Positions 1 through 64,000 of a stretch of DNA of 64,000 nt are shown piece after piece. Under the pieces are notes generated by a model that was not told the DNA's origin, made no database searches, and worked only from the letters and a program-made list of their open reading frames with translations. The translations under genes and the position numbers were made by a program. Source of the stretch: an uncultured Gammaproteobacteria bacterium (GTDB lineage: Bacteria > Pseudomonadota > Gammaproteobacteria > Magnimaribacterales > Magnimaribacteraceae); assembly GCA_964614345.1 (NCBI GenBank), contig CAZTLP010000004.1, positions 2,491 to 66,490 on the forward strand, in the 5' to 3' direction. How positions within the stretch are numbered: the stretch's first letter is position 1; every line of letters begins with the position of its first letter.

Positions 1-1158
1 TTCACTGGAAAGTTATGTGTTAAATACTTAACCGAAAAAGCTAAAGATCTTAATTGGGCAATAGCTGGAAGAGATAAAACTAAGTTGTCCCAAGTAGCTA
101 TAAGGTATTATCCAATAATTGAGAGATTAGTGGCCGATGGTGATGATGAAGAGGCACTGGATTTAATTACTAAAAGAACCAAAGTAATAATTTCCACAGC
201 TGGTCCATTTCATAGATATGGTTCAAAACTAGTTGCTTCATGTATTAAAAATTCTACTCACTATGTGGATATAACTGGAGAAACCTTTTGGATTAAAGAG
301 ATGATAGATAAGCATCATTCCGAGGCAGTAACCAACGGAGTAAGAATAATACCTTCCTGTGGTTATGATTCCCTTCCTTCGGATTTGGGAGTTTTCTTCG
401 CTGCTAAGACGCTCCAAAAACCCATTAAAAGGATTGAATCTTTTCATACAGGGCAGGGAGGAGCCTCAGGCGGCACAATTGAAACAGGGTTTTCAATGGG
501 AGATTTAAATCTAGGTAAACAAATGCAAGATCCCTTTTTATTGAATCCTGAAGACTCTGTAACTCCTGAACAAAGAAGTCTGAGCTCTGACAAAGTAAAA
601 ATAAAGAAAAATAACCTCATTAATGCTTGGACAGGTCGTTTCATCATGGCCACCATGAATACAAGGGTAGTTAGGAGAAGTGCTGCTTTACTCGAAGCAA
701 GGCAAGAAACCTATGGAGTCGATTTTACTTATCAAGAACATGCTTTTTATCAGAAGTATCTCAATGCTTTCTTAGTATCTTTTGGCACTATATTTTCAAT
801 GATAATCATTGCGACTCCTCTTAGAAAATTTGTAAGAAGGTTTTTACCTAAACCGGGAGAAGGACCTAGCGAGGAAACTATGCGCAAAGGTTTCTTTGAT
901 TGTTTATATACAGTGGAAGCAGAGGATGGTTCTATCAGTATTTTCAGAATGCACGGAAAAGGAGATCCAGGTTACAGAGTTACTTCAAAGTTTGTTTGTG
1001 AAAGTGCTCTTACTCTCATCCATTGCGAAGATGATTTACCTGGAGGAAAGGATTACGGTGGTCTCTTAACTCCCGCTTCAGGTCTGGGACAACCTCTGAT
1101 AGAAAGATTATCAAAGGCCGGGATATTCTTCGAAGGTCCTTTAGACAAATCAGATTAG
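1..1158 (+). CDS. Saccharopine dehydrogenase-like NAD(P)-binding oxidoreductase, 5' end cut by the window edge
   Basis: Frame 1 is open from base 1 (FTGKLCVKYLTEKAKDLNWAIAGRD...), upstream of the first Met at 85. The block STAGPFHRYGSKLVASCIKNSTHYVDITGE is typical of the saccharopine dehydrogenase/SCCPDH family. Confidence 0.7.
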   Translation, partial: FTGKLCVKYLTEKAKDLNWAIAGRDKTKLSQVAIRYYPIIERLVADGDDEEALDLITKRTKVIISTAGPFHRYGSKLVASCIKNSTHYVDITGETFWIKEMIDKHHSEAVTNGVRIIPSCGYDSLPSDLGVFFAAKTLQKPIKRIESFHTGQGGASGGTIETGFSMGDLNLGKQMQDPFLLNPEDSVTPEQRSLSSDKVKIKKNNLINAWTGRFIMATMNTRVVRRSAALLEARQETYGVDFTYQEHAFYQKYLNAFLVSFGTIFSMIIIATPLRKFVRRFLPKPGEGPSEETMRKGFFDCLYTVEAEDGSISIFRMHGKGDPGYRVTSKFVCESALTLIHCEDDLPGGKDYGGLLTPASGLGQPLIERLSKAGIFFEGPLDKSD

Positions 1159-1164
1159 ATTTTT

Positions 1165-2430
1165 TTATTTTTTGGGAAGTTTAAATACTCTTAACTTCTT
1201 CTTTAAAAGTCTGTTTTTTAAATTTGCTGTAATTGGGATTCCATTCTTATAAGGGGGGTAGGCCTCTCCTTGAATGAGGGGGCTTAAATATTTTTTACAT
1301 GACCCTGTAATACCAAAACCATCTTTTGTTATAAAACTTCTTGGCATCTTCTTTTCTTTATTAGCAACTCTACTGAGAGCAACTTTATCTATCTCCCAAG
1401 AATATTTTTTTGTTTTTTTTCTTTTTATAATTGGCATTACGGCATTTTGACCCCTAAGCACGAATTCAATTGCTGCTTGTCCTACTGAATAGGCTTGTTC
1501 TAAGTCTGTTAGTGAAGCAATATGTCGAGCAGATCTTTGAAGGTAGTCTGATACTGCCCAATGATATTTATAACCTAAAGAAGAATGTATTATTGAAGCT
1601 ATTTGAGGGGCTACACCCCCCAGTTGCTTATGACCAAAAGCATCTTTAGTACCTGCGTCTGATAAGAAGTTACCTTTACTATCTTGTACTCCTTCAGACA
1701 CAACTATGACGCAATAACCCTGCTTTCTAACTGTTGTTTTAACTTTAGAAAGCATCTTTTTTTGATTAAAGGGTATTTCTGGAAAAAGAATTATATGTGG
1801 AGGGTCTGTTTGTTTTTCTTGAGCTAAGCCTGAAGCTGCTGCTATCCAACCCGCATGTCTACCCATTACTTCCAGAATAAAAACTTTAGTGGAGGTTTCA
1901 GCCATGCTTGCTACATCAAGAGCTGCCTCTTTAGTTGAAATTGCAATGTATTTAGCTACTGAACCAAAACCAGGGCAGTTATCAGTAAAGGGAATATCAT
2001 TATCAACTGTTTTTGGTATGCCAATGCATTGAACAGGAAATCCCATATCTTGGGTGAAATTAGCAATCTTATTAGCCGTATCTTGTGAATCTCCTCCTCC
2101 GTTATAAAAGAAGTGACCAATATTATGGGCTACAAAAATATCTAATAATCGTTTGTATTCATTATTGTTGATTTCAGGATCTTGGAGTTTATATCTGCAC
2201 GAACCGAAAGCTCCTCCTGGTGTATGCTTTAACTTAGCTATTTCTTTATCGGATTCTAAGCTGGTATCAATGAGCTCTTCGTTAAGCGCTCCAAGAATGC
2301 CATTTTTAGCAGCAAAAATTTTACCTATTCTTTTTGATTTTCTGCCTGCTTCTATTACGCCTGCTGCAGTTGCATTTATGACTGCAGTTACTCCACCTGA
2401 TTGGGCATATAGAACATTTCTATTCTTCAT
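1165..2430 (-). CDS. 6-phosphofructokinase, PfkA family (possibly the PPi-dependent type)
   Basis: 421 aa with the PFK signatures GGGDS, PKTVDNDI and EVMGRHAGWIA. GGGDS in place of GGDGS hints at the PPi-utilising group but does not settle it. Confidence 0.85.
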   Translation of the reverse strand: MKNRNVLYAQSGGVTAVINATAAGVIEAGRKSKRIGKIFAAKNGILGALNEELIDTSLESDKEIAKLKHTPGGAFGSCRYKLQDPEINNNEYKRLLDIFVAHNIGHFFYNGGGDSQDTANKIANFTQDMGFPVQCIGIPKTVDNDIPFTDNCPGFGSVAKYIAISTKEAALDVASMAETSTKVFILEVMGRHAGWIAAASGLAQEKQTDPPHIILFPEIPFNQKKMLSKVKTTVRKQGYCVIVVSEGVQDSKGNFLSDAGTKDAFGHKQLGGVAPQIASIIHSSLGYKYHWAVSDYLQRSARHIASLTDLEQAYSVGQAAIEFVLRGQNAVMPIIKRKKTKKYSWEIDKVALSRVANKEKKMPRSFITKDGFGITGSCKKYLSPLIQGEAYPPYKNGIPITANLKNRLLKKKLRVFKLPKK

Positions 2431-2492
2431 AAGTGCGATGTTACTTAAATCTTGACCAAGAGGGAATTAAACGAGATGGGTATAATTAAAAT

Positions 2493-3845
2493 ATGTCAGT
2501 TAAAAAGATTCATATATTAGGTATCTGTGGAACCTTTATGGGCAGTCTAGCCCTGCTTGCAAGGGAATTAGGGTTCGAAGTTTCAGGTTGTGATGAAAAT
2601 GTTTATCCACCAATGTCGGACCTGCTAGAAGAACAAAACATAAAGGTAAATCAAGGTTATAAGAAGACCGACTTACCTGAAGCTGACCTTTATTTGATAG
2701 GCAATGTAATTTCCAGAGGAAATGAATCTATTGAATACATATTAGATTCAAAATTACCTCATACTTCTGGCCCAGCATGGCTATCAGAGAATATTCTTCA
2801 AAATCGAAGAGTTATCGCCGTCTCCGGAACCCATGGAAAAACTTCCACCACAGCAATGCTAACCTGGATACTTGTTAATTTAGGGCTTGACCCTGGTTTT
2901 TTAATTGCTGGCAGACCTAAGGACTTTTCTGTCTCAGCTAAATTAGGCAAAGGTGAGATTTTCGTAATTGAAGCGGACGAATACGACACAGCTTTTTTTG
3001 ATAAACGAGCAAAATTCATTCACTACAATCCTGAAGTCTTGATCATTAATAATTTGGAGTTTGACCATGCAGACATATATAGAAATTTAGCAGAAATTCA
3101 AAAACAATTTCATAACTTGATTAGGACAATGTCTTCTGAAGATTGCATAGTACTTCCTTCAGATGATAAGAACATTAAAACATTATTGGATTCGGGAATG
3201 TGGAGTAAAAAATCAGAATTTGGTTCTAATAGAAAAAATTTGAATTACTTTGAAGCTATTAAAAAGGATCACTCTTCACTTAGGTTTTTTATAAATAAAG
3301 AGAAAGCCGAAATAGATTGGAATCTGTTAGGTGAGCATAATGCAAGAAATGCAATGGCAGCTCTATTAGCACTGCATCACTTTGATATAGCTATATCTGA
3401 TTCGGCTAAGTGTTTAGAAACATTCTCTGGAGTCAAAAGAAGACTAGAGACAATTATAGATCGAGAGGAACTCAAACTATTTGACGACTTTGCTCATCAT
3501 CCTACTGCAATAGAGGAGACCTTGAGGGGTTTAAGGTCTCGCTATAAAGAAAATAGAATAATTGCTTTGATAGAAATCAGGTCAAATACTATGAAATCAG
3601 GACTGCATGACACACGTCTACTTAGTGCAACAAGTGAAGCGGATCTAGTTTTTTGGAAGGGACCAGATGAAAATCAGTTAAGAAATTTAGTTAACCAAAC
3701 ACCTAAAAACCACAATATTATGGATTCAGTCGACCTTTTCGCTGACAAACTAAAAAGTTCTGTTACTAATGAAGGAGATGTAATTGTTATGATGTCAAAT
3801 GGGAGTTTTGATGGACTTGCAGATCTTTTAAAATCAAAACTATAA
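2493..3845 (+). CDS. mpl: UDP-N-acetylmuramate:L-alanyl-gamma-D-glutamyl-meso-diaminopimelate ligase (murein peptide ligase)
   Basis: 450 aa. The N-terminus IHILGICGTFMGSLALLARELGFEVSGCDENVYPPMS closely parallels E. coli Mpl. It also has the Mur ligase P-loop GTHGKTSTT. Confidence 0.9.
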   Translation: MSVKKIHILGICGTFMGSLALLARELGFEVSGCDENVYPPMSDLLEEQNIKVNQGYKKTDLPEADLYLIGNVISRGNESIEYILDSKLPHTSGPAWLSENILQNRRVIAVSGTHGKTSTTAMLTWILVNLGLDPGFLIAGRPKDFSVSAKLGKGEIFVIEADEYDTAFFDKRAKFIHYNPEVLIINNLEFDHADIYRNLAEIQKQFHNLIRTMSSEDCIVLPSDDKNIKTLLDSGMWSKKSEFGSNRKNLNYFEAIKKDHSSLRFFINKEKAEIDWNLLGEHNARNAMAALLALHHFDIAISDSAKCLETFSGVKRRLETIIDREELKLFDDFAHHPTAIEETLRGLRSRYKENRIIALIEIRSNTMKSGLHDTRLLSATSEADLVFWKGPDENQLRNLVNQTPKNHNIMDSVDLFADKLKSSVTNEGDVIVMMSNGSFDGLADLLKSKL

Positions 3846-3849
3846 GTAT

Positions 3850-5052
3850 ATGAAACCTCTTTTTTTAATTTGCATAATCCTATTTTTTCAATCTTGTACT
3901 GAAAGTAAAAAAGATTTTGATGCAGAACTGATAGCACAAGATTCGTTAATATTAGATTCCCATATAGATGTCCCTTATCGTCTTTGGCGGCAGCACATGG
4001 AAGGCCGAGAGATAGACGATATATCAGGTTCTACTGATGGAGATTTTGATTTTATAAGAGCAAGAAAAGGAGGCCTTAATGTCCCATTCTTCTCAATATA
4101 TTTACCAGCGAGTACCCAAGAAGATGGAACCGCTCACAAAATGGCTAATGAATTAATTGATATGGTAGAAGACATAGTCACTCTTCATCCAGAAAAGTTT
4201 ATTTTAATCAATTCTGTAGCTGACCTTGTTTCAATTACTAACAAAAATATAGTTGGTATAGCCTTGGGTATGGAAAATGGAGCACCCATTCAGGGCGATC
4301 TCTCAAGGGTCCAGTATTACTTTGATAGAGGTATACGTTATATAACTTTGACTCATTCAAAGACCAACCATATAAGCGATTCTTCTTATGATGAGAGTAT
4401 TCAATGGCATGGTTTGAGTGAATTTGGTAAGAGCCTCATTAAGGAGATGAATAAAGTTGGCATCATGGTAGATATCTCTCATGTAAACGATGAAGCTTTT
4501 TATCAAGCTATCGAAATTAGTCAGGTGCCAGTGATAGCAAGCCATTCTTCTTTGAGATACTTTACCCCTGGGTTTGAAAGGAATGTTGATGATGCCATGT
4601 TAAGTAAATTGGCTGAAAAAGGCGGTGTTATACAAATTAATTTTGGAAGTAGTTTTATCAGCAAAAGACCTCAAGATTATTCAGTCAAAATGAATAGCTT
4701 CTTGGAATCAAGGTTGGGTAAAAATTTACAAGAAGTCTCTGAACAAGATATCAGAGAAACTAGAAATGAGTTCATGGCAATCAACCCTTATCCTTATGCA
4801 AGTTTAGATGAAGTGCTCGATCATTTTGACAGAGTTGTAAAGTTAGTAGGAATAGACCATGTAGGGATAGGCTCTGATTATGATGGGGTGGGTGATACTC
4901 TTCCTGTAGGTCTAAAAGATGTTTCAACTTACCCGGTTCTAATTCAGGGCTTATTAGGCAGGGGTTATAGTCAGAAAGATATTCAAAAGATTTTAGGGGG
5001 CAATCTAATCAGAGTGTGGAAAGAAGTTGAAGAATATGCGGGAAGAAACTAA
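3850..5052 (+). CDS. Membrane dipeptidase, peptidase family M19, secreted or lipoprotein
   Basis: 400 aa with a signal peptide ending in FFQSC. M19 blocks: HIDVPYRL, ITLTHSKTN, DISHV and DHVGIGSDYDG. Confidence 0.85.
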   Translation: MKPLFLICIILFFQSCTESKKDFDAELIAQDSLILDSHIDVPYRLWRQHMEGREIDDISGSTDGDFDFIRARKGGLNVPFFSIYLPASTQEDGTAHKMANELIDMVEDIVTLHPEKFILINSVADLVSITNKNIVGIALGMENGAPIQGDLSRVQYYFDRGIRYITLTHSKTNHISDSSYDESIQWHGLSEFGKSLIKEMNKVGIMVDISHVNDEAFYQAIEISQVPVIASHSSLRYFTPGFERNVDDAMLSKLAEKGGVIQINFGSSFISKRPQDYSVKMNSFLESRLGKNLQEVSEQDIRETRNEFMAINPYPYASLDEVLDHFDRVVKLVGIDHVGIGSDYDGVGDTLPVGLKDVSTYPVLIQGLLGRGYSQKDIQKILGGNLIRVWKEVEEYAGRN

Positions 5053-5644
5053 TTTATCAAAAGAAAACCCTATCTTTCCTTTGACAGTTAATGTCCTCCC
5101 TGGGGGGTATTTGCCTTTACAAATCTTTGAACCAAGATATTTAGACATGGTTAAACGATGTATGAGTCAAGAAGTAGGATTTTGCATTGTTCTCATGAGA
5201 GGTCAAAGCGAATCAAAAACTACAAATTTACCTGATCATTCACCTATAGGCACATATGTTGAAATTGTTGACTTTAATCAACTTGAAAATGGTCTTTTAG
5301 GTATAACCGTTCAAGGGCAATATCGAATTAAAATATTAGATAGAAAAGTTCAGGAAGATGGACTAATTATTGCAGACACAATAGAAGAGCCGGAAGAAGA
5401 AGAATCAGTATCATTAGAACCTCAATATGAAAATATATGGAGAATACTTAGAGAAATTTCAGACCATCCAGAAATAAAGAAGCTTCAATTAGTTATTGAT
5501 TTTGATAACTCTTCAAGTGTTGCTTACAGTTTGGCGAGCCTTTTACCCCTTACACCTCCAGAAAGACAAAATATACTGGAGTTCCAATCCAATGTGGATA
5601 GATTTGACCATCTAAATAAAATAGTTAAACAGCTAGGAGGTTAG
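5027..5644 (+). CDS. LON N-terminal substrate-binding domain protein
   Basis: 205 aa. IFPLTVNVLPGGYLPLQIFEPRYLDMV is the typical start of a Lon N-terminal (PUA-like) domain. The start may be the Met at 5036. The gene overlaps the 3' end of the dipeptidase gene. Confidence 0.75.
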   Translation: MKNMREETNLSKENPIFPLTVNVLPGGYLPLQIFEPRYLDMVKRCMSQEVGFCIVLMRGQSESKTTNLPDHSPIGTYVEIVDFNQLENGLLGITVQGQYRIKILDRKVQEDGLIIADTIEEPEEEESVSLEPQYENIWRILREISDHPEIKKLQLVIDFDNSSSVAYSLASLLPLTPPERQNILEFQSNVDRFDHLNKIVKQLGG

Positions 5645-5649
5645 CCTTA

Positions 5650-6681
5650 CTAATCAGGATCTGAAATTTTAAGTAATTGTTTGCCGAAATTTTGCCCTGT
5701 AAAAAGCCTTACCAAAGTATCAGGTGCGTTCTCTATGCCTTCTTGGATATCCTCCAGATAATTAATCTTTCCTTCTTTAACCCAATTACTAAGATTGCTT
5801 ATGGCTTCAGGAAATCTATCAAGATAATCAAGAACAATAAATCCCTCCATTTTTGCCCTCATTATTACTAGAGACATGTAATTGGAAGGTCCTGGTGCAG
5901 GACTCTCATTGTTGTAGGTTGATATAGCTCCACAAAGTATTATTCTTGCATTCATGTTGATTAAAGTTAAAGCAGTGTCAAGAAATTCACCTCCAACATT
6001 ATCAAACACCACATCTATTCCATCTGGGCAAAGTTCTCTTAAGGTTTCAGCTAAATTAGCACTTTTATAGTCTATTGCTGCATCAAAATTTGCTTCTTCT
6101 GTAAGCCAATTACATTTTTTAGTTCCTCCTGCAATTCCTATTACTCGACAACCTTTAATTTTGGCTATTTGTCCTGCGACAGAACCTGTAGCTCCTGCAG
6201 CACCAGAGATGACAACAGTTTCTCCTTCCTTGGGCTCTCCTACATCAAGTAAGCCAAAATAAGCAGTTAAACCTGTTACTCCATAAACACTCAAGGAAGC
6301 GGTGGGAGGGATATTATCTGGAATTTTAGAGGCATTCATAAAACCCGCTTTACCGTCAGAAATCGCGAATTCTTGCCATCCAAAACTACCTTGCACTATG
6401 TCACCTTCAGTGAAATCAGGAATGTTAGATTCAATTACCTGCGAAATAGTACTTGAACGCATAACTTCTCCTATTTGAACAGGAGGCATATAACTTTTCA
6501 TATCATTAAGCCAACCTCTTTGGGTTGGATCAAAGCCAAAATAGAGATTTTTTAGCAACATTTGGTCTTCTTTTAGTTCTTCTAATTCAGATTCTCTAAA
6601 CTCAAAATTATCCTTACTCACCATGCCTTGAGGTCTAGATGACAAAACCCATTGTCTATTTTTTAAATTTTTTCTTGTCAT
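5650..6681 (-). CDS. NADP-dependent medium-chain oxidoreductase (alkenal/enone reductase, YncB/PTGR-like)
   Basis: 343 aa with the cofactor motif VVISGAAGATGSVAGQIAKIKGCRVIGIAGG, characteristic of the leukotriene B4 dehydrogenase/YncB subgroup. Confidence 0.85.
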   Translation of the reverse strand: MTRKNLKNRQWVLSSRPQGMVSKDNFEFRESELEELKEDQMLLKNLYFGFDPTQRGWLNDMKSYMPPVQIGEVMRSSTISQVIESNIPDFTEGDIVQGSFGWQEFAISDGKAGFMNASKIPDNIPPTASLSVYGVTGLTAYFGLLDVGEPKEGETVVISGAAGATGSVAGQIAKIKGCRVIGIAGGTKKCNWLTEEANFDAAIDYKSANLAETLRELCPDGIDVVFDNVGGEFLDTALTLINMNARIILCGAISTYNNESPAPGPSNYMSLVIMRAKMEGFIVLDYLDRFPEAISNLSNWVKEGKINYLEDIQEGIENAPDTLVRLFTGQNFGKQLLKISDPD

Positions 6682-6687
6682 AATTAA

Positions 6688-8091
6688 TTATTCTCCCTGT
6701 CGCCAGTTTCCATGAAAACCATAAGGTATTCTGTGAGGTAATTTAGCAGTGGCTATGGGTCCTGATGATACATCCATAGCATTGAATATTAATAAATCGG
6801 ATCTATTTTCAATTCCTCTATAAGCCAAGGCTATTAAGTACCCATCACCTTCTTCAGCTTCATTTGATGAAGGAATAAAAACAGGTTCTCCAACAGCGTC
6901 TTCTTTATTTAGAGAATAGAATTCTTTTTTGTTTGTTTGATGATCATGATGAGCTATAGAGTTGAAGCCTATTCCGGGAGGATGATCACCTATGCTTGCC
7001 GCATAAAATCCATGCCTATAATTAAGCATGCTAAACCTCTCATCCAATCTAGGAAATTCACCTATATCTTCATCTAGGCAGTTTTTATTTATCTTTCCTG
7101 AGTTTGAAGATAAATCTATTTCCCACCTATTAAGTCTGGCCTCAGCTTTCCTTGGATCCGGTGTAGATCCGTCAGCATGAGGAAATAATGGAGCTTCTTC
7201 AAATTGCATCATATCGGCAATGATCTTATCTCCATCTGTATAAGCATTCATTGGATGGAATACATAACAAGGATCATCTTCAATCCATTTAATATCTTCA
7301 ACGGATCCATTTCTTGGCATAACACCAATATAGCTAGGCATCTGTCCATTCCAAGCAATAGGGGCATTACCCTTTATAGCCTCTTCAAAATCAATAATTA
7401 AGGGGAAGATAGGAAAGATTACATGTTCAGAGGTTACAATAAAATCATGAACCATACTCGAGTAAGGAGCGTTAAACTCAGAATAGTTAGTTAATTTTCC
7501 AGCTGCATCTACAACAAAATAAGTCGTCTTTTTATCACCAAAGCCATAACTAAAAGCAACCATCTCTCCAGTTAAAGGATCAATCTTAGGATGTGCTGTC
7601 ATAGGTGAAAGCAGTTTGCCTTCGTAGTTATATGTTCCAATCGATTCCAGAGTTATTGGATCAATTTCAAATGGAGGATGTCCTTCTTCAAGAGCCAAAA
7701 GTTTATCTCCATGAAAGACAATATTAGTATTTGCGGTTCCATCTTCTCCCTCTGGGTTCCATTCAGGATCTGGGTCCATAGGGTTTAGCAAGTTCACTAA
7801 AGATCTTCCTGCTTTTCTCTCTTGTTTCCATTTAGAAGTTTGAACCCATCTATTTTTGTAAGAAACTTTTCCATTCTCAAAATGAAAGGCATGAATCATT
7901 CCGTCCCCCCCAAACCAATGATAATGACCTCCTCTTGGAGGGAATTGGGGATCAGGACCATTCCTATAGTAGCTTCCAAATAAATCTTGAGGTATTTCTC
8001 CCTCTACTACGAGATCATTCAGATCACATTCCATCCTCAAAGGTGCATAGTTTCCTTCTAAATTAGGATGGCTTGGGTAGGTAGTCGTCAT
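6688..8091 (-). CDS. Carotenoid/apocarotenoid cleavage oxygenase (RPE65/CCO family)
   Basis: 467 aa. The N-terminal block GNYAPLRMECDLNDLVVEGEIPQDLFGSYYRNGPDPQF is family-typical. Conserved His positions are present (MTAHPK, MVHDF, VFHPMN, and HG near the C-terminus). Confidence 0.85.
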   Translation of the reverse strand: MTTTYPSHPNLEGNYAPLRMECDLNDLVVEGEIPQDLFGSYYRNGPDPQFPPRGGHYHWFGGDGMIHAFHFENGKVSYKNRWVQTSKWKQERKAGRSLVNLLNPMDPDPEWNPEGEDGTANTNIVFHGDKLLALEEGHPPFEIDPITLESIGTYNYEGKLLSPMTAHPKIDPLTGEMVAFSYGFGDKKTTYFVVDAAGKLTNYSEFNAPYSSMVHDFIVTSEHVIFPIFPLIIDFEEAIKGNAPIAWNGQMPSYIGVMPRNGSVEDIKWIEDDPCYVFHPMNAYTDGDKIIADMMQFEEAPLFPHADGSTPDPRKAEARLNRWEIDLSSNSGKINKNCLDEDIGEFPRLDERFSMLNYRHGFYAASIGDHPPGIGFNSIAHHDHQTNKKEFYSLNKEDAVGEPVFIPSSNEAEEGDGYLIALAYRGIENRSDLLIFNAMDVSSGPIATAKLPHRIPYGFHGNWRQGE

Positions 8092-8133
8092 ATTTTTCTT
8101 CCTTAAATTTTTATTAAGTTTAACAAGAGACAG

Positions 8134-8733
8134 TTACTTTTTGTTAAGTAAATATCTGACAAATAAGAGAAAGGCAACAGCTAGAGCTATAAACCCGGCG
8201 GCTAAAGTTAGGTTATCTGATCCTTCTAAAGCAGTCTTTGCTGCAAAATAACCTGGCAGTGTGTAGACGGGTGCCCAAATCAGACCAGAAATCAGATCTA
8301 CAAAAATAAAAGTTCTCAAATCCATGGACAATGAGCCAACTGTAATTGGAATTAAGGGCCTAATAGGCCCAACAAACCTGCCTAAGAAGACACCCGGTAT
8401 CCCATAACTTTTAGAAAATTTACGACCTTGTTCTAGCCAAGAAGGGTTGTTATTAAATGGCCAGATACTATCTATTTTATTACTTAAATATTTTCCTATA
8501 AGAAAACTAAAAATATCTGCTAGACAACTAGATAGATACACCAGAGATACTACTTGAAAAATTGAAAGATCAGTTGAGGCAGCCAATCCTGATATAGCTG
8601 CTAACAAAACTACCCCAGGAATAATTATTCCAATTAAAGCGAATGATTCTATAAATGCAGCTGAACACAAACCTAGAATTATCCACTCAGGGTTTTGTTG
8701 CAACCAGACGGTTACTGCTCCAATATCAAACAT
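8134..8733 (-). CDS. DedA family inner-membrane protein
   Basis: 199 aa, multi-pass. Contains the DedA-like block FIESFALIGIIIPGVVLL and a GRFVGPIRPLIP motif. Confidence 0.8.
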   Translation of the reverse strand: MFDIGAVTVWLQQNPEWIILGLCSAAFIESFALIGIIIPGVVLLAAISGLAASTDLSIFQVVSLVYLSSCLADIFSFLIGKYLSNKIDSIWPFNNNPSWLEQGRKFSKSYGIPGVFLGRFVGPIRPLIPITVGSLSMDLRTFIFVDLISGLIWAPVYTLPGYFAAKTALEGSDNLTLAAGFIALAVAFLLFVRYLLNKK

Positions 8734-8779
8734 CCTATAATCCGTTTTTTGAATTCACTTTCCTATAGAATATTTGATT

Positions 8780-8911
8780 ATGAAAGATAGTAAAGATAAT
8801 AGTTCCTATATGGAATTGTCAGGCAGTGAAGCTAAATCAGCTTCAGAAGTTCTTTCTACTTTTAAATATTTAGTTGAGGGTAATTCTGAACTACGGGGGT
8901 ATTTAATTTAA
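8780..8911 (+). pseudogene. Possible 3'-terminal relic of proA (gamma-glutamyl phosphate reductase)
   Basis: A 43-codon ORF ends 3 nt before nadD. Its tail EVLSTFKYLVEGNSELRG resembles the ProA C-terminus (E. coli EALTTYKWIGIGDYTIRA, recalled from memory). proA-nadD is a common gammaproteobacterial neighbourhood. Confidence 0.25.
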
Positions 8912-8914
8912 TCA

Positions 8915-9559
8915 ATGCCAAGAATAATCGGTGTCTTTGGTGGTACTTTTGACCCTGTTCATAATGGTCATGTACTAACTATCTCAGAATTGTTAGAGAA
9001 ATTACCCTTTGAAAAGATTTTGGTTATTCCTAATTTCAAGCCACCGCATAGAGAGAGCTCTCAGGTCTCCTACAAACATAGATATGAAATGACCTCCTTA
9101 GCATTTAAAGATATACCAAAAACTACTGTGGATTGCAGAGAGTATCTTAGAGAGGGTCCATCTTATGCCATAGAAACAGTTAAGGAAGTAATGACTAAGG
9201 AAGAAGAAGCCAGGGTAGTTATGATAGTGGGTTCAGATTCTTTTGTTGACATACATTCCTGGCACAAATGGAAAGAGCTGATTGATCTGGTAGATTTTGT
9301 GATCATGAAAAGACCGGGTTCACCACTTTCAAAAAATAACAAAGCAAAAGATCTAGTTAATATTGAAGGGTTTAAAAAAGATTTATTTGAAGACAGGCAA
9401 TTAAATATTTTTGAAATTGAAGTTGCTCCCTTTAAAATTTCTTCTTCATCAATTAGAGAGAAGATTGCTAAAGGTAAGAAAATCGATCATCTTGTTAATA
9501 AGCATGTTGAAGAATATATAAAAGAACATGGTTTATATGGCTCAGAAAGTTTTACCTAG
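8915..9559 (+). CDS. nadD: Nicotinate-nucleotide adenylyltransferase
   Basis: 214 aa with the GVFGGTFDPVHNGH nucleotidyltransferase motif and the ISSSSIRE motif. Sits in nadD-rsfS-rlmH synteny. Confidence 0.9.
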   Translation: MPRIIGVFGGTFDPVHNGHVLTISELLEKLPFEKILVIPNFKPPHRESSQVSYKHRYEMTSLAFKDIPKTTVDCREYLREGPSYAIETVKEVMTKEEEARVVMIVGSDSFVDIHSWHKWKELIDLVDFVIMKRPGSPLSKNNKAKDLVNIEGFKKDLFEDRQLNIFEIEVAPFKISSSSIREKIAKGKKIDHLVNKHVEEYIKEHGLYGSESFT

Positions 9560-9881
9560 CAAATTAAGAGACCTTGTATCAGCTAGCCTTGATGAACTAA
9601 AGGCTGTTGATCCTGTCACAATTAATGTAAAAAAATTAAGCAGCTTTACAGACTATATGATCATAGCCACTGGTACTTCTAATAGACATATACAGTCCAT
9701 TGGAGAAAAGGTTCTTGAAGACCTTAAGGTCAAGGATATTAAGCCTATCGGACTGGAAGGAGAGGGAAGTGAGGAGTGGGTACTTATAGATATCGGAGAT
9801 GTTGTTTTGCATCTAATGTCTGCTAAAGCAAGAACTTTTTATGATCTGGAAAGTCTTTGGGATCCTGATTTGGGCAGATGA
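9528..9881 (+). CDS. rsfS: Ribosome silencing factor RsfS
   Basis: 117 aa with DYMIIATGTSNRHIQSI and WVLIDIGDVVLHLM blocks. Located between nadD and rlmH. The real start may be the Met at 9537. Confidence 0.85.
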   Translation: MVYMAQKVLPSKLRDLVSASLDELKAVDPVTINVKKLSSFTDYMIIATGTSNRHIQSIGEKVLEDLKVKDIKPIGLEGEGSEEWVLIDIGDVVLHLMSAKARTFYDLESLWDPDLGR

Positions 9882-10345
9882 AATTTCATATAATTGCTAT
9901 AGAAGGGAAAAGGCCTTTGTGGGCAAAAACTGCTTTTGAGGATTATCAACAAAGATTCGATCAATCAATACAGATTAAATGGTCTGGTATTAAACCAGAT
10001 CGTAATACCAGATCCCTAGGCAAGAAGAAAAGAATTTTTACGGAAGGTAAAAAACTTCTTAAATCTGTTAACAAAGACACCACTATCATTGCGCTAAATA
10101 AAGAAGGTGTGAGTTGGACTACTTTAAAATTAAAAGAAAAATTTAATCAATGGTTAACTTCATCTAAAGATGTTTCTTTTTTAATTGGGGGTCCCGAAGG
10201 TTTAAGTGAAGAGTGCCTTAACTCATCCAATGAGATCTGGTCACTATCACCTCTTACATTTCCTCATTCATTAGTTCCTATTATTCTCATTGAACAACTT
10301 TATAGAGTTTGGTCAATTGAAAAGAATCACCCTTATCACAAATAG
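9878..10345 (+). CDS. rlmH: 23S rRNA (pseudouridine1915-N3)-methyltransferase RlmH
   Basis: 155 aa SPOUT-type protein with the motif FLIGGPEGLS and a C-terminal EQLYRVWSI..NHPYHK. Its start overlaps the rsfS stop (ATGA). Confidence 0.9.
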   Translation: MKFHIIAIEGKRPLWAKTAFEDYQQRFDQSIQIKWSGIKPDRNTRSLGKKKRIFTEGKKLLKSVNKDTTIIALNKEGVSWTTLKLKEKFNQWLTSSKDVSFLIGGPEGLSEECLNSSNEIWSLSPLTFPHSLVPIILIEQLYRVWSIEKNHPYHK

Positions 10346-10348
10346 AAA

Positions 10349-12193
10349 ATGTCGGAATTTTTGAATTTAGATAGAGAGAAAGAATCTCAAACTAAGCTTA
10401 CAAACAGGTCAAAATTTTTGTTTTTACTAATAGGACTATTTGGGATTGTTACTCTTTTTCAGATATTTAAATTAACTGTTCTAGATTCAAGCCTATATAC
10501 AACAATCTCAGATGAAAACAGAATCGTTAATGTACCTATATATACCTCTAGAGGATTGATAAGACTTTCTAATGGCGAGATAGTCACTGAGAATATAGTT
10601 TCTCAAGCCTTAACAATATCGCCCTCCAAGATCAAGGATATTGACCAAACATTAAAAGAATTAAAGAAAAGTCTCATTATCAATGAAAAACAACTGTTAG
10701 CCTATAAAGAGAAATCCTTTAGTAAACAATCTCAGTATGAAAGGCTAGTTCTTGCTCAGAACTTGTCTCAGGAACAAATAGCAAGGTTCTCTGTAGAAAG
10801 TGAAAGATGGCCAGATTTATCTATTGAGGCGAGACTTATGCGTTTTAATCTATTTGGACCTACCTTTTCGCATGTACTTGGTTACGTGGGACAGATAAGT
10901 CGCGAAGAAATAGAAGATAGCATGAGTTTTTCTTACCCTCTTTCTTTTCAAATAGGGAAATCTGGAGTTGAAAAGTCTTATGAAGAGCAAATGAGAGGAG
11001 GAGTAGGCTATAAGACTATTGAAGTAGATGTTCATGGAAATGAAGTAAGAGAATTAACAAGAGTTATACCAAAAAAGGGAAGCGATATTTATCTTACTTT
11101 GGATAAAGATCTACAGGAGCTTGCAAGAAGTGAGTTAGGGGGCAGGAAAGGAGCTGTGGTAGCCCTAGACCCGAATAATGGATTTATAAAAGCCCTTGTT
11201 AGTGGTCCAGACTTTAATCCTAATATTTTAAATAAAACTGAGGCAGGTGATTTAGATATCATTCTTAATGATCTAGAAAGTCCTCTTTTTAATAGAGCTA
11301 TTTCAGGGAGTTATCCTCCTGCCTCAACCATTAAACCCTTCATAGGTCTTCTTGGTTTAAAAGAAGGTGAGATAGATTGGAATACCACAATCCAAGATGA
11401 AGGTTTCTTTCAATTAAATGAAGAAGGAAGAAAGTATAGGGGTTGGAAGGAAGAGGGGCACGGTCAAGTAAATTTAACAAAATCTATAATTGAATCTTCT
11501 GATGTTTTCTTTTATCAACTTGCTGCCCAGTTAACAGTAGATCGTATAGCTACCTTTTTAGAAAAATTTGGTTTCGGTCTTAAAACTGGAGTGGATTTGT
11601 ATGCGGAAGCAGAAGGGGTATTACCTGATAGAAAATGGAAATTAGGAGCTATAGGAGAATCTTGGTTTGTAGGAGACACAGTAAATATGGGCATAGGGCA
11701 GGGTTACATTTCTAGCACACCTTTGCAACTTGCCTTAGCTGTCTCTTCAATTGCAACAAGAGGAAAGATTTATAAACCCAAGGTAGTAGTTAAAGTAGAT
11801 GAAACCATAAAAGAAAAGGAGATTTTTCTAGAAATTGATTCAATTAAAGAATCTGATTGGGAAAAATTAGAAAGCTCAATGGTTTCAGTGATTTCCGACT
11901 GGAGAGGAACGGCATTCAATTTAAATGAAATAGCCAAGAATAAAATTGCCGGCAAAACAGGAACAGCTCAAATTAAAAGTCTTACTGATGAGGAGCTCAC
12001 AGTAAAAGAAGAGTATGAAGACATAAGACAAGAAGTGAGTAATAGAGACCACGCTTTATTTGTGGGATATGGTCCTGTCCCCGAACCTAAACTAACTGTA
12101 GTTGTGATAGTAGAAAATGGAGAATCTGGGAGCGCTATTGCTGCTCCTATAGCTCAAAAATTAATTGATAAGTACTTATCAAAGAATAATTAA
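10349..12193 (+). CDS. mrdA: Penicillin-binding protein 2 (elongasome transpeptidase)
   Basis: 614 aa with an N-terminal TM anchor, the SxxK motif (PPASTIKP), an SSD (SxN-type) motif and KTGTA. Immediately upstream of rodA. Confidence 0.9.
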   Translation: MSEFLNLDREKESQTKLTNRSKFLFLLIGLFGIVTLFQIFKLTVLDSSLYTTISDENRIVNVPIYTSRGLIRLSNGEIVTENIVSQALTISPSKIKDIDQTLKELKKSLIINEKQLLAYKEKSFSKQSQYERLVLAQNLSQEQIARFSVESERWPDLSIEARLMRFNLFGPTFSHVLGYVGQISREEIEDSMSFSYPLSFQIGKSGVEKSYEEQMRGGVGYKTIEVDVHGNEVRELTRVIPKKGSDIYLTLDKDLQELARSELGGRKGAVVALDPNNGFIKALVSGPDFNPNILNKTEAGDLDIILNDLESPLFNRAISGSYPPASTIKPFIGLLGLKEGEIDWNTTIQDEGFFQLNEEGRKYRGWKEEGHGQVNLTKSIIESSDVFFYQLAAQLTVDRIATFLEKFGFGLKTGVDLYAEAEGVLPDRKWKLGAIGESWFVGDTVNMGIGQGYISSTPLQLALAVSSIATRGKIYKPKVVVKVDETIKEKEIFLEIDSIKESDWEKLESSMVSVISDWRGTAFNLNEIAKNKIAGKTGTAQIKSLTDEELTVKEEYEDIRQEVSNRDHALFVGYGPVPEPKLTVVVIVENGESGSAIAAPIAQKLIDKYLSKNN

Positions 12194-13321
12194 ATGTCCA
12201 GTAAAGCGCCTCTTGATTATCAGTTAAATACTTCCTTTGGAAGAAAGAAGTTTACTTTATCAAACTTATTAATAGACCCAATTTTAGTTTTCTCATTATT
12301 AACCATTCTAATTTTTGGTCTTTTTGTTCTGTTTAGTGCCAGTGGTCAAACAACAGTTATGGTTATGAAACAATCCATTTATATAGCTATAGGCCTATTA
12401 CTGATGTTTTTTATTTCTAGATTAGATCAGAGTGTTTATAAGAGTTTTCTAATGCACCTCTTTTGGTTGGGATTAATACTTTTAATTTGGGTTTTATTAT
12501 TTCCAGCGGAAGGATATAAAACAGACCGTTGGATAGATTTGGGTTTTATAGGTTTTCAACCCTCTGAGGTTATTAGGCTTCTATTGCCGTTAGCAGCTGC
12601 TTCTTATTTAACTAGAAACCAGAGAAGTCTTACAACTAAAGATTGGTTTGTTGTGCTAGTGGCAATTTTTAGCTGCAGCTATCTTGTTTTTAAACAACCA
12701 GACCTAGGTACTGCACTAATAGTACTAGCATCAGGGTGTATTCCAGTTTTTTTAGCAGGATTTCCTTTGTTAATCGTAATCATATTTATAATGGTAGTGA
12801 TAATATCTTCACCATTCCTTTGGGCTAGCCTAACTCCTTATATGCAGCAGAGGGTTGTTACCTTATTTAATCCAGAGTCTGATTTGCTTGGTGCTGGATG
12901 GAATATCTCTCAATCTAAAACAGCTATAGGTTCAGGTGGTTTTTGGGGAAAGGGCTATTTAAACGGAACGCAAAGTCAGTTAGATTTTATTCCCGAAAGT
13001 CATTCAGATTTTATTTTTTCTGTTATAGGAGAAGAGTTTGGGTTCTTAGGGATTTTCTTACTCTTGATGTTATATGGCGTAATTCTTTATAGGGTGTTTA
13101 AGATTGCTCTAAATTCTTCTACAGAGTTTTCCAGGTTAGCAGCTACCTCTATTGGGTTTATCTTTTTAATTTTCCTATGGATCAATGTATCAATGACTGT
13201 TGGTACGCTCCCAGTTGTAGGTGTACCTCTACCGCTTGTTAGTCAGGGGGGGACTTCGATCCTTATTCATTTGGTTGCTTTTGGGTTTGTTTTATCGATG
13301 AAAAGAAGACAAACTTGGTAA
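12194..13321 (+). CDS. mrdB: Rod shape-determining protein RodA (SEDS glycosyltransferase)
   Basis: 375 aa, polytopic. SEDS block QSQLDFIPESHSDFIFSVIGEEFGFLG. The start abuts the mrdA stop. Confidence 0.9.
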   Translation: MSSKAPLDYQLNTSFGRKKFTLSNLLIDPILVFSLLTILIFGLFVLFSASGQTTVMVMKQSIYIAIGLLLMFFISRLDQSVYKSFLMHLFWLGLILLIWVLLFPAEGYKTDRWIDLGFIGFQPSEVIRLLLPLAAASYLTRNQRSLTTKDWFVVLVAIFSCSYLVFKQPDLGTALIVLASGCIPVFLAGFPLLIVIIFIMVVIISSPFLWASLTPYMQQRVVTLFNPESDLLGAGWNISQSKTAIGSGGFWGKGYLNGTQSQLDFIPESHSDFIFSVIGEEFGFLGIFLLLMLYGVILYRVFKIALNSSTEFSRLAATSIGFIFLIFLWINVSMTVGTLPVVGVPLPLVSQGGTSILIHLVAFGFVLSMKRRQTW

Positions 13322-13325
13322 AAAT

Positions 13326-14309
13326 ATGAAGCATTTTTTATTATTTCTTTTAATTGTTAGCACAATTTTTTCTTTTGAGATAAAAGCGGATGAGTTTATT
13401 CCTTATCAAAATAGAGCTGAAGTAATTGATTTTATTGAAATGATGCATAACAAGCATGGGTCTGATAAACAAGAACTGAAAGAATTATTTTCTAGTGTCA
13501 ATTTTCAAGAACGTGTTGTCCGAATAATGAATAGACAACCGGAAGGCACAATGACTTGGTCAAGTTATAAGAACATGATGGTTACCGATGACAGAATAGA
13601 TGCTGGGAAACAATTTATTAGTTTGTATAAAGAAGATTTAAAACGTGCTGAAGATATCTATGGAGTTCCAGCATCAATAATAGCTTCTATTATTGGAATA
13701 GAAACAAGGTACGGAAAAGTTACTGGGAATATTAGGGTTTTAGATTCACTAAGTACTTTGTCTTTTGATTACCCAAGAAGAGCTAAATTTTTTAAAGTCC
13801 AACTAGAAGAATTCCTTTTACTAGCTGAAGAAGAAAACTGGAACCCTACTAACATAAAAGGATCTATAGCAGGAGCTATGGGATTTGGCCAATTTATGCC
13901 TGATAGTTATAGAAACTATTCTGTAGATTTTGATTTTGATGGAAAAAGAGATATTTTAAATAATCCTGTAGATGCAATAGGAAGTGTAGCCAACTTTTTA
14001 AATAAAAAAGGTAAATGGGAACCAAATACAAAAATTGTATTAAAAGCAACTCTCAATGGGGAAAGGCCTAAGCTTAAATCAACTTTTAAACCATATATTA
14101 AGGTTTCTGATTTAAAGTCTTTAGGTATTTCACCAGTAGCAAAGTTGCAAAATCAATTACGGGTTATTCCTATAGAGTTAGAGATAGAGAAGGGTTATGA
14201 ATATTGGTTGGGTTTAAAAAATTATCAAGCTATATCAAGATATAATAGGAGTAAGCTATACATTATGGCAGTTTATGAGTTTAGTGAATCTTTAGCTGAA
14301 TTCTTTTAA
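13326..14309 (+). CDS. mltB: Lytic murein transglycosylase B-like
   Basis: 327 aa with a signal peptide. IIGIETRYG catalytic-Glu block and GAMGFGQFMPDSY, typical of the MltB/Slt35 family. Confidence 0.85.
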   Translation: MKHFLLFLLIVSTIFSFEIKADEFIPYQNRAEVIDFIEMMHNKHGSDKQELKELFSSVNFQERVVRIMNRQPEGTMTWSSYKNMMVTDDRIDAGKQFISLYKEDLKRAEDIYGVPASIIASIIGIETRYGKVTGNIRVLDSLSTLSFDYPRRAKFFKVQLEEFLLLAEEENWNPTNIKGSIAGAMGFGQFMPDSYRNYSVDFDFDGKRDILNNPVDAIGSVANFLNKKGKWEPNTKIVLKATLNGERPKLKSTFKPYIKVSDLKSLGISPVAKLQNQLRVIPIELEIEKGYEYWLGLKNYQAISRYNRSKLYIMAVYEFSESLAEFF

Positions 14310-14318
14310 TAAAGAGAA

Positions 14319-15476
14319 ATGTTAAAAAAATTATTTTATTTAGTTGTCAGTCTTTTTCTCCCAATACTCATGTTTGGAAATGAAAGTTTTATTCCTGATC
14401 CACCTTCCTTGAGTTCAGCAAATTATATCTTGATAGATTCAACTACAAATCGGGTATTAGCTAACTTAAACGAGGATGAACAGATTGAACCAGCAAGTAT
14501 CACTAAAATTATGACAGGGTATATCGTTTCTGATCAAATCCAAGATGGATTCCTAAGTCTAGATGATCAGGTCTTGATAAGCGAGAATTGTTGGAGAAAG
14601 AAAGGCTCTAGAATGTTTATTGAAGAAAGTTCGAGAGTATCTCTTCTAGATTTAATAAAAGGGATGGTAATACAGTCTGGTAATGATGCTACTTGTGCTA
14701 TAGCAGAACACGTAGCAGGCTCAGAAGATAACTTTGTAGATCTTATGATGCGATACGCTAATAGAATGGAATTAACAAATACTAGTTTTGTTAATCCTTC
14801 AGGGTGGCCTGACCCTGAACACTATTCTTCAGCTCAAGATATAGCAAAACTATCAATGCTCTTAATAAAAGATTTTCCTGAGCATTACTCTCTTTATAAA
14901 GAAAAATGGTTTACTTACAACAATATTCGTCAAAGAAACCGCAATGCGCTTCTTTGGCAAGATGATTCAATTGATGGATTAAAAACTGGACATACAGATT
15001 CAGCAGGATTTTGCTTAGTTTCTTCAGGCGTAAGAGAACAAACAAGACTAATTGCCGTAACCTTAAAAAGTAGTTCAGAAAAAAGCAGACTCACTGATAA
15101 CAGAAGATTGCTTGATTATGGCTTCAGGTACTTTAGGACTAAAAAATTAGTAAACAAGGGACAAAATATTAAAGAAGAACAGGTTTGGGGTGGTGAGACT
15201 GAGAAAGTAGGTATAGCTCCAATAGAGGACTTCTATCTAACTCTTCCTTTAAGAGATTTCAAAAAGATAGAGTCCTTCATATCTTTAAATGATTATCTTC
15301 AAGCTCCAATTTCAGAAGATGAAATAGTTGGGAAAATGATTTTTAAATTAGGCGAAGAGGAGGTTGGATCTGTAGATTTGGTTACAGTTAATGAAGTAAA
15401 CAGCCTAGGCTTGCTTGGAAGGGCTTGGTCTAATATCAAGTTATTAGTCTATAGGTTTCTAATGGAAGAAGAATAA
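14319..15476 (+). CDS. dacA: D-alanyl-D-alanine carboxypeptidase (PBP5/6 type)
   Basis: 385 aa with a signal peptide and the three class A LMM-PBP motifs: SITK, SGND and KTGHT. Confidence 0.85.
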   Translation: MLKKLFYLVVSLFLPILMFGNESFIPDPPSLSSANYILIDSTTNRVLANLNEDEQIEPASITKIMTGYIVSDQIQDGFLSLDDQVLISENCWRKKGSRMFIEESSRVSLLDLIKGMVIQSGNDATCAIAEHVAGSEDNFVDLMMRYANRMELTNTSFVNPSGWPDPEHYSSAQDIAKLSMLLIKDFPEHYSLYKEKWFTYNNIRQRNRNALLWQDDSIDGLKTGHTDSAGFCLVSSGVREQTRLIAVTLKSSSEKSRLTDNRRLLDYGFRYFRTKKLVNKGQNIKEEQVWGGETEKVGIAPIEDFYLTLPLRDFKKIESFISLNDYLQAPISEDEIVGKMIFKLGEEEVGSVDLVTVNEVNSLGLLGRAWSNIKLLVYRFLMEEE

Positions 15477-15484
15477 CTTTCGTT

Positions 15485-16333
15485 ATGTCTTGGACCTATT
15501 TAAATAAGGAATTTTTAAGAAGAGAAGAAGTAAAAATTTCTCCTTTTGATCGCGGTTTTTTGTTTGGTGATGGTGTTTATGAAGTTATTCCAGTGTATGA
15601 AGGGATAGCCTTTCTTCTCGAAGACCATATAGCTAGATTAAGCCGTTCTTTAAATTCAACTGGCATTAAAAATCCGCAAAAATGGAATGATATTCCTCAA
15701 ATAATTCTTGAACTAGTTAAAAAAAATAACTTTAGTAATCAATCAGTTTACCTTCAGATAACTAGAGGTGAGGATTCAATTAGAAACCATATTCCAGACC
15801 CCGAAGTCGAACCCACTTTGTTTATTACTTCCTCAGAGCTTAAAGTTAATCCTTTCAGATTAGACCCAGAAAGAAAAGGATTGTCAGTGAAGACTCTAGA
15901 AGATCCAAGATGGAACAGGTGTGACATCAAGGCAGTTACTTTACTTTCAAACATCATGGCCATGAAAGAAGCTAATCTAGAAGGGAATGATGGAGTAATA
16001 TTTTGTGCCGATGGAGAAATAACTGAAGGTGCTGCAAGTAACGTTTTTGCTGTATTTGATAATCAAGTAATTACCACTCCTGAATCAAATCAAATACTTT
16101 CTGGGATAACCAGAAAACATGTTATTTCTTTGCTAAATAACAAAGGAATTGAAGTACTGGAAAGGGCTTTAAAATTAGAGGAAATATATAAAGCTGAAGA
16201 GGTATGGTTAACGAGTTCCACACAAGAAATACAACCAATAACAAAGATTGATGGAAGAGATATAGATCTAAAGAATTCTTATGAAGATTGTTTATGGTAT
16301 GAACTTCTAACCTCTTACTTTAGTCTGGTTTAA
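15485..16333 (+). CDS. dat: D-amino-acid (D-alanine) aminotransferase, fold type IV
   Basis: 282 aa. FLFGDGVYEVI, RCDIKAVTLLSNIMAMKEA and TEGAASNVFAV match blocks of Bacillus Dat recalled from memory. PabC-like function cannot be excluded. Confidence 0.75.
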   Translation: MSWTYLNKEFLRREEVKISPFDRGFLFGDGVYEVIPVYEGIAFLLEDHIARLSRSLNSTGIKNPQKWNDIPQIILELVKKNNFSNQSVYLQITRGEDSIRNHIPDPEVEPTLFITSSELKVNPFRLDPERKGLSVKTLEDPRWNRCDIKAVTLLSNIMAMKEANLEGNDGVIFCADGEITEGAASNVFAVFDNQVITTPESNQILSGITRKHVISLLNNKGIEVLERALKLEEIYKAEEVWLTSSTQEIQPITKIDGRDIDLKNSYEDCLWYELLTSYFSLV

Positions 16334-17301
16334 AAAGTAAGAGTAAGCTCTCTTATACCGAGCCAAGGATTTTGCTTATTAAACCCCTTGATACAGGAAT
16401 CTATGAAGGCTATTCTTTTGTAAGCTTTTAGAATTTTATATTTATCAACTTCCTTAGAGGTTTTTGTAAGAGAATCTAAATAGTTTCTAGGCCCCCAAAT
16501 TCCTTTGGTAGAACCTGATTTTAATACTTTAAATAAGTTATTCAGTTCTCTTGTTAACGCCCAAATAATAAGAGATTCAGGTGTTCCTTCTACTTTAAGT
16601 GACTCTAAGACTTGAATTGCTTTTGATGTATTTCTAGAAACAAAAGCATTTGAGAAATCAAAAATTGTATATTTAGATGAACCTGTGATGCTTTTTTTCA
16701 TTTTATCTAGATCTATTTTTTCAGAAGGATAGACCAAAGATAACTTCCTTATTTCTTGTAAAGTAGCCATTAGGTTCCCCTCAGTCTTTTCTGTTAATAG
16801 CTGTAAGGCTTCTTGTGTTATCTCAATATTCATTTCCTTTGCTTTATTATTAATCCAGACTTTTAAAGAATTAGATGAAAGTGGTGCAATGGAAATTAAA
16901 GTTCCAACTTCTTCTAAAGCCTTGACCCAAGCAGAGGAAATACTTTTTCTTTCAAGATCTTCTCCAATTACAACTAGTAAAGTATTTGAGTCCGGACTTT
17001 TTGAATAAGCCTTCAAAGAATTTGCTCCTTTAACACCTGGGCCTTGTCCAAGAAGCTTAATCTCTAAGATTTTTTTTGATCCAAAAAGGTCTAAGTTGTC
17101 TGAATTAGAAGATAAGAATTCCCAGTTGCTTTTGGAATCTATTATGTGAGTATTTTTTTCAGCAAATCCTTCAAGTTTAGCTTTAGAATAAATTTTTTCT
17201 AAGTTTTCTTCTATAAGGATGGATTCATCTGCAAGGATTACATAGATATTATCCAAAGATGTTTTTAAGACATCATTAAGCCTGTCTTCAGTTAGTTTCA
17301 T
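16330..17301 (-). CDS. holA: DNA polymerase III delta subunit
   Basis: 323 aa. The call rests mainly on the conserved leuS-lptE-holA order and on a size and helical-domain pattern consistent with HolA. Confidence 0.75.
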   Translation of the reverse strand: MKLTEDRLNDVLKTSLDNIYVILADESILIEENLEKIYSKAKLEGFAEKNTHIIDSKSNWEFLSSNSDNLDLFGSKKILEIKLLGQGPGVKGANSLKAYSKSPDSNTLLVVIGEDLERKSISSAWVKALEEVGTLISIAPLSSNSLKVWINNKAKEMNIEITQEALQLLTEKTEGNLMATLQEIRKLSLVYPSEKIDLDKMKKSITGSSKYTIFDFSNAFVSRNTSKAIQVLESLKVEGTPESLIIWALTRELNNLFKVLKSGSTKGIWGPRNYLDSLTKTSKEVDKYKILKAYKRIAFIDSCIKGFNKQNPWLGIRELTLTF

Positions 17302-17797
17302 TCAAAAGGTTAAGCAAGGAAAAATTAATCCTTTTTAATGCATTCTTAAAAAAGTTTTCCCTAAGTCTATTTTCCACTTCCTCAATAGCTAAAATTCTTG
17401 ATTCGTCGAAAGAATAATAACTGTTATCTTTAAATTCCAGTAAGAAATCATCTTTCTTTCCCTTAGGAGTTAAACTAATTTTTAAATGGTACTCCAAACG
17501 AGCCTCTTTGGTTCGGGCTCCAGCCCCTAATGCAGATGAATACCTAGTAATTGTATGCTCAAGGATCTCTATTTCTAAATCAGTGTCTCCAGTTTCTTTA
17601 TTCAGATATAACTGTCTTAAACCAGATTGCCTTTTAAGGGTACTAGCAAACTCTTGATTCAAGTTATTTTCGTTGAAATAGAGGCTAACAACTAGATCAT
17701 TTAGACCTTGATATGAACTTCTAAGTTTGTAATCACAGCCGACTAGAAAAAAGCTAATGAATAAGAATGCTAAGGTTTTTTTTAAAGCTATTATCAC
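17288..17797 (-). CDS. lptE: LPS-assembly lipoprotein LptE
   Basis: 169 aa. Lipoprotein signal with lipobox LVGC followed by DYKLR (E. coli has GCGWHLR). Positioned between leuS and holA. Confidence 0.75.
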   Translation of the reverse strand: MIIALKKTLAFLFISFFLVGCDYKLRSSYQGLNDLVVSLYFNENNLNQEFASTLKRQSGLRQLYLNKETGDTDLEIEILEHTITRYSSALGAGARTKEARLEYHLKISLTPKGKKDDFLLEFKDNSYYSFDESRILAIEEVENRLRENFFKNALKRINFSLLNLLNETN

Positions 17798-17802
17798 TTT
17801 TC

Positions 17803-20253
17803 TTAAATAACAAAATTCAATAATTTTTTATCAATATAAATTATTTTTTTGATGTCCTTACCCTCAATATACTTTTTTATGTTTTCTTGTTCTTTAGCTA
17901 TTTTTTCTATTTCTATTTGGGGTAAATTAGAGTCAACTGTAATTTGCCCTCTAAGCTTACCGTTAATTTGAATAGCTATTTCAATAGACTCCTTCTCAAG
18001 TAAACTTTCATCTGCTTCAGGCCATTCAACATCAATAATTAGTTCTTTATTCCCAAGCTGGTTCCACAAAGCATGGGTAATGTGTGGAGTAATAGGAGAG
18101 AGACTTATTAGAATAGTATTTATAGCTTCTCTAACTGAAGACTTCTCGGAATCTTTAGCATTAATAGATAAAAATTCTTTTGGTATTGCATTCGTTAATT
18201 CCATAATTGACGCTATGGCTGTATTAAACGAGTGCCTTCTTAAAAAGTCATCTTTAACCTTATAAAGAGTTTGGTGTGTTTTATTTCTTAAAGTTGTTAC
18301 GCTTTCATTTGAGTCACTAAAATCTAACTCTTTATTTGACTTTGAATCTATATGTTCTTGAACCAAGTTCCACAATCTATTTAAATACCTTGATGCCCCT
18401 TGCAGCCCTTGTTCAGACCACTCAAAAGACTGATCAGGTGGCGCAACAAACATTACAAACAACCTTAGAGTATCAGCTCCATAAAGTTCTATTACCTCAC
18501 TTGGGTCTACAACATTTCCTTTAGATTTTGACATTTTTGATCCATCTTTAAGAACCATTCCTTGACACAATAGATTAATGAAAGGTTCCGAACCTTCAAC
18601 TAAACCTAAGTCTCTAAGGCATCTATAAAAGAATCTAGAATAAAGTAGATGGAGTACGGCATGTTCAATACCTCCAACATACTGATCAACAGGAAGCCAA
18701 TACTTAGCTCTTTCATCTAGCATGGCTTGATCGCTATCAAAAGAAGCAAATCTGGCGTAATACCAAGAAGACTCGAAGAAGGTATCAAAAGTATCTGTTT
18801 CTCTTATAAACTCCTCACCATCTACTGAAACCTTAGTGAATTCCTCCATCTCAGATAGAGGAGATTTGACTCCAGAAAATTTAACCTCAGTTGGCAGCAC
18901 AACAGGTATATTGTTTGCGCCTTGCAATTCTCCTTTAGAATTTTTCATTGCGGGAATAGGGGCGCCCCAATATCTTTGCCTCGAAACCCCCCAATCCCTT
19001 AGTCTATAATTTATCTGCCTTTGACCGCATTTTAATTTTTTAGCTTTTTTATTGATTTGTTCAAAAGCTTTATCAAAACTTAGACCATTGAATTCGTCTG
19101 AATTAATCAATTCATTTTTTTCTAGTATAGCTCCTTCTTCAATTGATCCTTTTGAAGTTCCTTTAATTACCTGCTTAATGTCTAAATCATATTTTTTTGC
19201 AAACTCATAGTCCCTCTCATCGTGTGCAGGTACACCCATTAGTGCCCCTGAGCCATATCCAGAGAGCACGAAATTAGCTATCCAAATAGGAATTTCTTTT
19301 TTTGAGAAAGGGTGATTGGCTTTCAGTCCAGTATCAATACCTAATTTTTCTTGTTTGGCTAAATCAGCTTCAGATAATTTAATAGAATTGATGTCTTTTA
19401 AGAATGCTTTAATAGTTTTATCTTCTTTTTGTAAATCTAAGGCTATAGGGTGGTCACTTGAAATAGCTAAAAAAGTCACACCCATGATCGTGTCTGGTCT
19501 TGTTGTGAAAACAGAAATAGGCGGGGCTCCTTTTTTAAAGTTAAAGTCGAATTCCATGCCTTCAGATTTACCTATCCAGTTCTTTTGCATGGCCTTTACT
19601 CGTTCAGGCCATCCATCTAGATTATCCGTTTCTTGAAGCATTTCTTCAGCGTATTCAGTTATTTTTAAGAACCACTGCTTTAGCTTTCTTCTTTCAATTT
19701 TGGCCCCTGAACGCCAACCCTTTCCATCTTCTACCTGTTCATTTGCCAAGACCGTTTCTTCAACAGGGTCCCAATTAACATCGGCTTCTGCTTGGTAAGC
19801 AATACCTTTGTTCATCATTTCTATAAAGAACCATTGTTCCCATTTGTAATAATGCGGGTCACAAGTTGCAAGTTCTCTTTTCCAGTCATAGGCAAATCCC
19901 ATCTTCTTAAATTCAGATCTCATTTTTTCAATATTTCTATTTGTCCAATCAGAAGGTTGAACTTTATTTTCAATAGCAGCGTTTTCAGCGGGTAATCCAA
20001 AAGCGTCCCAGCCCATGGGTTGGAGAACATTTTTCCCCAGTAACCTTTGAAATCTACTAATTGCATCACCAAGGGTGTAGTTTCTGACATGGCCCATGTG
20101 AGCAGATCCACTGGGGTAGGGGAACATGCTTAAGCAGTAAAATTTCTCTTTATTAGGATCTTCAGTTACAGAAAAGACTTCATTAGTGTCCCAAAAATCT
20201 TGGGCTTCACTTTCCACATCCTTATGCGAATATTCTTTCTTTGCCTTGGGCAT
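17803..20253 (-). CDS. leuS: Leucyl-tRNA synthetase
   Basis: 816 aa with class I signatures HMGH (SAHMGHVRNY) and KMSKS, plus the bacterial LeuS editing-domain layout. Confidence 0.97.
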   Translation of the reverse strand: MPKAKKEYSHKDVESEAQDFWDTNEVFSVTEDPNKEKFYCLSMFPYPSGSAHMGHVRNYTLGDAISRFQRLLGKNVLQPMGWDAFGLPAENAAIENKVQPSDWTNRNIEKMRSEFKKMGFAYDWKRELATCDPHYYKWEQWFFIEMMNKGIAYQAEADVNWDPVEETVLANEQVEDGKGWRSGAKIERRKLKQWFLKITEYAEEMLQETDNLDGWPERVKAMQKNWIGKSEGMEFDFNFKKGAPPISVFTTRPDTIMGVTFLAISSDHPIALDLQKEDKTIKAFLKDINSIKLSEADLAKQEKLGIDTGLKANHPFSKKEIPIWIANFVLSGYGSGALMGVPAHDERDYEFAKKYDLDIKQVIKGTSKGSIEEGAILEKNELINSDEFNGLSFDKAFEQINKKAKKLKCGQRQINYRLRDWGVSRQRYWGAPIPAMKNSKGELQGANNIPVVLPTEVKFSGVKSPLSEMEEFTKVSVDGEEFIRETDTFDTFFESSWYYARFASFDSDQAMLDERAKYWLPVDQYVGGIEHAVLHLLYSRFFYRCLRDLGLVEGSEPFINLLCQGMVLKDGSKMSKSKGNVVDPSEVIELYGADTLRLFVMFVAPPDQSFEWSEQGLQGASRYLNRLWNLVQEHIDSKSNKELDFSDSNESVTTLRNKTHQTLYKVKDDFLRRHSFNTAIASIMELTNAIPKEFLSINAKDSEKSSVREAINTILISLSPITPHITHALWNQLGNKELIIDVEWPEADESLLEKESIEIAIQINGKLRGQITVDSNLPQIEIEKIAKEQENIKKYIEGKDIKKIIYIDKKLLNFVI

Positions 20254-20254
20254 A

Positions 20255-21592
20255 TTAATTCAAATTTTTTAATCTTTTCTCAAGATAATTAATATCAAAA
20301 TCTCCGGAGATAAAATTTTCATCTGAAAGAAGTTCAATATGCATTTCAAGATTTGTATCTATACCTGAAACTACCATTTCTTCTAGAGCTCTAATCAATC
20401 TTACCCTCGCATCCTCTCTATCATTAGCTCTGACTATTAATTTAGCAATTAGAGAATCGTAGTGAGGAGGTACTACATAACCGTTGTAAAGGTGTGAATC
20501 TATTCTAACTCCAATACCTCCAGGTGCATGATAATCCAATACTTTTCCGGGAGAAGGGATAAATGTTTCAGGGTGTTCAGCATTAATTCTGCATTCAATC
20601 GCATGACCATTAATTTCTATATCTTTTTGTTTTATTTTAAGCTCTTCTCCTCTAGCAATTCTTAATTGAAGCTTAACTAAGTCTAGTCCTGTAATACTCT
20701 CAGTAACTGGATGTTCTACCTGAATTCTTGTATTCATTTCAATAAAGTAGAATTTTTCTTCCTGGTATAAAAATTCAAAAGTTCCTGCACTGACATAATT
20801 AATTTCTTTACAAGCCTCTATACATTTCTGAAATATATTTTCTTTAATCTCTTCTGGTATACCAATTGCAGGCGCTTCTTCTATAACCTTTTGATGTCTG
20901 CGTTGAAGAGAGCAGTCTCTTTCACCTAGGTGCAGAACATTTCCAAATTTATCTGCAAGAACTTGTACTTCTATGTGTCTAGGGGTTGTAAAGAATTTTT
21001 CCATGTAAAGAGTTGGGTCACCAAAAGCACTTTCTGCCTCCTTTTGTGTTAGGTTAATGCTTTCTTCTAGATCAGATTCAGAATTAACAATTCTCATTCC
21101 TCTTCCTCCTCCCCCTGAAGCGGCTTTAATTATGATGGGATATCCTATGGCTTTCGCTTCTTCTTTAGGGTCATTACCTATTGGTCCTTCAGATCCAGGA
21201 ACAATAGGAAGACCTATTTTCTTTGCAAGTTTTTTTGCTGATATCTTATTACCCATAGTTTGAATAATTTCAGAAGAAGGACCAGCAAATTGAAAACCAC
21301 TTTTTTCTACTTGTTCAGCAAAATCTGCATTCTCTGCAAGAAATCCGTAACCAGGGTGAACACCATCTGCACCACTTAATTCCATAGCACTGATAATAGC
21401 TGGAATGTTCATGTAACTTTCGGCGGAGCTAGCAGGTCCTATACAGATAGATTCGTCTGCCATTTTTACATGCATTAAATCTCTATCAGCTTCAGAATAA
21501 GCTGCGACTGTGGGTATATCTAATTCTTTACAGGCCCTAAGAATACGAAGAGCTATTTCGCCTCTGTTGGCAATTAGTAACTTGGTTAGCAT
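20255..21592 (-). CDS. accC: Acetyl-CoA carboxylase, biotin carboxylase subunit
   Basis: 445 aa with an ATP-grasp fold. [23 protein letters not shown] at the N-terminus and the [14 protein letters not shown] block. Confidence 0.97.
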
Positions 21593-21595
21593 AAA

Positions 21596-22042
21596 CTAAG
21601 CTATTACAAATAATGCTTGTCCAAATTCAACTGGTTCTGAATTTTCTGCAAGTACAGATACTACTTTTCCAGAGTAATCTGACTTAATTTCATTCATCAT
21701 TTTCATTGCTTCAACTATGCAAACGACATCACCCTCCTGAATTTCATCTCCTACCGAAATAAATGGCTTGGCTCCTGGAGAGGCTGCAGCATAAAAAGTT
21801 CCAACCATAGGTGAAGTAATCACTTCGCCTTCAGAATTTTCAATTAACGGAGCTGATTTCTGTGGTTGTTCTGAGCTTTCTACTACCTTATCAAGTTGAT
21901 TTGGTTGAACTTGATGAGTAACTACGGTTTCAGTTTTATTCTTTACTAATCTTACTGATTCTTCTCCCTCATGAATTTCTATCTCTTCCAACTCTGAAGA
22001 TTCAAGCATTTCTATTAGTTTTTTTACTTTTCTTATATCCAT
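21596..22042 (-). CDS. accB: Biotin carboxyl carrier protein of acetyl-CoA carboxylase
   Basis: 148 aa with the biotinylation motif EAMKMMNEI. Located upstream of accC. Confidence 0.95.
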   Translation of the reverse strand: MDIRKVKKLIEMLESSELEEIEIHEGEESVRLVKNKTETVVTHQVQPNQLDKVVESSEQPQKSAPLIENSEGEVITSPMVGTFYAAASPGAKPFISVGDEIQEGDVVCIVEAMKMMNEIKSDYSGKVVSVLAENSEPVEFGQALFVIA

Positions 22043-22051
22043 TTTACCTCT

Positions 22052-22492
22052 CTAATTTCCATACCTACTTATAGCTACCTCTAAAGCTAAGTCATACCCT
22101 TCAACTCCTAAACCAGAAATTACACCCACTGCAATATCAGACAAGAAAGACTTTTGTCTAAAATCTTCTCGACTATATATATTTGATATATGAATCTCTA
22201 TAAATGGTATTTCAGTTCCTGCCAAGGCGTCCCTGAGTGCAATGCTGCTATGTGTAAAAGCTCCTGGATTAAAAATAATACACTTTATATTGTTGTCTTT
22301 AGCCTTATGTATCTGGTCAACAAGCTCGTGTTCTGCATTACTCTGAAAGTCTGATAATTCATGCCCTGATTTATCTGAAATTTTTGATAAATTTTCAACT
22401 ACTTGATCCAAGGAGATTTTCCCATAAAGTTCTGGTTCTCTTTCTCCAAGTAGATTTAAGTTTGGTCCATTTAGTAGTAAAAAATTAGCCAT
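22052..22492 (-). CDS. aroQ: 3-dehydroquinate dehydratase, type II
   Basis: 146 aa. [20 protein letters not shown] and [15 protein letters not shown] are type II DHQase signatures. Sits in aroQ-accB-accC synteny. Confidence 0.95.
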
Positions 22493-22581
22493 GGCTTCAG
22501 TAGAAAACGATTTTATAAGAATTTAACCGAAATTAAGAGAAAATAATGTTAATTAAATTGGTTTAAAGTACAAACTAGTAG

Positions 22582-23073
22582 CTAGTTGTATATTTTTATC
22601 CCGCCTTTTTTTATAACAAGCTTCTTGACTATAGGTGTATAGCAGTATCCCTTCTGATTACAACCTTGGTAGGTAACTGTTATTTCTTTTTCAAATTCTT
22701 TTCCAATATCAATTACTACCTCAACCGCATCAAAGAAAACTTCAACTTCACCGAAGTACTCATCTACTAGAATTTCACCCTTCGGAAAAGAAGCCTTCTG
22801 ATAGGTATTTAATTTTTTATCAAAAAAAGAAAATTTATTTAGATAAAGATAGCAGTCTGGTTTTATATCCCACCGCAAGAAAATTTTTTGATCAACAATA
22901 GAAGCATGTAATTTATAAACTTCATCAGGATGAGGTATGCCTTTTTCCATAAAAAGCAACTCATCTGCATACTTATTGAATTCATCTTTAGCTGATATAG
23001 TCGGCATGAAAATTAAGTTAAGAACAATTAAGAAACAACAGTAAATATGGAAATTAAATCTAGGAGAAGTCAT
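22582..23073 (-). CDS. Stand-alone periplasmic DsbD N-terminal (alpha) domain protein
   Basis: 163 aa with a signal peptide. YQGCNQKGYCYTP matches the DsbD-alpha active site (E. coli YQGCADAGFCYPP). There is no membrane or thioredoxin-like domain, because only 89 bp separate it from aroQ. Confidence 0.65.
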   Translation of the reverse strand: MTSPRFNFHIYCCFLIVLNLIFMPTISAKDEFNKYADELLFMEKGIPHPDEVYKLHASIVDQKIFLRWDIKPDCYLYLNKFSFFDKKLNTYQKASFPKGEILVDEYFGEVEVFFDAVEVVIDIGKEFEKEITVTYQGCNQKGYCYTPIVKKLVIKKGGIKIYN

Positions 23074-23508
23074 CTTTTTGGTTTTATTATCTCATTATTG
23101 TTCTTTTTTTCTTGCTCAGAAACCGAAAGTGAAACTCCGATAGTTGTTTTAGATGCTTATTTAAAAAAACCCTTGGAAGGAGCACATTCTACTGCGGCAT
23201 ATATGAGTTTAAAAAATACTAGCAGTTACAAAATAAAAATTAAGGGATTAACTTGCAATAACTTATTGGCAGAATTCCATCAAACCGTAATTAAAGATTC
23301 AGGCATGACGAGTATGAATAAATTAAACTTATTAACCTTGGAGCCACAATCAGAAATAACCTTATTACCTGGAAAAGAGCATATTATGTTGATAGGAAAA
23401 AGTATGTCGAATATAACTGAAGGAATAAATTGCGATCTGATCATTGAAGATATTGATTTATTTCCACCCTTCAAAAGAGCTCCTATTTTTTTTGAAATGA
23501 GAAGTTAA
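23047..23508 (+). CDS. Periplasmic copper chaperone PCu(A)C (DUF461)-like
   Basis: 153 aa with a signal or lipoprotein leader (FFFSC). The H/M-rich pattern EFHQTVIKDSGMTSMNKL...GKEHIMLIG fits the PCuAC H(M)x10Mx21HxM-type copper site. Confidence 0.6.
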   Translation: MEIKSRRSHLFGFIISLLFFFSCSETESETPIVVLDAYLKKPLEGAHSTAAYMSLKNTSSYKIKIKGLTCNNLLAEFHQTVIKDSGMTSMNKLNLLTLEPQSEITLLPGKEHIMLIGKSMSNITEGINCDLIIEDIDLFPPFKRAPIFFEMRS

Positions 23509-23512
23509 GTCA

Positions 23513-25111
23513 GTGAAACACAACTCAGAAAGTTTATTAGAGGTTGAAAATTTAACTGTTAACTTCTTTAGCAAAGAATTTTCTATTGATGCAGTCAGAT
23601 CAATATCTTTTTCAATTGAAAGAGGAAAGACTTTAGCCTTAGTTGGAGAATCAGGTTCAGGAAAATCAGTAACTGCATTATCTATCTTAAAATTACTCCC
23701 TTACCAGATAGCTTCTCATTCAAGCAAATCTTCAATTAAGTTGAAAGGGAAAGAAATTTTGAAAATGAGTTCTGGGGAAATCAGGAAAATCAGAGGAGAT
23801 TCTATTTCAATGATTTTTCAAGAACCAATGACCTCATTGAATCCATATCAAAGAGTTGGAAGGCAAATTGAAGAAATTTTAATGGTGCACAAAGGAATGC
23901 GAAGAAAAGAGGCAAGAAATAAAACTATTGATTTATTAGAGAAAGTACAAATTCCAGATCCACAACTGAAAGCTGAGTCTTATCCCCACCAGCTTTCTGG
24001 AGGTCAGAGGCAAAGAGTTATGATTGCAATGGCCCTTTCAAATGATCCAGATTTATTGATTGCTGATGAACCCACAACAGCATTAGATGTAACCGTTGAA
24101 AAATCCTTACTTGAACTTCTCAATGAACTTCAGCTACAAATGGGAATGTCTATACTTTTCATTACGCACGACCTCAATATTGTAAAAAAGTTTGCAGATG
24201 AAGTTGCAGTTATGAAAGAAGGAGAAATAGTAGAAAAAGGGATAGTCAAAGATGTTTTTTCTTTTCCCCAGCATGCTTATACAAAGAAACTTTTAGATTC
24301 AATTCCCTCACCAAAAAATAATATAAGCAATGACGGAAAACCAATTCTTTTGTCAGAAGGTTTGACGGTAAATTATTTAACCAAGAAGAGTTTCTTAAAT
24401 AAGAATCTTTATCTAACTGCAGTCAATGATGCGGCCATTGAAGTTCATGAGGGAAGAACTACTGGTTTGGTAGGGGAATCCGGTTCAGGGAAATCATCTT
24501 TGGCTAGAGCCTTACTGGGATTGGAGCAATCTGAAGGGTTTATTGAGTTTGACGGAAAAGATTTAAATTCTTTATCAGAGAATTCAAGGAGGTTTATAAA
24601 AAAAGATTTTCAAATTGTTTTTCAAGACCCATTCGGTTCACTATCGCCTCGTCAGACTATTGGCGAAATAATCGGCGAAGGTCTAAGAGTGCATGAGTCT
24701 CAACTTGGTAAATCAGAAAGGCAATCTAAAATCTTAAAAGCCTTAGAAGAAGTAGAGTTGGATTCCTCTTTTTTCCTCCGTTTCCCTCATGAGTTATCTG
24801 GTGGACAAAGGCAAAGAGTAGCAATTGCAAGAGCTATCATTCTAAAGCCTAAATTAATTCTTTTAGACGAACCTACCTCAGCGCTTGATGTATCTATACA
24901 GATGCAAGTCATAAAATTATTATCTGAGTTACAACAAAAGCATAATCTTTCATATTTATGTATTAGCCATGACCTTAAGGTTATTCGGGCACTATCTGAT
25001 CTAGTTTATGTAATGAAGCAAGGGAAGATAGTTGAGAAAGGAATGGCAGATCAGGTTTTCAATGAACCCAATAATGAATACACTAAAGAATTGATAAGAG
25101 CCTCAATTTAA
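23513..25111 (+). CDS. ABC transporter ATP-binding protein with two fused NBDs (YejF/OppDF-like)
   Basis: 532 aa with a GTG start. Two Walker A motifs (GESGSGKS twice), two LSGGQRQR signatures and two Walker B motifs (LLIADEPT, LILLDEPT). Confidence 0.9.
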   Translation: MKHNSESLLEVENLTVNFFSKEFSIDAVRSISFSIERGKTLALVGESGSGKSVTALSILKLLPYQIASHSSKSSIKLKGKEILKMSSGEIRKIRGDSISMIFQEPMTSLNPYQRVGRQIEEILMVHKGMRRKEARNKTIDLLEKVQIPDPQLKAESYPHQLSGGQRQRVMIAMALSNDPDLLIADEPTTALDVTVEKSLLELLNELQLQMGMSILFITHDLNIVKKFADEVAVMKEGEIVEKGIVKDVFSFPQHAYTKKLLDSIPSPKNNISNDGKPILLSEGLTVNYLTKKSFLNKNLYLTAVNDAAIEVHEGRTTGLVGESGSGKSSLARALLGLEQSEGFIEFDGKDLNSLSENSRRFIKKDFQIVFQDPFGSLSPRQTIGEIIGEGLRVHESQLGKSERQSKILKALEEVELDSSFFLRFPHELSGGQRQRVAIARAIILKPKLILLDEPTSALDVSIQMQVIKLLSELQQKHNLSYLCISHDLKVIRALSDLVYVMKQGKIVEKGMADQVFNEPNNEYTKELIRASI

Positions 25112-25136
25112 AGAAATATTTACTTAGAGAAGGCAA

Positions 25137-26801
25137 ATGAGTAGTAAGAACAGAAAGTATTCTTCAAAAATAGTCGATGGAGTTGAACAAGCTCCATCAA
25201 GAGCTATGTTGAGAGCTGTAGGTTTTGAAGAGGAAGATTTCTTGAAACCCCAAGTAGGTATAGCTTCAACTTGGAGTATGGTAACTCCTTGTAACATGCA
25301 TATAAATCAGTTGGCTGAAGCAGCCGCGGAAGGAGCAAATAGTTCTGGGTGTAAGTCTGTTATATTCAACACAATTAGCGTATCTGACGGAATATCAATG
25401 GGTACAAAGGGGATGAGGTATAGCCTGGTATCTAGAGAAGTAATAGCAGATTCTATTGAGACGGTAGTTGAAGGCCAAGGATTTGACGGTTTATTGGCAA
25501 TAGGAGGGTGTGACAAAAATATGCCTGGTTGTTTGATGGCAATAGCACGATTAGACAGGCCAGCAATCTTTGTTTACGGCGGTAGTATTCAACCCGGAGA
25601 GGGTAGAACAGATGTCATTTCGGTATTTGAAGCTGTAGGCGCACATTCTGAAGGCAAGATTTCTGATATAGAGCTTCTAGATGTGGAATCTAAAGCCATT
25701 CCAGGCCCCGGAGCATGTGGAGGAATGTATACAGCTAATACAATGGCATCTGCTATTGAAGCTTTAGGGCTTAGTCTTCCTAACAGCTCTGCTAAAGAAG
25801 CTGTCTCATCGTCCAAAAAACAAGATTGCGTAGAAGCTGGAGAGGCTCTTACAAATTTAATTAACCAAAACCTAACCCCAAGAAAGCTACTAACCAAAAA
25901 AGCTTTTGAAAATGCAATTTCTATAGTTATAGCCCTCGGAGGGTCTACGAATGCAGTTTTACATCTTCTGGCCATTGCGCATGAAGCCCAAGTCGAACTC
26001 AGTATTGATGACTTCACAAGAATAGGAAAAAAAGTACCGGTACTTGCTGATTTAAAGCCTAGTGGTAATTATTTAATGTCTGAGCTTATAGCTATTGGAG
26101 GAATTACTCCTTTAATGAAAATTCTCTTGAACGAAGGTTTATTACACGGAGACGCTTTGACTGTTACTGGAAAAACTTTAGAAGAAAATTTAGATTCAGT
26201 AAAAGCTTATTCTAAAGACCAAAACATAATTAAAAATTTTAATGATCCTGTGAAGAAAGACAGTCATTTAAGAATTCTTTATGGAAACCTAGCTCCTGAA
26301 GGTGCAGTAGCAAAGATATCTGGCAAGGAAGGTACACTATTTAAAGGAAAGGCTAAACCTTACGATTCAGAAGAAGAAGCTATGAAGGCCATAATGGAAG
26401 GAAATATAAATCAAGGCGATGTAGTCATAATAAGATATGAAGGTCCCAAAGGGGGTCCTGGCATGAGAGAAATGTTAAGTCCAACTTCAGCAATTATGGG
26501 TAAGGGTCTAGGAGACCAAGTAGCTTTTTTAACAGATGGAAGGTTTTCTGGCGGAACTCATGGATTTGTTGTGGGGCATATATCACCCGAAGCTCATCTT
26601 GGTGGGCCACTAGCCCTAGTCGAAGAAGGAGACGAAATAAGAATTGATGCAGAAAAAAATGAAGTGAGCTTAGAGGTTGACGAAAAGGTATTGGAACTTA
26701 GAAAAAAGAATTGGAAAAGTCCAAAAGGAGAGAGTCGGGGTGTGTTGCGTAAATACGCACAAATGGTTGGATCTGCTTCTTCGGGTGCAGTAACAACTTA
26801 A
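25137..26801 (+). CDS. ilvD: Dihydroxy-acid dehydratase
   Basis: 554 aa. IlvD/Edd blocks: [14 protein letters not shown], and [16 protein letters not shown] near the C-terminus. Confidence 0.95.
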
Positions 26802-26822
26802 TTTAAGTATTTAAAAATCTAC

Positions 26823-26850
26823 TTGAAAAAAAAATAGTACTCCCCATAAT
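26823..26850 (+). promoter_or_regulatory. Candidate sigma70-type promoter for trxA
   Basis: TTGAAA at 26823-26828, a 16-nt spacer, then CATAAT at 26845-26850, about 75 nt upstream of the trxA ATG. Pattern match only, in an AT-rich context. Confidence 0.25.
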
Positions 26851-26926
26851 AAGAAAAGAATGCTTATTTCTAGTCGATCGAGACGTCCCCTTTGAACATA
26901 CGAATTATTTATTCCGTGGAGGATAT

Positions 26927-27247
26927 ATGACAGTTGTCACTATAACTGATGATAATTTTGAGGAAGAGGTTTCTTCATCAGACACACCTGTGCTTGTTGA
27001 TTATTGGGCAACCTGGTGCGGACCTTGCAAGATGGTTGGTCCTATCGTTGAAGAAATAGCCACTGAGTTTGAAGGTAAGTTAAAGGTTGGAAAATTGGAT
27101 GTAGATAATAATCAAGCCTCTGCTGCCAAGCAAAACGTTATGAGCATCCCTACTTTGTTAATTTTTAAAGAAGGGCAGGTAGTGGCACAACAAGTGGGTG
27201 CATTAAGCAAAACACAATTAACAGAATTCATAGAAACTCATATCTAA
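26927..27247 (+). CDS. trxA: Thioredoxin 1
   Basis: 106 aa with the WCGPCK active site and a canonical thioredoxin length. Sits in trxA-rho synteny. Confidence 0.95.
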   Translation: MTVVTITDDNFEEEVSSSDTPVLVDYWATWCGPCKMVGPIVEEIATEFEGKLKVGKLDVDNNQASAAKQNVMSIPTLLIFKEGQVVAQQVGALSKTQLTEFIETHI

Positions 27248-27332
27248 ATAACTAGACGTCCTCAATATAGGAAGGTATATTGGATTTGTGTATCTTTTTC
27301 TGATACACCTAAATCCGGGAAATTTTTTTAAG

Positions 27333-28592
27333 ATGCAACTATCAGAATTAAAAACTTTACCTGTACAAGAACTCATATCTCTTGGGGAGGAGTGCGGTCT
27401 TGATAATGCCTCAAGGATGAAAAGACAAGATGTAATCTTTGGTATTCTAAAGAATAAGGCAAAGCAAGGAGAGGATATTGACGGCGGAGGTGTTTTAGAA
27501 ATACTTCAAGATGGATTTGGTTTTTTAAGATCGACTGATTCTTCATATTTAGCTGGGCCAGATGATATTTATGTTTCACCCAGTCAGATAAGAAGATTTG
27601 GATTGAGAACAGGGGATACTATCCAAGGGAAGATTCGACCTCCAAAAGAAGGGGAAAGGTATTTTGCAATACTAAAAATAGAAGAAATTAATTTTGAAAA
27701 ACCAGATAAAGCTAAAAATAAGGTTTCCTTTGAAAATTTAACTCCACTGTTTCCTGATCAAAGAATGGTTTTAGAATCAGGAAGTGGTAGTACAGAAGAT
27801 CTCTCAGCAAGAGTCATAGATTTAACTGCTCCAACAGGCAAAGGGCAGAGGTCATTAATAGTATCGCCTCCCAAAGCAGGAAAAACTTTATTGCTTCAAA
27901 GCATGGCCCACTCAATTGCTAAAAATAACCCTGAATGCAAGATTATGGTTTTGTTAGTTGATGAAAGACCAGAAGAAGTAACAGAAATGGTCAGATCAGT
28001 TAAAGGAGAGGTAATTGCAAGTACTTTCGATGAACCTGCATCAAGACATGTTCAAGTAGCAGATATGGTAATTAACAAAGCTAGAAGACTTGTTGAGCAT
28101 AAGCACGATGTAGTTATTCTTTTAGATTCAATAACAAGATTAGCCAGAGCTTATAATTCAACTCAAGCAGCTTCTGGGAAGATTCTCACCGGAGGAGTAG
28201 ATGCTAATGCTCTTGAAAAACCCAAAAGGTTTTTTGGAGCAGCAAGAAATATTGAAGGTGGAGGAAGCTTAACAATTATTGCAACTGCACTAATTGATAC
28301 AGGTTCAAGAATGGATGAAGTAATTTTTGAAGAATTTAAAGGAACAGGGAATTCAGAAATAAATTTAGATAGAAAGATTGCGGAAAAACGAGTCTTCCCA
28401 GCTATCAATATTCGAAAAACTGGAACCAGAAGAGAAGATCTACTCACAACTGATGCAGAACTTAGACATATAACTATACTGAGAAAGTTACTTAATGAGA
28501 TGGAGGACACTGCTGCAATGGAATGGGTCCTAGATAAACTAAAGGACTACAAGACCAATGCTGAGTTTTTTGAATCCATGAAGCGAAAGTAA
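27333..28592 (+). CDS. rho: Transcription termination factor Rho
   Basis: The ATG at 27333 ([15 protein letters not shown]) gives the canonical 419 aa. The protein has an N-terminal RNA-binding domain, the Walker A motif PPKAGKT and the Rho C-terminal blocks. The GTG at 27288 in the ORF track adds a non-homologous extension. Confidence 0.95.
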
Positions 28593-28596
28593 ATCG

Positions 28597-28878
28597 CTAC
28601 TTCTTTACTGCCATCTCTTTCTTTTTTTCTCTTCTTTTACCTTCCTTAAACAACATAACTATCTTCTCAACTAAGCCTAAAGACAATAAGGTTAAGATAA
28701 TCAGAACTGTTAAACCGCTGATGATTATTTGGCTGTTAAGACTTATCTCTTTTCCCCAAATTACCACTGGTTTTGAATCAAGTAGGAACTGAGTGTCACC
28801 AAATATTAAAGCTAATAACACTGCTAAAATAATGGAAAACAAGTAGATTCTAGGCATTACTTCATTTGCAGAAGACAA
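28597..28878 (-). CDS. Small two-TM membrane protein with a lysine-rich tail (in the position of E. coli yhhL next to rsmD)
   Basis: 93-aa ORF. The internal Met at 28857 forms a TAATG junction with the rsmD stop, so an 86-aa product is equally likely. It has hydrophobic segments and a KRREKKKE tail. The functional call is from position only. Confidence 0.5.
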   Translation of the reverse strand: MSSANEVMPRIYLFSIILAVLLALIFGDTQFLLDSKPVVIWGKEISLNSQIIISGLTVLIILTLLSLGLVEKIVMLFKEGKRREKKKEMAVKK

Positions 28879-29432
28879 TATCTTGATTGTCCTGCTATTT
28901 TAGATTTAATCATATTCCACTCTTCAAAAATATCTTCTATTTCTTTCTCCTTTTCCACTTCAGTGCAAATAATAGAATCCTTTGTTATTAGTTCTTTTTC
29001 GACAATTAATGAGAAGGCTCTTTTTAGGTAATTTTGTCTAAAAGGGGGGTCAATAAAAACAATATCAAGCGGTTTTTCAATTTTTTTTTCAAAGGGAAAT
29101 TTTAAAGAATCTATTGGCATGACTTCACACTGTCTTCTTACATTTAACTTGATAATAGTTTTATAAAGTTCCTCAGACATTTTTCTATTTTTTTCTGCAA
29201 AATAAACAAAAGATGCTCCTCTCGAAATGGCTTCTAATCCTAAGCTACCAGTTCCAGCAAACATATCTAGACACCTAGAATTTTTAATATCACCCTGAAG
29301 CCAACTAAAAATAGTTTCTTTTGTTCTATTCGTTGTCGGTCTGATATATCTTGAAGCTTTAAAAGGGATCTTTAATCCTTTGAATTTACCCGCAACTATT
29401 CTCACATTGGAAACACGTCTTTTCATGCTCAA
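28857..29432 (-). CDS. rsmD: 16S rRNA (guanine966-N2)-methyltransferase RsmD
   Basis: 191 aa. IVAGKFKGLKI, the SAM-binding block DMFAGTGSLGLEA, and the catalytic VFIDPPF motif. Confidence 0.85.
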   Translation of the reverse strand: MSMKRRVSNVRIVAGKFKGLKIPFKASRYIRPTTNRTKETIFSWLQGDIKNSRCLDMFAGTGSLGLEAISRGASFVYFAEKNRKMSEELYKTIIKLNVRRQCEVMPIDSLKFPFEKKIEKPLDIVFIDPPFRQNYLKRAFSLIVEKELITKDSIICTEVEKEKEIEDIFEEWNMIKSKIAGQSRYCLLQMK

Positions 29433-29471
29433 ATCATATCAGCTAATTTAAATTAAAGTAGATTTAGGGTT

Positions 29472-29972
29472 ATGGACATGATAATTTGCCGAAATATGGA
29501 CCCTGATCCAGTTAACAAAGAGTTTCTTCGAGCCATGCGTGGCATTACTTCGACGGTTACAGTGTTATCAGCAAAGGATGGTTCAAGTAAAGAAGCTATG
29601 ACAGCAACTTCTGTGGCTTCTCTATCTCTCGATCCGCCAACAATGTTAGTTTGCATAAATCATGAAGCTACCATTCACAATATTTTGAAAGAAGGCTTGG
29701 GTTTTTGTATTAATATTTTATCTGTTGGTCAAGAAGGCTTGGCAGATATATGTAGCATTAAGGGAAAGGAAGAACAAAGGTTTTTAGAAGGGAATTGGTC
29801 AGAATTCGAAGGCATTCCATACAATGAAGAATCTCAGTCCAATATGTTCTGTAAATGTATTAAGACAATAGAGCACACTACACACACAATTTATTTAGGC
29901 GAAATTACTAAAGTCTTAAATCAAAACAATTTCAATCCTTTACTTTATAAGGACGGAAATTATTTAGATTAA
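29472..29972 (+). CDS. Flavin reductase domain protein (HpaC/NADH:FMN oxidoreductase-like)
   Basis: 166 aa. FLRAMRGITSTVTVLS...AMTATSVASLSLDPPTMLVCI is the typical flavin reductase-like domain core. Confidence 0.8.
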   Translation: MDMIICRNMDPDPVNKEFLRAMRGITSTVTVLSAKDGSSKEAMTATSVASLSLDPPTMLVCINHEATIHNILKEGLGFCINILSVGQEGLADICSIKGKEEQRFLEGNWSEFEGIPYNEESQSNMFCKCIKTIEHTTHTIYLGEITKVLNQNNFNPLLYKDGNYLD

Positions 29973-29977
29973 TTAAT

Positions 29978-32299
29978 ATGAAAAGCATATATACGTGGCG
30001 GCCTTTACCTAAATTCTTTCATATCTTTCTTTTATTATTTTCTTTCTCTTCAATTCTCTCTTCTGAGATTCTGATAGATGGAAAGTTATCTGAAAAGGAA
30101 TGGCAAAATGCTAGAGAAGTTAACAAATTCTATGAAGTATTCCCTTTTTCTTTGAATGATGTTTCAGGAAACACAAGGGTTCTTATAGCAGACGATGAGA
30201 AAGGAATATATTTTGGATTTATTAACACACAGTCGAACGAATCTATAAGAGCAAACCAGCATCAACGTGATCAAGGAGCAAGACCTCCTGTAGGGGATCA
30301 GGTTGGTGTAACTTTAGATTTTGATAACGACGGAAAGACTGCTTATAGGTTTTCAGTTAATGCAGGAAATTCAATTAATGATGGGACTGTTATAAATGAG
30401 AATGAGCAAAATCTAGACTGGGATGGTGATTGGGTATCTGCAACTAGCATTTCGGATAATGGTTGGTATGCAGAGATATTTGTCCCTTGGGCAATCACTT
30501 CTATGAAGTCTCAAAAAGGGGAGGAACGAACAATAGGGTTTTGTTTTTATAGAATGATGATTGCCGAATATAAGGTATCTGCTACATGCAAAGGGAGTCC
30601 TTATGTAAATAAATTTCTTTCAGTATTTGATGAAATGAATTTTAAAAAATACGATGTTTCCCAGTTGGACTTCTTTCCTTATTTAACGGTTTCAGACGAT
30701 GCTGCAACGAAAGAGAAAGATACCAAGGTGGGAGCTGAAGTTTTCTGGAAAATTGACTCTAGTAAACAATTAAATGCCACCTTTAATCCAGATTTTGGTC
30801 AGGTTGAGAGTGATGAGCTGGTTGTTAATTTTTCTGCTACCGAAACCTATTACTCAGATAAGCGACCCTTTTTTGCAGAAAATCAATCTATGTTTGAGGT
30901 TCAAGGTTATCAAATGTTTTACGTGATCAACACCAGACGCATAGGCGCAGCCCCGGATTATAACTGCTCCAGTTTGTCTTCCAACCTGATACCCCTGTGC
31001 AATGCAAACAAAAAGGGCACTACAGACATAGATTTGGCGGTTCGATATATCCAACAAACTGAGAATCTGGATTTTGGATTCTTAGGAGCTTCTGAAAAAG
31101 ATGAGGAGTTTAGTCAAGGAAGAGATTTTTATGCTACTAAATTAAGAAAAACCAATAAAAACTTTTCAGTTGGATATTTGGGTACTTATGTTGAAAGGCC
31201 AGTTCTAAATCGAGAAGCCACTGTACACACTGCTGATTTCGAATACTGGGCTTCTGAAGATCTCAGGGTAAGTGGAGTTCTAATGAATTCAAAAGTTGAT
31301 GATCAAGATGGGTATGGGTTTAGAGTTGGATACGGCTATACGCCTTCAAAAACGTTTTCTGGAGGTATGGGAATTTGGTATTTCGATAAAAAAATAGATT
31401 TGAGTGACATGGGGTATTTATTTAGAAATGATCAAGCCTTCTTTTCGGGAAGGTTTGAATGGAAACAGCCAGAGTTCCCTGAAGCTTCTTTAACTAGAGA
31501 GAGAAGATACCAATTAGATTTTACTTATGAAACTGACAGTAAGGGTAATAAAGAGACTCCTCCAATTTCACTAACACTGACAAATGGATTTAAAAGCTCA
31601 TCTCAGGCGACGTTAAAAACTTTCTACAGGTTGAGTGGAAGGGACACCCTGATTACAAGAAAATATGAGCAAGCTCCTTTTGTAAATATGCCCACAGGGT
31701 ATGGTTTTGAATTTGAATACATGGGTCCATCGCGAGAATTCTTCCAGTACATGTTTCATTACAATCGAAAAAAAGGAGAGGAATACATGCCGGCTTTAGG
31801 CTGGAATACTGTTTATGATTTCTTCTTAGAGGTATCTCCTTCTGAATCTTTATCTTTGTCAGTGTTTTACCAAGAACACGAAGAAGATGACTGGTTAAAT
31901 TGGATTCAAGAAAATCTGTTAGCCACTTACGACATGAAACAGAGAGTAACAGTAGCAGGGCTTAACTGGTTTAAAGGCGAAAAGCATGAGTTAAGAGTTA
32001 AGGCACAAATGGTAGCTTTTACTGCAAGAAATCCAATGCCCTTTTTAGCAGATCAGTTTGGGAATCTAAATACTTCTCCAAAAAAGATTGCAGTACCTCC
32101 TATCACATTAAGTGATTTGGCTTTCCAAGTTAGATACAGATATGAATTGATGCCACTTTCCTATCTCTATGTTGTTTACACCAAAGGCGGAAGGGTAGTA
32201 GGAATGGATGAAGAAGACAGTTTAAGAAAAATCTATAAACGTCCTTGGGAAGATCCTCAGGCTGATACTTTTACCGTAAAATTAAGGTATAGATTCTAA
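29978..32299 (+). CDS. Secreted ~770-aa protein, paralogue 1: CBM9/DOMON-like N-terminal region plus a large predicted outer-membrane beta-barrel (DUF5916-like architecture)
   Basis: 773 aa with a signal peptide. N-terminal IDGKLSEKEWQNA...KFYEVFPF. Central blocks NPDFGQVESDELVVNF and YSDKRPFFAENQ. The C-terminus TVKLRYRF ends in an aromatic residue, as in OMP beta-signals. The family name is recalled from memory, not searched. Confidence 0.65.
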   Translation: MKSIYTWRPLPKFFHIFLLLFSFSSILSSEILIDGKLSEKEWQNAREVNKFYEVFPFSLNDVSGNTRVLIADDEKGIYFGFINTQSNESIRANQHQRDQGARPPVGDQVGVTLDFDNDGKTAYRFSVNAGNSINDGTVINENEQNLDWDGDWVSATSISDNGWYAEIFVPWAITSMKSQKGEERTIGFCFYRMMIAEYKVSATCKGSPYVNKFLSVFDEMNFKKYDVSQLDFFPYLTVSDDAATKEKDTKVGAEVFWKIDSSKQLNATFNPDFGQVESDELVVNFSATETYYSDKRPFFAENQSMFEVQGYQMFYVINTRRIGAAPDYNCSSLSSNLIPLCNANKKGTTDIDLAVRYIQQTENLDFGFLGASEKDEEFSQGRDFYATKLRKTNKNFSVGYLGTYVERPVLNREATVHTADFEYWASEDLRVSGVLMNSKVDDQDGYGFRVGYGYTPSKTFSGGMGIWYFDKKIDLSDMGYLFRNDQAFFSGRFEWKQPEFPEASLTRERRYQLDFTYETDSKGNKETPPISLTLTNGFKSSSQATLKTFYRLSGRDTLITRKYEQAPFVNMPTGYGFEFEYMGPSREFFQYMFHYNRKKGEEYMPALGWNTVYDFFLEVSPSESLSLSVFYQEHEEDDWLNWIQENLLATYDMKQRVTVAGLNWFKGEKHELRVKAQMVAFTARNPMPFLADQFGNLNTSPKKIAVPPITLSDLAFQVRYRYELMPLSYLYVVYTKGGRVVGMDEEDSLRKIYKRPWEDPQADTFTVKLRYRF

Positions 32300-32395
32300 A
32301 CTAACCTTTTTTTATATGAGTTTCTAGGCCTATGGATTGCTTGTGTTTCTTTTCCTTAGCCTTAGAATAGCCCCTCATTTTTAGGAGTAAATACC

Positions 32396-34717
32396 TTGCA
32401 TAGGAAGCTAAATCCTTTTTCCTGCTTTGTTTTAACATTCTTTTTATTTATCGCATTGCCAGTGTATTCAGTGGATATCAAGATTGATGGTGTTTTGGAT
32501 GAAGAGGATTGGTCTTCCGCCCGAGAGTGGACCAAATATTATGAATCAATGCCGTTTTCTTTAGCGGAGCCAAAACATTATCAGAAAGTTCTAGTTCAGC
32601 AAGATGAGAAAGGAATGTATTTTGGTTTTATTAATGAACAGCCAAGAGAATCAATACGTGCGAATAAGCATGAAAGAGATGATGAAATGGCAAATGCTGA
32701 TAAAGCAGGTTTAGCGATAGATTTTGATGGTGACGGTCTTACTGCTTATGGCTTCACTGTTTCGGCCGGAGGCTCTATAAGTGATGGCATCTATAGAAAT
32801 GAGAACGAAGCTAACTATGACTGGGATGCTGATTGGGATTCAGCCACTCATATTGAAGGAGATGCATGGTTTATTGAAATGTTTATTCCTTGGAGTATAG
32901 CTCCCATGAAGGCTCAAAAAGGAGAAGTTAGAACCGTTAAATTATCTTTTTGGAGAATGGTAGCAGCTGAATGGCGAGTCAATACCTCAATAAAAGGCAA
33001 TCCAAGACAAGAGAAATTTATGTCTCTTTTCCATGAATACGACTTTAAAAACTACAGCGTTTCGAAAATAGATTTCTTCCCGTACATAAATATTACTGAA
33101 GACAGAATCAAAGAAGATCAAGAGAATAAGGTAGGAGCAGAGATATTTTGGAAGATTGATTCGGGTAAACAACTAAACATAGCTTTAAATCCTGATTTTG
33201 GACAAGTTGAAAGCGATGAGCTTGTAGTTAACTTTACTCAGAGTGAAACCTTTTATTCAGATAAAAGACCTTTCTTTTCTGAAAATCACTCTTTGTTTGA
33301 TGTGAAAGGCTATAGATTCTTTTACGTCATAAACACAAGGAGAATCGGTTCTGCTCCAGATTACAATTGCTCTGAATACACTGATTCCTTAAAAAATATG
33401 TGCGAGGCAAGTCAAGAAGGTATTACTGACATTGACTATGCCATACGGTATACACAGCAAGGCGAGTCCATTGACTTTGGTTTTCTAAGTGCTTCTGAAG
33501 CCGACGAACAATTCAGTCAAGGAAATGATTTTTATGCAATAAGAACTAGAAAAAACACTGAGAATTACTCCTTGGGTTATCTAGGGACATACACACAAAG
33601 ACCGGTTCTGGATAGAGAAGCTAAAGTGCATTCAATCGATTTAACTTATAGGCCTACAGATAAAGTGAGAGTAGACACTGTCTTTATTACTTCAGATGTT
33701 GAACAAGGACTGGGTGAAATCAAGAAATCAGGAGAAGCATTTAGATTTAGACTAACGGCTTCGCCTAGAAAAGGGAGATGGCATGATATGGGAGTCTTCT
33801 TGTTTGGGAAAGAATTGGATATAACGGATATGGGTTATCAAATATCAAATAACTGGCTTTTCCTGGGTAGTCAGAATGGTTTAAAGTTTTCAGACTACGA
33901 CGAGTCATCTATTTTTCTTTCCAATGAAATTGAAGTGGGCTATTCGTTTGAGGGCAATGCAGACTTAGATAAATCAAGTCAATCCATCTATTTGTCTTAT
34001 GAAAGTAGTTTTAGAAATACTTCTAACATTGAGTTCACAAATTTTTATAGAACTCCTAGCAAAGACTTCTGGATAACTCGGGGTAACTTGATTTCCCCTT
34101 ACATCAAAATGCCTAAGAATTATGGAACTAAGTTGCAATTCATGGGCCCTTCTACAGATTTCTTTAAATATATCTTGGAGGTTAAAAGGGAAAAAGGATC
34201 GCAATGGATGTCTAGTGCATTAGGTTTTAAAACTTCTTATATGGCTATGGCAGAGTTTACCCCCAGAGATAATCTTAGTCTGAGTTTGATGTACCAACAT
34301 AGCAATGAAGACAATTGGTTAAATTGGATTGAAGGTAATTTGTTGGGGATTTATAAATCTAAACAAAGAGTTACGGTTGGGTCAATGAATTGGTTTGGTG
34401 GAGATAAACATGAGTTAAGAATGAAAGCTCAAATGGTAGCTTTCACAGCTAGGCAACCAAGTGCTTATCTTGGCAATGCAACAGGATCTCTGAATCCTAT
34501 TGAAATGGTACTTCCGCCTTTTAGTTTGAGTGATTTAGCTTTCCAAGTTAGGTATCGTTATGAAATTCTGCCTTTAGCTTATCTCTATGTGGTTTATTCC
34601 AAAGGAGGAAGAATAGTTGAACTTGATGAAGAGGACAGTCTAGATAAATTGTATAAACGTCCTTGGAATGATCCTCAGGCAGATAACTTCACAGTAAAAG
34701 TTAGATACAGATTCTAA
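32396..34717 (+). CDS. Secreted ~770-aa protein, paralogue 2 (same architecture as 29978-32299)
   Basis: 773 aa. TTG start preceded by AGGAG. Signal peptide ending in VYS. It shares the NPDFGQVESDELVVNF, YSDKRPFFSEN, INTRRIG, PDYNCS...C and LAFQVRYRYE...TVKVRYRF blocks with its neighbours. Confidence 0.65.
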   Translation: MHRKLNPFSCFVLTFFLFIALPVYSVDIKIDGVLDEEDWSSAREWTKYYESMPFSLAEPKHYQKVLVQQDEKGMYFGFINEQPRESIRANKHERDDEMANADKAGLAIDFDGDGLTAYGFTVSAGGSISDGIYRNENEANYDWDADWDSATHIEGDAWFIEMFIPWSIAPMKAQKGEVRTVKLSFWRMVAAEWRVNTSIKGNPRQEKFMSLFHEYDFKNYSVSKIDFFPYINITEDRIKEDQENKVGAEIFWKIDSGKQLNIALNPDFGQVESDELVVNFTQSETFYSDKRPFFSENHSLFDVKGYRFFYVINTRRIGSAPDYNCSEYTDSLKNMCEASQEGITDIDYAIRYTQQGESIDFGFLSASEADEQFSQGNDFYAIRTRKNTENYSLGYLGTYTQRPVLDREAKVHSIDLTYRPTDKVRVDTVFITSDVEQGLGEIKKSGEAFRFRLTASPRKGRWHDMGVFLFGKELDITDMGYQISNNWLFLGSQNGLKFSDYDESSIFLSNEIEVGYSFEGNADLDKSSQSIYLSYESSFRNTSNIEFTNFYRTPSKDFWITRGNLISPYIKMPKNYGTKLQFMGPSTDFFKYILEVKREKGSQWMSSALGFKTSYMAMAEFTPRDNLSLSLMYQHSNEDNWLNWIEGNLLGIYKSKQRVTVGSMNWFGGDKHELRMKAQMVAFTARQPSAYLGNATGSLNPIEMVLPPFSLSDLAFQVRYRYEILPLAYLYVVYSKGGRIVELDEEDSLDKLYKRPWNDPQADNFTVKVRYRF

Positions 34718-34767
34718 GAGGATAATTTTACTGTAAAATTAAGCCATTGGTTCAAGCAGAGGAATGA

Positions 34768-37065
34768 ATGACATCAAGGAAGGTTATATTTAGAAATATT
34801 TCTTTAATCCCATTTCTTCTTTACAGCAGTTTTCTTTTTTCTACTATAAAAGTGGATGGAAAGTTAGATGAAGAAGAATGGAGATCTGCTCAAGAGATAA
34901 GTAAATTCTATCAAGTTGGACCTTTCACACTAGAAGAACCAGAACAGAAAACTGTAGTAAAAGTTTACGAAACTGAAGATGGTTTGTATGTAGGCTATAT
35001 TAATTACCAACCCACAGAGACTATGCGATCCCAACAGCATGAAAGAGATGCTGATAATGCCAATGCAGATAAAGTAGGACTGACTGTGGATTTTGACAGT
35101 GATGCCTTGATGGCTTACTCGTTTACTGTATCTTTAGGGGGTTCTTTATGGGACGCGGTTTATAGAAACGAGAATGAGCAAAAAAAGGATTGGGACGCAG
35201 ATTGGGTAGCAAAGACATCAATTGACGAGGATGTCTGGTTTGCAGAGTTCTTTATACCTTGGACTGTTGCCCCTATGAAGAAGCAAGAAGGAGACTTAAG
35301 AAAAATAAGAATCAGTTTTTGGCGAATGTCTTTGGAAATATCTAAAGCTTTTGCCACTATTAAATCTAATCCTACAAGGTCTAGATTTATTTCTACCTTA
35401 AATGATCTTTATGTAAAAAATTTTGATAGCTCAAGTTTAGATTTTTTTCCTTATGTAACTGCTTCAAATGAAAGAACTACAGATGATAATAATGTAAAAG
35501 CAGGAGCAGAGATTTTCTGGAAGATAGACTCTGGGAGCCAATTAAATATTGCAATAAATCCTGACTTTGGCCAAGTAGAAAGCGATGATGTAGTAATTAA
35601 TTTCTCTGCTATGGAGACCTTCTACTCTGATAAAAGACCTTTCTTTTCAGAAAATCAGTCTATGTTTGATGTTGATGGGTACCGTTTTCTTTATGTAATC
35701 AATACACGAAGAATAGGCGGCTCTCCCAATTACAACTGTTCAGATTATAGTTCTGAATTAGAAGCTCTTTGTAGTGCAAACCAAAAAGGAAATTCAGATA
35801 TAAATCTCGCTTTCAGGTATACAAAAGTTGGTCAGAACTATGATTTAGGTTTCCTGGGCGCACTCGAATCTGATGAACCCTTCAGTGAAGGAAGAGATTA
35901 TTTTGCTACTAGGTACCGAGTAAAAAAAGAAAACTTGTCTTTTGGGTACTTAGGTACTTTCACTAAGAATGAAGTATTAAGCAGGAATGCTAATGTCAAT
36001 ACTGTTGACATGGTTTACCGTCCTAATGAAGATTTTAGACTTTATGCTCTCTTCTTAAACTCTATTGTTGAAGAAGATAAAGGATATGGATTCCGTATGA
36101 GTTTAAGCAAACAAATTAACCAGAATTTATCTACTGGAGTAGGTTTTTATTATTTAGATAAAGACTTAGATATGAATGATATGGGATATTTAGTAAGAAA
36201 TGACTGGATTATGTTAGGTGGAAGAACAGAGCTGCAAAAAACAGATTTTAATGATGCTTCAAAAACACTAATAAGAACTTATCAGCATTCATACGGTTGT
36301 AGAGCACTATCTAATGGAGATAAAGAAGGCTGTTTTTCAGGATTTGAAATTAAAAACCAATTTAAGAATACCGCGCAGGTTGAAGCAGAAGTATTTTTTA
36401 GAACAAATGGTAGAGATAACTTAATTACTAGGGGTTCTGAGTTAGCTCCTTACGTTAAATTACCTCAAAATTATGGGATCGACTTTAAGTATGTTGGGCA
36501 AAAAAGAAAATTTTGGCAGTGGGATTTATTTATACAAAGATCTAAGGGCAGTGAATATTCAAGTGATCTTGGGTGGAGAAACAAATATTATTCTTCAATT
36601 AAAGCGTTTCCATTACCGAATTTAACTTTGAGACTTTCTTATTCTCATGAAAAGGAAATAAATTGGCTTAATTGGATTCAAGATAACCTTTTGGGCACCT
36701 ATGAAAAAACTCAGAGAAACACTAATTTCTCAATTAAGTATTTCAAAGGTAATCAACATGAATTGAGGGTCAAGGCTCAGTTAGTTGCTTTTAATGCTAA
36801 AAATCCTCAAGCCCAAATTGCCTCTGTTAATGGGGAATTGAATGAATCTTCACTTAATTTAGATCCTTTTAGTTTAGGACAATTAGCTTTTCAAATTCGT
36901 TATCGTTATGAATTTATGCCTTTGGCTTATTTGTATGCTGTCTATACTAGGGGCGGTAGGATTTATGAAGCTGATGAAGAGGATGACTTAGGGACCTTGT
37001 ATAAAAGGCCTTGGGAAGATCCCTCAAAAGATAATTTTACTGTCAAAGTGAGATATAGATTCTAA
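34768..37065 (+). CDS. Secreted ~770-aa protein, paralogue 3 (same architecture as 29978-32299)
   Basis: 765 aa with a signal peptide. It has the same conserved N-terminal, central and C-terminal blocks, ending in TVKVRYRF. Confidence 0.65.
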   Translation: MTSRKVIFRNISLIPFLLYSSFLFSTIKVDGKLDEEEWRSAQEISKFYQVGPFTLEEPEQKTVVKVYETEDGLYVGYINYQPTETMRSQQHERDADNANADKVGLTVDFDSDALMAYSFTVSLGGSLWDAVYRNENEQKKDWDADWVAKTSIDEDVWFAEFFIPWTVAPMKKQEGDLRKIRISFWRMSLEISKAFATIKSNPTRSRFISTLNDLYVKNFDSSSLDFFPYVTASNERTTDDNNVKAGAEIFWKIDSGSQLNIAINPDFGQVESDDVVINFSAMETFYSDKRPFFSENQSMFDVDGYRFLYVINTRRIGGSPNYNCSDYSSELEALCSANQKGNSDINLAFRYTKVGQNYDLGFLGALESDEPFSEGRDYFATRYRVKKENLSFGYLGTFTKNEVLSRNANVNTVDMVYRPNEDFRLYALFLNSIVEEDKGYGFRMSLSKQINQNLSTGVGFYYLDKDLDMNDMGYLVRNDWIMLGGRTELQKTDFNDASKTLIRTYQHSYGCRALSNGDKEGCFSGFEIKNQFKNTAQVEAEVFFRTNGRDNLITRGSELAPYVKLPQNYGIDFKYVGQKRKFWQWDLFIQRSKGSEYSSDLGWRNKYYSSIKAFPLPNLTLRLSYSHEKEINWLNWIQDNLLGTYEKTQRNTNFSIKYFKGNQHELRVKAQLVAFNAKNPQAQIASVNGELNESSLNLDPFSLGQLAFQIRYRYEFMPLAYLYAVYTRGGRIYEADEEDDLGTLYKRPWEDPSKDNFTVKVRYRF

Positions 37066-37256
37066 GTCTTGTGTTCTTCTGAACAGAACCAATGCTCTTC
37101 AGAGCCTATAGCTTCAGACTTAGGAATATTAACTCCGCAAGTAACACATCTAACCATTTCAAGGCTAACTTTTTCTTTTATATCTGGTTTTCTTTTGAAA
37201 AGAATATATAACCAAATTAGTCCTGCTATTCCTAATATTAGGATTAACTGAGACAA
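37062..37256 (-). CDS. Small membrane-anchored zinc-ribbon protein (PP0621-like)
   Basis: 64 aa: an N-terminal TM helix, a basic linker, then MVRCVTCGVNIPKSEA...HWFCSEEHK (CxxC...C..H). Preferred over the antisense 60-aa ORF, which has no such features. Confidence 0.5.
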   Translation of the reverse strand: MSQLILILGIAGLIWLYILFKRKPDIKEKVSLEMVRCVTCGVNIPKSEAIGSEEHWFCSEEHKT

Positions 37257-37258
37257 AT

Positions 37259-38131
37259 CTACTCTTCCTTAAGGGGTGGAGGAATCTCTTCATCACCTAG
37301 CAATCCAAAAGATAATCGACTAGCCCAAGATCTCTTAGGTCTTATCAATTCATTAGAATCGAAAGTTGGATAACTGGTTTTTAAAATTTCGAAATTTTTC
37401 ACTCTTAATTCTTCATAACCCAAGAGTCCATAAGCTTTTACTAAAATAGATAGAGCTTCAGGAACTTGAGGAGTGTCAGGCATATGTTCAATTACATATC
37501 GAGCTCTTCCTACTGCTGCTATGTAGGCTTTCCTATCCATATAAAATTCAGCAACGTAAAGTTCATGCTGAGCTAATAAATTTTTAAGATATATCATTCT
37601 TTGAGTGGCATGAGGGGCATAAGGAGAGTCAGGGTATCTAGCTAAAAATTCACTTAAATCTTCAAAGGATTGTTGAGCTGGATCTATGTCTCTTCTTGAT
37701 AAGTCAGAAGTAAAATATCGAGAAAACAAACCAGAATCGTCTGTGAAAGCAGAAAGTCCCCTCAAATAATATGCGTAGCCTGTATGCGGATGACGTGGGT
37801 GTAGATTAATGAACCTCTCAGCAGCAGATCTGGCTGCTTCAAATTCAAAATTCCTATAGTAGGCATATATTAGTTCTGCTTGAGCTTGTTCCGCATATCT
37901 ACCAAACGGGAAGCGTCTTTCGAGTATTTCGAGACTGGTTATAGCATTAGTGAAATTACCATTCTTTAGTCTGGTTTGAGATGCATCATAAAGTTCTTTC
38001 TCTAGAAGACGTTCATCCGGTTGTTCTTCATTACTTGAACAAGAAGTAAGTAAAAAAATTGAACCTAAAAAAAGTAATGAACAACTTTTAATTAACATTC
38101 TTAATGAGTTGATATTATGTCGCTTTGGCAT
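37259..38131 (-). CDS. bamD: Outer membrane protein assembly factor BamD
   Basis: 290 aa. Lipoprotein signal (LLTSC), TPR-like repeats, and the conserved position divergent from rluD. Confidence 0.85.
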   Translation of the reverse strand: MPKRHNINSLRMLIKSCSLLFLGSIFLLTSCSSNEEQPDERLLEKELYDASQTRLKNGNFTNAITSLEILERRFPFGRYAEQAQAELIYAYYRNFEFEAARSAAERFINLHPRHPHTGYAYYLRGLSAFTDDSGLFSRYFTSDLSRRDIDPAQQSFEDLSEFLARYPDSPYAPHATQRMIYLKNLLAQHELYVAEFYMDRKAYIAAVGRARYVIEHMPDTPQVPEALSILVKAYGLLGYEELRVKNFEILKTSYPTFDSNELIRPKRSWASRLSFGLLGDEEIPPPLKEE

Positions 38132-38216
38132 TTGGATTGCTGATTCTACATTTCTGCATTGATATTGGACAGAAAAAGAATTTTGTGGTTCCTTATAAAA
38201 AAATTTATTTAAACAT

Positions 38217-39164
38217 ATGAATCGTAAGATAGCTTTAACACTAAACGTAAAACCAGAACAAATTGGTCAAAGGGTTGATGTTGTTATTGCTGAGACGTTT
38301 AAAGAATTTTCTAGGAGTCATCTACAAAAGTTAATTAAAGAAGGTGCGGTTAAGGTAAATGGTAAAGAAGTTAAGCCTAAGTTAATTCTACAGGGAGGTG
38401 AAGTTATAGAAATTTTTGCTAAAGAAGCTCCTAAATTAAAAGATAAAGCAGAAAGTATAGAACTGGACATAATTCACCAAGATCAAGATTTGTTAGTTGT
38501 TAATAAGTCTTCTGGATTAGTAGTACACCCTGGTGCAGGTAATCCTTCAGGAACTTTAGTCAATGGACTCCTTAATTTTGATTCAAGCCTGTCATACTTG
38601 CCCAGAGCAGGAATAGTTCACCGCTTGGATAAAGATACCTCAGGTCTGATGGTAGTTTCTCGTAATGAGAAAACTTATTTGAATCTTATAGACCAATTAA
38701 AGGAAAGAACTGTTACAAGAAAATACACCGCTTTAGTAGTAGGAGAGCCTAGCTTGAGTGGTGTTATAGATAAACCCATTGGTAGGCATCCTAAATTTAG
38801 AACTAAGCAGGCAGTGGTTAAATCCGGCAAGGAAGCTATTAGTAGATTCAAGAAAGTTAAGAGCCTTAAAGGGTATTCGCTTCTAGAGGTCTCGCTTGAG
38901 ACAGGAAGAACTCACCAAATAAGAGTTCATCTTTCTTATTTAGGCTTTCCTATAGTGGGAGATAACACTTATGGAGGAAGAAGAAAGTATGTAAAAGGGA
39001 CTTCTGAGAACCTCAGGAATAAAATAAATCAATTCAAGAGGCAAGCTCTTCATGCCAGCTCTTTAAGTTTTATTCATCCTTCAACAAAGAAGACCTTAAC
39101 TTTTGATAGTGAATTACCGGATGACATGAAGCAGTTAATTAGAGCATTAAAGGAAGATGATTAA
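38217..39164 (+). CDS. rluD: 23S rRNA pseudouridine synthase RluD
   Basis: 315 aa. N-terminal S4 domain, the catalytic HRLDKDTSGLMVV motif and the GRTHQIRVH block. Confidence 0.92.
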   Translation: MNRKIALTLNVKPEQIGQRVDVVIAETFKEFSRSHLQKLIKEGAVKVNGKEVKPKLILQGGEVIEIFAKEAPKLKDKAESIELDIIHQDQDLLVVNKSSGLVVHPGAGNPSGTLVNGLLNFDSSLSYLPRAGIVHRLDKDTSGLMVVSRNEKTYLNLIDQLKERTVTRKYTALVVGEPSLSGVIDKPIGRHPKFRTKQAVVKSGKEAISRFKKVKSLKGYSLLEVSLETGRTHQIRVHLSYLGFPIVGDNTYGGRRKYVKGTSENLRNKINQFKRQALHASSLSFIHPSTKKTLTFDSELPDDMKQLIRALKEDD

Positions 39165-39861
39165 TAAATTACTAATTAAACCTGATCGAAATCTAGGTAA
39201 AGGTATTACCTCTTTCATGCTCACCAAGGAATACTTTGATAAACATTCAAATGAATTTAATGACAACTCTTCAATTGAAGAGTTCGTCATATCTACATTG
39301 GGAGTACCTATTGTTTGGATGGACCAAGTTCATGGAACTAAGATTGAGTTAATACATGAAAACAGTGTCAATATAATTGAAGCTTGTGATGGACTTTATA
39401 CAGAAAAAGAAAATATTGCTTTAGCTATAAAAACGGCCGATTGTTTACCATTGATACTCTGTTCTAAGGAAGGAAAAGAGCTAACAGCTCTGCACGTTGG
39501 TTGGAGAGGTCTGCATGGAGGTATAGTTGAAAATGCAATATTGAATTTTAAATGTGCAACACAAAACTTAGTTGCTTGGTTAGCACCCTGTATTTCATCA
39601 ACAAACTACGAGGTGGGTAGAGATGTCTACTCTCTATTTAAGGATTCAGATTCCGAAAGCATTTCTAGTTTTAAAACATCCAATAATAAGGATAAATGGA
39701 TTTTTAGTCTTAAACAGGAGTGCACGAGAAGACTTCAAAAGTTTGACGTACAAGTAATTACAAATACATTTTGTACTTTTGAAGATGAACAACTTTTTTA
39801 TTCATATAGAAAGAATTCTTCTTCAAAGAGGATGGTAACTTTAGCCTGGAGGCAAAAATGA
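39157..39861 (+). CDS. pgeF: Peptidoglycan editing factor PgeF (YfiH, polyphenol oxidase-like)
   Basis: 234 aa with the MDQVHG, TADCLPL and LHVGWRG blocks of the YfiH family. Located downstream of rluD as in E. coli. Confidence 0.85.
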   Translation: MINKLLIKPDRNLGKGITSFMLTKEYFDKHSNEFNDNSSIEEFVISTLGVPIVWMDQVHGTKIELIHENSVNIIEACDGLYTEKENIALAIKTADCLPLILCSKEGKELTALHVGWRGLHGGIVENAILNFKCATQNLVAWLAPCISSTNYEVGRDVYSLFKDSDSESISSFKTSNNKDKWIFSLKQECTRRLQKFDVQVITNTFCTFEDEQLFYSYRKNSSSKRMVTLAWRQK

Positions 39862-40724
39862 AAAATATAGGTTTTATAGGTCTTGGTGTCATGGGGGCGC
39901 CAATGGCTGGGCATATATCAAATGCAGGATACAGTCTAAAAGTTTTTAATCGAACTAAAGAGAAATCAGAACTCTGGAAAAAAGAGTACTCAGGTGAAGT
40001 CATGCTTTCTCCAGCTGAATTAGCTGAAAGTTGCGACATGGTTTTTTTGTGTGTTGGTAATGATCAAGATGTTGAAGAAATCGTAAAAGGAAAAAATGGG
40101 GTTCTGGAAGGATTAAAAGCAGGAGGAATTATCATTGATCACACTACCACCTCATCAGTTTTAGCTAAAAACATGTCTGCAAGCTCGTATGAAAAAGAAG
40201 TTTCCTTTATCGATGCACCTGTTTCAGGTGGAGAGATAGGTGCCAAAGAAGGAACATTGACTGTTATGGCTGGAGGAGATGAAGAGGCGTTTACATCTAG
40301 CACTGAAGTGATCAATCTTTATTCTAAATATTGTAAAAGAATGGGGGACTCTGGATCAGGACAGCTCACTAAAATGGTTAATCAAATCTGTATTGCGGGC
40401 TTAATCCAGGGGTTAGCAGAAGGTATGCATTTCTCAGAAAAAGCAGGACTAGATACTAAAGAGGTTATAGAGGTTATTTCAAAAGGAGCAGCTCAATCAT
40501 GGCAAATGGAGAATAGATGGGAAACTATGTTGTCGGATTATTATGAGCATGGATTTGCCGTGGATTGGATGAGAAAAGATCTAGGCTTTGTTCTAGAAGA
40601 AGCTTTAGACAATGGATCTAAGTTGGAGGTTACATCTCTTGTGGATACCTTTTATGCAGAAATACAACAATTAGGAGGAGGAAGATGGGATACCTCAAGC
40701 CTATTTAGGAGGTTAAGAAGTTAA
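39858..40724 (+). CDS. NAD(P)-dependent beta-hydroxyacid dehydrogenase (3-hydroxyisobutyrate/tartronate semialdehyde reductase family)
   Basis: 288 aa. Rossmann motif IGFIGLGVMGAPMAGH, DAPVSGG, and the GSGQLTKMVNQ block of the HIBADH family. Confidence 0.85.
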   Translation: MKNIGFIGLGVMGAPMAGHISNAGYSLKVFNRTKEKSELWKKEYSGEVMLSPAELAESCDMVFLCVGNDQDVEEIVKGKNGVLEGLKAGGIIIDHTTTSSVLAKNMSASSYEKEVSFIDAPVSGGEIGAKEGTLTVMAGGDEEAFTSSTEVINLYSKYCKRMGDSGSGQLTKMVNQICIAGLIQGLAEGMHFSEKAGLDTKEVIEVISKGAAQSWQMENRWETMLSDYYEHGFAVDWMRKDLGFVLEEALDNGSKLEVTSLVDTFYAEIQQLGGGRWDTSSLFRRLRS

Positions 40725-41665
40725 TGAGCTCCTTTCCGGGTCCAGATAGTGAGTTTTGTAAAAATCTTTTTAAAGAGACTAAAACAAGCTTGTATGAATT
40801 AGCTGAAAAGTTAGAAATTCATTCAATCTCAAAAAATTTTTTTACAGAAATAGTTATTCCTTTAACGAGTTTTTTTTACTCTCTAGAAAATAGAAATAAA
40901 CCTTATTTCATTTGCTTTACAGGAGGCCAGGGTTCAGGGAAAACAACCCTGTCTGACTTTGTGCAGTTAGTTCTTAAAGAAGGCTGCAACAAAAAGAGTA
41001 TCGGGTTTTCCATAGATGACATATACAAGACCCCAGAAGAAAGAGAGAGCTTAGCTAAATCTATCCATCCTCTTTGCAAAGTTAGAGGAGTACCCGGAAC
41101 GCATGACATTAGCCTAGGGCTAGATACTTTAGACAGTCTTGTAGAAGCTAATGATTCTTCTCTTACGCCCATACCTTCTTTCTCTAAGCCTTTGGATAGG
41201 CATCTTCCTAAAGATTCTTGGCCTGTTTACAAAGGGAAACCAGATTTTATTTTTTTTGATGCTTGGTGTGGAGGAGCCAGGCCAGTTTCAACAGAAAACT
41301 GGCAACTACCCATGAATACACTTGAAAGAGAAGAAGATCCAAAAGGGGTTTGGTCAAAGTGGAGTAATAATGAATTGGCTGGTGATTATCAAGTTCTATT
41401 CAATAGATTCGATCTTTTGTTGATGATTAAAGTGCCAAACATGGAACATGTCTACGAGAGTAGGTGGCTTCAAGAGCAAACTTTAGAAAAAACACTCAAA
41501 GACCCAGAATTAAAAAGGAAAATAATGAGTAAACAGGAAGTATTTAGGTTTGTTATGCATTACGAAAGATTAACTCGTTATATATTAGAAGAAATGCCTT
41601 CATTTGCAGATATTGTTCTAGAGAGGGATAAAGGATTTAATTTCTCTTTCCTTAAAACTCCTTAG
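40724..41665 (+). CDS. P-loop kinase resembling plant/yeast-type D-glycerate 3-kinase (GLYK)
   Basis: 313 aa with the Walker A motif FTGGQGSGKTTL (GLYK homologues have PQG(C/S)GK(T/S)). Its ATG shares one base with the preceding stop (TAATG). The family assignment is from memory. Confidence 0.5.
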   Translation: MSSFPGPDSEFCKNLFKETKTSLYELAEKLEIHSISKNFFTEIVIPLTSFFYSLENRNKPYFICFTGGQGSGKTTLSDFVQLVLKEGCNKKSIGFSIDDIYKTPEERESLAKSIHPLCKVRGVPGTHDISLGLDTLDSLVEANDSSLTPIPSFSKPLDRHLPKDSWPVYKGKPDFIFFDAWCGGARPVSTENWQLPMNTLEREEDPKGVWSKWSNNELAGDYQVLFNRFDLLLMIKVPNMEHVYESRWLQEQTLEKTLKDPELKRKIMSKQEVFRFVMHYERLTRYILEEMPSFADIVLERDKGFNFSFLKTP

Positions 41666-41754
41666 ATGTTGATTATATTGGGAATTCTTGACTTCACATA
41701 TTCTGGTGTCAAAATGCGCCACCTTCAGCTTTTTGCTGATTGCGGGTACTTATT

Positions 41755-43503
41755 ATGAGTAAAGAAAAATTATCTGGAGGAGAAGCCCTTATGAGGTCCC
41801 TTCAAGACGAGGGAATAGAGCTGGTGTTTGGGTATCCTGGCGGAGCTTCTCTGCATATTTATGATGCTTTATTTAACCAACAAGCAGTTCAGCATGTTTT
41901 AGTTAGGCATGAACAGGGGGCAGTACACGCAGCTGATGGGTATGCAAGAAGTACAGGGAAGGCCGGTGTAGTTTTTGTTACTTCAGGCCCGGGCGCCACT
42001 AATGCCATTACAGGTCTAGCTACTGCCTATATGGATTCAACTCCTGTAATAGTAATTTCTGGTCAGGTTAAAAGTCACCTTATAGGAACAGACTCATTTC
42101 AAGAAACTGACATGATTGGCGTATCTCGACCAGTTGTTAAGCATAGTTTTTTGGCTCAGAGAGCTGAAGATATTCCGATGATCATTAAGAAAGCATTTCA
42201 TATTGCGACCACAGGCAGGCCGGGTCCAGTGGTCATAGATATTCCTAAAGACGTTACAGATCCAGACTATAAGTTTGATTACAGTTACCCCAAAGATGTA
42301 GACATAAGATCTTATAACCCAGTAGAAGAAGGTCATTCAGGTCAAATAAGAAAAGCTGCAAAACTTTTACTAAATTCAGAGAGACCCGTAATTTACAGTG
42401 GGGGAGGTGTAATTCAGAATGATGCCTCTGAAGAATTAACCTCGCTGGTTCAATTTCTAGACTTCCCTGTAACTAATACCCTTATGGGGCTAGGAGCTTA
42501 CCCAGGCACAGACAAAAACTTTTTAGGCATGTTAGGTATGCACGGTACTTATGAAGCCAACATGGCCATGCATAACTGTGACTTGATTCTTGCTGTTGGG
42601 GCAAGGTTCGATGATCGAATAACTAATGACCCAGCTCAATTTGCTTTAAGTGCAAAAAAAATTCATATCGATATAGACCCAGCTTCGCTATCTAAGATCA
42701 TTAAGGCTGATGTCCCAATTGTAGGTTCAGCTAAAACTTGTTTAGATCAACTATTAAAAGAACTAAAGAAAAATGAATCTAAATTAGATAAGAACAAAAT
42801 TGAACCTTGGCGTAAACAAATCAAAGAATGGCGTAAAGAGCATGGTTTAAATCATCAAATGTTAGAAGATGCAGTTAGTAGTAAAAAAATTCTACCGCAG
42901 CATGTAATTCAGTCTTTATATAAGGAAACTAAAGGCGATGCTTATGTTACTTCTGATGTTGGTCAACACCAGATGTTTGCCGCCCAGTATTATCACTTCG
43001 ATAAACCAAGGCGCTGGATAAATTCAGGGGGATTAGGAACAATGGGTTTCGGATTACCAGCAGCTATGGGAGTTCAGTTAGCTTTTCCTAATTCAACTGT
43101 TGCTTGCGTAACTGGAGAAGGCAGTATCCAAATGTGTATACAAGAGCTCTCTACATGTCTTCAATACGATTTACCAATAAAGATTATTAATCTAAATAAT
43201 TCTGCTCTCGGTATGGTTAAGCAATGGCAGGACATGCAATATGGTGGCAGACTCTCCCAAAGTACTTACGAGGACTCCTTACCAGATTTTGCAAAATTAA
43301 CAGAATCATTTGGTCATGTGGGATTAAGAGTCGAGAAACCTGAAGAATTAGAATCAGCCATGAAGAAATGCTTTGAATTAAAAGATAAATTAGTTTTTCT
43401 TGATATTGTTATTGATGAAGACGAACATGTTTATCCTATGTTAGAGGCTGGCATGGCCATGGATTCGATGTGGATAGATAAAAAAACAAAGACTTGGGAA
43501 TGA
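41755..43503 (+). CDS. ilvI: Acetolactate synthase, large (catalytic) subunit
   Basis: The ATG at 41755 (MSKEKLSGGEALMRSL) is the preferred start. ThDP enzyme blocks are VFGYPGGASLHIYDAL and GGLGTMGFGLPAAMG. Followed by the small subunit gene. Confidence 0.93.
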   Translation: MSKEKLSGGEALMRSLQDEGIELVFGYPGGASLHIYDALFNQQAVQHVLVRHEQGAVHAADGYARSTGKAGVVFVTSGPGATNAITGLATAYMDSTPVIVISGQVKSHLIGTDSFQETDMIGVSRPVVKHSFLAQRAEDIPMIIKKAFHIATTGRPGPVVIDIPKDVTDPDYKFDYSYPKDVDIRSYNPVEEGHSGQIRKAAKLLLNSERPVIYSGGGVIQNDASEELTSLVQFLDFPVTNTLMGLGAYPGTDKNFLGMLGMHGTYEANMAMHNCDLILAVGARFDDRITNDPAQFALSAKKIHIDIDPASLSKIIKADVPIVGSAKTCLDQLLKELKKNESKLDKNKIEPWRKQIKEWRKEHGLNHQMLEDAVSSKKILPQHVIQSLYKETKGDAYVTSDVGQHQMFAAQYYHFDKPRRWINSGGLGTMGFGLPAAMGVQLAFPNSTVACVTGEGSIQMCIQELSTCLQYDLPIKIINLNNSALGMVKQWQDMQYGGRLSQSTYEDSLPDFAKLTESFGHVGLRVEKPEELESAMKKCFELKDKLVFLDIVIDEDEHVYPMLEAGMAMDSMWIDKKTKTWE

Positions 43504-43979
43504 AGAGAGTTATTGCATTGTTAATGGAAAATCAACCTGGCGCTTTGTCTAGAGTTGTAGGACTGTTCTCTCAAAGAGGCTATAACATTGAATCATTAAT
43601 CGTTGCCCCGACTGAAGATCCCTCTTTATCCAGATTAACTATGACAACTCATGGAGACTCTCAAGTAGTTGAGCAAATTACCAAGCAATTAAATAAACTT
43701 ATTGATGTAGTTAAGGTACTGGACTTATCTCTAGAAGAATATGTAGGAAGAGAGCTCTTACTTATAAAAATGGAATTTTCAGAGAAAGCCGAAGCTGAGG
43801 TATCAAGTTTAGGAGGACAAGTTTTATTCAAAGATGACAATCTTCTAAATGTTGAATTTGTAGGAACCTCAGAAGAATTAGATGAAATAGTTACCTTATT
43901 GGCTAAATTAAACCCTTTGGAAGTAGTAAGAACAGGACTTTCAGGTATATCCTCTACAGCAAAAACCTTAACAATCTAA
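43494..43979 (+). CDS. ilvH: Acetolactate synthase, small (regulatory) subunit
   Basis: 161 aa with the ACT domain start ALLMENQPGALSRVVGLFSQRGYNIESL. The start may be the Met at 43500. Confidence 0.9.
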   Translation: MGMKRVIALLMENQPGALSRVVGLFSQRGYNIESLIVAPTEDPSLSRLTMTTHGDSQVVEQITKQLNKLIDVVKVLDLSLEEYVGRELLLIKMEFSEKAEAEVSSLGGQVLFKDDNLLNVEFVGTSEELDEIVTLLAKLNPLEVVRTGLSGISSTAKTLTI

Positions 43980-45026
<1,047 letters not shown>

Positions 45027-45031
45027 ATCAA

Positions 45032-45814
45032 GTGTCCAAAAAACCAGAAAACTTAGATCTTTATGACGAGCATGAAGAAGTTGTTTCTGAAGGTGGAAAA
45101 AAAGTTAGAAGACGAGGTATATTTCTATTACCTAATCTTTTAACGACAGCCTCTTTATTTGCAGGATTCTTTTCTATAGTTTCTTCAGTCGAAGGAAACT
45201 TTATTAATGCATGTGTGGCAATATTCGTCGCACAAATTTTTGATGGTTTGGATGGTAGGGTAGCAAGACTGGCTAAAGCAGAGAGTCAATTTGGAGCTCA
45301 ATACGACAGTCTCAGTGACGTTATTTCATTTGGACTTGCTCCTGCTCTTTGTATATTTCTTTGGGGTTTGAATTCACTAGGCCAAGCTGGCTGGGTCTTT
45401 TCATTTTTATTTGTTGCTGCTGCAGCCCTTAGACTAGCTAGATTTAATACGAACATTGGATCAGAAGATAAGTTTTTTAAGGGTCTGCCAAGTCCAGTCG
45501 CAGCAGGTTTAATTATCTATTATGTATGGTACTTAAGTTCTTTGGGTCTGCAGGGTGAAAGTGTATTTCCAACTTTAGCAATCATTAGTGCTAGCGTAAC
45601 TGGTATAACAGCTATCTTAATGGTAGTTAATGTTCCTTACTATAGTTTCAAAGAGATTGAGATGAAGAGAAGAGTGCCTTTCTTTTCTATATTAATGGTG
45701 GTCTTCCTTTTTGCTTTAATTTCTCTTGATCCACCCCTTGTCCTTCTTACCTGTGCATTTCTCTATATTTTATCCGGCCCTATTATTTGGATAGTAAAAA
45801 CCTTACGGAACTAA
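45032..45814 (+). CDS. pssA: CDP-diacylglycerol-serine O-phosphatidyltransferase (type II)
   Basis: 260 aa with a GTG start. CDP-alcohol phosphatidyltransferase motif DGLDGRVARL...G...DSLSD. Multi-pass membrane protein. Confidence 0.8.
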   Translation: MSKKPENLDLYDEHEEVVSEGGKKVRRRGIFLLPNLLTTASLFAGFFSIVSSVEGNFINACVAIFVAQIFDGLDGRVARLAKAESQFGAQYDSLSDVISFGLAPALCIFLWGLNSLGQAGWVFSFLFVAAAALRLARFNTNIGSEDKFFKGLPSPVAAGLIIYYVWYLSSLGLQGESVFPTLAIISASVTGITAILMVVNVPYYSFKEIEMKRRVPFFSILMVVFLFALISLDPPLVLLTCAFLYILSGPIIWIVKTLRN

Positions 45815-45848
45815 CTTATTCATTGTAAGATTCGCCCTCCACGCAAGT

Positions 45849-45925
45849 GGGTCTGTAGCTCAGTTGGTCAGAGCGCACCCCTGATAAGGGTGAGGTCGGA
45901 AGTTCAAGTCTTCCCAGACCCACCA
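45849..45925 (+). tRNA. tRNA-Ile (anticodon GAU), with encoded CCA
   Basis: A manual cloverleaf fits. Acceptor GGGTCTG/CAGACCC; D stem GCTC/GAGC; anticodon stem CACCC/GGGTG with loop CTGATAA; T stem GGAAG/CTTCC with loop TTCAAGT; discriminator A plus CCA. Confidence 0.95.
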
Positions 45926-45953
45926 GTTTCCTCAAGTTAGATAAGGGTTTCAG

Positions 45954-45981
45954 AGAGTTTCATGGTTGAAACTCTTTTTTT
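45954..45981 (+). terminator. Rho-independent terminator downstream of tRNA-Ile
   Basis: AGAGTTTCA (45954-45962), loop TGGT, TGAAACTCT (45967-45975), followed by a run of T residues. Confidence 0.6.
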
Positions 45982-45987
45982 ATTTCT

Positions 45988-46005
45988 ATTCACACTTATT
46001 CACAC
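45988..46005 (+). repeat. Direct repeat ATTCACAC x2 (10-bp register), left arm of the mini-island
   Basis: ATTCACAC at 45988-45995 and at 45998-46005. The same octamer occurs twice again at 47430-47453. Confidence 0.7.
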
Positions 46006-46032
46006 AGTAAATAATATGTTCGGATGAACATT

Positions 46033-46052
46033 TTTTGTTCTGTAGAACAAAA
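46033..46052. repeat. Inverted repeat TTTTGTTCT-gt-AGAACAAAA
   Basis: Perfect 9-bp arms with a 2-nt spacer. It shares the core TGTTCTG.AGAACA with the palindrome at 47342-47365. GATGAAC copies flank it at 46023 and 46061. Confidence 0.7.
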
Positions 46053-46072
46053 TTCATTAAGATGAACCTTGT

Positions 46073-46118
46073 ACCTACTTAGCTCAGTTTTGGTAGAGCA
46101 GAAGACTCTTAAGCTCAA
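46073..46118 (+). other. tRNA-like 5' fragment (D-arm-like sequence), probably a degenerate remnant
   Basis: AGCTCAGTTTTGGTAGAGCA at 46081-46100 is a near-canonical D-arm. The following sequence (GAAGACTCTTAAGCTC) does not fold into an anticodon arm, and there is no T-arm. Confidence 0.25.
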
Positions 46119-46152
46119 AAATGCATTCATTAAAGTTTGGTATAGTTAGAAA

Positions 46153-46239
46153 ATGAAAAAAACTTCCTTAACCCTATCCCTCCTGCTAATCCTGTTTGCT
46201 GGTTGTTCATTCAGAAATAATTCCTGCTATATTAATTAA
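46153..46239 (+). CDS. Possible 28-aa mini-lipoprotein ORF
   Basis: MKKTSLTLSLLLILFAGCSFRNNSCYIN has a textbook lipoprotein signal with lipobox LFAGC and an 11-residue mature peptide containing two Cys. The ribosome-binding site is weak. It could be the stub of a truncated gene. Confidence 0.2.
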   Translation: MKKTSLTLSLLLILFAGCSFRNNSCYIN

Positions 46240-46303
46240 TTTTTAGATTTATCTCTTAAAAATAAGTTCCCAATACTATAATTAGAGAATCAGGAACAGG
46301 ATC

Positions 46304-47284
46304 GTGTCAGTAATTGAAGCAGAGAGAATCATTGCCAACCATGAGCGTATGCCTCATTCACCAGAGTATGAGAATGGTTCGGCATACACGCAAGACACGT
46401 ATCGTCCGATTGAGCAAGGTGTAGTGCCAATCACAGATGCTGGGTTTATCCACGCAGATGCAGCTTATGATGTGGTCAGCGCTAGCGCTGGATATATGTT
46501 CCGTTTGCAGGATCACATCAAGCGATTTACAGAATCTTGTGCAAAGTTTAGGTTAGAAAACCCTTACAGTGAGGCTCAAACAGAAGAGATTCTGAACAAT
46601 CTCGTTCGATTGGCCGGATTGAAGGATGCATACATCTGGTGGGCTGTAACGAGGGGTGAACTCGAAGAGGGCGACCGTGTCTCAGCCCAATATAAAAATA
46701 AGTTCTATGCGTTCGTGACGCCCTATATGTTTATTCATGGGGATAAACTCCGAACCCGTGGCGCCAAAGTTAAGATCAGTACCGAATTTAAGAGAATACC
46801 AAAAGAATCAGTAGACCCTACAGCCAAGAACTTCCATTGGATGGATATGAAACTGTCCTTGTTTGAGGCAATTATGTCTGGTGCCGAGTGGTCAGTGCTC
46901 ACCGATTTTGACGGTAATCTCACTGAAGCGCCCGGCTGCAACATATTTCTAATCAAGGATGGTGTGCTCAAGACACCGGATGATGGTTGTCTTGAAGGTA
47001 TCACGCGCCAAACGGTTTTCGATCTTGCCGAAGAACTTGAGGTAAAGCTAGAAGTGACAAAGATTCCGGTGCAGGAACTAGTCGATGCCGATGAAGCATT
47101 CTTAACCTCGACTGCGGGTGGCATTATGCCTGTTACGTCAGTTAACGAACGGCTATTAGGCGGACTCAATGGACCCGGCGAGATAACAACCCAGCTACAC
47201 AACCTCTACTGGGAGAAGCGTTGGGCTGGATGGCTGGGTACGCCGATTGATTACAGATGCGGAGCAACAAAAGAAAAAACGTGA
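46304..47284 (+). CDS. Fold type IV (class IV) aminotransferase, resembling (R)-selective amine transaminases and BCAT/DAAT relatives
   Basis: 326 aa with a GTG start. Blocks recalled as shared with fungal R-selective transaminases: HIKRFTESCAKFRL, DPTAKNFHWMDM, LTEAPGCNIFLIKDGVLKTPD..CLEGITRQTV and TSTAGGIMPVTSV. G+C is markedly higher than in the surroundings. Confidence 0.85.
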   Translation: MSVIEAERIIANHERMPHSPEYENGSAYTQDTYRPIEQGVVPITDAGFIHADAAYDVVSASAGYMFRLQDHIKRFTESCAKFRLENPYSEAQTEEILNNLVRLAGLKDAYIWWAVTRGELEEGDRVSAQYKNKFYAFVTPYMFIHGDKLRTRGAKVKISTEFKRIPKESVDPTAKNFHWMDMKLSLFEAIMSGAEWSVLTDFDGNLTEAPGCNIFLIKDGVLKTPDDGCLEGITRQTVFDLAEELEVKLEVTKIPVQELVDADEAFLTSTAGGIMPVTSVNERLLGGLNGPGEITTQLHNLYWEKRWAGWLGTPIDYRCGATKEKT

Positions 47285-47341
47285 GGAGAAGATAAAAAAA
47301 ACAAGAAAATTCTAAAACCTAACCAAACCTCCCTGCTGCTG

Positions 47342-47365
47342 TTCGTTGTTCTGCAGAACAACGAA
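47342..47365. repeat. Perfect 24-bp palindrome TTCGTTGTTCTGCAGAACAACGAA
   Basis: Self-complementary over all 24 nt and located 58 nt after the aminotransferase stop. It has no trailing T-run, so it is not an obvious terminator. Confidence 0.8.
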
Positions 47366-47429
47366 TTGAGATAAACAATATTTTAGTGTTCACATTTCGC
47401 TGAGAAACGACACAATAAAGTACCAAAAT

Positions 47430-47453
47430 ATTCACACTAGTATTCACACTAGT
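47430..47453 (+). repeat. Tandem direct repeat ATTCACACTAGT x2, right arm of the mini-island
   Basis: Two perfect 12-nt units, ending about 47 nt before the 45-nt tRNA-derived repeat. Confidence 0.8.
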
Positions 47454-47500
47454 TGAATGTAACCCCTATAGGTATAAGGTTTTGATGTACGAACAAGACA

Positions 47501-47545
47501 CTGATAAGGGTGAGGTCGGAAGTTCAAGTCTTCCCAGACCCACCA
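47501..47545 (+). repeat. 45-nt direct copy of the tRNA-Ile 3' end (att scar)
   Basis: Identical to 45881-45925 (anticodon loop through CCA). No matching tRNA 5' half lies upstream of it. Confidence 0.9.
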
Positions 47546-47602
47546 ATTGTTTCATTTATATCTGTGTTATTCTTATTTTTAAATATTAATAAGGAGAAAT
47601 TA

Positions 47603-48337
47603 ATGAAATATTTACTAACTATAATCTTATCATTTGGATGTTTTGCGCTTGCCAATGCTTCTGAACTACCCCCATCAGTCAGTGCAGAATATTTTGGATG
47701 TAAATTGGATGATAATAAGGATTTAAATGATTTAAACACTTGGGTAAAGAAATGGAATAGATGGATGGACTCAAGTGATTTAGGCGAATATGAAGCTAGT
47801 CTTTTAACTCCTTTATATAGATCTCCAAATGACGAGCTCGATTTTATGTGGGTTGGAAGGACTAATAGCTGGAAGGAACTAGCTAGAGGGCAATCAGCTT
47901 ATAGGTCTTCAGGTTTAGCAGATACTTTCCCAGCAAAATCTTGTCCGTTTAGCTTCATTGCTAGGCAGATACCTGTAAACGGAACTGACTTTAGAGATCA
48001 AATGAACCAGGATGAATTTGTTGCAGCATACTGGCTTTGTAACATAGAAAAAGGAAAATCAATTGAAGATGTTTATTCTTTACAAGAGAGAAGAATGAAA
48101 AATATATCTGAAAGTGGAAACGCGATTGCTTCAAGGATTGTTGTTCCAAGACAGGGAACTCCTGAAGCTATAAGAGATTACGATTTTGTAATGCTTTATG
48201 TTTCACCTAGCTTAGAACAGTGGGGAGCTAATGTAGATAACTACGTAACAAATATCCAAGGTTCTGAAGAAGATTCTATGGATGGAGTTTTTAATTGTGA
48301 CCATTCTACTGTCTATGTAGGACGAACTGTAAGATAA
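47603..48337 (+). CDS. Secreted protein of unknown function with an internal two-domain duplication
   Basis: The ATG at 47603 is preceded by AAGGAG (47591-47596). Signal peptide MKYLLTIILSFGCFALANA. Two ~105-aa halves share the pattern aromatic-x-C...W...LDF(M/V)...C. The longer start in the ORF track reads through the att repeat. Confidence 0.6.
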   Translation: MKYLLTIILSFGCFALANASELPPSVSAEYFGCKLDDNKDLNDLNTWVKKWNRWMDSSDLGEYEASLLTPLYRSPNDELDFMWVGRTNSWKELARGQSAYRSSGLADTFPAKSCPFSFIARQIPVNGTDFRDQMNQDEFVAAYWLCNIEKGKSIEDVYSLQERRMKNISESGNAIASRIVVPRQGTPEAIRDYDFVMLYVSPSLEQWGANVDNYVTNIQGSEEDSMDGVFNCDHSTVYVGRTVR

Positions 48338-48342
48338 AAAAA

Positions 48343-48366
48343 AGAGCCCGAAAGGGCTCTTTTTTG
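48343..48366 (+). terminator. Rho-independent terminator
   Basis: GAGCCC-GAAA-GGGCTC hairpin followed by TTTTTT, immediately after the stop at 48337. Confidence 0.8.
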
Positions 48367-48426
48367 GTTGAGGTTAGAAGATTAAATCTTCCTTGACCCA
48401 GAAACTTAATAGCGAGGTAAGATTTA

Positions 48427-49953
48427 GTGATAAAGAGAATTCTATCGTTTTTTACTTTATTTTTGTCGTTCTTATCGCATGCAGAAATAAAAGAATTAAC
48501 TATTCTTCATACCAACGATCTACATTCTCATCTCTTTCCCCATATTGAAACTTGGATAAGTGAAACTAGAGAAGTAGGAGGCTTTGCAAATTTAGCAACT
48601 CTAGTAAAAAGAGAAAAAGCAGCTAACTCAGATACCATCTACATTGATTCTGGAGATTATTTTTCAGGACCCTATGTCAGTACTCTGACAAAAGGTAAGG
48701 CGGTTATTAATTCTATGAATCTTCTTGGTCTTGATGCCGCTTGTATTGGAAATCATGAGTTTGATCATGGTTGGGACAATATGCTTGAGCAAATGCAGGA
48801 AGCTACCTTTCCAATTTTGAATGGCAATATATTTTTTGAAGGCACTAATCAGTTGGTTTGGAATAATCCTTATTTAGTGATAGAAAAAGGCGGCTTAAAA
48901 ATTGGTTTAATCGGCCTTCACGGAAAGTTTGCTTTTTATGACACTATTAATTTCAAGATGACTAAGGGCATCGAAGCCAGAAACGAAGAAGAATATCTAA
49001 GAAAATATATAGCAGAACTTGACCCTATTACTGATTTAATAATTCTCAGTATTCATCAAGGCATGCCAGGAAGACAATCCAGCCTTGGAAAGGTTGACGT
49101 AGAGAGGAGCCTTCGTAAAGACATTATGTTAGCTAAGAACGTTCCAGGCGTAGACGTGATTATTTCAGGACATGCTCATCAAGGCACACCTAAAGCTCTC
49201 CTATCAAACGGAACTATCATAGTTTCAACGAATGCTTATACAACCGAACTAGGAAAGTTAAAAATAAAATATGATACAGACAAAAAGCAAATCATTTCGC
49301 ATTCAAATAAGCTAATAACTGTTTTTGATGATGAAATAGAAGACGACCCAGATATGCTTAGAGAGATTGAGTTTTGGCAAAAGGAAGTAGAAAAAATAGC
49401 TTCAATTCCCGTCTTCACTTCTTCTAAGAAATTGGTTCGAGCATATGGAAAAGAATCAAACATGGGTAATTTATTTGCTGACGCTGTTGCTGCTTCAGAT
49501 GAAAGGATAGATGTTGCAGTTATAAATAGTGGGGCTCTAAGGCAGGATATTGATGCCGGAATTGTAACTAAAGGAGACTTAATCTCTGCTTTTCCTTTCC
49601 CCAATACTTTAGTTATGACTAAGTTGAAAGGTATCCAAGTCAGAGAAATTTTCAACCATGCCGCTGGCATGACAAATGGAGTATTACAAATATCTGAAAA
49701 TTCTAGGTACTCTTTTACCCCCGGTGAACAAGTCCACGAGATCTGGATTAAAGGTGAACTAGTTACAGATGAAGAAGAGTATTGGGTTGCAGCACCAAAT
49801 TTTGTTACTCAAGGTGGTGACGGATATTGGGCATTTCAAGATGCAATAGAATATATCGACACCGGAGTTGTAATTGTAGATGCTGTTGAAGATTTTATGC
49901 AAAACAAAGAAATCTATAGTCCTAAATTTGAGAGCAGAATACTTATTAAGTAA
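48427..49953 (+). CDS. Secreted bifunctional metallophosphatase/5'-nucleotidase (UshA-like)
   Basis: 508 aa with a GTG start and a signal peptide. Calcineurin-like motifs HTNDLHSH, GDYF, GNHEFD and GHAH, plus a C-terminal 5'-nucleotidase domain. Confidence 0.85.
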   Translation: MIKRILSFFTLFLSFLSHAEIKELTILHTNDLHSHLFPHIETWISETREVGGFANLATLVKREKAANSDTIYIDSGDYFSGPYVSTLTKGKAVINSMNLLGLDAACIGNHEFDHGWDNMLEQMQEATFPILNGNIFFEGTNQLVWNNPYLVIEKGGLKIGLIGLHGKFAFYDTINFKMTKGIEARNEEEYLRKYIAELDPITDLIILSIHQGMPGRQSSLGKVDVERSLRKDIMLAKNVPGVDVIISGHAHQGTPKALLSNGTIIVSTNAYTTELGKLKIKYDTDKKQIISHSNKLITVFDDEIEDDPDMLREIEFWQKEVEKIASIPVFTSSKKLVRAYGKESNMGNLFADAVAASDERIDVAVINSGALRQDIDAGIVTKGDLISAFPFPNTLVMTKLKGIQVREIFNHAAGMTNGVLQISENSRYSFTPGEQVHEIWIKGELVTDEEEYWVAAPNFVTQGGDGYWAFQDAIEYIDTGVVIVDAVEDFMQNKEIYSPKFESRILIK

Positions 49954-50039
49954 GAAACATAAGTGGTCAATAACTATTAAAGAAATTCAAGCCTTCCCAG
50001 AACCATCTAAAATAGATAAAGTTATTAAAGGAATACGAT

Positions 50040-50444
50040 ATGAGGATTTTAAGAATTACCTTAATTAGTTTACTAGCCCTTTACATCGGTTTAGTTGTTT
50101 TATTTGAATCTTGGTTAGGTTACTCACAACCCACCAATACAAATAGTTTAGTAATTACAACTTTTGATAGTGGGGAAACGAAGGACAGAGTACTTTCGGC
50201 AGTAAATAATGACGGCAAACTTTATGTTTCAGCAAACCATTGGCCTCGTGCTTGGTATAGACAAGCTTTGTCTAATCCCAACGTAGAAGTTTTGTATAAA
50301 GGAGAGAAAAATTCTTATTTAGCTATTTCTGTTGAAGGCGAAGAACATAATAGGCTTATGAAAGAACATGCTCATCCATTAACTTTCAGGATTCTAACGG
50401 GCTTTCCTCCTAGGTACTTTATTCGTTTAGACTTAAAGGACTAA
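50040..50444 (+). CDS. Membrane-anchored small protein, DUF385/PNPOx split-barrel-like
   Basis: 134 aa with an N-terminal TM helix. HWPRAWYRQALSNPNVEVLYKGEK resembles the P.WY.NL.ANP.V.V block of the deazaflavin-dependent nitroreductase-like (DUF385) family, recalled from memory. Confidence 0.45.
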   Translation: MRILRITLISLLALYIGLVVLFESWLGYSQPTNTNSLVITTFDSGETKDRVLSAVNNDGKLYVSANHWPRAWYRQALSNPNVEVLYKGEKNSYLAISVEGEEHNRLMKEHAHPLTFRILTGFPPRYFIRLDLKD

Positions 50445-50497
50445 GTTAACCTTCATCAAACTATTATTAGTTCGTTTTTTATGACAGTATTGATCGT

Positions 50498-51049
50498 ATG
50501 AAGAAATTTTTTGTGTTGTTAGTAAAAACAATAGGTGGAGTTGTCGGTCTAATCGTTTTAGTTGTGTTCTCTATTTTTGCCGTGGCTAGATTCAGCGATG
50601 GTCCGATAGGTGATGGACCGCCTTTAGAAATGGTAACTGCAGGCCCCTTTAAAACAGGCGAGTTACAGGTTAGTGACGATGAACCTGATTGGAGTTTTCT
50701 GAAAGACTATCCTATTGTGCAATTTCAACTTTTGGATCCTCCTCGCTCTCGAACTACTTTTATTATGGAAACTGAAGGGAGAATTTTTATTCCTTCAGGC
50801 TATATGAACAGCACAGTAGGTAAGATCTGGAAGCATTGGCCAATGGAAGCGGAAAAAGATGGCAGAGCCCTTTTAAGAGTAGATGGAAAAATTTATGAAA
50901 GAACGATGGTCCGCATAGAGGAAGGTGAGATCCTAACTGACATTTTAGGAGAGCTAAGCAGAAAATATGCAGGAGGGTTCCCCGTTTCTCAAGAGAATAT
51001 AGATTCTGGAGACTTGTGGATCTTTGAGTTGGAGCCAAGAAAGAATTAA
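50498..51049 (+). CDS. Membrane-anchored hypothetical protein
   Basis: 183 aa with an N-terminal TM helix. I recognise no motif. Confidence 0.45.
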   Translation: MKKFFVLLVKTIGGVVGLIVLVVFSIFAVARFSDGPIGDGPPLEMVTAGPFKTGELQVSDDEPDWSFLKDYPIVQFQLLDPPRSRTTFIMETEGRIFIPSGYMNSTVGKIWKHWPMEAEKDGRALLRVDGKIYERTMVRIEEGEILTDILGELSRKYAGGFPVSQENIDSGDLWIFELEPRKN

Positions 51050-51068
51050 ATTTTTTCCTTAAATTTTT

Positions 51069-51986
51069 TTAAGCACTGATAGTCTTCTCAAGCATTTCAT
51101 CCAGAGTAGTTAGATTAATACCCAGCTCTTTGCTAACAGGCAAAGGGTCAATATCATCGTCATGATCTAACACTCCCAACATAGCCTGAGTTATGGGGGG
51201 TTTGGAAACTAGCACTTCACAAATTTTTGCTAATGTGTAACCAATAAAGAGCGGGAGAGAAAAGACTTTCACTTTTACTCCTAAATTTTTTGCTGCCTTC
51301 ATGATTAGTTTTTCTCGAGTAAGAGAAGTTGGACCAGCAAGAGTCTTAATTCCAGTAGACGAATGACTCTCTTGGAGAGTTCTATTTATATCTATATTTA
51401 TAACATCAATGATATCTTTGGCATAAATGGGTTGCTCTAAACTAAGTTTTCTAAAGGTGAAATTAATTCTGGAAAGAGCATTTTTTTTTAAAGCTTCAAA
51501 AGCATAATCACCTTCTCCCAGTACCATTGGGACTTGCAGGATTAGGGAAGGTATATCGGAATCTAAGAAGAGTTTTTCTGCAAATCCCCTAGAAGAAAAA
51601 CAGGTATTTTCAGAGTCTTCTTTAGCACCCAAAATACTTATATAACAACATTTCTTGATACCACTACCTTTGATAGCTGACACAAGTGCCTTTGTGGTTT
51701 GTTTGTGAACGACATCAAATCTATTGTCTTTATTTTCTTTAATTATGCCCACTAGATGCAGCATATATGTGCATGATCTAGCTAACCCCTTAATGACTTG
51801 CTCATCAAGGTAATCACACTTAACTACTTGAACATCTTGAATATCATGAGCCTGTACGAAACTCATCAAATCATCTTTAGCTTTCTCTGATCTTACTAGA
51901 GCACAAACATCCACTTCCCTTTTGCAGAGCATGAACTTCTTACCTAAATTACCATTAGCACCTGTTACTAAGATTTTGTCTTTCAT
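51069..51986 (-). CDS. NAD(P)-binding epimerase/dehydratase-like (atypical SDR, NmrA/NDUFA9-like)
   Basis: 305 aa with the N-terminal Rossmann motif ILVTGANGNLGKKF. Confidence 0.75.
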   Translation of the reverse strand: MKDKILVTGANGNLGKKFMLCKREVDVCALVRSEKAKDDLMSFVQAHDIQDVQVVKCDYLDEQVIKGLARSCTYMLHLVGIIKENKDNRFDVVHKQTTKALVSAIKGSGIKKCCYISILGAKEDSENTCFSSRGFAEKLFLDSDIPSLILQVPMVLGEGDYAFEALKKNALSRINFTFRKLSLEQPIYAKDIIDVINIDINRTLQESHSSTGIKTLAGPTSLTREKLIMKAAKNLGVKVKVFSLPLFIGYTLAKICEVLVSKPPITQAMLGVLDHDDDIDPLPVSKELGINLTTLDEMLEKTISA

Positions 51987-51990
51987 AATC

Positions 51991-52515
51991 TTATCTAGTT
52001 AATAAAGTCCACAATCTCTCAGACATCGACACTAAAGTTGAAGCAATCAGAACCCAAGCACAAGTAATAAAAAATTTATCAAGTTGATCAAAACTTATGG
52101 CTTGAGAAAAAATACAGATACTCGCCAAAACATAGTAAGCGATTCCATTTGAGCGACCTAAAAAGCTGGTCCTTAACTTATATCCAGATAGTGCTTTGGA
52201 ATCTAAGACATATTGAAGAAAAGAACCTAGTACCAGTATAGGAAGAAGCAATGGTATCCCGTGAGTTTTGTTTAGCACAAATAACAAAGCAGCTACCAAT
52301 AGGGCATCACAAGAATGATCTAAGAGTCCTCCGGTTGCAGTTTCTTGACCCTTCTTTCTTGCAATGGGTCCATCCAGCAGATCACTAAGAATAGCCAGCA
52401 ATAGTAAAAAACTAGCAGTTAACCACCAGTCAGAAAGAATAATCCAGACGATTACAGGCGCAATGATTAATCTAGATAGGCTTAAAGAATTAGCTAAAGT
52501 AAAAGAGATCTTCAC
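51991..52515 (-). CDS. CDP-alcohol phosphatidyltransferase family protein
   Basis: 174 aa, multi-pass. It has the full signature DLLDGPIARKKGQETATGGLLDHSCDAL, which is D(x)2DG(x)2AR(x)8G(x)3D(x)3D. Confidence 0.85.
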   Translation of the reverse strand: MKISFTLANSLSLSRLIIAPVIVWIILSDWWLTASFLLLLAILSDLLDGPIARKKGQETATGGLLDHSCDALLVAALLFVLNKTHGIPLLLPILVLGSFLQYVLDSKALSGYKLRTSFLGRSNGIAYYVLASICIFSQAISFDQLDKFFITCAWVLIASTLVSMSERLWTLLTR

Positions 52516-53490
52516 TTAATTTGATTTATTACCAAATAATTCTTTATTAGCTCTGGGAAGAAACATTAGACCTATCACTGCATTGAATAAAATAAAAAAG
52601 TTATGCTGTAAAAAACCAAAAGCTGCCATTTCCCCTTCATTCTCAGGGAAAAGAATTATCCAAGAGGTTATAGCGGCAGCTCGCATAGGGGTGGGAACTG
52701 TCGCAGCGAAAAATATTACTGGAAGAAGAGGAAGTAGGGTCATTGAAGATACTTGCACACCAAAGAAGCCCAATGCTGTCGAGTAAACAAATACAGCAGC
52801 AATTAATAGGGGTGATCTCAGTAAGAAAAAAGCTCCGTAATGTTTGAGTTTAGCCAATCTGAAGGCATGAAAAATTTCTAAATTTCTTATTCTGTTGTTC
52901 TGAAATAAAGGTCCTCGAAAGAAAAATACCCAAAGGATAAAAAATATTGCTCCACCAATAGCAATATATTGAACCAACCCAAATACTTCAGGTAAATCTT
53001 GACCTCCAATGGTAAAACCTATGGTTGCCCAAACTAATAAATAGAATATTTCACAAAACATTATGAACAGCATTAATGAAGTAACTTCCCATCCAGGTAC
53101 CTGATCACGTCTGTTTAAGTAAAAGGCCATCGCACCTTTCCCAATTTGCTCATTAAACATGGAGATGATGTAAGCACTGGCTCGGATAGGCAAAATGTCA
53201 GTGTATTTAATATCTTTAATAAACCAATTAAGTGCTCTAGTTATGATTAATGTGTCTACGGAAAAATAGAATAGACAGTAACCGGTCATCATTAATAGCC
53301 ACGGAATCCAGTTTACCGCTGCAAAAACAACCAACATGTATTCGATCAGAGTCATGCCTTCTCTTAAGGCAGCTCCATTTAATCTAGTATAGATATAGTA
53401 AAAACACGCTAAAGCAATCCCAATTAGTAAGATCTTTCCAATCCCATTAGACTTTTTAGGATTTACTTCCGGACTTTCAGATGTGCTCAA
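52516..53490 (-). CDS. Polytopic integral membrane protein (possibly UPF0104/flippase-like)
   Basis: 324 aa with a TTG start and about eight hydrophobic segments. Its stop abuts the start of the phosphatidyltransferase gene. The family guess is weak. Confidence 0.55.
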   Translation of the reverse strand: MSTSESPEVNPKKSNGIGKILLIGIALACFYYIYTRLNGAALREGMTLIEYMLVVFAAVNWIPWLLMMTGYCLFYFSVDTLIITRALNWFIKDIKYTDILPIRASAYIISMFNEQIGKGAMAFYLNRRDQVPGWEVTSLMLFIMFCEIFYLLVWATIGFTIGGQDLPEVFGLVQYIAIGGAIFFILWVFFFRGPLFQNNRIRNLEIFHAFRLAKLKHYGAFFLLRSPLLIAAVFVYSTALGFFGVQVSSMTLLPLLPVIFFAATVPTPMRAAAITSWIILFPENEGEMAAFGFLQHNFFILFNAVIGLMFLPRANKELFGNKSN

Positions 53491-53506
53491 TATTTTCTCT
53501 AATTAT

Positions 53507-53528
53507 GGAAGTTCAAGTCTTCCCAGAC
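53507..53528 (+). repeat. 22-nt eroded copy of the tRNA-Ile T-arm/acceptor sequence (old att scar)
   Basis: GGAAGTTCAAGTCTTCCCAGAC is identical to 45898-45919. It lies in the divergent intergenic gap 53491-53556. Confidence 0.75.
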
Positions 53529-53556
53529 TTATAAGTTTAAGTTACATTAGAAGATC

Positions 53557-54000
53557 ATGTTTAATTGGTCAACAATTCTTCCCCAGCCTAATAATAACTA
53601 TTCAGGTTCTAAGATTTCTCTTTATTATCTGGTGTTATTAGCCTGTATGTTTACTTTTCGTGGTTGTGTCCATTATTTTGCTCCGGATGGAGGTAATGGG
53701 ATTATTGCAGGCATACCTCTAGAAACTTACCCGCAAGGAGCTGTCCAAACTATTAATACGTTCGCTGGTGTTTCTGGAAAGTATCATTTGATGGAAGCAG
53801 TATTGGCTTGGTTGATTATTTTTAGATGGAGAGCTTTAATCCCAATTTTTTTTCTATATCTTGGAATAACTGAGATTCTGGGACTTATTTTAATAAATTG
53901 GAAACCCTTACCCGTTACACCACCTGGGGAAATAGGCGCTTATATTTTATTTCCTATTACTTTGGTTGCATTTCTCTTATCTGTCAGACAATCTAAGTGA
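53557..54000 (+). CDS. Small multi-pass membrane protein, unknown function
   Basis: 147 aa with about four hydrophobic segments. Its stop overlaps the GTG start of the next gene. Confidence 0.5.
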   Translation: MFNWSTILPQPNNNYSGSKISLYYLVLLACMFTFRGCVHYFAPDGGNGIIAGIPLETYPQGAVQTINTFAGVSGKYHLMEAVLAWLIIFRWRALIPIFFLYLGITEILGLILINWKPLPVTPPGEIGAYILFPITLVAFLLSVRQSK

Positions 54001-54953
54001 TTCTTACTCAGGAACAGCTTTCTTTTTTTAAAGTAAACGGATACTTAATTCTTCCAAAGATTCTTGACTCTGGCCTTTGTGAGAGAGCACGTGATTTACT
54101 TTGGTCTTCTTTACCCAAAGAAACGAATATTAAGAGAGAAGATCCGTCAACTCATGTAGGACCATTTATTGATAAGGACTTAGAAGAAGATGTAACAAAT
54201 CTTCGACAAGGATATAAGTGGCAACTTAGATCAATAGGTACTGATCAGTTGATGATCGATCTTGTCTACTCTGAGACATTGCAACAAATAGCAGAAGAAC
54301 TATTAGGCAAAGGTACATTAGTAAAACCCAAAGTAGGGGGAAAAACTATGGGTCAGCATGGAGCAGCTTGGCCAGGAGGCCCTGTTGATCCGGCCTTAGA
54401 TAATGAAGGTGCTAGAGGGATCTATGCAACTCTCCCGTATGGGGATAAAGAAAAGGAACCAGATTTTTGTCATAGTGATGGGCATCCTTTTAACTTAAGT
54501 CTGGTTGGATTAATTGATGATGTACTTCCCAATGGAGGAGCTTTCAAGGTTTGGCCGGGTTCTCATAAAAGACTTTATCCAACATTTCAAATGCAGTATG
54601 ACCAACCGAGAATAGCTTATTATGAGCACTTGCCATCCTATAAAGGAATTATTCAGTCAGAAGCCTATGAAGAGGAAATTAAAAAGGTGATGGAAGATAC
54701 TAAACCTGTTGATTGCTGTGGCTCAGAAGGGGATGTAGTTCTCTGGCATCATCGATTAGCTCATATGGCTGGCCACAACTATTCCAATAGAATGAGGCTT
54801 GCAGTTCTGGGTGATTTCATAAAAAAAGACTTAGATGAAAATAGGGCCAAACCACCTCAAGATAACATGTGGCAAGATTGGTCTGAGGAATTGAATGCTG
54901 CATCAGGGACCTATTCCGATGAAATGGCGAGATCACAAAAGTTGATAGATTAA
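53997..54953 (+). CDS. Fe(II)/2-oxoglutarate dioxygenase, phytanoyl-CoA dioxygenase (PhyH) family
   Basis: 318 aa. The N-terminus LTQEQLSFFKVNGYLILPKILD is typical of PhyH. His/Asp facial-triad candidates are HSDGH and LWHHRLAHMAG. Confidence 0.8.
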   Translation: MILTQEQLSFFKVNGYLILPKILDSGLCERARDLLWSSLPKETNIKREDPSTHVGPFIDKDLEEDVTNLRQGYKWQLRSIGTDQLMIDLVYSETLQQIAEELLGKGTLVKPKVGGKTMGQHGAAWPGGPVDPALDNEGARGIYATLPYGDKEKEPDFCHSDGHPFNLSLVGLIDDVLPNGGAFKVWPGSHKRLYPTFQMQYDQPRIAYYEHLPSYKGIIQSEAYEEEIKKVMEDTKPVDCCGSEGDVVLWHHRLAHMAGHNYSNRMRLAVLGDFIKKDLDENRAKPPQDNMWQDWSEELNAASGTYSDEMARSQKLID

Positions 54954-54996
54954 ATTTTTCTAGATAAATTAAAGGACATTATTTCTGAAATTAACC

Positions 54997-56193
54997 ATGA
55001 AAGTACCAATAGAGTTTACTGAGGAGTATGTAGAAGAAAATTCTCCTCACGACCAACAGATTTATAGAGACTTCTTAAGATCGGGTGAACCTTTCCGTTC
55101 TATTTTTAAGAATAACCCCTGGTTAATGCCACCGGATATTAAGAAACCTCTTGAATGGGGTACAGGTATGTACTGGGATACCACAGTTGCTAGAAAGCAT
55201 GATTATTGGAAAGAGTTTGATCTACCTAAAGCCACTAAAGATATCAATCAAATGAGAAAGGACATCAAGGAATGGGGGTATTGTTTAATTGAAGACGCTA
55301 TGTCCAAAGAACAGTGTGATCGTTTTCATAATCGACTACTTGACCAAGCCGAAGGTGAGAGATTAGCAGGCGTTGACCAACCAACTCCTTCAGGGCAATA
55401 CATTAATACTTTAATTAATAAAGGAGAGGTATTTGCTCAATGCATTGAACAAAATATTGAAGCAGTACAAGCAGGTCCTGTAATAGAACAAATCATGGAT
55501 GAAACTCTAGGTAAGGGTTGGATTTGTCACAGTTTTCTATCCAATGGCTCTGACCCTGGTGGGTATCCTCAAGGTCTGCATATCGATCAAGGCCCTTTGC
55601 TTCCTTGGGTTACTGAAGAAGCACCTGCTTTGTTTAATACCATGTATATTCCTCAAGATGTCAATGAAAAGAACGGCGGCACTTTAGTCATTCCTGGCAG
55701 CCACAAGATACTAATAGAAGCAGGGAGTGGGGGGAAGATAGGTAAATTGCCTCCAGCCATTAACTTAGAAGCTAAAGCTGGAACCATAATGCTTTTTGAC
55801 GGAAGAATGCTGCATGGTACAGGGGCAAATAGAACTGATAAGCAAAGGTTTGTTGCGACTATGAGTAATGTAAAGGCTTGGACTAGAACCCAAGAAAATT
55901 GGGTAATTTCAGTTGCACCGGATGTTTTAGAGAATGCCAGTCCAAAACTTTTACATAGAATCGGATTACAAGCTTTAACTTACGGTGCAACCATTGAAGG
56001 CTTTGGTCTAGGAGCTCCTGGTAGAGTAGGTGATCAATGGGGAAGTATTAAGCAATTTAGAACAGCCTACGATAAGGGAGAGTATGAAAGGGTCAGAGAA
56101 TTGTCTGGTAAATCCTCTAAAAAGGAACTGAATAAGAAATATACTGTTAGGGAAGCAGTAAAAAGAGCTAGAGACTCAGCTAAATCAAAATAA
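54997..56193 (+). CDS. PhyH-family Fe(II)/2-oxoglutarate dioxygenase (long form)
   Basis: 398 aa with GLHIDQ, GGTLVIPGSHK and MLFDGRMLHGTGANRTD, which give the HxD...H triad plus an Arg. Confidence 0.7.
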   Translation: MKVPIEFTEEYVEENSPHDQQIYRDFLRSGEPFRSIFKNNPWLMPPDIKKPLEWGTGMYWDTTVARKHDYWKEFDLPKATKDINQMRKDIKEWGYCLIEDAMSKEQCDRFHNRLLDQAEGERLAGVDQPTPSGQYINTLINKGEVFAQCIEQNIEAVQAGPVIEQIMDETLGKGWICHSFLSNGSDPGGYPQGLHIDQGPLLPWVTEEAPALFNTMYIPQDVNEKNGGTLVIPGSHKILIEAGSGGKIGKLPPAINLEAKAGTIMLFDGRMLHGTGANRTDKQRFVATMSNVKAWTRTQENWVISVAPDVLENASPKLLHRIGLQALTYGATIEGFGLGAPGRVGDQWGSIKQFRTAYDKGEYERVRELSGKSSKKELNKKYTVREAVKRARDSAKSK

Positions 56194-56197
56194 GATT

Positions 56198-57433
56198 TTA
56201 TGAAGAGGGCATCTTGGGCTTAGTTCCTATAATGCCTATTTCTTCAAGTTCGTCTATTTCAGTTTGATTAAATCCTAGAATGTCTTTAAGAACTTCTTGA
56301 TTGTGTTGGCCAAGAGTAGGGGCCGGGGTGTTAATAGGAAGTCTATTTCCATTAACCCTAAAAGGCGCTGAAGGATTTGGCTGATTGCCTACAACAGCTC
56401 GGTCTAGCCATTGCCAAAAGTTTCTAGCATTAAGATGCGGATCGTTAAGTAGGGTAGGCATGGTGTGAGTCGATGCTGCAGGTATTTTAGCTTCCTGCAA
56501 AACATACATTAGTCTTTGAGATTCCTTCGAAGAAGTCCATTCACTGATTGTTTTATCAAGATCTTCAAGCCTAGAGAGTCTATCTGTTAATTCCCCAAAC
56601 TTTTTTAGAGGTGCACCAACCACTTTCTGGAGACTCGACCACTGATCTTCATTTAAGGCTTGAATAACAATCCAATTATCTTCTCCCTCACAAGGATACA
56701 CTCCATTAGGAGCAAAAAATTTAGACTTATTTCCATTTCTTAAGGGCTCTTTACCATTGGCTGTAAATTCAGTAATTCCATGCACCGCCAACGGAAAAAG
56801 TGATTCAACTTGTGATAAGTCTATGAATTGTCCTTTGCCCGTCTTGGCCTGATGTCTTAATGCAATCAAAAGTGCTGAAACTCCATTTAAGCCTGCAACG
56901 GCATCCCCATAAGCTATGTGGTGCATCATAGGAGGATCTGATGACACACCATTAACGTGAGGCAACCCAGAAGATTGCTCAACTGTGGAGCCGTAAGCTC
57001 TATACATTTTCCAAGGCCCAGTTGATCCAAAGGCATGCATGGAAAGTAAAATAATGTCTTCTTTTTCTTTTTTAAATACGTCGTAACTGAAGCCAAGCTT
57101 CGGCAAAACGCTTCCAGAGAAATTTTCCATTACAGCATTAGCTGTTCCAACTAGCCTAAGAAGTATTTCTCTTCCCTTAGGGTTGGATAAATCTAGAGTA
57201 ATGTTTCTATTATTCCTATTAACTGAATTAAAAGCAGGTGACTTTTCTGCACCATCTTCATCAATCCACTCTTGAGTTGCTTCCCAGCTTCGCCACCAAT
57301 CAAAGTTTTCACAACTCTCAACTTTGATCACATCTGCACCTAAATCAGCTAAGTTTCTTGCAGCCAAAGGCCCTGCCCAACCCATACTTAAGTCAATAAT
57401 GCGTATACCTTGTAGAGGTCGATTACTCGTCAT
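56198..57433 (-). CDS. Family III CoA-transferase (CaiB/BaiF)
   Basis: 411 aa. The N-terminal IRIIDLSMGWAGPLAARNLADLGADVIKVE is the family hallmark. Confidence 0.88.
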   Translation of the reverse strand: MTSNRPLQGIRIIDLSMGWAGPLAARNLADLGADVIKVESCENFDWWRSWEATQEWIDEDGAEKSPAFNSVNRNNRNITLDLSNPKGREILLRLVGTANAVMENFSGSVLPKLGFSYDVFKKEKEDIILLSMHAFGSTGPWKMYRAYGSTVEQSSGLPHVNGVSSDPPMMHHIAYGDAVAGLNGVSALLIALRHQAKTGKGQFIDLSQVESLFPLAVHGITEFTANGKEPLRNGNKSKFFAPNGVYPCEGEDNWIVIQALNEDQWSSLQKVVGAPLKKFGELTDRLSRLEDLDKTISEWTSSKESQRLMYVLQEAKIPAASTHTMPTLLNDPHLNARNFWQWLDRAVVGNQPNPSAPFRVNGNRLPINTPAPTLGQHNQEVLKDILGFNQTEIDELEEIGIIGTKPKMPSS

Positions 57434-58529
57434 GGGTAAAATCCTCGGTGTGCTCTCCTAATTCGGCTACCTTGCCTCCCAAGGAAGGCGGAGTTTCCAT
57501 TAATCTAAAGGGGATGCTAGGAACAGTTAACTTACTCTCATCTGGCAAAATTGCTGATGTGAAGGCATCTCGTTCTAAAAACTGATCTACATTTAGAAGT
57601 TCTTCCATAGTTGGAACTCTTGCTAAAGGTATCTTTTGCTCTTGGGCTTTATAGAAGAGATCATTGGAAGTAAAAGTTAATAAACTCTCTTGAATAACAG
57701 GTTCTATTATCTCTATAGCTTGTAATCTTCCTAAAGAAGTTTGGTATTCAGGAACAAAAGCAAATTGCTCCATATTTAGAAGCTTACAAAAGGCATGCCA
57801 TTGACTGGGGGTTAGAACTGTTAACCCGATCCACCCCTCTTTACAAGGGAAAACACCCAATGGGTAAGTAGGAGCAAACCTATTAACACCCAATCTTTTT
57901 CCCTCTAGACCTGTATTGAAAAATGAAACTGCCCCCACCTCTGTAAGACAAAGACAAGCTTCAAAAATACTAGTCTCCAACAATTTAGGGTTTTGATTGT
58001 TTCCTAGTTCCATTCCTATGATTTGTCCTAGGCTTCCTGCAAAGGCTGCCATTCCTCCCACGATCTGAGCCTGGTAGCCTGTTGGAATAATAGGAGGTCC
58101 TTCAATGGAACCTAGTCCACGAAGCATTCCATTTAATGCAAAACATTGTGCATCTGTACCGATAAAGTCTTCGTAATCACCGCCTTTCCCATACCAGCTA
58201 ATTTCGGAAAGAATACTTTTCGCCATTGAAGAAAGTTCTGAATCCTTTCCATTACTTAGAACCAAATCGGCACTGGAAATTAATGTTTTAATGGCGTCTT
58301 TTTTTAGCTTGTCTCTTCTAATGCTGAGCTTTTTGGTATTTAAATAAGCATGCATAGCACTTTCATCCCTTTCGTGAAGGAAAGGTGGAGATTTTCTAGT
58401 TTCAAAACCTTCTTTAGGTTCAAGGTTTATTACTTCAGCACCGTAATCAGAAAAAATTTTAGAACAGTATTCAGTACTTATGGAGCCACTAATATCTACT
58501 ATTCTTAATCCTTCCAGTGCTTTAGACAT
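57423..58529 (-). CDS. Family III CoA-transferase (CaiB/BaiF), second copy
   Basis: 368 aa with LRIVDISGSISTEYCSKIFSDYGAEVINLEP. It overlaps the downstream paralogue by 11 nt. Confidence 0.85.
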   Translation of the reverse strand: MSKALEGLRIVDISGSISTEYCSKIFSDYGAEVINLEPKEGFETRKSPPFLHERDESAMHAYLNTKKLSIRRDKLKKDAIKTLISSADLVLSNGKDSELSSMAKSILSEISWYGKGGDYEDFIGTDAQCFALNGMLRGLGSIEGPPIIPTGYQAQIVGGMAAFAGSLGQIIGMELGNNQNPKLLETSIFEACLCLTEVGAVSFFNTGLEGKRLGVNRFAPTYPLGVFPCKEGWIGLTVLTPSQWHAFCKLLNMEQFAFVPEYQTSLGRLQAIEIIEPVIQESLLTFTSNDLFYKAQEQKIPLARVPTMEELLNVDQFLERDAFTSAILPDESKLTVPSIPFRLMETPPSLGGKVAELGEHTEDFTHDE

Positions 58530-58622
58530 GCCCTTACTTTATCAAACTGATTATTACCCCACATTGTACTTGTCTAAAAATGGTATTAACATTAATACAA
58601 AGTTACATTTATTGGAGGTTAT

Positions 58623-59162
58623 ATGTTCACTAGAATGGATGAAGGTACAAGGGAAGATTGGGAGCATATTGGTGCTGAACATCTTCCACATATAGTAGAT
58701 ATGCCTAATAGGATTATATCTATGCTTGAGCAACTAGAAAGTTTTACAGGTGGATTTGCCGTGGATCAACTACACCATAGTCTTCAAACTGCAACCATGG
58801 CAAGAAATGCAGGGGCAAGTGATGAAATGATTTTAATAAGCTTAATCCACGATATTGGCAAGGTTATTAATGTTGTTGGACATGGAGAAATATGCGCAGA
58901 AATTATTAAGCCTTATGTCAGTGAGGATGCTTATCATATTATTAGGACACATCAAGATTTTCAGGGTGAGCATTATTATCATTACCAAGGAAAGCCAAGA
59001 GACCTAAGAAAACAATATGTAGATGAATCTTGGTACGACAAAGCCACTGAGTTTACCGATGATTGGGATCAGCAAGCTTTTGATCCCGAATTTAAAGTGG
59101 ATAGTTTAGAGAGTTTCAAACCTCTGATTCAGCAGTTCTTTGGTGCCCCTAAACAAGCTTAG
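58623..59162 (+). CDS. HD-domain metalloprotein (phosphohydrolase or diiron oxygenase type)
   Basis: 179 aa. LHHSLQTA, then LIHDIGK 24 residues later, then further His/Asp residues (GHGE, RTHQDF, DDWDQQAFDP). Confidence 0.75.
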   Translation: MFTRMDEGTREDWEHIGAEHLPHIVDMPNRIISMLEQLESFTGGFAVDQLHHSLQTATMARNAGASDEMILISLIHDIGKVINVVGHGEICAEIIKPYVSEDAYHIIRTHQDFQGEHYYHYQGKPRDLRKQYVDESWYDKATEFTDDWDQQAFDPEFKVDSLESFKPLIQQFFGAPKQA

Positions 59163-59165
59163 CTT

Positions 59166-60017
59166 GTGCGTCAGTTATCTGAGAAAGAAATACAAAATCA
59201 CGCTTCCGAAATAGCTAGTCAAGGCTATTCCATTATGGAGGATGTAATTGATGAGGCATTTAGGTCACAGCTACTTGAAGAATTGGATAGGCTCGAGTCA
59301 GTTCGTCCGGGCGGAGACATTCCACCCGGTCCTTTTACAGGTTTTGTAACAAGACGATGGTTTGATTTATTGAATGATAGTGATATTTGGCAGCAGGTTG
59401 CTATTAATCAAGCTGTATTATCAGTTCTCCCTCATGTATTAGGAGAAGATTTTCTTTTGTCGACCATGGGTAGTGCAGTGATTGGACCTGGTGAAGAATC
59501 TCAGATGCTTCATGTGGATGATGGGGTCTATCAATTTCCAAGACCTCATCCTAATTTAGTTTGCAACACAATGTGGGCTTTGTCTGATTTTACTTTTGAA
59601 AACGGAGCTACTTTAGTGGTTCCTGAAAGTAATAATTGGGATCACGATCCAGTTATGGGAAAAGACTACAAAACAACTTCCTTAGAAATGCCAGCAGGAA
59701 GTATCGCTTTCGTAGTGGGCACTTGTTACCACGGTGCAGGAGCCAATACCACAGATGAGATTAGGTGGGCTTTAACTATTAATTATTGTAATGGCTCCAT
59801 GCGTCAGCAAGAAAATCTTATGCTTGGAATTAAACCTGAACGGATGATGACATTTCCTCAAGAACTACAAAACATATTAGGTTTTAAGATATGTAAAGGG
59901 GCGGGGCATATTTTTGCTTCCGATCCAAGAACAGAATTATTTAACAGGTACGGGGAAGGGACTGTTGAAGATGAGTATCTTGATCGTAGGAATAGACTTC
60001 ATTCCAAACGAGATTAA
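59166..60017 (+). CDS. PhyH-family Fe(II)/2-oxoglutarate dioxygenase
   Basis: 283 aa. The GTG start lies 3 nt after the HD gene stop. Motifs are MLHVDD, GATLVVPESN and CYHGAGANTTD. Confidence 0.8.
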   Translation: MRQLSEKEIQNHASEIASQGYSIMEDVIDEAFRSQLLEELDRLESVRPGGDIPPGPFTGFVTRRWFDLLNDSDIWQQVAINQAVLSVLPHVLGEDFLLSTMGSAVIGPGEESQMLHVDDGVYQFPRPHPNLVCNTMWALSDFTFENGATLVVPESNNWDHDPVMGKDYKTTSLEMPAGSIAFVVGTCYHGAGANTTDEIRWALTINYCNGSMRQQENLMLGIKPERMMTFPQELQNILGFKICKGAGHIFASDPRTELFNRYGEGTVEDEYLDRRNRLHSKRD

Positions 60018-60116
60018 AAGAAATAAATTACTTTACTCAATAATTAACTTTAATTTTTTCTTTTATTTTTGTAATTAAAGAGTATCTTTCATATAGAAAA
60101 TAATTCAAGTTACTAA

Positions 60117-61388
60117 TTGAACGAAGACTTAAGGATTTCATTATCTCAAGCTGAGACCTTCCAAGATCATAAGGCTGTCCACGAGATATTCACAGAACTT
60201 CGAAAGGAAGACCCAGTTTCTTGGTGTCCAGAAACGGAAGGGGGTTCTGGGTTTTGGTCAATAACCAAGTACGATGACATTCAGTTTGTATCAAAAAACC
60301 CAAAATTATTCAGTTCAGATAGAGTACATGGAGGAATTACTTTTCCTTCTCAGGAGGCTAGACGTTTACGAAATATTTCTAGAGGAAAAGAAGTACAAGA
60401 TAAGTTTAAAAAATTAAATATATTAGAGGCGGGTGACAGTATGATCCAGATGGATCCTCCTAGGCATACCAAACATAGACATATGGTGGCACCGGGATTC
60501 TCGCCTAAAAGACTTTCGAATCTAACTCCTCAAATTAGAAAACGTTGTGTCGATATTCTCAACCAGATTACAGGTAAAGGGAGGTGTGAATTCATTTCTT
60601 CAGTGGCTGCAGAATTACCTATTCAGATGCTCGCAGAACTTTTTGGTGTTGACCAGGAAGATAGATCCAAGTTGCTAGGGTGGTCCAATATCATAATAGG
60701 AGGTGATGATCCTGACATGCGTGTAGACAATGATCACGTTATAACAGCACTCACTGAGCTATATCAGTATGCTATTGATTTGCATCAAAAACGTACTGAA
60801 GAACCTGGAGAAGATCTTATCTCCATGCTTGCCAACACTAAAGTTGATGGGGAATTGACAAGTATCAATGATTACATATCTGCCTTCATTCTTTTAATAG
60901 TTGCTGGTAATGAAACAACTCGTAATTCTATAAGCGGCGGGGTTCTCGCGTTAAGCCAACACCCAGAAGAAAAACAAAAACTCCTTAATGATCCATCAAT
61001 CATAACCAATGCAGTGGATGAAATTATTCGTTGGGTGCATCCTGTAATCTACATGGCTCGAACAGCTTTAGAAGATATAAAACTAGGAGATCAAAATATC
61101 AAAAAAGGTGACAGGCTAGTTCTTTGGTATATGTCAGGCAATCGTGATGAAGATAAATGGGAAGATCCTTTTTTATTTAAAGTCACCAGAAACGGTCCAC
61201 GTCATTTAAGCTTTGGTTATGGACAACACTTATGTATAGGCTGGCACCTAGCAGAAATTCAACTTACTGTCTGTATTGAAGAGTTGCTTAAACGTTTTCC
61301 AGATTTTGAAGTAAAAGGAGATGTTAAAAGATTGAGATCAAACTTCTTAAACAGTATCAAGCATATGGAAGTACATTATTCTGGTTAA
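60117..61388 (+). CDS. Cytochrome P450
   Basis: 423 aa with a TTG start. I-helix AGNETT, the ExxR motif, and the heme-thiolate loop FGYGQHLCIG. Confidence 0.92.
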   Translation: MNEDLRISLSQAETFQDHKAVHEIFTELRKEDPVSWCPETEGGSGFWSITKYDDIQFVSKNPKLFSSDRVHGGITFPSQEARRLRNISRGKEVQDKFKKLNILEAGDSMIQMDPPRHTKHRHMVAPGFSPKRLSNLTPQIRKRCVDILNQITGKGRCEFISSVAAELPIQMLAELFGVDQEDRSKLLGWSNIIIGGDDPDMRVDNDHVITALTELYQYAIDLHQKRTEEPGEDLISMLANTKVDGELTSINDYISAFILLIVAGNETTRNSISGGVLALSQHPEEKQKLLNDPSIITNAVDEIIRWVHPVIYMARTALEDIKLGDQNIKKGDRLVLWYMSGNRDEDKWEDPFLFKVTRNGPRHLSFGYGQHLCIGWHLAEIQLTVCIEELLKRFPDFEVKGDVKRLRSNFLNSIKHMEVHYSG

Positions 61389-61434
61389 TAGTCTTCTGAT
61401 ACAACGCATATTTACTGAGTGATAGAATACTAAG

Positions 61435-62661
61435 ATGAGTAAGGAGCCCTATATTCTTATTACTGCAGACACCCATGCTGGTGGCAGTCATGCTCAATAT
61501 AGAGATTATCTAGACCCAAAATATCGAGAACAATTTGATGAGTGGAGAGGAGGTTATAAGAATCCTTCTCAAGAACACTACGGGGAAAAGAAAAAGCGTA
61601 ATTGGGATTTAGATATCCGTACCAAGGATCAAAACAGTCAAGGAGTAGTAGGTGAAGTTGTTTTTCCCAACACAGTGCCACCTTTTTTTAAGAAAAGTAT
61701 AGTTACAGCTCAACCTCCATCGCCCGAAGAATACAAACTCTGTTTAGAGGGTATTAGAGCTCATAATCGTTGGCTCAAAGATTTTTGTGCGGAAGACCCT
61801 GACCGGCGTGCTGGAGTTGGTTTGATTTTACCCAACGATATGGATGAGGCAGTAAAGGATATTGAGTTTATAGCAAAAGCAAACTTACGCGGTGGTGTGT
61901 TATTACCTCTTATTCCTCCAGATTGTGAGTGGCTTACTCCCTTGTACGACCCTTCTTGGGACAAACTTTTTGCGGCCATTCAAGACCATGATCTTGTGAT
62001 AAACCAACATTCAGGTCAAGGTTCTCCTAGATACGGCAATAGTCTGGTAGGAGAAGCTTTATGGATTTCAGAAGTAACTTTCTATTGTCAGGCTGGTTTC
62101 CGTCATCTTTTGATGAGTGGTGTATTCGAGCGCTTTAGTAAGTTGAAGTACATACTTACCGAGTCAGGCTGCTCTTGGGTAGCTCCGATGTTAGCTCAAC
62201 TGGATGGTATCCACTTGGGTATAGAGTTTGGAGCAATAGGAGAAATGCATTACGAAGGTGAATGGGTTTTAAAAGAATTACCCAGTGTATATGCTCAACG
62301 TAACTGTTGGTATGGAGCTAGTTTTCCCAGTAAAGCTGAACTAGATGGAATTGATAAAATTGGTGTAGAGCGAGTCCTTTGGGGGAATGACTACCCTCAT
62401 TATGAGGGGACGTTTCCATACAATCTGGAATCGCTTCGTCTAACATTTAATGATATATCCGAAACAGATCGTCGTTTGCTCCTGGGTGAAAACGCTGCAG
62501 AACTATACAACTTTGACCTAGAAAAATTACGACCTTTAGCCAATCAGTATGGACCTACACCAAGTCAAGTGGATCAACCATTAGCCCGAGAAGAAATTCC
62601 AGCTGACGCTACAGGGGTTATTTTTCGGAATGCTCTGTTCAATCAACCCAGTGAGGGATAG
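61435..62661 (+). CDS. Metal-dependent amidohydrolase (amidohydrolase_2/ACMSD-like family)
   Basis: 408 aa with ITADTHAG near the N-terminus and VLWGNDYPHYEG near the C-terminus, typical of the TIM-barrel amidohydrolase_2 group. Confidence 0.7.
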   Translation: MSKEPYILITADTHAGGSHAQYRDYLDPKYREQFDEWRGGYKNPSQEHYGEKKKRNWDLDIRTKDQNSQGVVGEVVFPNTVPPFFKKSIVTAQPPSPEEYKLCLEGIRAHNRWLKDFCAEDPDRRAGVGLILPNDMDEAVKDIEFIAKANLRGGVLLPLIPPDCEWLTPLYDPSWDKLFAAIQDHDLVINQHSGQGSPRYGNSLVGEALWISEVTFYCQAGFRHLLMSGVFERFSKLKYILTESGCSWVAPMLAQLDGIHLGIEFGAIGEMHYEGEWVLKELPSVYAQRNCWYGASFPSKAELDGIDKIGVERVLWGNDYPHYEGTFPYNLESLRLTFNDISETDRRLLLGENAAELYNFDLEKLRPLANQYGPTPSQVDQPLAREEIPADATGVIFRNALFNQPSEG

Positions 62662-62663
62662 TT

Positions 62664-63527
62664 ATGAATATGCCTAAAGGCATTGGGATAGTTGATACCA
62701 TGATCGGCTTCCCAGCCAATGATTTTTCTCAATACGATTTCATCCGCAAACAACTAAAAGACGGATCCACTGATCTTGATTTTCCGGTTGAATACATGTT
62801 TAAAAATGTTCCTAAAGAACTATATGGGAATAAAGATCCCATCTCAGTAACTTTACATGAGATGGATAGATTTGGCATAGAGATCGGCCTTATTGGAGCA
62901 GGTGGGGATGTCAGCCTGGAAGCGCTTAAAACCCATTCAGATCGGTTTGTAGCACAAGGGAGTGTTGATCCTAATAAAGGTAAGGAAGGTATTCGAAACA
63001 TGGTGCGCCAGTACGAAGAGTTTGGTGTGCGGTCATTCGGAGCTTTTAATTCAGGTTTCGATCCTCAGGTTGGTATTGATGATGAACTTATGTATCCGAT
63101 CTATGATAAATGTGTGGAACTTGATGTTCCAATTTTCTCCTGTGCCGGTGTTCCTGGACCTAGATTGCCCATGTGGCCACAACATGTGGAACGGATTGAT
63201 AAAGTAATGTACGATTTTCCTGAGTTAGTTTTTGTAACAAGACATGGCTGTGAACCCTGGGTAGATCTTGCAGTTAAGTTAATGTTGAAATGGCCAAATC
63301 TTTATTATTCTACTTCGGCTTTCGCTCCTAAATATTACCCGAAAGAAATCATTGATTACGCTAATACGCGTGGAGCCGATAAGGTGATTTATGCTGGCTA
63401 TTTTCCAATAGGGCTTTCATTAGAAAGGATCATGAAAGATATGCAAAATGTTACTTTCAAAGATGAAGTTTGGCCAAAGTTTCTACGCGGAAATGCATGT
63501 AAAGTTTTAAAAATAGAAGATCAATAA
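62664..63527 (+). CDS. Metal-dependent amidohydrolase (amidohydrolase_2 family), second copy
   Basis: 287 aa, starting 2 nt after the previous stop. It has the TRHGCEPW and VIYAGYFP blocks and a size consistent with the family. Confidence 0.65.
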   Translation: MNMPKGIGIVDTMIGFPANDFSQYDFIRKQLKDGSTDLDFPVEYMFKNVPKELYGNKDPISVTLHEMDRFGIEIGLIGAGGDVSLEALKTHSDRFVAQGSVDPNKGKEGIRNMVRQYEEFGVRSFGAFNSGFDPQVGIDDELMYPIYDKCVELDVPIFSCAGVPGPRLPMWPQHVERIDKVMYDFPELVFVTRHGCEPWVDLAVKLMLKWPNLYYSTSAFAPKYYPKEIIDYANTRGADKVIYAGYFPIGLSLERIMKDMQNVTFKDEVWPKFLRGNACKVLKIEDQ

Positions 63528-63600
63528 TTCGAGAAGGGTAAAAAAGTAATATGCTTCATCAGGCTCAACTATTGCTTCGAACAAAAAATTTAGACAGAAG

Positions 63601-64000
63601 TTAGTTTTTGACAAAATTCGCGATACTCATCGCTGTCTCATCGCTTACTTCAGGTAGCCCTAAGAAAATCTCCGTACCATGAATAGACCCCATTACTTGT
63701 CGACACTGAGCTTCGACATCAGCTTCTCTCAACAATCGAAAGAAGTTTACCCCTTCATCTCTTAAGGGATCACATTCGTTGACGATAATATAAGTCTTAG
63801 GTAGTCCTTTTACATCCTCGACAGAGGCAAAACTAGGCCATGCAAGTGGATTCTTATTGTGATACTCCTCGATGCCATAAATAATTGCTCCGAAGGACTC
63901 GTTGGTTTCCGAATGAAGACTTAACAAAATCCCCTCGTTTTCTTCAGAGGAAGGGTTTTCAGGCAAGGGCCAATAACCAGCAATATATGGACATAAGGCA
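63601..64000 (-). CDS. Alpha/beta hydrolase fold-3 esterase/lipase (HSL family), 5' end beyond the window
   Basis: The frame stays open to base 64000 (...ALCPYIAGYWPLPENP). The C-terminal catalytic blocks are NECDPLRDEG (Asp) and GSIHGTE (His). Confidence 0.7.
   Translation of the reverse strand, partial: ALCPYIAGYWPLPENPSSEENEGILLSLHSETNESFGAIIYGIEEYHNKNPLAWPSFASVEDVKGLPKTYIIVNECDPLRDEGVNFFRLLREADVEAQCRQVMGSIHGTEIFLGLPEVSDETAMSIANFVKN

What the first reader, a model, noticed from the sequence alone, without database searches (positions are those of the whole stretch)
29978..37065. Tandem triplication of a ~770-aa secreted CBM9/DOMON-like plus beta-barrel protein, directly behind a flavin reductase
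Three consecutive same-strand genes of 773, 773 and 765 aa encode clear paralogues, each with its own signal peptide.
- Near-identical blocks: NPDFGQVESD(E/D)(L/V)V(V/I)NF, YSDKRPFF(A/S)EN, INTRRIG, a conserved Cys pair (P(D/N)YNCS...C), and the C-terminal LAFQ(V/I)RYRYE...KRPW.DP..D.FTVK(L/V)RYRF.
- The middle third (roughly residues 430-600) is strongly diverged, and the DNA is not recently duplicated. The copies therefore look maintained and specialised, perhaps in surface loops or substrate range.
- The terminal aromatic residue and alternating pattern fit an outer-membrane barrel, but I see no TonB box or plug.
- The first copy starts 5 nt after a flavin reductase gene. DOMON-like folds can bind sugars or heme, which allows (speculatively) either glycan capture or a redox role at the cell surface.
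Basis: partly seen in the sequence, partly recalled or inferred. Interest (0 to 1): 0.7.

Follow-up and report, generated by a model that had tools for sequence, protein, structure and literature searches.

The report
Three DUF5916 outer-membrane barrel paralogues in SAR86
Three neighbouring genes in a SAR86 marine bacterium encode diverged copies of a large, widespread but never-studied outer-membrane barrel protein (family DUF5916), most likely channels with different specificities; the flavin reductase in front of them is probably just a conserved neighbour.

Summary
Three same-strand genes (773, 773 and 765 aa; 49-52% identical) follow a flavin reductase gene by 5 nt. The array recurs at 99.6-99.8% nt identity in six independent metagenome assemblies.

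All three belong to Pfam DUF5916 (PF19313). This family has about 11,600 clusters at 50% identity, no solved relative, and no paper in the searchable library.

A confident AlphaFold model (pLDDT 88.6, pTM 0.83) shows:
- a signal peptide;
- a CBM9-like beta-sandwich;
- a barrel of about 24 strands with both termini on the short-turn (periplasmic) side;
- an 81-residue loop between strands 3 and 4 that is the most conserved part of the family.

The paralogues differ mainly in one contiguous wall, strands 9-18, not in surface loops.

It is not a local triplication. Three old paralogue types occupy a variable slot of 1-3 copies between the reductase and bamD across about 40 SAR86 loci. The middle copy was inserted by recombination and left a relic gene end.

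Reductase linkage exists only in SAR86. Candidate heme ligands are not conserved.

Best reading: TonB-independent outer-membrane channels with paralogue-specific specificity. The architecture is well supported; the function is inferred. This is a catalogued family of unknown function: moderately interesting, not categorically new.

The parts
29472..29972 (+). Flavin reductase gene (166 aa, no signal peptide). It is the first gene of the probable transcription unit and a conserved left neighbour of the array in SAR86.
   Evidence: PF01613 E 1.4e-33. It falls below all NCBIfam equivalog cut-offs (RutF 92 bits vs 254.75). It precedes the first DUF5916 copy in about 40 SAR86 loci. It is absent next to DUF5916 in other taxa.
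29978..32299 (+). DUF5916 copy 1 (type A), 773 aa.
   Evidence: PF19313 E 6e-28; CBM9_1 22.2 bits against a 23.4 cut-off. Orthologues are 83% (L081) and 67% (L084) identical. AlphaFold pLDDT 88.6.
29978..30064 (+). Copy 1 signal-peptide-like N-terminus (residues 1-29).
   Evidence: Basic n-region followed by a hydrophobic stretch FFHIFLLLFSFSSILS. In the model it is a low-confidence helix at residues 12-22. The cleavage site was not predicted with a dedicated tool.
30065..30649 (+). Copy 1 N-terminal CBM9/DOMON-like beta-sandwich (residues 30-224).
   Evidence: Foldseek match to T. maritima CBM9 1i82_A, TM 0.65. CBM9_1 matches 32 of 52 family members. Family-invariant residues are W42, D107, D114, W148, D149, W152, W163, E166 and R192.
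30662..32287 (+). Copy 1 beta-barrel, about 24 strands (residues 229-770), ending in the beta-signal FTVKLRYRF.
   Evidence: DSSP strand list of the model. Turns on the side of the termini are 2-8 residues. Foldseek hits are all outer-membrane barrels with TM below 0.45.
30785..31027 (+). Loop L2 between strands 3 and 4 (residues 270-350): NPDFGQVESD...YSDKRPFF...INTRRIG plus the Cys330/Cys341 pair. It is the most conserved element of the family and is inferred to fold into the lumen.
   Evidence: Invariant across phyla: P271, D272, F273, G274, V276, E277, D279, E289, R296, F298, F299, F306, R320, R321, G323. The region is non-strand with short helices in the model. The Cys pair occurs in only 38 of 115 sequences.
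31262..31843 (+). Strands 9-18 (residues 429-622): the paralogue-specific wall.
   Evidence: Identity between paralogues is 0.27 on the lipid face and 0.28 on the lumen face, against 0.55 and 0.66 in the other strands. Identity within each orthologue group is still 0.5-0.7.
32383..32387 (+). Shine-Dalgarno AGGAG, 8 nt upstream of the TTG start of copy 2.
   Evidence: Read from the sequence.
32396..34717 (+). DUF5916 copy 2 (type B), 773 aa. This is the mobile type, inserted into an A-C array.
   Evidence: PF19313 E 5.4e-21. It is 79% identical to the L003 copy while the L003 flanking genes are only 59-66% identical. Type B also occurs alone in other contexts in genomes of about 50% GC.
34718..34753 (+). 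Relic 3' end of a type-A gene (would read DNFTVKLSHWF) directly after the stop codon of copy 2.
   Evidence: It has 1 mismatch to the L081 type-A 23-mer; such matches occur only here and at the true copy-1 end, with 0 expected by chance. The junction to copy 3 equals the A-to-C junction of L081. The relic is present in all A-B-C lineages, some with their own stop codon.
34724..34740 (.). Perfect palindrome AATTTTAC-T-GTAAAATT inside the relic, 27 nt before the copy 3 start codon.
   Evidence: The arms are invariant in six lineages, while the next 17 nt vary at about 10 positions. There is no other exact copy in the window. Its function is unknown.
34759..34763 (+). Shine-Dalgarno GAGGA, 4 nt upstream of the ATG of copy 3.
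   Evidence: Read from the sequence. It is conserved in all A-B-C and A-C junctions.
34768..37065 (+). DUF5916 copy 3 (type C), 765 aa.
   Evidence: PF19313 E 3.1e-24. The L081 orthologue is 76% identical.
37259..38131 (-). bamD (YfiO), convergent with the array. It is the conserved right boundary of the slot, not part of the system.
   Evidence: PF13525 E 1.4e-66. It follows the last DUF5916 copy in every SAR86 locus that extends that far.

Best explanation
The three genes encode Sec-exported, BAM-assembled outer-membrane proteins of the uncharacterised DUF5916 family.

Architecture:
- Each protein has an N-terminal CBM9/DOMON-like beta-sandwich attached to the periplasmic end of strand 1.
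- This is followed by a barrel of about 24 strands.
- An 81-residue loop between strands 3 and 4 is invariant across the family.

Proposed mechanism (inferred):
- The loop folds into the lumen against the conserved half of the wall (strands 1-8 and 19-24), much as a porin constriction loop or a plug does.
- This leaves a passage lined by strands 9-18, the half that differs between paralogues.
- The proteins would then be TonB-independent channels for hydrophilic solutes, possibly glycans. The three paralogues would have different specificities.
- The sandwich would act as a periplasmic glycan-binding or gating module.

Genomic setting: the three genes sit in a SAR86 slot between a flavin reductase and bamD, where paralogue types are gained, lost and exchanged. 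The reductase is a syntenic and probably co-transcribed neighbour, not a demonstrated partner.

Shown: family membership, predicted architecture and topology, the pattern of conservation, and the evolutionary history of the slot.
Inferred: the lumen position of the loop, the channel function, and the nature of the substrate.
For: - Family: PF19313 in all three copies. The family has 11,614 clusters at 50% identity with E<=1e-3.
- Model: pLDDT 88.6 and pTM 0.83, with 24 strands.
- Topology: turns on the side of the termini are 2-8 residues; loops on the other side reach 81 residues.
- Export and assembly signals: signal-peptide-like N-termini and a terminal ...VK(L/V)RYRF.
- Fold matches are only to outer-membrane barrels: MtrB, LptD, TonB-dependent transporters, AlgE and porins. 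CBM9 1i82 matches the N-domain at TM 0.65. CBM9_1 matches 32 of 52 relatives.
- Five relatives carry an N-terminal SPOR domain plus linker, which places the N-terminal side in the periplasm.
- L2 holds most of the family-invariant residues.
- The lumen face is polar and charged. It is more conserved (0.66) than the lipid face (0.55) in strands 1-8 and 19-24, but is free to vary in strands 9-18 (0.28).
- The divergent wall is still conserved within each orthologue group, at 0.5-0.7.
- pN/pS is 0.15 for D2 and 0.08 for D3.
- Stand-alone type-B copies sit among hydrolases, an MFS_2 transporter and a TetR regulator.
- SAR86 is known to rely on outer-membrane transport (PMC3358033).
Against: - No member of the family has been studied, and no substrate, conductance or localisation data exist.
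- Model coordinates could not be inspected. The positions of L2 and of the N-domain relative to the lumen are inferences from conservation and strand parity.
- No conserved transport or catabolic partner accompanies the gene across taxa.
- In strands 9-18 both the lipid face and the lumen face diverge. This also fits relaxed constraint or different protein partners, rather than pore specificity.
- The three window proteins themselves fall below the CBM9_1 threshold.
Confidence: 0.45

Rival explanations
1. Envelope tether or structural protein. The barrel anchors the protein in the outer membrane. The periplasmic CBM9-like domain binds peptidoglycan glycan strands. The protein would link the outer membrane to the cell wall, as OmpA or Pal do, or would sense or handle peptidoglycan fragments.
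For: - Five relatives add an N-terminal SPOR (peptidoglycan-binding) domain on a long Pro/Ser-rich linker.
- A periplasmic CBM9-like sensor domain has been proposed to recognise peptidoglycan glycan fragments in Shewanella PghK (bioRxiv 10.1101/2023.05.05.539549).
- The SAR86 slot lies beside bamD and other housekeeping genes.
- N-domain invariants are rich in Trp and Asp/Glu, which is lectin-like.
Against: - A 24-strand barrel with a family-invariant internal loop and a polar lumen is far more than an anchor needs.
- Three specialised paralogues and a mobile type B landing in catabolic islands are hard to explain for a tether.
- SPOR is present in only a small minority of the family.
Confidence: 0.2
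2. Export conduit for a polymer or lipid, working like AlgE or LptD. A periplasmic beta-sandwich would hand a glycan or glycolipid to a large barrel for delivery to the cell surface.
For: - LptD (N-terminal beta-jellyroll plus 26 strands) and AlgE are among the best fold matches.
- The N-terminal sandwich lies on the periplasmic side.
Against: - No OstA, LptD or Alginate_exp Pfam match in 52 members at E<=1.
- TM-scores are below 0.35.
- No polysaccharide or lipid synthesis or export genes are adjacent in any of the contexts examined.
Confidence: 0.1
3. Redox conduit. A DOMON-like heme domain and an MtrB-like barrel would move electrons across the outer membrane, fed by the adjacent flavin reductase.
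For: - MtrB (6r2q_B) is the top Foldseek hit (E 7e-9).
- DOMON/EB_dh relatives of CBM9 bind heme (established knowledge).
- The reductase is 5 nt upstream and is conserved there in about 40 SAR86 loci.
Against: - TM to MtrB is only 0.38/0.44.
- There is no MtrB_PioB Pfam match, and EB_dh matches 1 of 52 members at E 0.04.
- H95, M176 and K177 are not conserved in the family, and there is no CxxCH motif.
- No cytochrome genes lie nearby.
- The reductase is cytoplasmic and is absent next to DUF5916 outside SAR86 and next to stand-alone type-B copies.
Confidence: 0.04
4. Surface-variation cassette. The paralogues would be exchanged to evade phages or grazers that use the barrel as a receptor.
For: Copy number and type vary at a fixed slot, and type B is laterally mobile.
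Against: - Extracellular loops other than L2 are short, and they diverge no more than the strands (0.49 vs 0.48).
- pN/pS is low.
- The paralogue types are old and conserved within each type.
Confidence: 0.05

Closest known systems
Pfam PF19313 (DUF5916) proteins, annotated 'DUF5916 domain-containing protein' or 'carbohydrate binding family 9 domain-containing protein'
   Same: All three proteins match above the gathering score. They share the family architecture and the invariant NPDFGQVE.D...R.FF...RR.G loop.
   Different: Nothing functional is known for the family. The additions here are the SAR86 slot of 1-3 copies, the three paralogue types and the recombination relic.
CBM9 of Thermotoga maritima xylanase 10A (PDB 1I82)
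   Same: The N-terminal domain has the same beta-sandwich fold (TM 0.65, 16% identity). Many relatives match Pfam CBM9_1.
   Different: The window proteins are below the CBM9_1 cut-off. The family profile finds no PDB sequence even at E 10. The domain faces the periplasm rather than being part of a secreted enzyme. Sugar binding is untested.
TonB-dependent transporters (BtuB, FemA, Cir, PfeA)
   Same: Both are large outer-membrane barrels with an internal occluding element. SAR86 is rich in such transporters.
   Different: There is no Plug or TonB_dep_Rec match and no TonB box. About 24 strands are predicted, not 22. The candidate occluding element is a loop between strands 3 and 4, not an N-terminal plug.
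General porins with constriction loop L3 (OmpF, OmpC)
   Same: The proposed working principle is the same: an inward-folded loop packs on one wall and defines the pore together with the opposite wall (inference).
   Different: Porins have 16 strands and form trimers, and there is no sequence relation. TM-scores are about 0.19/0.35.
MtrB (PDB 6R2Q chain B) and LptD (PDB 8H1R, 9FZ5)
   Same: These are the best structural matches. Both are very large monomeric barrels, and LptD also has an N-terminal periplasmic beta-sandwich.
   Different: TM-scores are 0.27-0.44. Both have 26 strands. There are no cytochrome or LptE partner genes nearby and no Pfam relation.
PghK sensor kinase of Shewanella (periplasmic CBM9-like domain)
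   Same: It is a precedent for a CBM9/DOMON-like domain working in the periplasm, proposed to recognise peptidoglycan glycan fragments.
   Different: PghK is an inner-membrane histidine kinase and has no barrel. It was not compared with the window proteins at sequence or structure level.

Membership tests
DUF5916 (PF19313) | Profile match above Pfam's gathering score (22.6 bits) | tested here: met
   98.3, 75.4 and 86.1 bits for copies 1-3. NCBI names for close homologues are 'DUF5916 domain-containing protein [SAR86 cluster bacterium]'.
DUF5916 (PF19313) | Family architecture: N-terminal CBM9_1-like domain followed by the DUF5916 barrel region | tested here: met
   Model with a sandwich at residues 30-224 and a barrel at 229-770. 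CBM9_1 co-occurs in 32 of 52 members.
CBM9 carbohydrate-binding module (PF06452 / CAZy CBM9) | Profile match above the gathering score (23.4 bits) | tested here: not met
   Copy 1 scores 22.2 bits. Copies 2 and 3 have no match at E<=0.01.
CBM9 carbohydrate-binding module (PF06452 / CAZy CBM9) | CBM9 beta-sandwich fold | tested here: met
   1i82_A: E 3.9e-5, TM 0.65 normalised on the target, 212 aligned columns.
CBM9 carbohydrate-binding module (PF06452 / CAZy CBM9) | Binding of sugar by the aromatic clamp | not testable with these tools
   Four Trp residues and several acidic residues are invariant, but they could not be mapped onto the 1I82 binding site.
TonB-dependent transporter | Plug (PF07715) and TonB_dep_Rec (PF00593) domains | tested here: not met
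   No match in the window proteins or in 52 relatives at E<=1.
TonB-dependent transporter | N-terminal TonB box on a flexible extension | tested here: not met
   The mature N-terminus runs straight into the sandwich motif I.IDG.L.E.EW within a few residues of the signal peptide.
TonB-dependent transporter | 22-strand barrel | tested here: not met
   24 strands in the model.
MtrB/PioB porin-cytochrome conduit | Adjacent periplasmic or surface multiheme cytochrome genes | tested here: not met
   None within about 10 kb on either side. No CxxCH motif in the proteins.
MtrB/PioB porin-cytochrome conduit | Sequence or fold membership | tested here: inconclusive
   MtrB is the top Foldseek hit (E 7.3e-9), but TM is 0.38/0.44 and rmsd 13 A. 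There is no Pfam match.
LptD | OstA_N jellyroll and LptD barrel profiles | tested here: not met
   No Pfam match. Foldseek TM is 0.27-0.31. The lptE partner was not searched for.
Heme-binding DOMON / EB_dh domain | Conserved axial heme ligands (Met/His/Lys) | tested here: not met
   In a 115-sequence alignment H95 is His in 42, M176 is Met in 87 (otherwise Phe/Tyr) and K177 is Lys in 42. None is family-wide. EB_dh matches 1 of 52 members at E 0.04.

The most novel reading that the evidence does not exclude
DUF5916 may be a previously unrecognised class of TonB-independent outer-membrane channel. Its features would be a barrel of about 24 strands gated by an invariant inward-folded loop and coupled to a periplasmic lectin-like domain. 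In SAR86, one of the most abundant bacteria of the surface ocean, a fixed chromosomal slot would hold 1-3 interchangeable, laterally mobile paralogues that set which large solutes can cross the outer membrane.
Probability: 0.3. Interest if true: 0.75.

Novelty: new member of a known kind. Interest (0 to 1): 0.5.

Why it matters
DUF5916 is a very large family of diderm bacteria, with about 11,600 clusters at 50% identity. It occurs in Gammaproteobacteria, Bacteroidota, Gemmatimonadota, Acidobacteriota and other phyla. No study was found and there is no solved structure.

SAR86 has a streamlined genome yet spends up to about 7 kb on three copies in a conserved slot. This suggests an important envelope function in a globally abundant heterotroph.

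Knowing what these barrels pass or bind would add a missing element to models of how oligotrophic marine bacteria take up organic matter.

The predicted architecture is testable: 24 strands, an invariant internal loop and a periplasmic CBM9-like domain. It gives a concrete starting point for experiments in culturable carriers such as Lysobacter, Luteimonas and Cellvibrionaceae.

Tried and rejected
- **Literature.** Searches for 'DUF5916', 'binding family 9 domain-containing', and 'carbohydrate binding family 9' together with 'outer membrane' found no papers.
- **PDB by sequence.** Neither the single protein (E<=1) nor the 115-sequence profile (E<=10) gave a hit.
- **First AlphaFold run.** With 34 SAR86-only sequences it reached only pLDDT 65.7 and left residues 266-400 unresolved. 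Adding distant homologues fixed this.
- **Conserved-neighbour search.** Raw-ORF clustering over 80 genome loci found only lineage-specific synteny and a generic ABC transporter. Spurious ORFs in high-GC genomes made this approach weak. Pfam-annotated contexts in a Porticoccaceae/SAR92-type contig (P0137), a Cellvibrionaceae genome and a Bacteroidota MAG share nothing.
- **RND efflux link.** One 1,836-aa 'AcrB-DUF5916' protein is a read-through of two adjacent genes, because the DUF5916 part keeps its own signal peptide. No AcrB homologue occurs in the other 94 loci.
- **Riboswitch or other RNA element upstream.** Rfam finds only a tRNA in the window.
- **Promoter and terminator scan.** It found no more sites than shuffled sequence gives and no terminator between the copies.
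- **Chimerism of copy 1.** Its identity to the L081 orthologue is uniform along the gene.
- **Taxon of the ~50% GC carriers of type B.** The closest named flanking-gene homologue is only 'Pseudomonadales bacterium' at 74% identity. This remains unresolved.
Full report
**1. The observation**

The window carries three consecutive + strand ORFs at 29978-32299 (773 aa, ATG), 32396-34717 (773 aa, TTG) and 34768-37065 (765 aa, ATG). I call them D1, D2 and D3.

Divergence is concentrated in residues 426-625. There, identity between paralogues is 0.23-0.48, against 0.7-0.8 in residues 251-325 and at the C-terminus. DNA similarity between the copies is confined to short stretches of 60-77% identity.

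The upstream ORF 29472-29972 is a Flavin_Reduct protein (E 1.4e-33). It has no signal peptide and ends 5 nt before D1.

D2's TTG start is preceded at 8 nt by AGGAG, and D3's ATG by GAGGA. Public gene calls start D2 25 codons later and thereby remove its signal peptide.

The array is not a misassembly. Six independent metagenome assemblies carry it at 99.6-99.8% nt identity. The polymorphisms among them give pN/pS of 0.15 for D2 and 0.08 for D3, within the 0-0.23 range of the housekeeping neighbours. D1 shows zero non-synonymous changes by construction, because those loci were retrieved by the exact D1 sequence.

**2. Organism and surroundings**

The window has about 36% GC, and the closest named homologues are from 'SAR86 cluster bacterium'. 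The neighbourhood consists of housekeeping genes:
- an ABC ATPase, ilvD, thioredoxin and rho upstream;
- rsmD on the minus strand;
- the flavin reductase, then D1-D3;
- a 64-aa ORF and bamD on the minus strand;
- rluD, pgeF, a HIBADH-like gene, a conserved unknown ORF, then ilvBNC.

No terminator-like site separates the reductase and the three copies. A four-gene transcript is therefore plausible but not shown.

**3. What the proteins are**

All three match Pfam DUF5916 (PF19313; 75-98 bits against a cut-off of 22.6). D1 just misses CBM9_1 (22.2 against 23.4 bits).

The family is very large. A profile search of 1.84 billion representatives found 11,614 clusters at 50% identity with E<=1e-3 and 5,637 with E<=1e-10. 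Members occur in many diderm phyla: Gammaproteobacteria (SAR86, Lysobacterales, Cellvibrionaceae, Porticoccaceae), Gemmatimonadota, Acidobacteriota, Bacteroidota/Rhodothermia, Ignavibacteria, Marinimicrobia, Latescibacterota and Myxococcota.

No paper in the library mentions the family. No PDB chain matches by sequence or by profile.

**4. Structure**

A first AlphaFold run on SAR86 sequences only was mediocre (pLDDT 65.7). After distant homologues were added (115 sequences), the model reached pLDDT 88.6 and pTM 0.83. It shows:
- a signal-peptide helix;
- a beta-sandwich at residues 30-224;
- 24 long strands between residues 229 and 770.

Counting strands from either end puts both termini on the same side. 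Turns on that side are 2-8 residues, while loops on the opposite side are up to 81 residues. This is the usual signature of periplasmic termini (established knowledge of outer-membrane barrels). The chain ends in ...FTVK(L/V)RYRF, a typical beta-signal.

Foldseek finds only outer-membrane barrels: MtrB at E 7e-9 with TM 0.38/0.44, then LptD, TonB-dependent transporters, AlgE and porins. No match reaches TM 0.5. The sandwich matches T. maritima CBM9 (1i82_A) at TM 0.65. CBM9_1 is detected in 32 of 52 diverse family members, with a best E of 4.7e-11.

**5. Where the conservation lies**

Across phyla, the invariant residues cluster in the 81-residue segment between strands 3 and 4 (residues 270-350): P271, D272, F273, G274, V276, E277, D279, E289, R296, F298, F299, F306, R320, R321 and G323. 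A second set lies in the sandwich: W42, D107, D114, W148, D149, W152, W163, E166 and R192. The Cys330/Cys341 pair is confined to the SAR86-like subgroup, 38 of 115 sequences.

Within the barrel, the inward-facing residues are polar and charged. In strands 1-8 and 19-24 the inward face is more conserved between paralogues (0.66) than the lipid face (0.55). In strands 9-18 both faces are equally diverged (0.28 and 0.27), and in strands 13, 14, 17 and 18 the inward face is almost entirely different. Even so, the same region is 0.5-0.7 identical within each orthologue group. It is paralogue-specific, not simply unconstrained.

Extracellular loops other than L2 are short, and they diverge no more than the strands do (0.49 against 0.48).

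My inference is that L2 folds into the lumen and packs on the conserved half of the wall. The paralogue-specific half would then line whatever passage remains. I could not inspect coordinates, so this is not shown.

**6. Side of the membrane for the CBM9-like domain**

The sandwich joins strand 1 through a 4-residue linker at the periplasmic rim. Five distant relatives carry a signal peptide, a SPOR peptidoglycan-binding domain and a long Pro/Ser-rich linker in front of the sandwich. SPOR domains work in the periplasm (established knowledge).

The domain is therefore periplasmic, or inserted into the barrel from the periplasmic side.

There is a precedent for a periplasmic CBM9-like domain: the PghK sensor of Shewanella, proposed to recognise peptidoglycan glycan fragments (bioRxiv 10.1101/2023.05.05.539549).

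**7. The flavin reductase and the redox idea**

In every SAR86 locus that extends far enough (about 40), the reductase precedes the first DUF5916 copy. This is part of a larger conserved block, rho-rsmD-FR-[array]-bamD-rluD.

Outside SAR86, none of about 70 loci has a reductase homologue beside the gene; one has a homologue 3 kb away. Stand-alone type-B copies lack it too.

Other evidence against a redox role:
- Candidate heme ligands (H95, M176, K177) are not conserved across the family.
- There is no CxxCH motif.
- EB_dh matches one of 52 members at E 0.04.
- No cytochrome gene lies nearby.

The redox reading is therefore weak. The MtrB fold hit reflects barrel size.

**8. How the array arose**

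A neighbour-joining tree separates three old types within this SAR86 subclade: A (D1), B (D2) and C (D3). Typing of about 90 SAR86 loci shows a variable slot:
- A-B-C in the window and at least five further lineages, with type B 77-100% identical to D2;
- A-C in the lineages of L081 and L084;
- A'-B in about 17 loci;
- one or two C-like copies in L009 and L005;
- C-B-B and B-B in single loci.

Directly after D2's stop codon lies a relic of a type-A 3' end at 34718-34753. It has 1 mismatch to the L081 type-A 23-mer, with 0 such matches expected by chance. It is followed by the same ribosome-binding junction that links A to C in L081. The relic is present in all A-B-C lineages, in some with its own stop codon, for example DNFTVKLKYQF* in L099. 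D1 is not chimeric.

D2 is 79% identical to the L003 copy, although that genome's flanking genes are only 59-66% identical to the window's.

Type B also occurs alone, at 68-78% identity, in genomes of about 50% GC. In one group the gene has 0.40-0.44 GC against flanks of 0.45-0.52, next to an amidohydrolase, an MFS_2 transporter, an alpha/beta hydrolase and a TetR regulator. In the other group it sits next to an M19 dipeptidase, Ldh_2, PhyH and a P450.

The most economical account is that type B is laterally mobile and was inserted into an ancestral A-C array by recombination near the conserved gene end. The taxon of the 50% GC carriers could not be named.

**9. Mechanism and rivals**

Best supported (confidence about 0.45 for the whole statement, about 0.9 for the architecture alone): TonB-independent outer-membrane channels. 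The invariant loop constricts or plugs the barrel, and the paralogue-specific wall sets selectivity. The sandwich is a periplasmic binding or gating module.

Rivals:
- an outer-membrane to peptidoglycan tether or peptidoglycan-fragment handler (0.2), supported by the SPOR fusions and the PghK precedent;
- an export conduit working like LptD or AlgE (0.1);
- surface variation against phages (0.05);
- a redox conduit with the reductase (0.04).

**10. Comparison with known families and verdict**

The proteins are members of DUF5916. They are not TonB-dependent transporters: there are no Plug or receptor profiles, no TonB box, and 24 rather than 22 strands. They are not MtrB/PioB, LptD or EB_dh-type heme proteins by the tests listed. 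At sequence level they are only borderline CBM9, although the fold agrees.

The finding is a real and well-defined member of a catalogued but uncharacterised family. This work adds:
- a confident architecture;
- the location of the conserved and the paralogue-specific parts;
- the periplasmic placement of the CBM9-like domain;
- the cassette-like history of the SAR86 slot.

Function remains inferred. I score interest at 0.5.

Noticed in passing
window 34724-34740 (inside the relic 34718-34753): The relic of the type-A gene end contains a perfect 8+8 palindrome, AATTTTAC-N-GTAAAATT, 27 nt before the D3 start codon. Its arms are unchanged in six SAR86 lineages, while the 17 nt after it vary at about 10 positions. 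This suggests it has been kept for a reason, for example as an operator, an RNA element or a recombination site.
   Followed up: partly
window 37062-37256 (-): A 64-aa ORF lies 2 nt downstream of bamD and overlaps the D3 end by 4 nt. It has an N-terminal hydrophobic helix followed by CxxC...C..H (MSQLILILGIAGLIWLYILFKRK...CVTCGV...WFCSEEH). Public assemblies call it as a gene. It has no Pfam match.
   Followed up: partly
window 6688-8091 (-): An RPE65 / carotenoid-cleavage oxygenase family protein (E 7e-142). The SAR86 genome paper states that SAR86 appears to lack a retinal biosynthesis pathway for its proteorhodopsin (PMC3358033). A carotenoid-cleaving enzyme is therefore worth a look.
   Followed up: no
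loci L108-L117 and L131-L139 (metagenome contigs): Type-B DUF5916 genes 68-78% identical to D2 sit in genomes of about 50% GC. In L108-L117 the gene's own GC (0.40-0.44) is lower than its flanks, and the neighbours are catabolic genes. This pattern suggests lateral transfer from a low-GC SAR86-like donor. The recipient taxon was not identified.
   Followed up: partly
window 53997-63527: A cluster of three PhyH-family dioxygenases, two family III CoA-transferases, a cytochrome P450 and two Amidohydro_2 proteins. It looks like a catabolic island for a branched or lipid-like substrate.
   Followed up: no
window 10349-15476: A cell-wall gene cluster: PBP2-type transpeptidase, RodA, an SLT_2 lytic transglycosylase and a D-Ala-D-Ala carboxypeptidase.
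   Followed up: no
window 40724-41665 (+) and 28597-28878 (-): A 313-aa ORF is conserved across SAR86 loci at 60-77% identity but has no Pfam or NCBIfam match above threshold. A 93-aa predicted membrane ORF lies between rho and rsmD and is also called in public assemblies.
   Followed up: no
proteins P0333, P0341, P0346, P0350 (distant DUF5916 relatives): These relatives have the architecture signal peptide, SPOR domain, 100-250 residue Pro/Ser/Ala-rich linker, CBM9-like domain, barrel. A peptidoglycan-binding domain fused to an outer-membrane barrel of this family has, as far as I could find, not been described.
   Followed up: partly

Follow-up and report, generated by a model that had tools for sequence, protein, structure and literature searches.

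The tRNA-Ile(GAU) gene of a marine SAR86 bacterium is the anchor of an additive island that is tycheposon/CIME-like. In the window (the whole 64,000-nucleotide stretch of DNA that was analysed), five co-oriented copies of the tRNA 3' end, all of them intergenic, delimit four cassettes, named A to D (Table 1). This additive array probably arose through site-specific recombination at the last 45 nt of the SAR86 tRNA-Ile(GAU) gene. A first-pass annotation had proposed a tRNA-Ile integration hotspot whose repeats are the att scars of a tyrosine integrase, and both proposals are borne out by attL, attP and attR junctions and a circular form in relatives. It had also left the cargo as either fixed or mobilised in trans. 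This dichotomy is the right one, with the cassettes falling on both sides: A looks mobilisable in trans, and B, C and D look effectively fixed in the window genome.

Table 1 Features of the tRNA-Ile(GAU) cassette array (positions in the window)
Feature	Position	Strand	Evidence or remark
tRNA-Ile(GAU), attachment gene	45849..45925	+	ARAGORN; Rfam tRNA 74.7 bits; anticodon GAT
att copy 1	45881-45925	+	last 45 nt of tRNA-Ile, anticodon loop to CCA
Cassette A, left (P') arm	45926..46112	+	alpha family
Terminator hairpin, left arm	~45952-45983
Two TTCACAC repeats, left arm	45987-46009
Palindrome GTTCTGTAGAAC, left arm	46037-46048
tRNA-5'-half-like stretch, left arm	46071-46112
Cassette A cargo, class IV aminotransferase, 326 aa	46304..47284	+	Pfam Aminotran_4, E 1.6e-49
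Cassette A, right (P) arm	47337..47500	+
Palindrome GTTCTGCAGAAC, right arm	47348-47359
Two TTCACAC repeats, period 12, right arm	47429-47451
CCCTATAGGTATAAGG box, right arm	47464-47479
att copy 2, attR of cassette A	47501..47545	+	45/45
Cassette B, single gene	47546..48358	+	no arms
Cassette B protein, 244 aa	47603-48337		signal peptide; no Pfam match
Rho-independent terminator, cassette B	~48337-48366
att copy 3, displaced and decayed tRNA 3' end	48359..48403	+	31/45; intergenic
Cassette C	48404..49963	+	no arms
5'-nucleotidase/metallophosphatase, cassette C	48427-49953		Pfam 5_nucleotid_C and Metallophos
att copy 4, old scar between C and D	49964..50008	+	26/45; T-arm core 18/22; intergenic
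Cassette D, five genes	50009..53489	mixed	Pfam
F420H2_quin_red-like, cassette D	50040-50444	+
Protein without assigned function, 183 aa, cassette D	50498-51049	+
NmrA-like, cassette D	51069-51986	-
CDP-alcohol phosphatidyltransferase, cassette D	51991-52515	-
Protein without assigned function, 324 aa, cassette D	52516-53490	-
att copy 5	53490..53534	+	28/45; T-arm core 53507-53528, 22/22; divergent D5/R1 intergenic region

Copies of the tRNA 3' end

The tRNA-Ile(GAU) gene is the only tRNA in the window, and its synteny with pssA is present in SAR86 genomes. The first-pass annotation had correctly placed the end of the tRNA at 45925, the 45/45 copy at 47501-47545 and the 22/22 recurrence of the 22-mer 45898-45919 at 53507-53528, which sits between ORF 52516-53490 (minus) and ORF 53557-54000 (plus). 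Its count of three copies and two stacked islands was too low, two degenerate copies having been missed, and its second island (47546-53506) lumps together B, C and D, which vary independently in relatives. No 45/45 or 22/22 match arose in 100 dinucleotide-preserving shuffles. In mononucleotide shuffles, used for the degenerate copies 3 and 4, no match reached at least 28/45 and none reached at least 18/22. The 32 nt 5' of copy 2 show no likeness to the tRNA 5' half. As for a tRNA-integrating element, the insert lies between direct repeats of the tRNA 3' segment and the tRNA gene itself is restored intact; copy 2 is the older tRNA 3' end, which the most recent insertion, cassette A, has displaced.

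The decay along copies 2, 3, 4 and 5 is graded (45/45, 31/45, 26/45 and 28/45). Copy 3 is validated by its right-hand junction, since the sequence that follows it (ACTTAATAGCGAGGTAAGATTT...) is homologous to the tRNA-to-5'-nucleotidase junction in four relatives (L003, L076, L081 and L095). At the position of copy 4, relatives still keep a CTGATAA anticodon loop and the T-arm. The position homologous to the core of copy 5 is common to relatives and decays among them (22/22, 20/22, 18/22 and 14/22); copy 5 is the oldest scar, as had been suggested for the outer repeat. The comparison data all come from metagenome or MAG assemblies, where repeats can cause breaks or wrong joins, as in L001. The array is not an assembly artefact, because an independent assembly (GCA_030748295.1; L149/L157) reproduces its structure at 99.8% identity.

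Cassettes and their variation among relatives

Among metagenomes, 78 intact tRNAs lead into 44 distinct downstream sequences, and 35 displaced tRNA copies were scored. Cassettes are present, absent or reordered in relatives with breakpoints exactly at the copies, and perfect 45-nt copies bound units of 0.2-8.4 kb; in related genomes the locus grows by cassettes marked with tRNA-end repeats, as in an additive flexible island. In L003, L076, L081 and L095 the tRNA is joined directly to C, where the window has A and B inserted. In L005 the tRNA is followed by two small ORFs and then by D, ~0.7 kb from the tRNA, and in L025 D begins ~0.6 kb after the tRNA and is followed by an att copy and then C. 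Other cargo occupies the site in L004 and L012, and further occupied and empty pairs are given by L035 versus L044 and by L024, L039 and L100 versus L119, L029 and L053. The empty sites that had been predicted were not seen: in no relative does the tRNA run directly into what lies right of 47545 or of 53528. Nor was a site found that is cleanly empty against an identical background, the only hint being 3 nt in L020. The flanks are conserved, with ilvBHC-pssA on the left and 5'-nucleotidase or PhyH genes on the right. A CoA-transferase pair just downstream forms an indel that has no att copies. In the pool of small non-autonomous cassettes the cargo includes restriction-modification systems, aromatic-compound catabolism, oxidase subunits and many unknown genes.

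Cassette A looks like a non-autonomous element that has kept its arms and lacks an integrase, and that is mobilisable in trans. The repeat word TTCACAC is common to both arms. The left arm is kept in the alpha left arms of L056, L082, L088, L091, L093, L099 and L114, and the right arm, which has the layout of arms adjoining integrase genes, can be aligned with the right arms of L017, L044, L056, L091, L103 and L133. Overall, arms of ~350 nt are common to the alpha family, which has at least seven different cargos, spans 1-8.4 kb in size and lacks a backbone gene conserved across these cargos. An identical 326-aa aminotransferase is found on 10 more short contigs from other samples, and in L150, L153 and L154 its left neighbours or right arm differ from those of the window. 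Cassette A is 98-100% identical between samples, whereas the host pssA is only 84-87% identical at the amino acid level. In L151 it recurs at 98% nucleotide identity beside the tRNA end of another SAR86 lineage, with a window-type T-arm on the left and the T-arm and flank of the other clade on the right, a host assignment based on the T-arm variant and 10 nt of flank. The same donor/host T-arm signature is seen for an 8.4-kb alpha element in L046. The attP junction expected for cassette A would read ...ACAAGACA, the 45-nt core and GTTTCCTCAAG..., in that order; neither an attP junction nor a circle of this cassette was recovered. No integrase gene turned up beside an alpha-type arm; all nine sampled integrase genes adjoin G-rich repeats, unlike the A-type repeat words (TTCACAC, with GAACAC or GTGAACAG in relatives).

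Cassettes B to D look to have lost their arms, and we infer from scars and polymorphisms that they originated as elements. The B protein is found only within the same population (L157), and B is missing from relatives of 93-94% identity; copy 3 is more decayed than expected if B had arrived after the split from the 94% relatives. In many clades no other gene separates cassette C from the tRNA or from the last att copy; the cassette is missing in L005 and follows D in L025. Cassette D is present in L005, L035, L076 and L095. In L025 and L108 it has been re-mobilised ahead of C or another flank with an arm of its own and an att copy of 44-45/45. In these two loci the 22-nt outer copy lies inside the re-mobilised module, and it is therefore not the boundary of D in every lineage.

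Cassettes without an integrase prevail at the site: where at least 1.3 kb was available upstream of a displaced copy, an integrase was found in 2 of 21 cases and none in the other 19. The arms of these cassettes have the same layout as arms that adjoin integrases. In 7 of 13 complete elements both arms contain two or more copies of one and the same 7-mer, compared with a cross-match rate of 1.9%, and none of 20,000 random pairings reached 7. In L139 an integrase-bearing element stands in one array with integrase-less cassettes, one of them alpha-type. Deletion derivatives do arise: in L139 (30 aa) and L022 (19 aa) the 3' tail of an integrase, without its body, adjoins arms that are intact.

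Integrase-bearing elements at the same site

The earlier observation that no integrase lies in or beside the array holds. Pfam found none among the long ORFs between 40.7 and 60 kb, every window ORF of at least 80 aa was negative in phmmer with XerD, lambda Int and IntI1, and tblastn of the SAR86 integrase family gave no match to the window. In other genomes of the population (L054, L092, L119 and L136-L148), elements of ~10 kb at this site carry a small family of lambda-Int-like tyrosine integrases (Pfam PF00589, E 7e-17) with a conserved catalytic set of R, K, H, R/K, H and Y. By sequence the family is Xer-like (XerA is the best solved relative, E 2e-9) and by fold it is lambda-Int-like, the AlphaFold model (pLDDT 83) matching full-length lambda Int including the N-terminal beta-sheet domain. 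It comprises ~16 clusters in 5.8 billion proteins.

For the integrase-bearing element, both an attP and a circle were found. In L142-L145, attL, attP and attR align as expected, with the element-type T-arm in attL and attP and the host-type T-arm in attR. The circular L143 has a 54-nt terminal overlap, and its length (10,103 - 54 = 10,049 nt) is that of the integrated element. The crossover is 5' of the T-arm; the new tRNA 3' part thus comes from the element, and the host original ends up downstream. The element also encodes a small serine recombinase (PF00239) and a 678-740-aa protein that matches PHROG 4913 'replication' (E 5e-8), with weak Pfam matches to Herpes_ori_bp and DEAD below threshold. 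Among 10 L142 proteins, PHROGs matched these two functions only; no capsid, terminase small subunit or packaging/interference gene was found on L142, unlike a phage satellite or PICI. No relaxase or type IV secretion gene was found in any integrase-bearing relative, and no member of the integrase family in IMG/VR.

Mechanism, alternatives and related systems

In relatives, a lambda-Int-type tyrosine integrase recombines the attP of an element with the tRNA gene, attP being a 45-nt tRNA-identical core between arms that carry paired direct repeats. Strand exchange falls between the anticodon loop and the variable loop, so that the functional new tRNA 3' part is that of the element and the previous host 3' end moves beyond the insert. 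In the window, repeated rounds would have driven older inserts outward, with an arrival order of D (oldest), C, B and A, and the displaced copies, no longer under selection, would decay. Cassette A, with ~350 nt of intact arms and one cargo gene, is most likely both excised and inserted in trans by the integrase of another element of the population, and the D module appears to have become mobile again, as a recaptured cassette, in a different lineage. A more tentative extension, which we consider possible, is an integron-like cassette economy on tRNA-Ile: families of integrase-less mini-elements (~350 nt of lambda-type arms, element-specific paired repeats and 1-6 cargo genes) would circulate in the population and be inserted and excised in trans by rare ~10-kb integrase elements, each insertion rewriting the tRNA 3' half, and the alpha family would be served by an unsampled integrase lineage.

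It is unlikely that A to D are all dead remnants, once autonomous and deprived of their integrase by CIME-like decay, and now passed on vertically or by homologous recombination between flanks. The body-less integrase tails beside intact arms in L139 and L022, the armless state of B to D and the failure to find a cognate integrase for the alpha arms are consistent with such decay, but it does not account for alpha arms common to so many cargos of such different size with no conserved backbone gene, for a cassette A that stays near-identical while its hosts differ and that shows the donor/host signature of site-specific integration, or for arm repeats still matched between the two ends. Quite improbable is a replacement-type flexible island, its content swapped by homologous recombination between pssA/tRNA and the conserved far side, with the tRNA fragments incidental. 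Differences among relatives start and stop exactly at att copies, perfect 45-nt copies bound the units, attP and circular forms exist, and T-arm variants segregate as a crossover 5' of the T-arm predicts, even though conserved flanks on both sides and the downstream CoA-transferase indel would suit replacement. Scarcely any credence is left for a tandem duplication of the tRNA gene that left the repeats as pseudogenes, or for misassembly at a repeat: the fragments are tRNA-derived, MAG contigs often break here and L001 has a truncated tRNA, but this reading is contradicted by the lack of a 5' half at any copy, the start of every copy at the anticodon loop, the independent assembly and the conserved non-tRNA arms that precede copies.

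An additive array formed by site-specific recombination has several known counterparts. The fGI-2 of 'Ca. Methylopumilus' is described, in the passages on it, as an additive island marked by recurring 20-nt tRNA-Lys repeats (PMC10872708). As far as those passages go, it shares with the SAR86 locus a variable size beside a tRNA, tRNA-end repeats, strain-specific content and mostly unknown, metabolic or defence cargo; they report no mechanism or non-autonomous element families, whereas the SAR86 locus uses tRNA-Ile(GAU), repeats the last 45 nt of that gene and has an identified integrase, attP and arm architecture. Tycheposons of Prochlorococcus and other marine bacteria, with related elements in Gammaproteobacteria (Hackl et al., bioRxiv 10.1101/2020.12.28.424599), likewise have a tRNA-targeting tyrosine recombinase, ~10-kb elements that carry a small serine recombinase and a replication-type gene (a candidate one in SAR86), stacking split by partial tRNAs with older ones scattered in the island, and detectable excised forms. 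Unlike tycheposons, cassettes A to D carry cargo genes only, with no hallmark gene in the window. Integrase-less stretches are treated as remnants in that work; in SAR86 they form families whose arms are intact and co-vary, and they exceed integrase-bearing units ~10:1 in number. CIMEs (cis-mobilizable elements) are known, along with site-specific accretion, from streptococcal ICE/IME systems (PMC5704250). They have lost the integrase, keep attL and attR, sit next to functional elements in tandem arrays at the 3' end of a tRNA gene and are mobilisable by the integrase of a neighbour. Cassette A resembles them in its perfect 45-nt cores, both arms and matching repeats, whereas B to D keep only decayed cores; L139 and L022 show descent, by deletion, from elements that had an integrase. 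In contrast to CIMEs, the SAR86 cassettes are much smaller (0.2-8 kb), and the conjugative (ICE/IME) ancestry finds no counterpart in the gene content of the integrase-bearing relatives.

The likeness to integron cassettes is a functional analogy only: small, mostly single-gene, integrase-less units stack promoter-proximally and are reordered by excision and front re-insertion (D precedes C in L025 and follows it in the window). Unlike in integrons, there is no IntI (phmmer with IntI1), attI or attC, the boundaries are tRNA-derived cores with lambda-type arms, and the SAR86 integrase is itself on a mobile element. Classes of tRNA sublocation, including the anticodon-loop crossover of integrases, were reportedly described by Williams in 2002. 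Like lambda-type heterobivalent anticodon-loop integrases, the SAR86 system has an identity block from anticodon loop to CCA, paired arm repeats either side of the core and, as modelled, three domains with an N-terminal arm-binding-like fold; unlike other integrases of this type, its sequence family is small and distinct.

Among the heterotrophic bacteria of surface ocean waters, SAR86 is one of the most abundant groups; it has been cultured only recently, and little is known of gene exchange in its streamlined genomes. This locus offers a concrete mechanism, with a 45-nt attachment site, an integrase family, an excised circle and a large pool of non-autonomous cassettes. The presence of a cassette hotspot here also explains why SAR86 MAG contigs frequently break just after pssA and the tRNA. 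If mobilisation in trans is true, recombinase-less elements would account for most gene flow at the hotspot, and such cassettes would be missed by annotation pipelines that look for integrases.

The tRNA-Ile array and its four cassettes

The window holds one tRNA gene, tRNA-Ile(GAT) (ARAGORN), whose 3' end is repeated downstream in four displaced copies (att) that, together with the end of the tRNA itself (copy 1), bound four cassettes, A to D. The first-pass annotation had described three copies delimiting two islands. The positions and identities of its two displaced repeats, copies 2 and 5, were verified, as was the lack of a tRNA 5' half before copy 2, where the preceding sequence is unlike such a half; the count itself was superseded when a sensitive scan added copies 3 and 4. 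Zero chance matches are expected for copies 2 and 5, and shuffled sequence gave 0 matches at the identity levels of copies 3 and 4. The observation is thus confirmed and extended, and the earlier interpretation is supported in part. The same region is present in an independent assembly (GCA_030748295.1) at 99.8% identity.

Positions of the array features in the window, the first nine rows in array order, with other stretches discussed in the text
Feature	Position	Match or content
tRNA-Ile(GAT), with copy 1	45849-45925
Cassette A	45926-47500	class IV aminotransferase
Copy 2	47501-47545	45/45 to the last 45 nt of tRNA-Ile
Cassette B	47546-48358	secreted protein, 244 aa, without Pfam match
Copy 3	48359-48403	31/45; same strand, intergenic
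Cassette C	48404-49963	5'-nucleotidase
Copy 4	49964-50008	26/45, core 18/22; same strand, intergenic
Cassette D	50009-53489	five genes, including NmrA-like protein and CDP-alcohol phosphatidyltransferase
Copy 5	53507-53528	22/22 to the 22-nt T-arm/acceptor piece; flanked by divergent ORFs
tRNA-like stretch in A	46071-46112	GTACCTACTTAGCTCAGTTTTGGTAGAGCAGAAGACTCTTAA
Short ORF in A	46153-46239	29 codons (28 aa + stop), MKKTSLTLSLLLILFAGCS...
Terminator of B	48337-48366	GAGCCCGAAAGGGCTC + T-run
CoA-transferase (family III) gene pair	56198-58529

The low identity of copy 3 is due in part to the rho-independent terminator of B, which covers roughly the first 8 nt of the copy. A further candidate at 28382-28403 (GGAAAAACGAGTCTTCCCAGCT) was rejected, since its T-arm core match of 16/22 is at chance level (0.28 expected). 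Across 45.7-53.7 kb, the tRNA is the only significant Rfam match; matches to HPnc0260 reflect only the tRNA-antisense 3' part of that model. The proposed check of composition showed a rise in GC in cassette A (41% versus 36-38% around it), a difference too weak to be informative. The claim that the array lacks an integrase held in each search: none was found by Pfam among the ORFs of 40.7-60 kb, by phmmer searches of all window ORFs using XerD, lambda Int and IntI1 as queries, or by tblastn of the SAR86 integrase family against the window.

Variation of the site among SAR86 relatives and in metagenomes

The host belongs to SAR86, based on the pssA loci. Contigs of many MAGs stop at tRNA-Ile or just past it. 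Among the comparison loci from other genome and metagenome contigs (L-numbers), tblastn synteny places the tRNA directly next to C in L003, L076, L081 and L095 (93-94% aa). The sequence to the right of copy 3 is homologous to this tRNA/C junction; copy 3 therefore marks a displaced end of the tRNA, with A and B as insertions. In L005 (84%), the tRNA is followed by two small ORFs and then D, with C absent; in L025, the order is reversed relative to the window (tRNA, D, a 44/45 att copy, C); and L004 and L012 carry different cargo, among which are a sulfatase, acyl-CoA dehydrogenases and unknown genes. Copy 5 is kept at the homologous position of relatives, between the last gene of D and the divergent ORF beyond it, and its core fades from 22/22 through 20/22 and 18/22 to 14/22. 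In L025 and L108, copy 5 lies inside a re-mobilised D module that has acquired a new arm and an att copy of 44-45/45. Arms, the conserved element ends described below, are absent from B, C and D, and the mobile origin of these three cassettes thus rests on scars and polymorphisms.

Three other differences were seen among these loci. L005 lacks the CoA-transferase gene pair between PhyH and HD, an indel that has no att copies in its vicinity. In a Red Sea SAR86 MAG (L001, 10810-10870), the tRNA is cut at GGTCGG and fused into the signal-peptide region of the 5'-nucleotidase; this is probably a deletion of ~75 nt or a misassembly at the repeat, and it was excluded as evidence. The ~70% clade differs in that pssA and tRNA-Ile are separated by a siderophore/iron uptake cluster (SIP, ABC transporter, FecCD, periplasmic binding protein and TonB receptor; L010, 10783-17687; L011).

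A scan of metagenome contigs for the exact 45-mer gave at least 120 loci. Among the matches listed, at least 81 are intact tRNAs and at least 37 are displaced copies, and at least 44 distinct sequences directly follow the 78 intact tRNAs that have at least 40 nt downstream. Units between successive copies, again among the matches listed, span 0.2-8.4 kb (median ~2.2 kb) and are nearly all co-oriented. Among the genes they carry are an SRA-HNH nuclease, a carbamoyltransferase, COX1 with cytochrome c, a C5-methylase/MvaI-BcnI restriction pair and an aromatic hydroxylase/FAA-hydrolase/glyoxalase set; many of the encoded proteins have no Pfam match. In viral contigs (IMG/VR), the exact 45-nt att has 0 matches, the sole match to its 22-nt core is a phage-encoded tRNA-Ile (L015), the sole match to the alpha-arm box is a chance one inside a coding region (L165), and the integrase profile finds only recombinases of 22-31% identity. 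These elements are therefore absent from IMG/VR.

A tyrosine integrase and the crossover within the tRNA

In three of the listed loci, an ORF of 350-375 aa ends ~60-110 nt upstream of a displaced copy and matches Phage_integrase (PF00589, E 7e-17). The family is small, with ~16 close clusters in 5.8 billion proteins. Its conserved residues are R214, K239, H293, R/K296, H319 and Y328; RHK replaces LGH, which is why a tyrosine-recombinase motif regex missed these proteins. The nearest solved sequence is XerA, and the best match to an AlphaFold model (pLDDT 83) is full-length lambda Int: the model has an N-terminal three-stranded sheet with a helix, a helical core-binding domain and a catalytic domain. 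Elements that bear the integrase are ~8-10 kb long and also encode a small serine recombinase and a helicase/replication-like protein of 680-740 aa.

L142 represents the integrated state, with the tRNA, element, integrase and displaced copy in order. The circle junction (attP) is present in L143 and L144, and the right junction (attR) of L145 comes from another sample. Aligned with one another, the five junctions show exactly the pattern expected for attL (the left junction), attP and attR. One T-arm variant is common to attL and attP and a different one is found in attR, which places the crossover within CTGATAAGGGTGAGGTCGG and indicates that the element supplies the new 3' part of the tRNA. 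L143 has a terminal overlap of 54 nt, and 10,103 - 54 = 10,049 nt is the exact integrated length; L143 is therefore a circular form. In the tRNA and att copies compared from the window, L004, L009, L142 and L146, every T-stem variant is compensatory (GGAAG/CTTCC, GGAGG/CCTCC, GGTGG/CCACC, GGAAA/TTTCC and GGTGA/TCACC); the tRNA 3' halves borne by elements therefore remain foldable, and the host T-arm is rewritten at integration.

Arm-bearing cassettes without an integrase

Among the matches listed, 21 displaced copies are preceded by 1.3 kb or more of sequence, and an integrase lies upstream of only 2 of them; no integrase fragments were found at the remaining loci of this set. Nearly all displaced copies are nonetheless preceded by the layout of the integrase-adjacent arms: two direct repeats (period 11-12) ~80 nt from the 45-nt tRNA-identical core, a CTATAGG-type box at ~24 nt, and the core. 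The repeat word varies between elements, yet of 13 complete elements, 7 have the same word in both arms; with a cross-match rate of 1.9%, seven matches were reached in 0 of 20,000 random pairings. L139 and L022 contain the 3' tail of an integrase gene but not its body, so some cassettes arise by deletion. L139 also holds, in one array, an integrase-bearing element and integrase-less cassettes, one of them alpha-type.

The alpha family of integrase-less cassettes, of which cassette A is a member, combines conserved left and right arms (repeats TTCACAC, GAACAC or GTGAACAG; box CCTATAGG) with at least seven different cargos in 1-8.4 kb. It has no conserved protein: ORFs of ~195 aa were rejected as a backbone because the one in L082 and the one in L091, both from 1-kb alpha elements, are mutually unrelated. 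Cassette A is present in the metagenomes behind L149-L156; in L151 it recurs at 98% nt identity, with the window-type T-arm on the left and the T-arm and flank of another clade on the right, and an 8.4-kb alpha element in L046 has the same donor/host signature. Together with the L139 array and the integrase tails of L139 and L022, these signatures are evidence that the family moves. No integrase was found beside an alpha-type arm among the sampled integrase-bearing elements, all of which have G-rich repeat words that differ from those of alpha; two distant integrase matches (P0017, P0018) belong to unrelated elements at other sites and were rejected as the alpha integrase. Neither the attP junction or circle of A (GATGTACGAACAAGACA + 45-nt core + GTTTCCTCAAGTTAGATAAGG) nor a clean empty site (tRNA + ATTGTTTCATTTATATC) was recovered. 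Over ilvB-pssA, L020 is 99-100% identical to the window; this contig stops 3 nt past the tRNA and reads ATT after CCA versus GTT at the left arm of A, a hint that A is absent from this near-identical genome.

Within A, the tRNA-like stretch resembles a tRNA 5' half with a Lys(CTT)-like anticodon loop at its end; it is conserved in L091 and L099, in the left arm of their alpha elements, the Rfam tRNA model gives it no score, and it is possibly a second att remnant. The short ORF encodes only a lipoprotein-type signal peptide and appears to be what is left of a previous cargo gene; at the corresponding position, the alpha element in L091 encodes a complete secreted protein with a similar signal. 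In L139 (9640-9718), the alpha right-arm box CCTATAGGTATAAGG occurs inverted (AAACCTTATACCTAAGGG) adjoining ATGAACAC repeats, and this box may be a symmetric accessory-protein site.

The SAR86 tRNA-Ile locus is neither an integron nor a PICI. It fits an additive flexible genomic island, with a parallel in the tRNA-Lys repeats of Methylophilaceae (PMC10872708), and the stacking and partial tRNAs of tycheposons, relatives of which are reported in Gammaproteobacteria (bioRxiv 10.1101/2020.12.28.424599). The integrase-less units fall under the operational definition of CIMEs (PMC5704250) and, unlike CIMEs, are without conjugative ancestry. No description of this system was found in the literature searched. 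As a tRNA-anchored additive island, it is of a known kind, whereas its host and integrase family are new; the notable feature of this variant is its families of arm-bearing, integrase-less cassettes, which are far more numerous than the autonomous elements.

Follow-up and report, generated by a model that had tools for sequence, protein, structure and literature searches.

We asked what kind of element occupies the 1.6-kb segment between two copies of the end of a tRNA gene in an uncultured marine SAR86 bacterium, and how it could have come there. Among uncultured heterotrophs of the surface ocean, SAR86 bacteria rank with the most abundant, and their genomes are streamlined; to our knowledge, few mobile elements have been recognised in them. 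The stretch of DNA analysed here (64 kb, hereafter the window) had been described in an earlier note as containing a discrete, att-bounded unit without a recombinase, flanked by repeats and palindromes that could not be assigned to a known family.

A miniature cassette stacked on a second one in tRNA-Ile

The segment is a real miniature mobile cassette without a recombinase of its own, lying in the tRNA-Ile gene. It is bounded by exact 45-nt copies of the 3' part of tRNA-Ile(GAT) (CTGATAAGGGTGAGGTCGGAAGTTCAAGTCTTCCCAGACCCACCA), which delimit an insert of 1,620 bp (45926-47545, cassette 1; Table 1). This block is present in exactly two copies, while none is expected from shuffled sequences. A third att copy, decayed to 67% identity, lies further downstream, showing that the site holds two tandem cassettes. 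The same layout was found again in independent assemblies (L001/GCA_030748295.1, L049 and L064), and hence the arrangement is not an assembly artefact. The earlier description held up overall: the unit has 45-nt copies at both borders, a single intact gene and no recombinase, and every motif was recovered where it had been placed.

Table 1. Features of the tRNA-Ile locus, with positions counted in the window.
Feature	Position	Strand	Basis
Host tRNA-Ile(GAT)	45849-45925	+	ARAGORN; Rfam tRNA 74.7 bits
attL core: last 45 nt of tRNA-Ile, anticodon loop to 3' end	45881-45925	+	exact 45-mer repeat
Left arm (P'-type), about 200-220 bp, conserved across the cassette family	45926-46146	+	alignment of 9 left arms
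Hairpin GAGAGTTTCA-TGGT-TGAAACTCT followed by a T-run, intrinsic terminator	45952-45984	+	terminator scan
Left tandem direct repeats TATTCACAC x2, 10-bp register, candidate arm-type sites	45987-46005	+	sequence; left-arm alignment
IR1, ATGTTC-GGAT-GAACAT (relatives: GTGTTC..GAACAC)	46016-46031	+	kept in 8/9 left arms
IR2, left palindrome TTTTGTTCT-GT-AGAACAAAA, shared core TGTTCTGNAGAACA	46033-46052	+	kept in most left arms
Pseudo-tRNA (5' half only, decayed), belonging to the family's left arm	46074-46113	+	left-arm alignment
Conserved GTTTGGTATAGT, inner end of left arm, just upstream of first cargo ATG	46135-46146	+	sequence comparison
Truncated signal-peptide ORF (MKKTSLTLSLLLILFAGCS...), relic of the sister cassettes' 195-aa secreted-protein cargo	46153-46239	+	comparison with L031a/L065 cargo N-terminus
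Imported block with aminotransferase gene	46275-47263	+	match to L047; Pfam PF01063
Right arm (P-type), about 180 bp, conserved across the family	47318-47500	+	alignment of right arms
Perfect 24-bp palindrome TTCGTTGTTCTGCAGAACAACGAA, same 14-bp core as IR2	47342-47365	+	sequence
GTGTTCACA, repeat motif in inverted orientation (minus strand reads TGTGAACAC)	47386-47394	-	kept in all right arms
Right tandem direct repeats TATTCACAC(TAGT) x2, 12-bp register, orientation as left pair	47429-47453	+	sequence; right-arm alignment
Conserved 8-bp palindrome CCTATAGG, about 30 bp off the core	47465-47472	.	sequence; right-arm alignment
attR core: exact 45-nt copy of tRNA-Ile 3' end, closes cassette 1	47501-47545	+	exact 45-mer repeat
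Older cassette 2: secreted 244-aa protein (CDS 47603-48337), terminator, decayed att copy (48359-48406)	47546-48406	+	absent in L020

Strain variants are cut precisely at the att copies. Within the same SAR86 population, the site is empty in L020, holds only cassette 2 in L019 and holds both cassettes in the window. In L020 a 5'-nucleotidase gene directly follows the tRNA, cassette 2 being absent too, and in L019 the tRNA is joined straight to the sequence that follows 47545; the left arm of cassette 1 is missing from both. The three att copies split the tRNA-Ile island into cassettes whose content differs among strains (L019, L020, L012 and L031). Short-read contigs stop at the tRNA. A sister species, recognised by its pssA variant P0144, has no element of this cassette family at tRNA-Ile.

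Conserved arms bracket unrelated cargo

In at least three SAR86 species, unrelated cargo lies between the same left and right arms. L065 contains a complete single-gene cassette of 1,016 bp within a 260-kb contig, and L031 contains two tandem cassettes with the same arms. In L044, which belongs to another species, the unit is almost complete and its cargo is reversed; L012 has other cargo between the same arms, and L002 and L005 are larger versions with extra upstream genes. The earlier note had proposed a search for the bracketed arrangement at other loci, and it does recur beside tRNA-Ile, with different cargo, in L031, L044 and L065. All complete units (the window, L031a and L065, with L044 almost complete) measure 0.9-1.6 kb and carry a single gene and no recombinase.

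The left arm of cassette 1 is 97.5% identical to that of L065 and 89.4% to that of L044, and the right arm 83.8% and 77.6%, respectively. Host genes pssA and ilvC are only 70-76% identical, as against 78-97% for the arms, and the host spacer of L044 is not alignable. The arms are thus more alike than the genes of their hosts, showing that they have spread horizontally. The two att copies that flank the L003 cassette differ: the one after it is a compensated T-arm variant (GGAGG/CCTCC), and the one before it reads GGAAG/CTTCC. Such a difference is what site-specific integrations in sequence, crossing over 5' of the T arm, would predict. The attR core of L065 has a 1-nt insertion, and the positions of the junctions between cargo and arms differ between cassettes. 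Proteins encoded by cassettes are abundant in many samples, forming clusters of 42 and of several hundred members that lie almost entirely on short repeat-bounded contigs, and the same cargo genes are also present in other cassette-like arrays with different junction repeats.

Repeats and palindromes keep fixed positions in the arms

The hairpin near the start of the left arm is a terminator that the element gave to the tRNA it interrupted. It folds as RNA with -12.7 kcal/mol (z=-3.5), and 98.5% of its cells are paired across six family members, where one pair appears as A-U, G-U and G-C, a variation that is statistically not significant. This canonical terminator, which had not been discussed in the earlier note, is the first hairpin after the tRNA. 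The 24-bp palindrome of the right arm folds comparably (-14.1 kcal/mol, z=-3.8) and shows in relatives one symmetric T-A to G-C change with a mismatched intermediate; it has no T-run and is therefore not a canonical terminator. Tests for covariation in both structures (6 sequences) gave one compensated pair each, indistinguishable from shuffles.

Both arms carry a pair of tandem repeats with the family consensus TATNNACAC, which takes the form ATTCACAC here; in the aligned left arms its NN is TC, GA, GT or AC. Across 9 left and 7 right arms, the pairs keep constant positions and are distinct from the core. ATTCACAC occurs 6 times in the 64 kb against 1.94 expected, and four of the six occurrences are the tandem pairs at 45988/45998 and 47430/47442. 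In 4 of 6 cassettes both arms have the same repeat variant; in L031a and L004 they differ. These repeats had been called mirrored; instead, the pairs are direct and share one orientation on both sides. Their proposed role as arm-type or directionality-factor sites is compatible with their fixed positions in the family, and from their layout they are plausible arm-type sites.

Palindromes of the TGTTCTG type had been reported at both ends, and they stand as described: the inverted repeat IR2 and the 24-bp palindrome share the core TGTTCTGNAGAACA, far above chance. Within the window, TGTTCTNNAGAACA is found at 46036 and 47347 only, against 0.01 expected, and the palindromes sit 108-127 bp inside the left boundary and 136-159 bp inside the right one. 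Neither repeats nor palindromes are scattered through the 64 kb, as they might have been if they were unrelated to the borders. The reading of the palindromes as operators of a dimeric regulator was overstated: it is one of two live options, the second being a hairpin of RNA or DNA, and the covariation data are thin. The GAACA palindromes may hence be regulator operators or RNA/DNA hairpins. Single motifs have been lost in some relatives: IR2 is halved in L031a and L065 and missing in L044, and the left arm of L012 has lost the second repeat and IR1. Together with the ragged inner edges of the arms, these losses imply that persistence does not require every motif.

Two further features mark the inner part of the left arm. 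The internal tRNA-like piece receives no ARAGORN call, and Rfam and ARAGORN reveal a decayed pseudo-tRNA only, which in L012 is decayed but still of full length and there reaches 27.1 bits with the Rfam tRNA model, below the gathering score of 29. The inner end of the arm carries GTTTGGTATAGT, common to the window, L003, L006, L038, L031b and L066, which resembles an extended -10 box and might, speculatively, be a promoter. A promoter scan also placed a match (TTCACA-17-TAATAT) over the left repeats; promoter-like matches are not enriched (4 versus 6.2 expected), so reading the repeats as a promoter remains speculative.

A recently imported cargo gene

The one intact gene of cassette 1 (CDS 46304-47284), already singled out as the sole cargo, matches class IV aminotransferases (Pfam PF01063, E=1.6e-49). 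Among solved structures, fold-IV (R)-amine transaminases come nearest (6snl, E=2.8e-67), and the product is predicted to be an (R)-amine-transaminase-like class IV aminotransferase. Its GC content is 47%, versus 36.6% for the window. The block that contains the gene differs from a copy in L047 by 8 mismatches over approximately 989 nt, i.e. about 99% identity, and homology stops sharply on both sides. Given this identity to a copy that resides in a 45%-GC genome, the aminotransferase cargo arrived recently. It replaced most of an earlier 195-aa secreted-protein gene, of which the truncated signal-peptide ORF upstream is the relic.

No recombinase accompanies the cassettes

We looked for a recombinase among the window ORFs and in precomputed Pfam assignments on related contigs. 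None was found in the cassette or among the integrase-sized ORFs of the window, in the cassettes of L065, L031a and L044, or in related contigs carrying pssA, 5'-nucleotidase, cassette-2 protein, aminotransferase variants or the 195-aa cargo. Nor was there any near the tRNA-Ile site in three genomes.

Exact patterns searched in IMG/VR (left palindrome plus flank, right arm plus core, core plus repeat, repeat plus core, IR1 region, and core alone) retrieved no integrase-bearing relative; core plus repeat gave one chance match and the others nothing. BLAST searches of INPHARED phages with both arms, and of PLSDB plasmids with the reconstructed attP, matched in the tRNA part alone. In JGI metagenomes, 18 of the 20 matches listed for the exact pattern of the left palindrome were chance occurrences in unrelated genes and the other two were true, both of them cassettes; in GTDB species genomes, three of the four listed matches to the right-arm pattern were due to chance and the remaining one was a cassette. 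Overall, with exact patterns and among the matches listed, no autonomous relative sharing att site and arms appeared in IMG/VR, phages, plasmids, JGI, GTDB or the contigs examined. The earlier note had suggested a cognate integrase encoded elsewhere, and neither the database scans nor the related contigs examined contained one.

How the cassettes may have moved

In our view, 45926-47545 is probably a CIME-like, non-autonomous unit derived from an integrase element that targets tRNA genes; it occupies one place in a tandem additive island and is presumably mobilised in trans. Site-specific recombination of the tyrosine-integrase type would have put the unit, or a larger ancestor, into the tRNA-Ile(GAT) of SAR86. 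The crossover would lie at or near the anticodon loop, so that the element carries a replacement for the 3' 45 nt of the tRNA together with a new terminator hairpin. The left (approximately 220 bp) and right (approximately 180 bp) arms would correspond to the P' and P arms of the family's attP. Within them, the tandem TATNNACAC repeats, one helical turn apart, would be the likeliest arm-type sites for the missing integrase or a directionality factor, while IR1, IR2 and the 24-bp palindrome might bind accessory proteins or regulators, or form hairpins. Repeated integration at the regenerated tRNA would stack cassettes, placing cassette 1 ahead of the older, decayed cassette 2. For movement, an autonomous relative would have to provide the integrase in trans. 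Cargo is swapped inside constant arms: here, the (R)-amine-transaminase-like gene, a very recent import from a 45%-GC lineage, displaced most of the 195-aa secreted-protein gene.

Unlikely in our view, yet with several observations in its favour, is that the segment is the inert decay remnant of a once-complete island. Its presence and absence would then result from RecA recombination at the 45-nt repeats or in flanking homology (loop-out between the repeats followed by Campbell-type re-entry of circles), and its motifs would be hitch-hiking relics. No integrase was found in the related contigs examined or the collections searched, the arm edges are ragged and single motifs are lost, the att copy of L065 is imperfect, the pseudo-tRNA half and the truncated ORF are internal relics, and L004 and L031a have recombinant arm variants. 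However, the non-coding left arms are 89-97% identical across hosts whose genes share about 70-76%, and four or more unrelated cargoes sit between the arms in small, complete units, a combination that 45-nt homology alone would hardly produce. The identity block begins exactly at the anticodon loop, the classical crossover position of integrases, and the T-arm variant of L003 suits ordered site-specific events better than a homogenising homologous recombination. The abundance of cassette proteins across many samples, mostly on short repeat-bounded contigs, also speaks against an inert remnant.

Another explanation, which we regard as improbable, is a dedicated SAR86 cassette platform with an integron-like logic, with tRNA-Ile as a fixed docking site and standardised single-gene units, not decay products, as the usual mobile form. 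An unlinked chromosomal or helper recombinase, never borne by the cassettes, would capture, stack and exchange units between species, and the arms of approximately 200 bp would hold, besides the core that restores the tRNA, a terminator, GAACA palindromes, paired TATNNACAC sites and possibly a promoter. All complete units are indeed small, single-gene and devoid of recombinase, they stack in tandem, and their cargo genes recur in arrays with other junction repeats; the left arm ends inwards in a conserved possible promoter, and a hairpin follows the cargo. Yet the junctions between cargo and arms, which vary in position, point away from a defined cassette boundary and towards illegitimate recombination or deletion; the versions in L002 and L005 are larger and have additional upstream genes, and the cassette of the window holds relics of earlier content. 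Moreover, the search favoured short contigs, and the three genomes inspected have no recombinase near the site. If cassettes were nonetheless the normal mobile form, this would be a new cassette-capture system, and such a platform would be a functional parallel to integrons built on double-stranded, tRNA-based att sites.

A transposon that targets tRNA genes and whose end repeats are transposase sites can practically be discarded, whether as a Tn7-like or CRISPR-associated remnant or as a miniature element derived from an IS. The location downstream of a tRNA gene and the short repeated motifs near both ends would fit, but the end repeats are direct instead of inverted, cassette 1 has no terminal inverted repeats, the duplicated stretch comprises 45 nt of the tRNA where a transposon would leave a short target-site duplication (approximately 5 bp for Tn7-like/CAST elements), and the insert lies within the tRNA gene and regenerates it. 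Repeat orientation and the nature of the duplication led us to reject the transposon, Tn7-like and attC readings.

Relation to known mobile elements

The cassettes form a new family of a kind already known. CIMEs (cis-mobilizable elements), such as those of Streptococcus thermophilus related to ICESt1/ICESt3, lie in tandem with relatives at one site and use the integrase of a relative; they stem from known ICEs and usually span several kb to tens of kb. A CIME is an element without integration genes that retains attL and attR (PMC6323972). At tRNA-Ile, attL and attR direct repeats are present, and genes for integration/excision and transfer are absent, so the structure does fit a known definition, within a tandem, tRNA-proximal additive island, where the earlier note had seen no family to assign it to. 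The SAR86 cassettes share with CIMEs the absence of integration genes, the retained attL and attR and the tandem arrangement at one site. They differ in their size (0.9-1.6 kb), single gene and lack of a known parent, in their host, a streamlined marine plankton bacterium, and in that conjugation is not implicated.

The locus also resembles genomic islands of other bacteria. Tycheposon islands of Prochlorococcus show integration at tRNA 3' ends, degenerate remnants and nutrient-related cargo (10.1101/2020.12.28.424599), and the tRNA-Lys island of Methylophilaceae is a tRNA-proximal 'additive' flexible genomic island (PMC10872708); in both, heterogeneity peaks next to the tRNA (10.1101/2020.12.28.424599; PMC10872708). 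The SAR86 site likewise has integration at the tRNA 3' end, partial tRNA copies and an adjacent flexible island. Tycheposons are defined by a hallmark integrase and a replication module, and their remnants are described as having no clear boundaries (10.1101/2020.12.28.424599). A hallmark integrase (tyrosine or large serine recombinase) is absent from the cassette and the window, and a replication module (primase, helicase, etc.) from the cassette; unlike such remnants, SAR86 cassettes are sharply bounded, with long conserved arms common to several species. The tRNA-island model from Prochlorococcus is extended to a different phylum-level group. At base-pair resolution, the locus shows one route for single adaptive genes, here an amine or amino-acid transaminase, into and out of streamlined SAR86 genomes, namely a tRNA-Ile hotspot with small cassettes that lack a recombinase and whose conserved ends pass between species. 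These arms can be used as markers both to search for the missing integrase and to follow how cassettes turn over in metagenomic time series.

The attP of mycobacteriophage L5 carries pairs of adjacent arm-type sites on both arms. By analogy, the family would resemble attP sites of the lambda/L5 type in a core equal to the bacterial site, arms of 150-200 bp, direct repeats at helical-turn spacing and inverted repeats; the likeness is one of layout only, as the motifs match no identified system and no known integrase or accessory protein. In staphylococci, pseudo-SCC and composite SCC elements at orfX/rlmH are recombinase-less, bounded by direct repeats, arranged in tandem at the 3' end of a conserved gene and mobilisable by recombinases of other cassettes. 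SCC elements use large serine recombinases (Ccr), target a protein gene and form much larger cassettes. The SAR86 cassettes have a similar layout and no sequence relationship to them, target a tRNA gene and are far smaller.

Like integron cassettes, the SAR86 units are mostly single-gene, lack a recombinase of their own and lie in tandem at a fixed site. Neither intI nor attI nor Pc was found in the window, and the boundaries are 45-nt tRNA copies with double-stranded arms of approximately 200 bp, unlike the attC hairpins of integron cassettes, which are imperfect palindromes with R''/L''-L'/R' boxes. The earlier note was right that they are not attC-like: the borders consist of tRNA-derived 45-mers, and the palindromes lie well inside both of them.

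A bracketed single-gene cassette at tRNA-Ile

The 3'-terminal 45 nt of tRNA-Ile(GAT), which begin at the anticodon loop, have a single exact copy elsewhere in the window (0 expected by chance). They delimit a 1,620-bp unit (45926-47545, cassette 1). An identity block starting at the anticodon loop is what tRNA-targeting tyrosine integrases classically produce. ATTCACAC is present six times in the 64-kb window (1.94 expected), four copies, each on the + strand, forming tandem pairs (45988/45998 and 47430/47442), and TGTTCTNNAGAACA only twice, at 46036 and 47347 (0.01 expected). These four copies of ATTCACAC and both of TGTTCTNNAGAACA lie inside cassette 1; the motifs are not dispersed over the window. 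We re-read the motifs, the 45-nt att copy and the one intact gene in the sequence, which bore out the bracketed layout proposed in the earlier note, except that its "mirrored" repeats are direct pairs on both sides. The layout is real and non-random. A third, decayed att copy marks a second, older cassette behind it (cassette 2), in which none of the arm motifs of the cassette family is present.

Features of the tRNA-Ile locus and of other genes in the window
Feature	Position	Remarks
Host class IV aminotransferase	15485-16333	282 aa
Three tandem ORFs	29978-37065 (+)	773, 773 and 765 aa
tRNA-Ile(GAT)	45849-45925	Rfam 74.7 bits
Left arm, cassette 1	45926-46146	
First hairpin	45952-45977	followed by T-run
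IR1	46016-46031	inverted repeat
IR2	46033-46052	inverted repeat
Pseudo-tRNA	46074-46113	5' half
Short ORF	46153-46239	relic of 195-aa gene
Class IV aminotransferase	46304-47284	PF01063; sole intact gene of cassette 1
Right arm, cassette 1	47318-47500	
24-bp palindrome	47342-47365	
Exact att copy	47501-47545	
Cassette 2	47546-48406	244-aa secreted protein, family unassigned (CDS 47603-48337), terminator, decayed att copy
Bidirectional terminator, cassette 2	48338-48365	
Decayed att copy	48359-48406	67% identity

Cassette 1 is an insertion polymorphism

The locus recurs in several independent assemblies, and we compared the states of the site among contigs with identical upstream pssA. In L020 a 5'-nucleotidase gene directly follows the tRNA, so that the site is empty and cassette 2 is missing too; in L019 cassette 2 directly follows the tRNA, with a junction identical to that at window position 47546. 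The att copies are thus the exact limits of an insertion polymorphism formed by cassette 1. L012 has a related left arm after the tRNA, then different sequence. Many short-read pssA contigs (L012-L018) stop systematically within or just past tRNA-Ile, which is the signature of a site that differs among strains. Nearly all occurrences of the 195-aa protein and of the cassette aminotransferase are on contigs of 1-3 kb.

Conserved and mobile arms

The earlier note had suggested searching for the motif combination beside a tRNA with other cargo, and we found it at tRNA-Ile in L031, L044 and L065. The left-palindrome metagenome scan gave two true matches, and the right-arm-pattern genome scan one, among the matches listed. 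L031 holds two units in tandem: the first runs from att through a left arm (ATTCACAC twice, IR1, half of IR2), a 195-aa secreted protein and a right arm (palindrome CGGTGTTCTGCAGAACACCG, GTGTTCACA, repeats ATGTACAC/ATGAACAC) to att, and the second has a left arm with ATGAACAC twice, IR1, IR2 and the pseudo-tRNA half, then other genes. L044 comes from a different Gammaproteobacteria MAG in which the ilvBNC-pssA-tRNA-Ile synteny is kept; its arms, with ATACACAC repeats, flank a reverse-oriented small secreted protein. A third species contributes L065, within a 260-kb contig: here the unit is complete at 1,016 bp, its cargo is the 195-aa gene, both sides have ATTCACAC pairs, the palindrome is present, and ordinary host genes come next. 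When nine left and seven right arms are aligned, each motif keeps a fixed position (repeat consensus TATNNACAC); the bracketed layout is a trait of the family.

DNA identity between the window and L065 is 69.7% for pssA and 75.7% for ilvC, as against 97.5% and 83.8% for the left and right arms; with L044 the values are 69.6%, 74.5%, 89.4% and 77.6%, and the host spacer is unalignable. That non-coding arms are much more conserved than coding host DNA shows that the arms are mobile and have recently spread horizontally. The downstream att copy of L003 carries a compensated T-arm variant (GGAGG/CCTCC; GGAAG/CTTCC upstream), as predicted by ordered site-specific integrations with crossover 5' of the T arm.

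Roles of individual motifs

The first hairpin and its T-run are a canonical terminator in a terminator scan (RNA fold -12.7 kcal/mol), and take the place of the tRNA's original terminator. The tandem repeats lie 10-12 bp apart in one orientation across both arms, with the variant agreeing between arms in four of six cassettes; this spacing, orientation and frequent matching make them best read as candidate arm-type sites. One match to a promoter-like pattern lies across the left repeats, yet such matches are not enriched. An invariant 14-bp core common to IR2 and the 24-bp palindrome argues for sequence-specific recognition. As RNA, the 24-bp palindrome likewise gives a strong fold (-14.1 kcal/mol), with one symmetric change seen. 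Since covariation was significant neither in it nor in the terminator hairpin, its role may be that of operator or hairpin.

Cargo replacement between constant arms

Fold-IV (R)-amine transaminases are the nearest solved structures to the aminotransferase (6snl, E=2.8e-67). Its gene has 47% GC (window: 36.6%), and NCBI assigns the identical protein to a SAR86 cluster bacterium. Positions 46275-47263 match a copy in L047, from a 45%-GC genome, with eight mismatches (~99% identity), and homology stops abruptly at either side; there the gene adjoins tRNA-Met(CAT)/rpoD. L005 joins an L047-type upstream spacer with a window-type right arm, and L002 has a methyltransferase gene upstream. The short ORF is a relic of the 195-aa gene present in L065 and the first unit of L031. 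The half pseudo-tRNA has a full-length yet decayed counterpart in L012 (7006-7079; 27.1 bits on Rfam tRNA, under threshold; anticodon and T stems broken), and may derive either from a tRNA once carried by the element or from a target that was captured. Taken together, the sharp-ended match, the relic and the pseudo-tRNA half mark cassette 1 as a derivative whose old cargo gave way to new cargo between constant arms. The host has its own class IV aminotransferase beside a D-Ala-D-Ala carboxypeptidase gene, so the cassette gene is an extra, divergent paralogue, not a replacement.

Relation to known elements

Cassette 1 structurally fits the published definition of a CIME, with integration genes lost and attL and attR intact (PMC6323972). 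The stacking and decay next to the tRNA are those known from tycheposon islands (10.1101/2020.12.28.424599) and from additive islands with repeated tRNA ends (PMC10872708). The absence of hallmark genes rules out a tycheposon, that of attC and intI an integron cassette, and the direct end repeats with a 45-nt duplication a transposon. Cassette 1 is a new family within a known kind of element.

No recombinase was found in cassette 1, among integrase-sized ORFs of the window (including precomputed Pfam) or in any related contig examined, and no recombinase domain among cassette cargo proteins. Exact-pattern IMG/VR scans did not find the arms, and phage and plasmid records matched the tRNA-derived core only. 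The missing recombinase keeps alive the reading of the cassette as an inert decay product, no longer moved by site-specific recombination. It also leaves a small chance of a distinct capture system whose normal mobile form would be such single-gene cassettes.

Other islands

The L047 island differs from that at tRNA-Ile, combining the same aminotransferase with amt, glnK and small genes. A ~55-nt imperfect palindrome, (G/T)ACTAACTACACAACTCTCGGTGGGCGTGTGACATGCACCCAGTGTAA(GGTTA), stands between the genes there (L047 1938-1990 and 3044-3098) and in L048, L062, L063 and L005; its TAAC...GTTA look is reminiscent of attC sites. In L062 (628-2285) an ammonium transporter and a P-II protein accompany the aminotransferase, which hints that this cargo is part of a nitrogen-acquisition gene set. 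Away from tRNA-Ile, the 195-aa cargo gene is also found in arrays (L066 8400-9682; L067 860-2360) whose genes meet at TCGTTGATGCCTGAGTAAA repeats and at duplicated signal-peptide coding stubs, suggesting another cassette-shuffling context or recombination in conserved signal-peptide sequence. Elsewhere in the window, the last of three tandem ORFs (765 aa) has as its counterpart in L050 a protein with a precomputed Pfam annotation of DUF5916.
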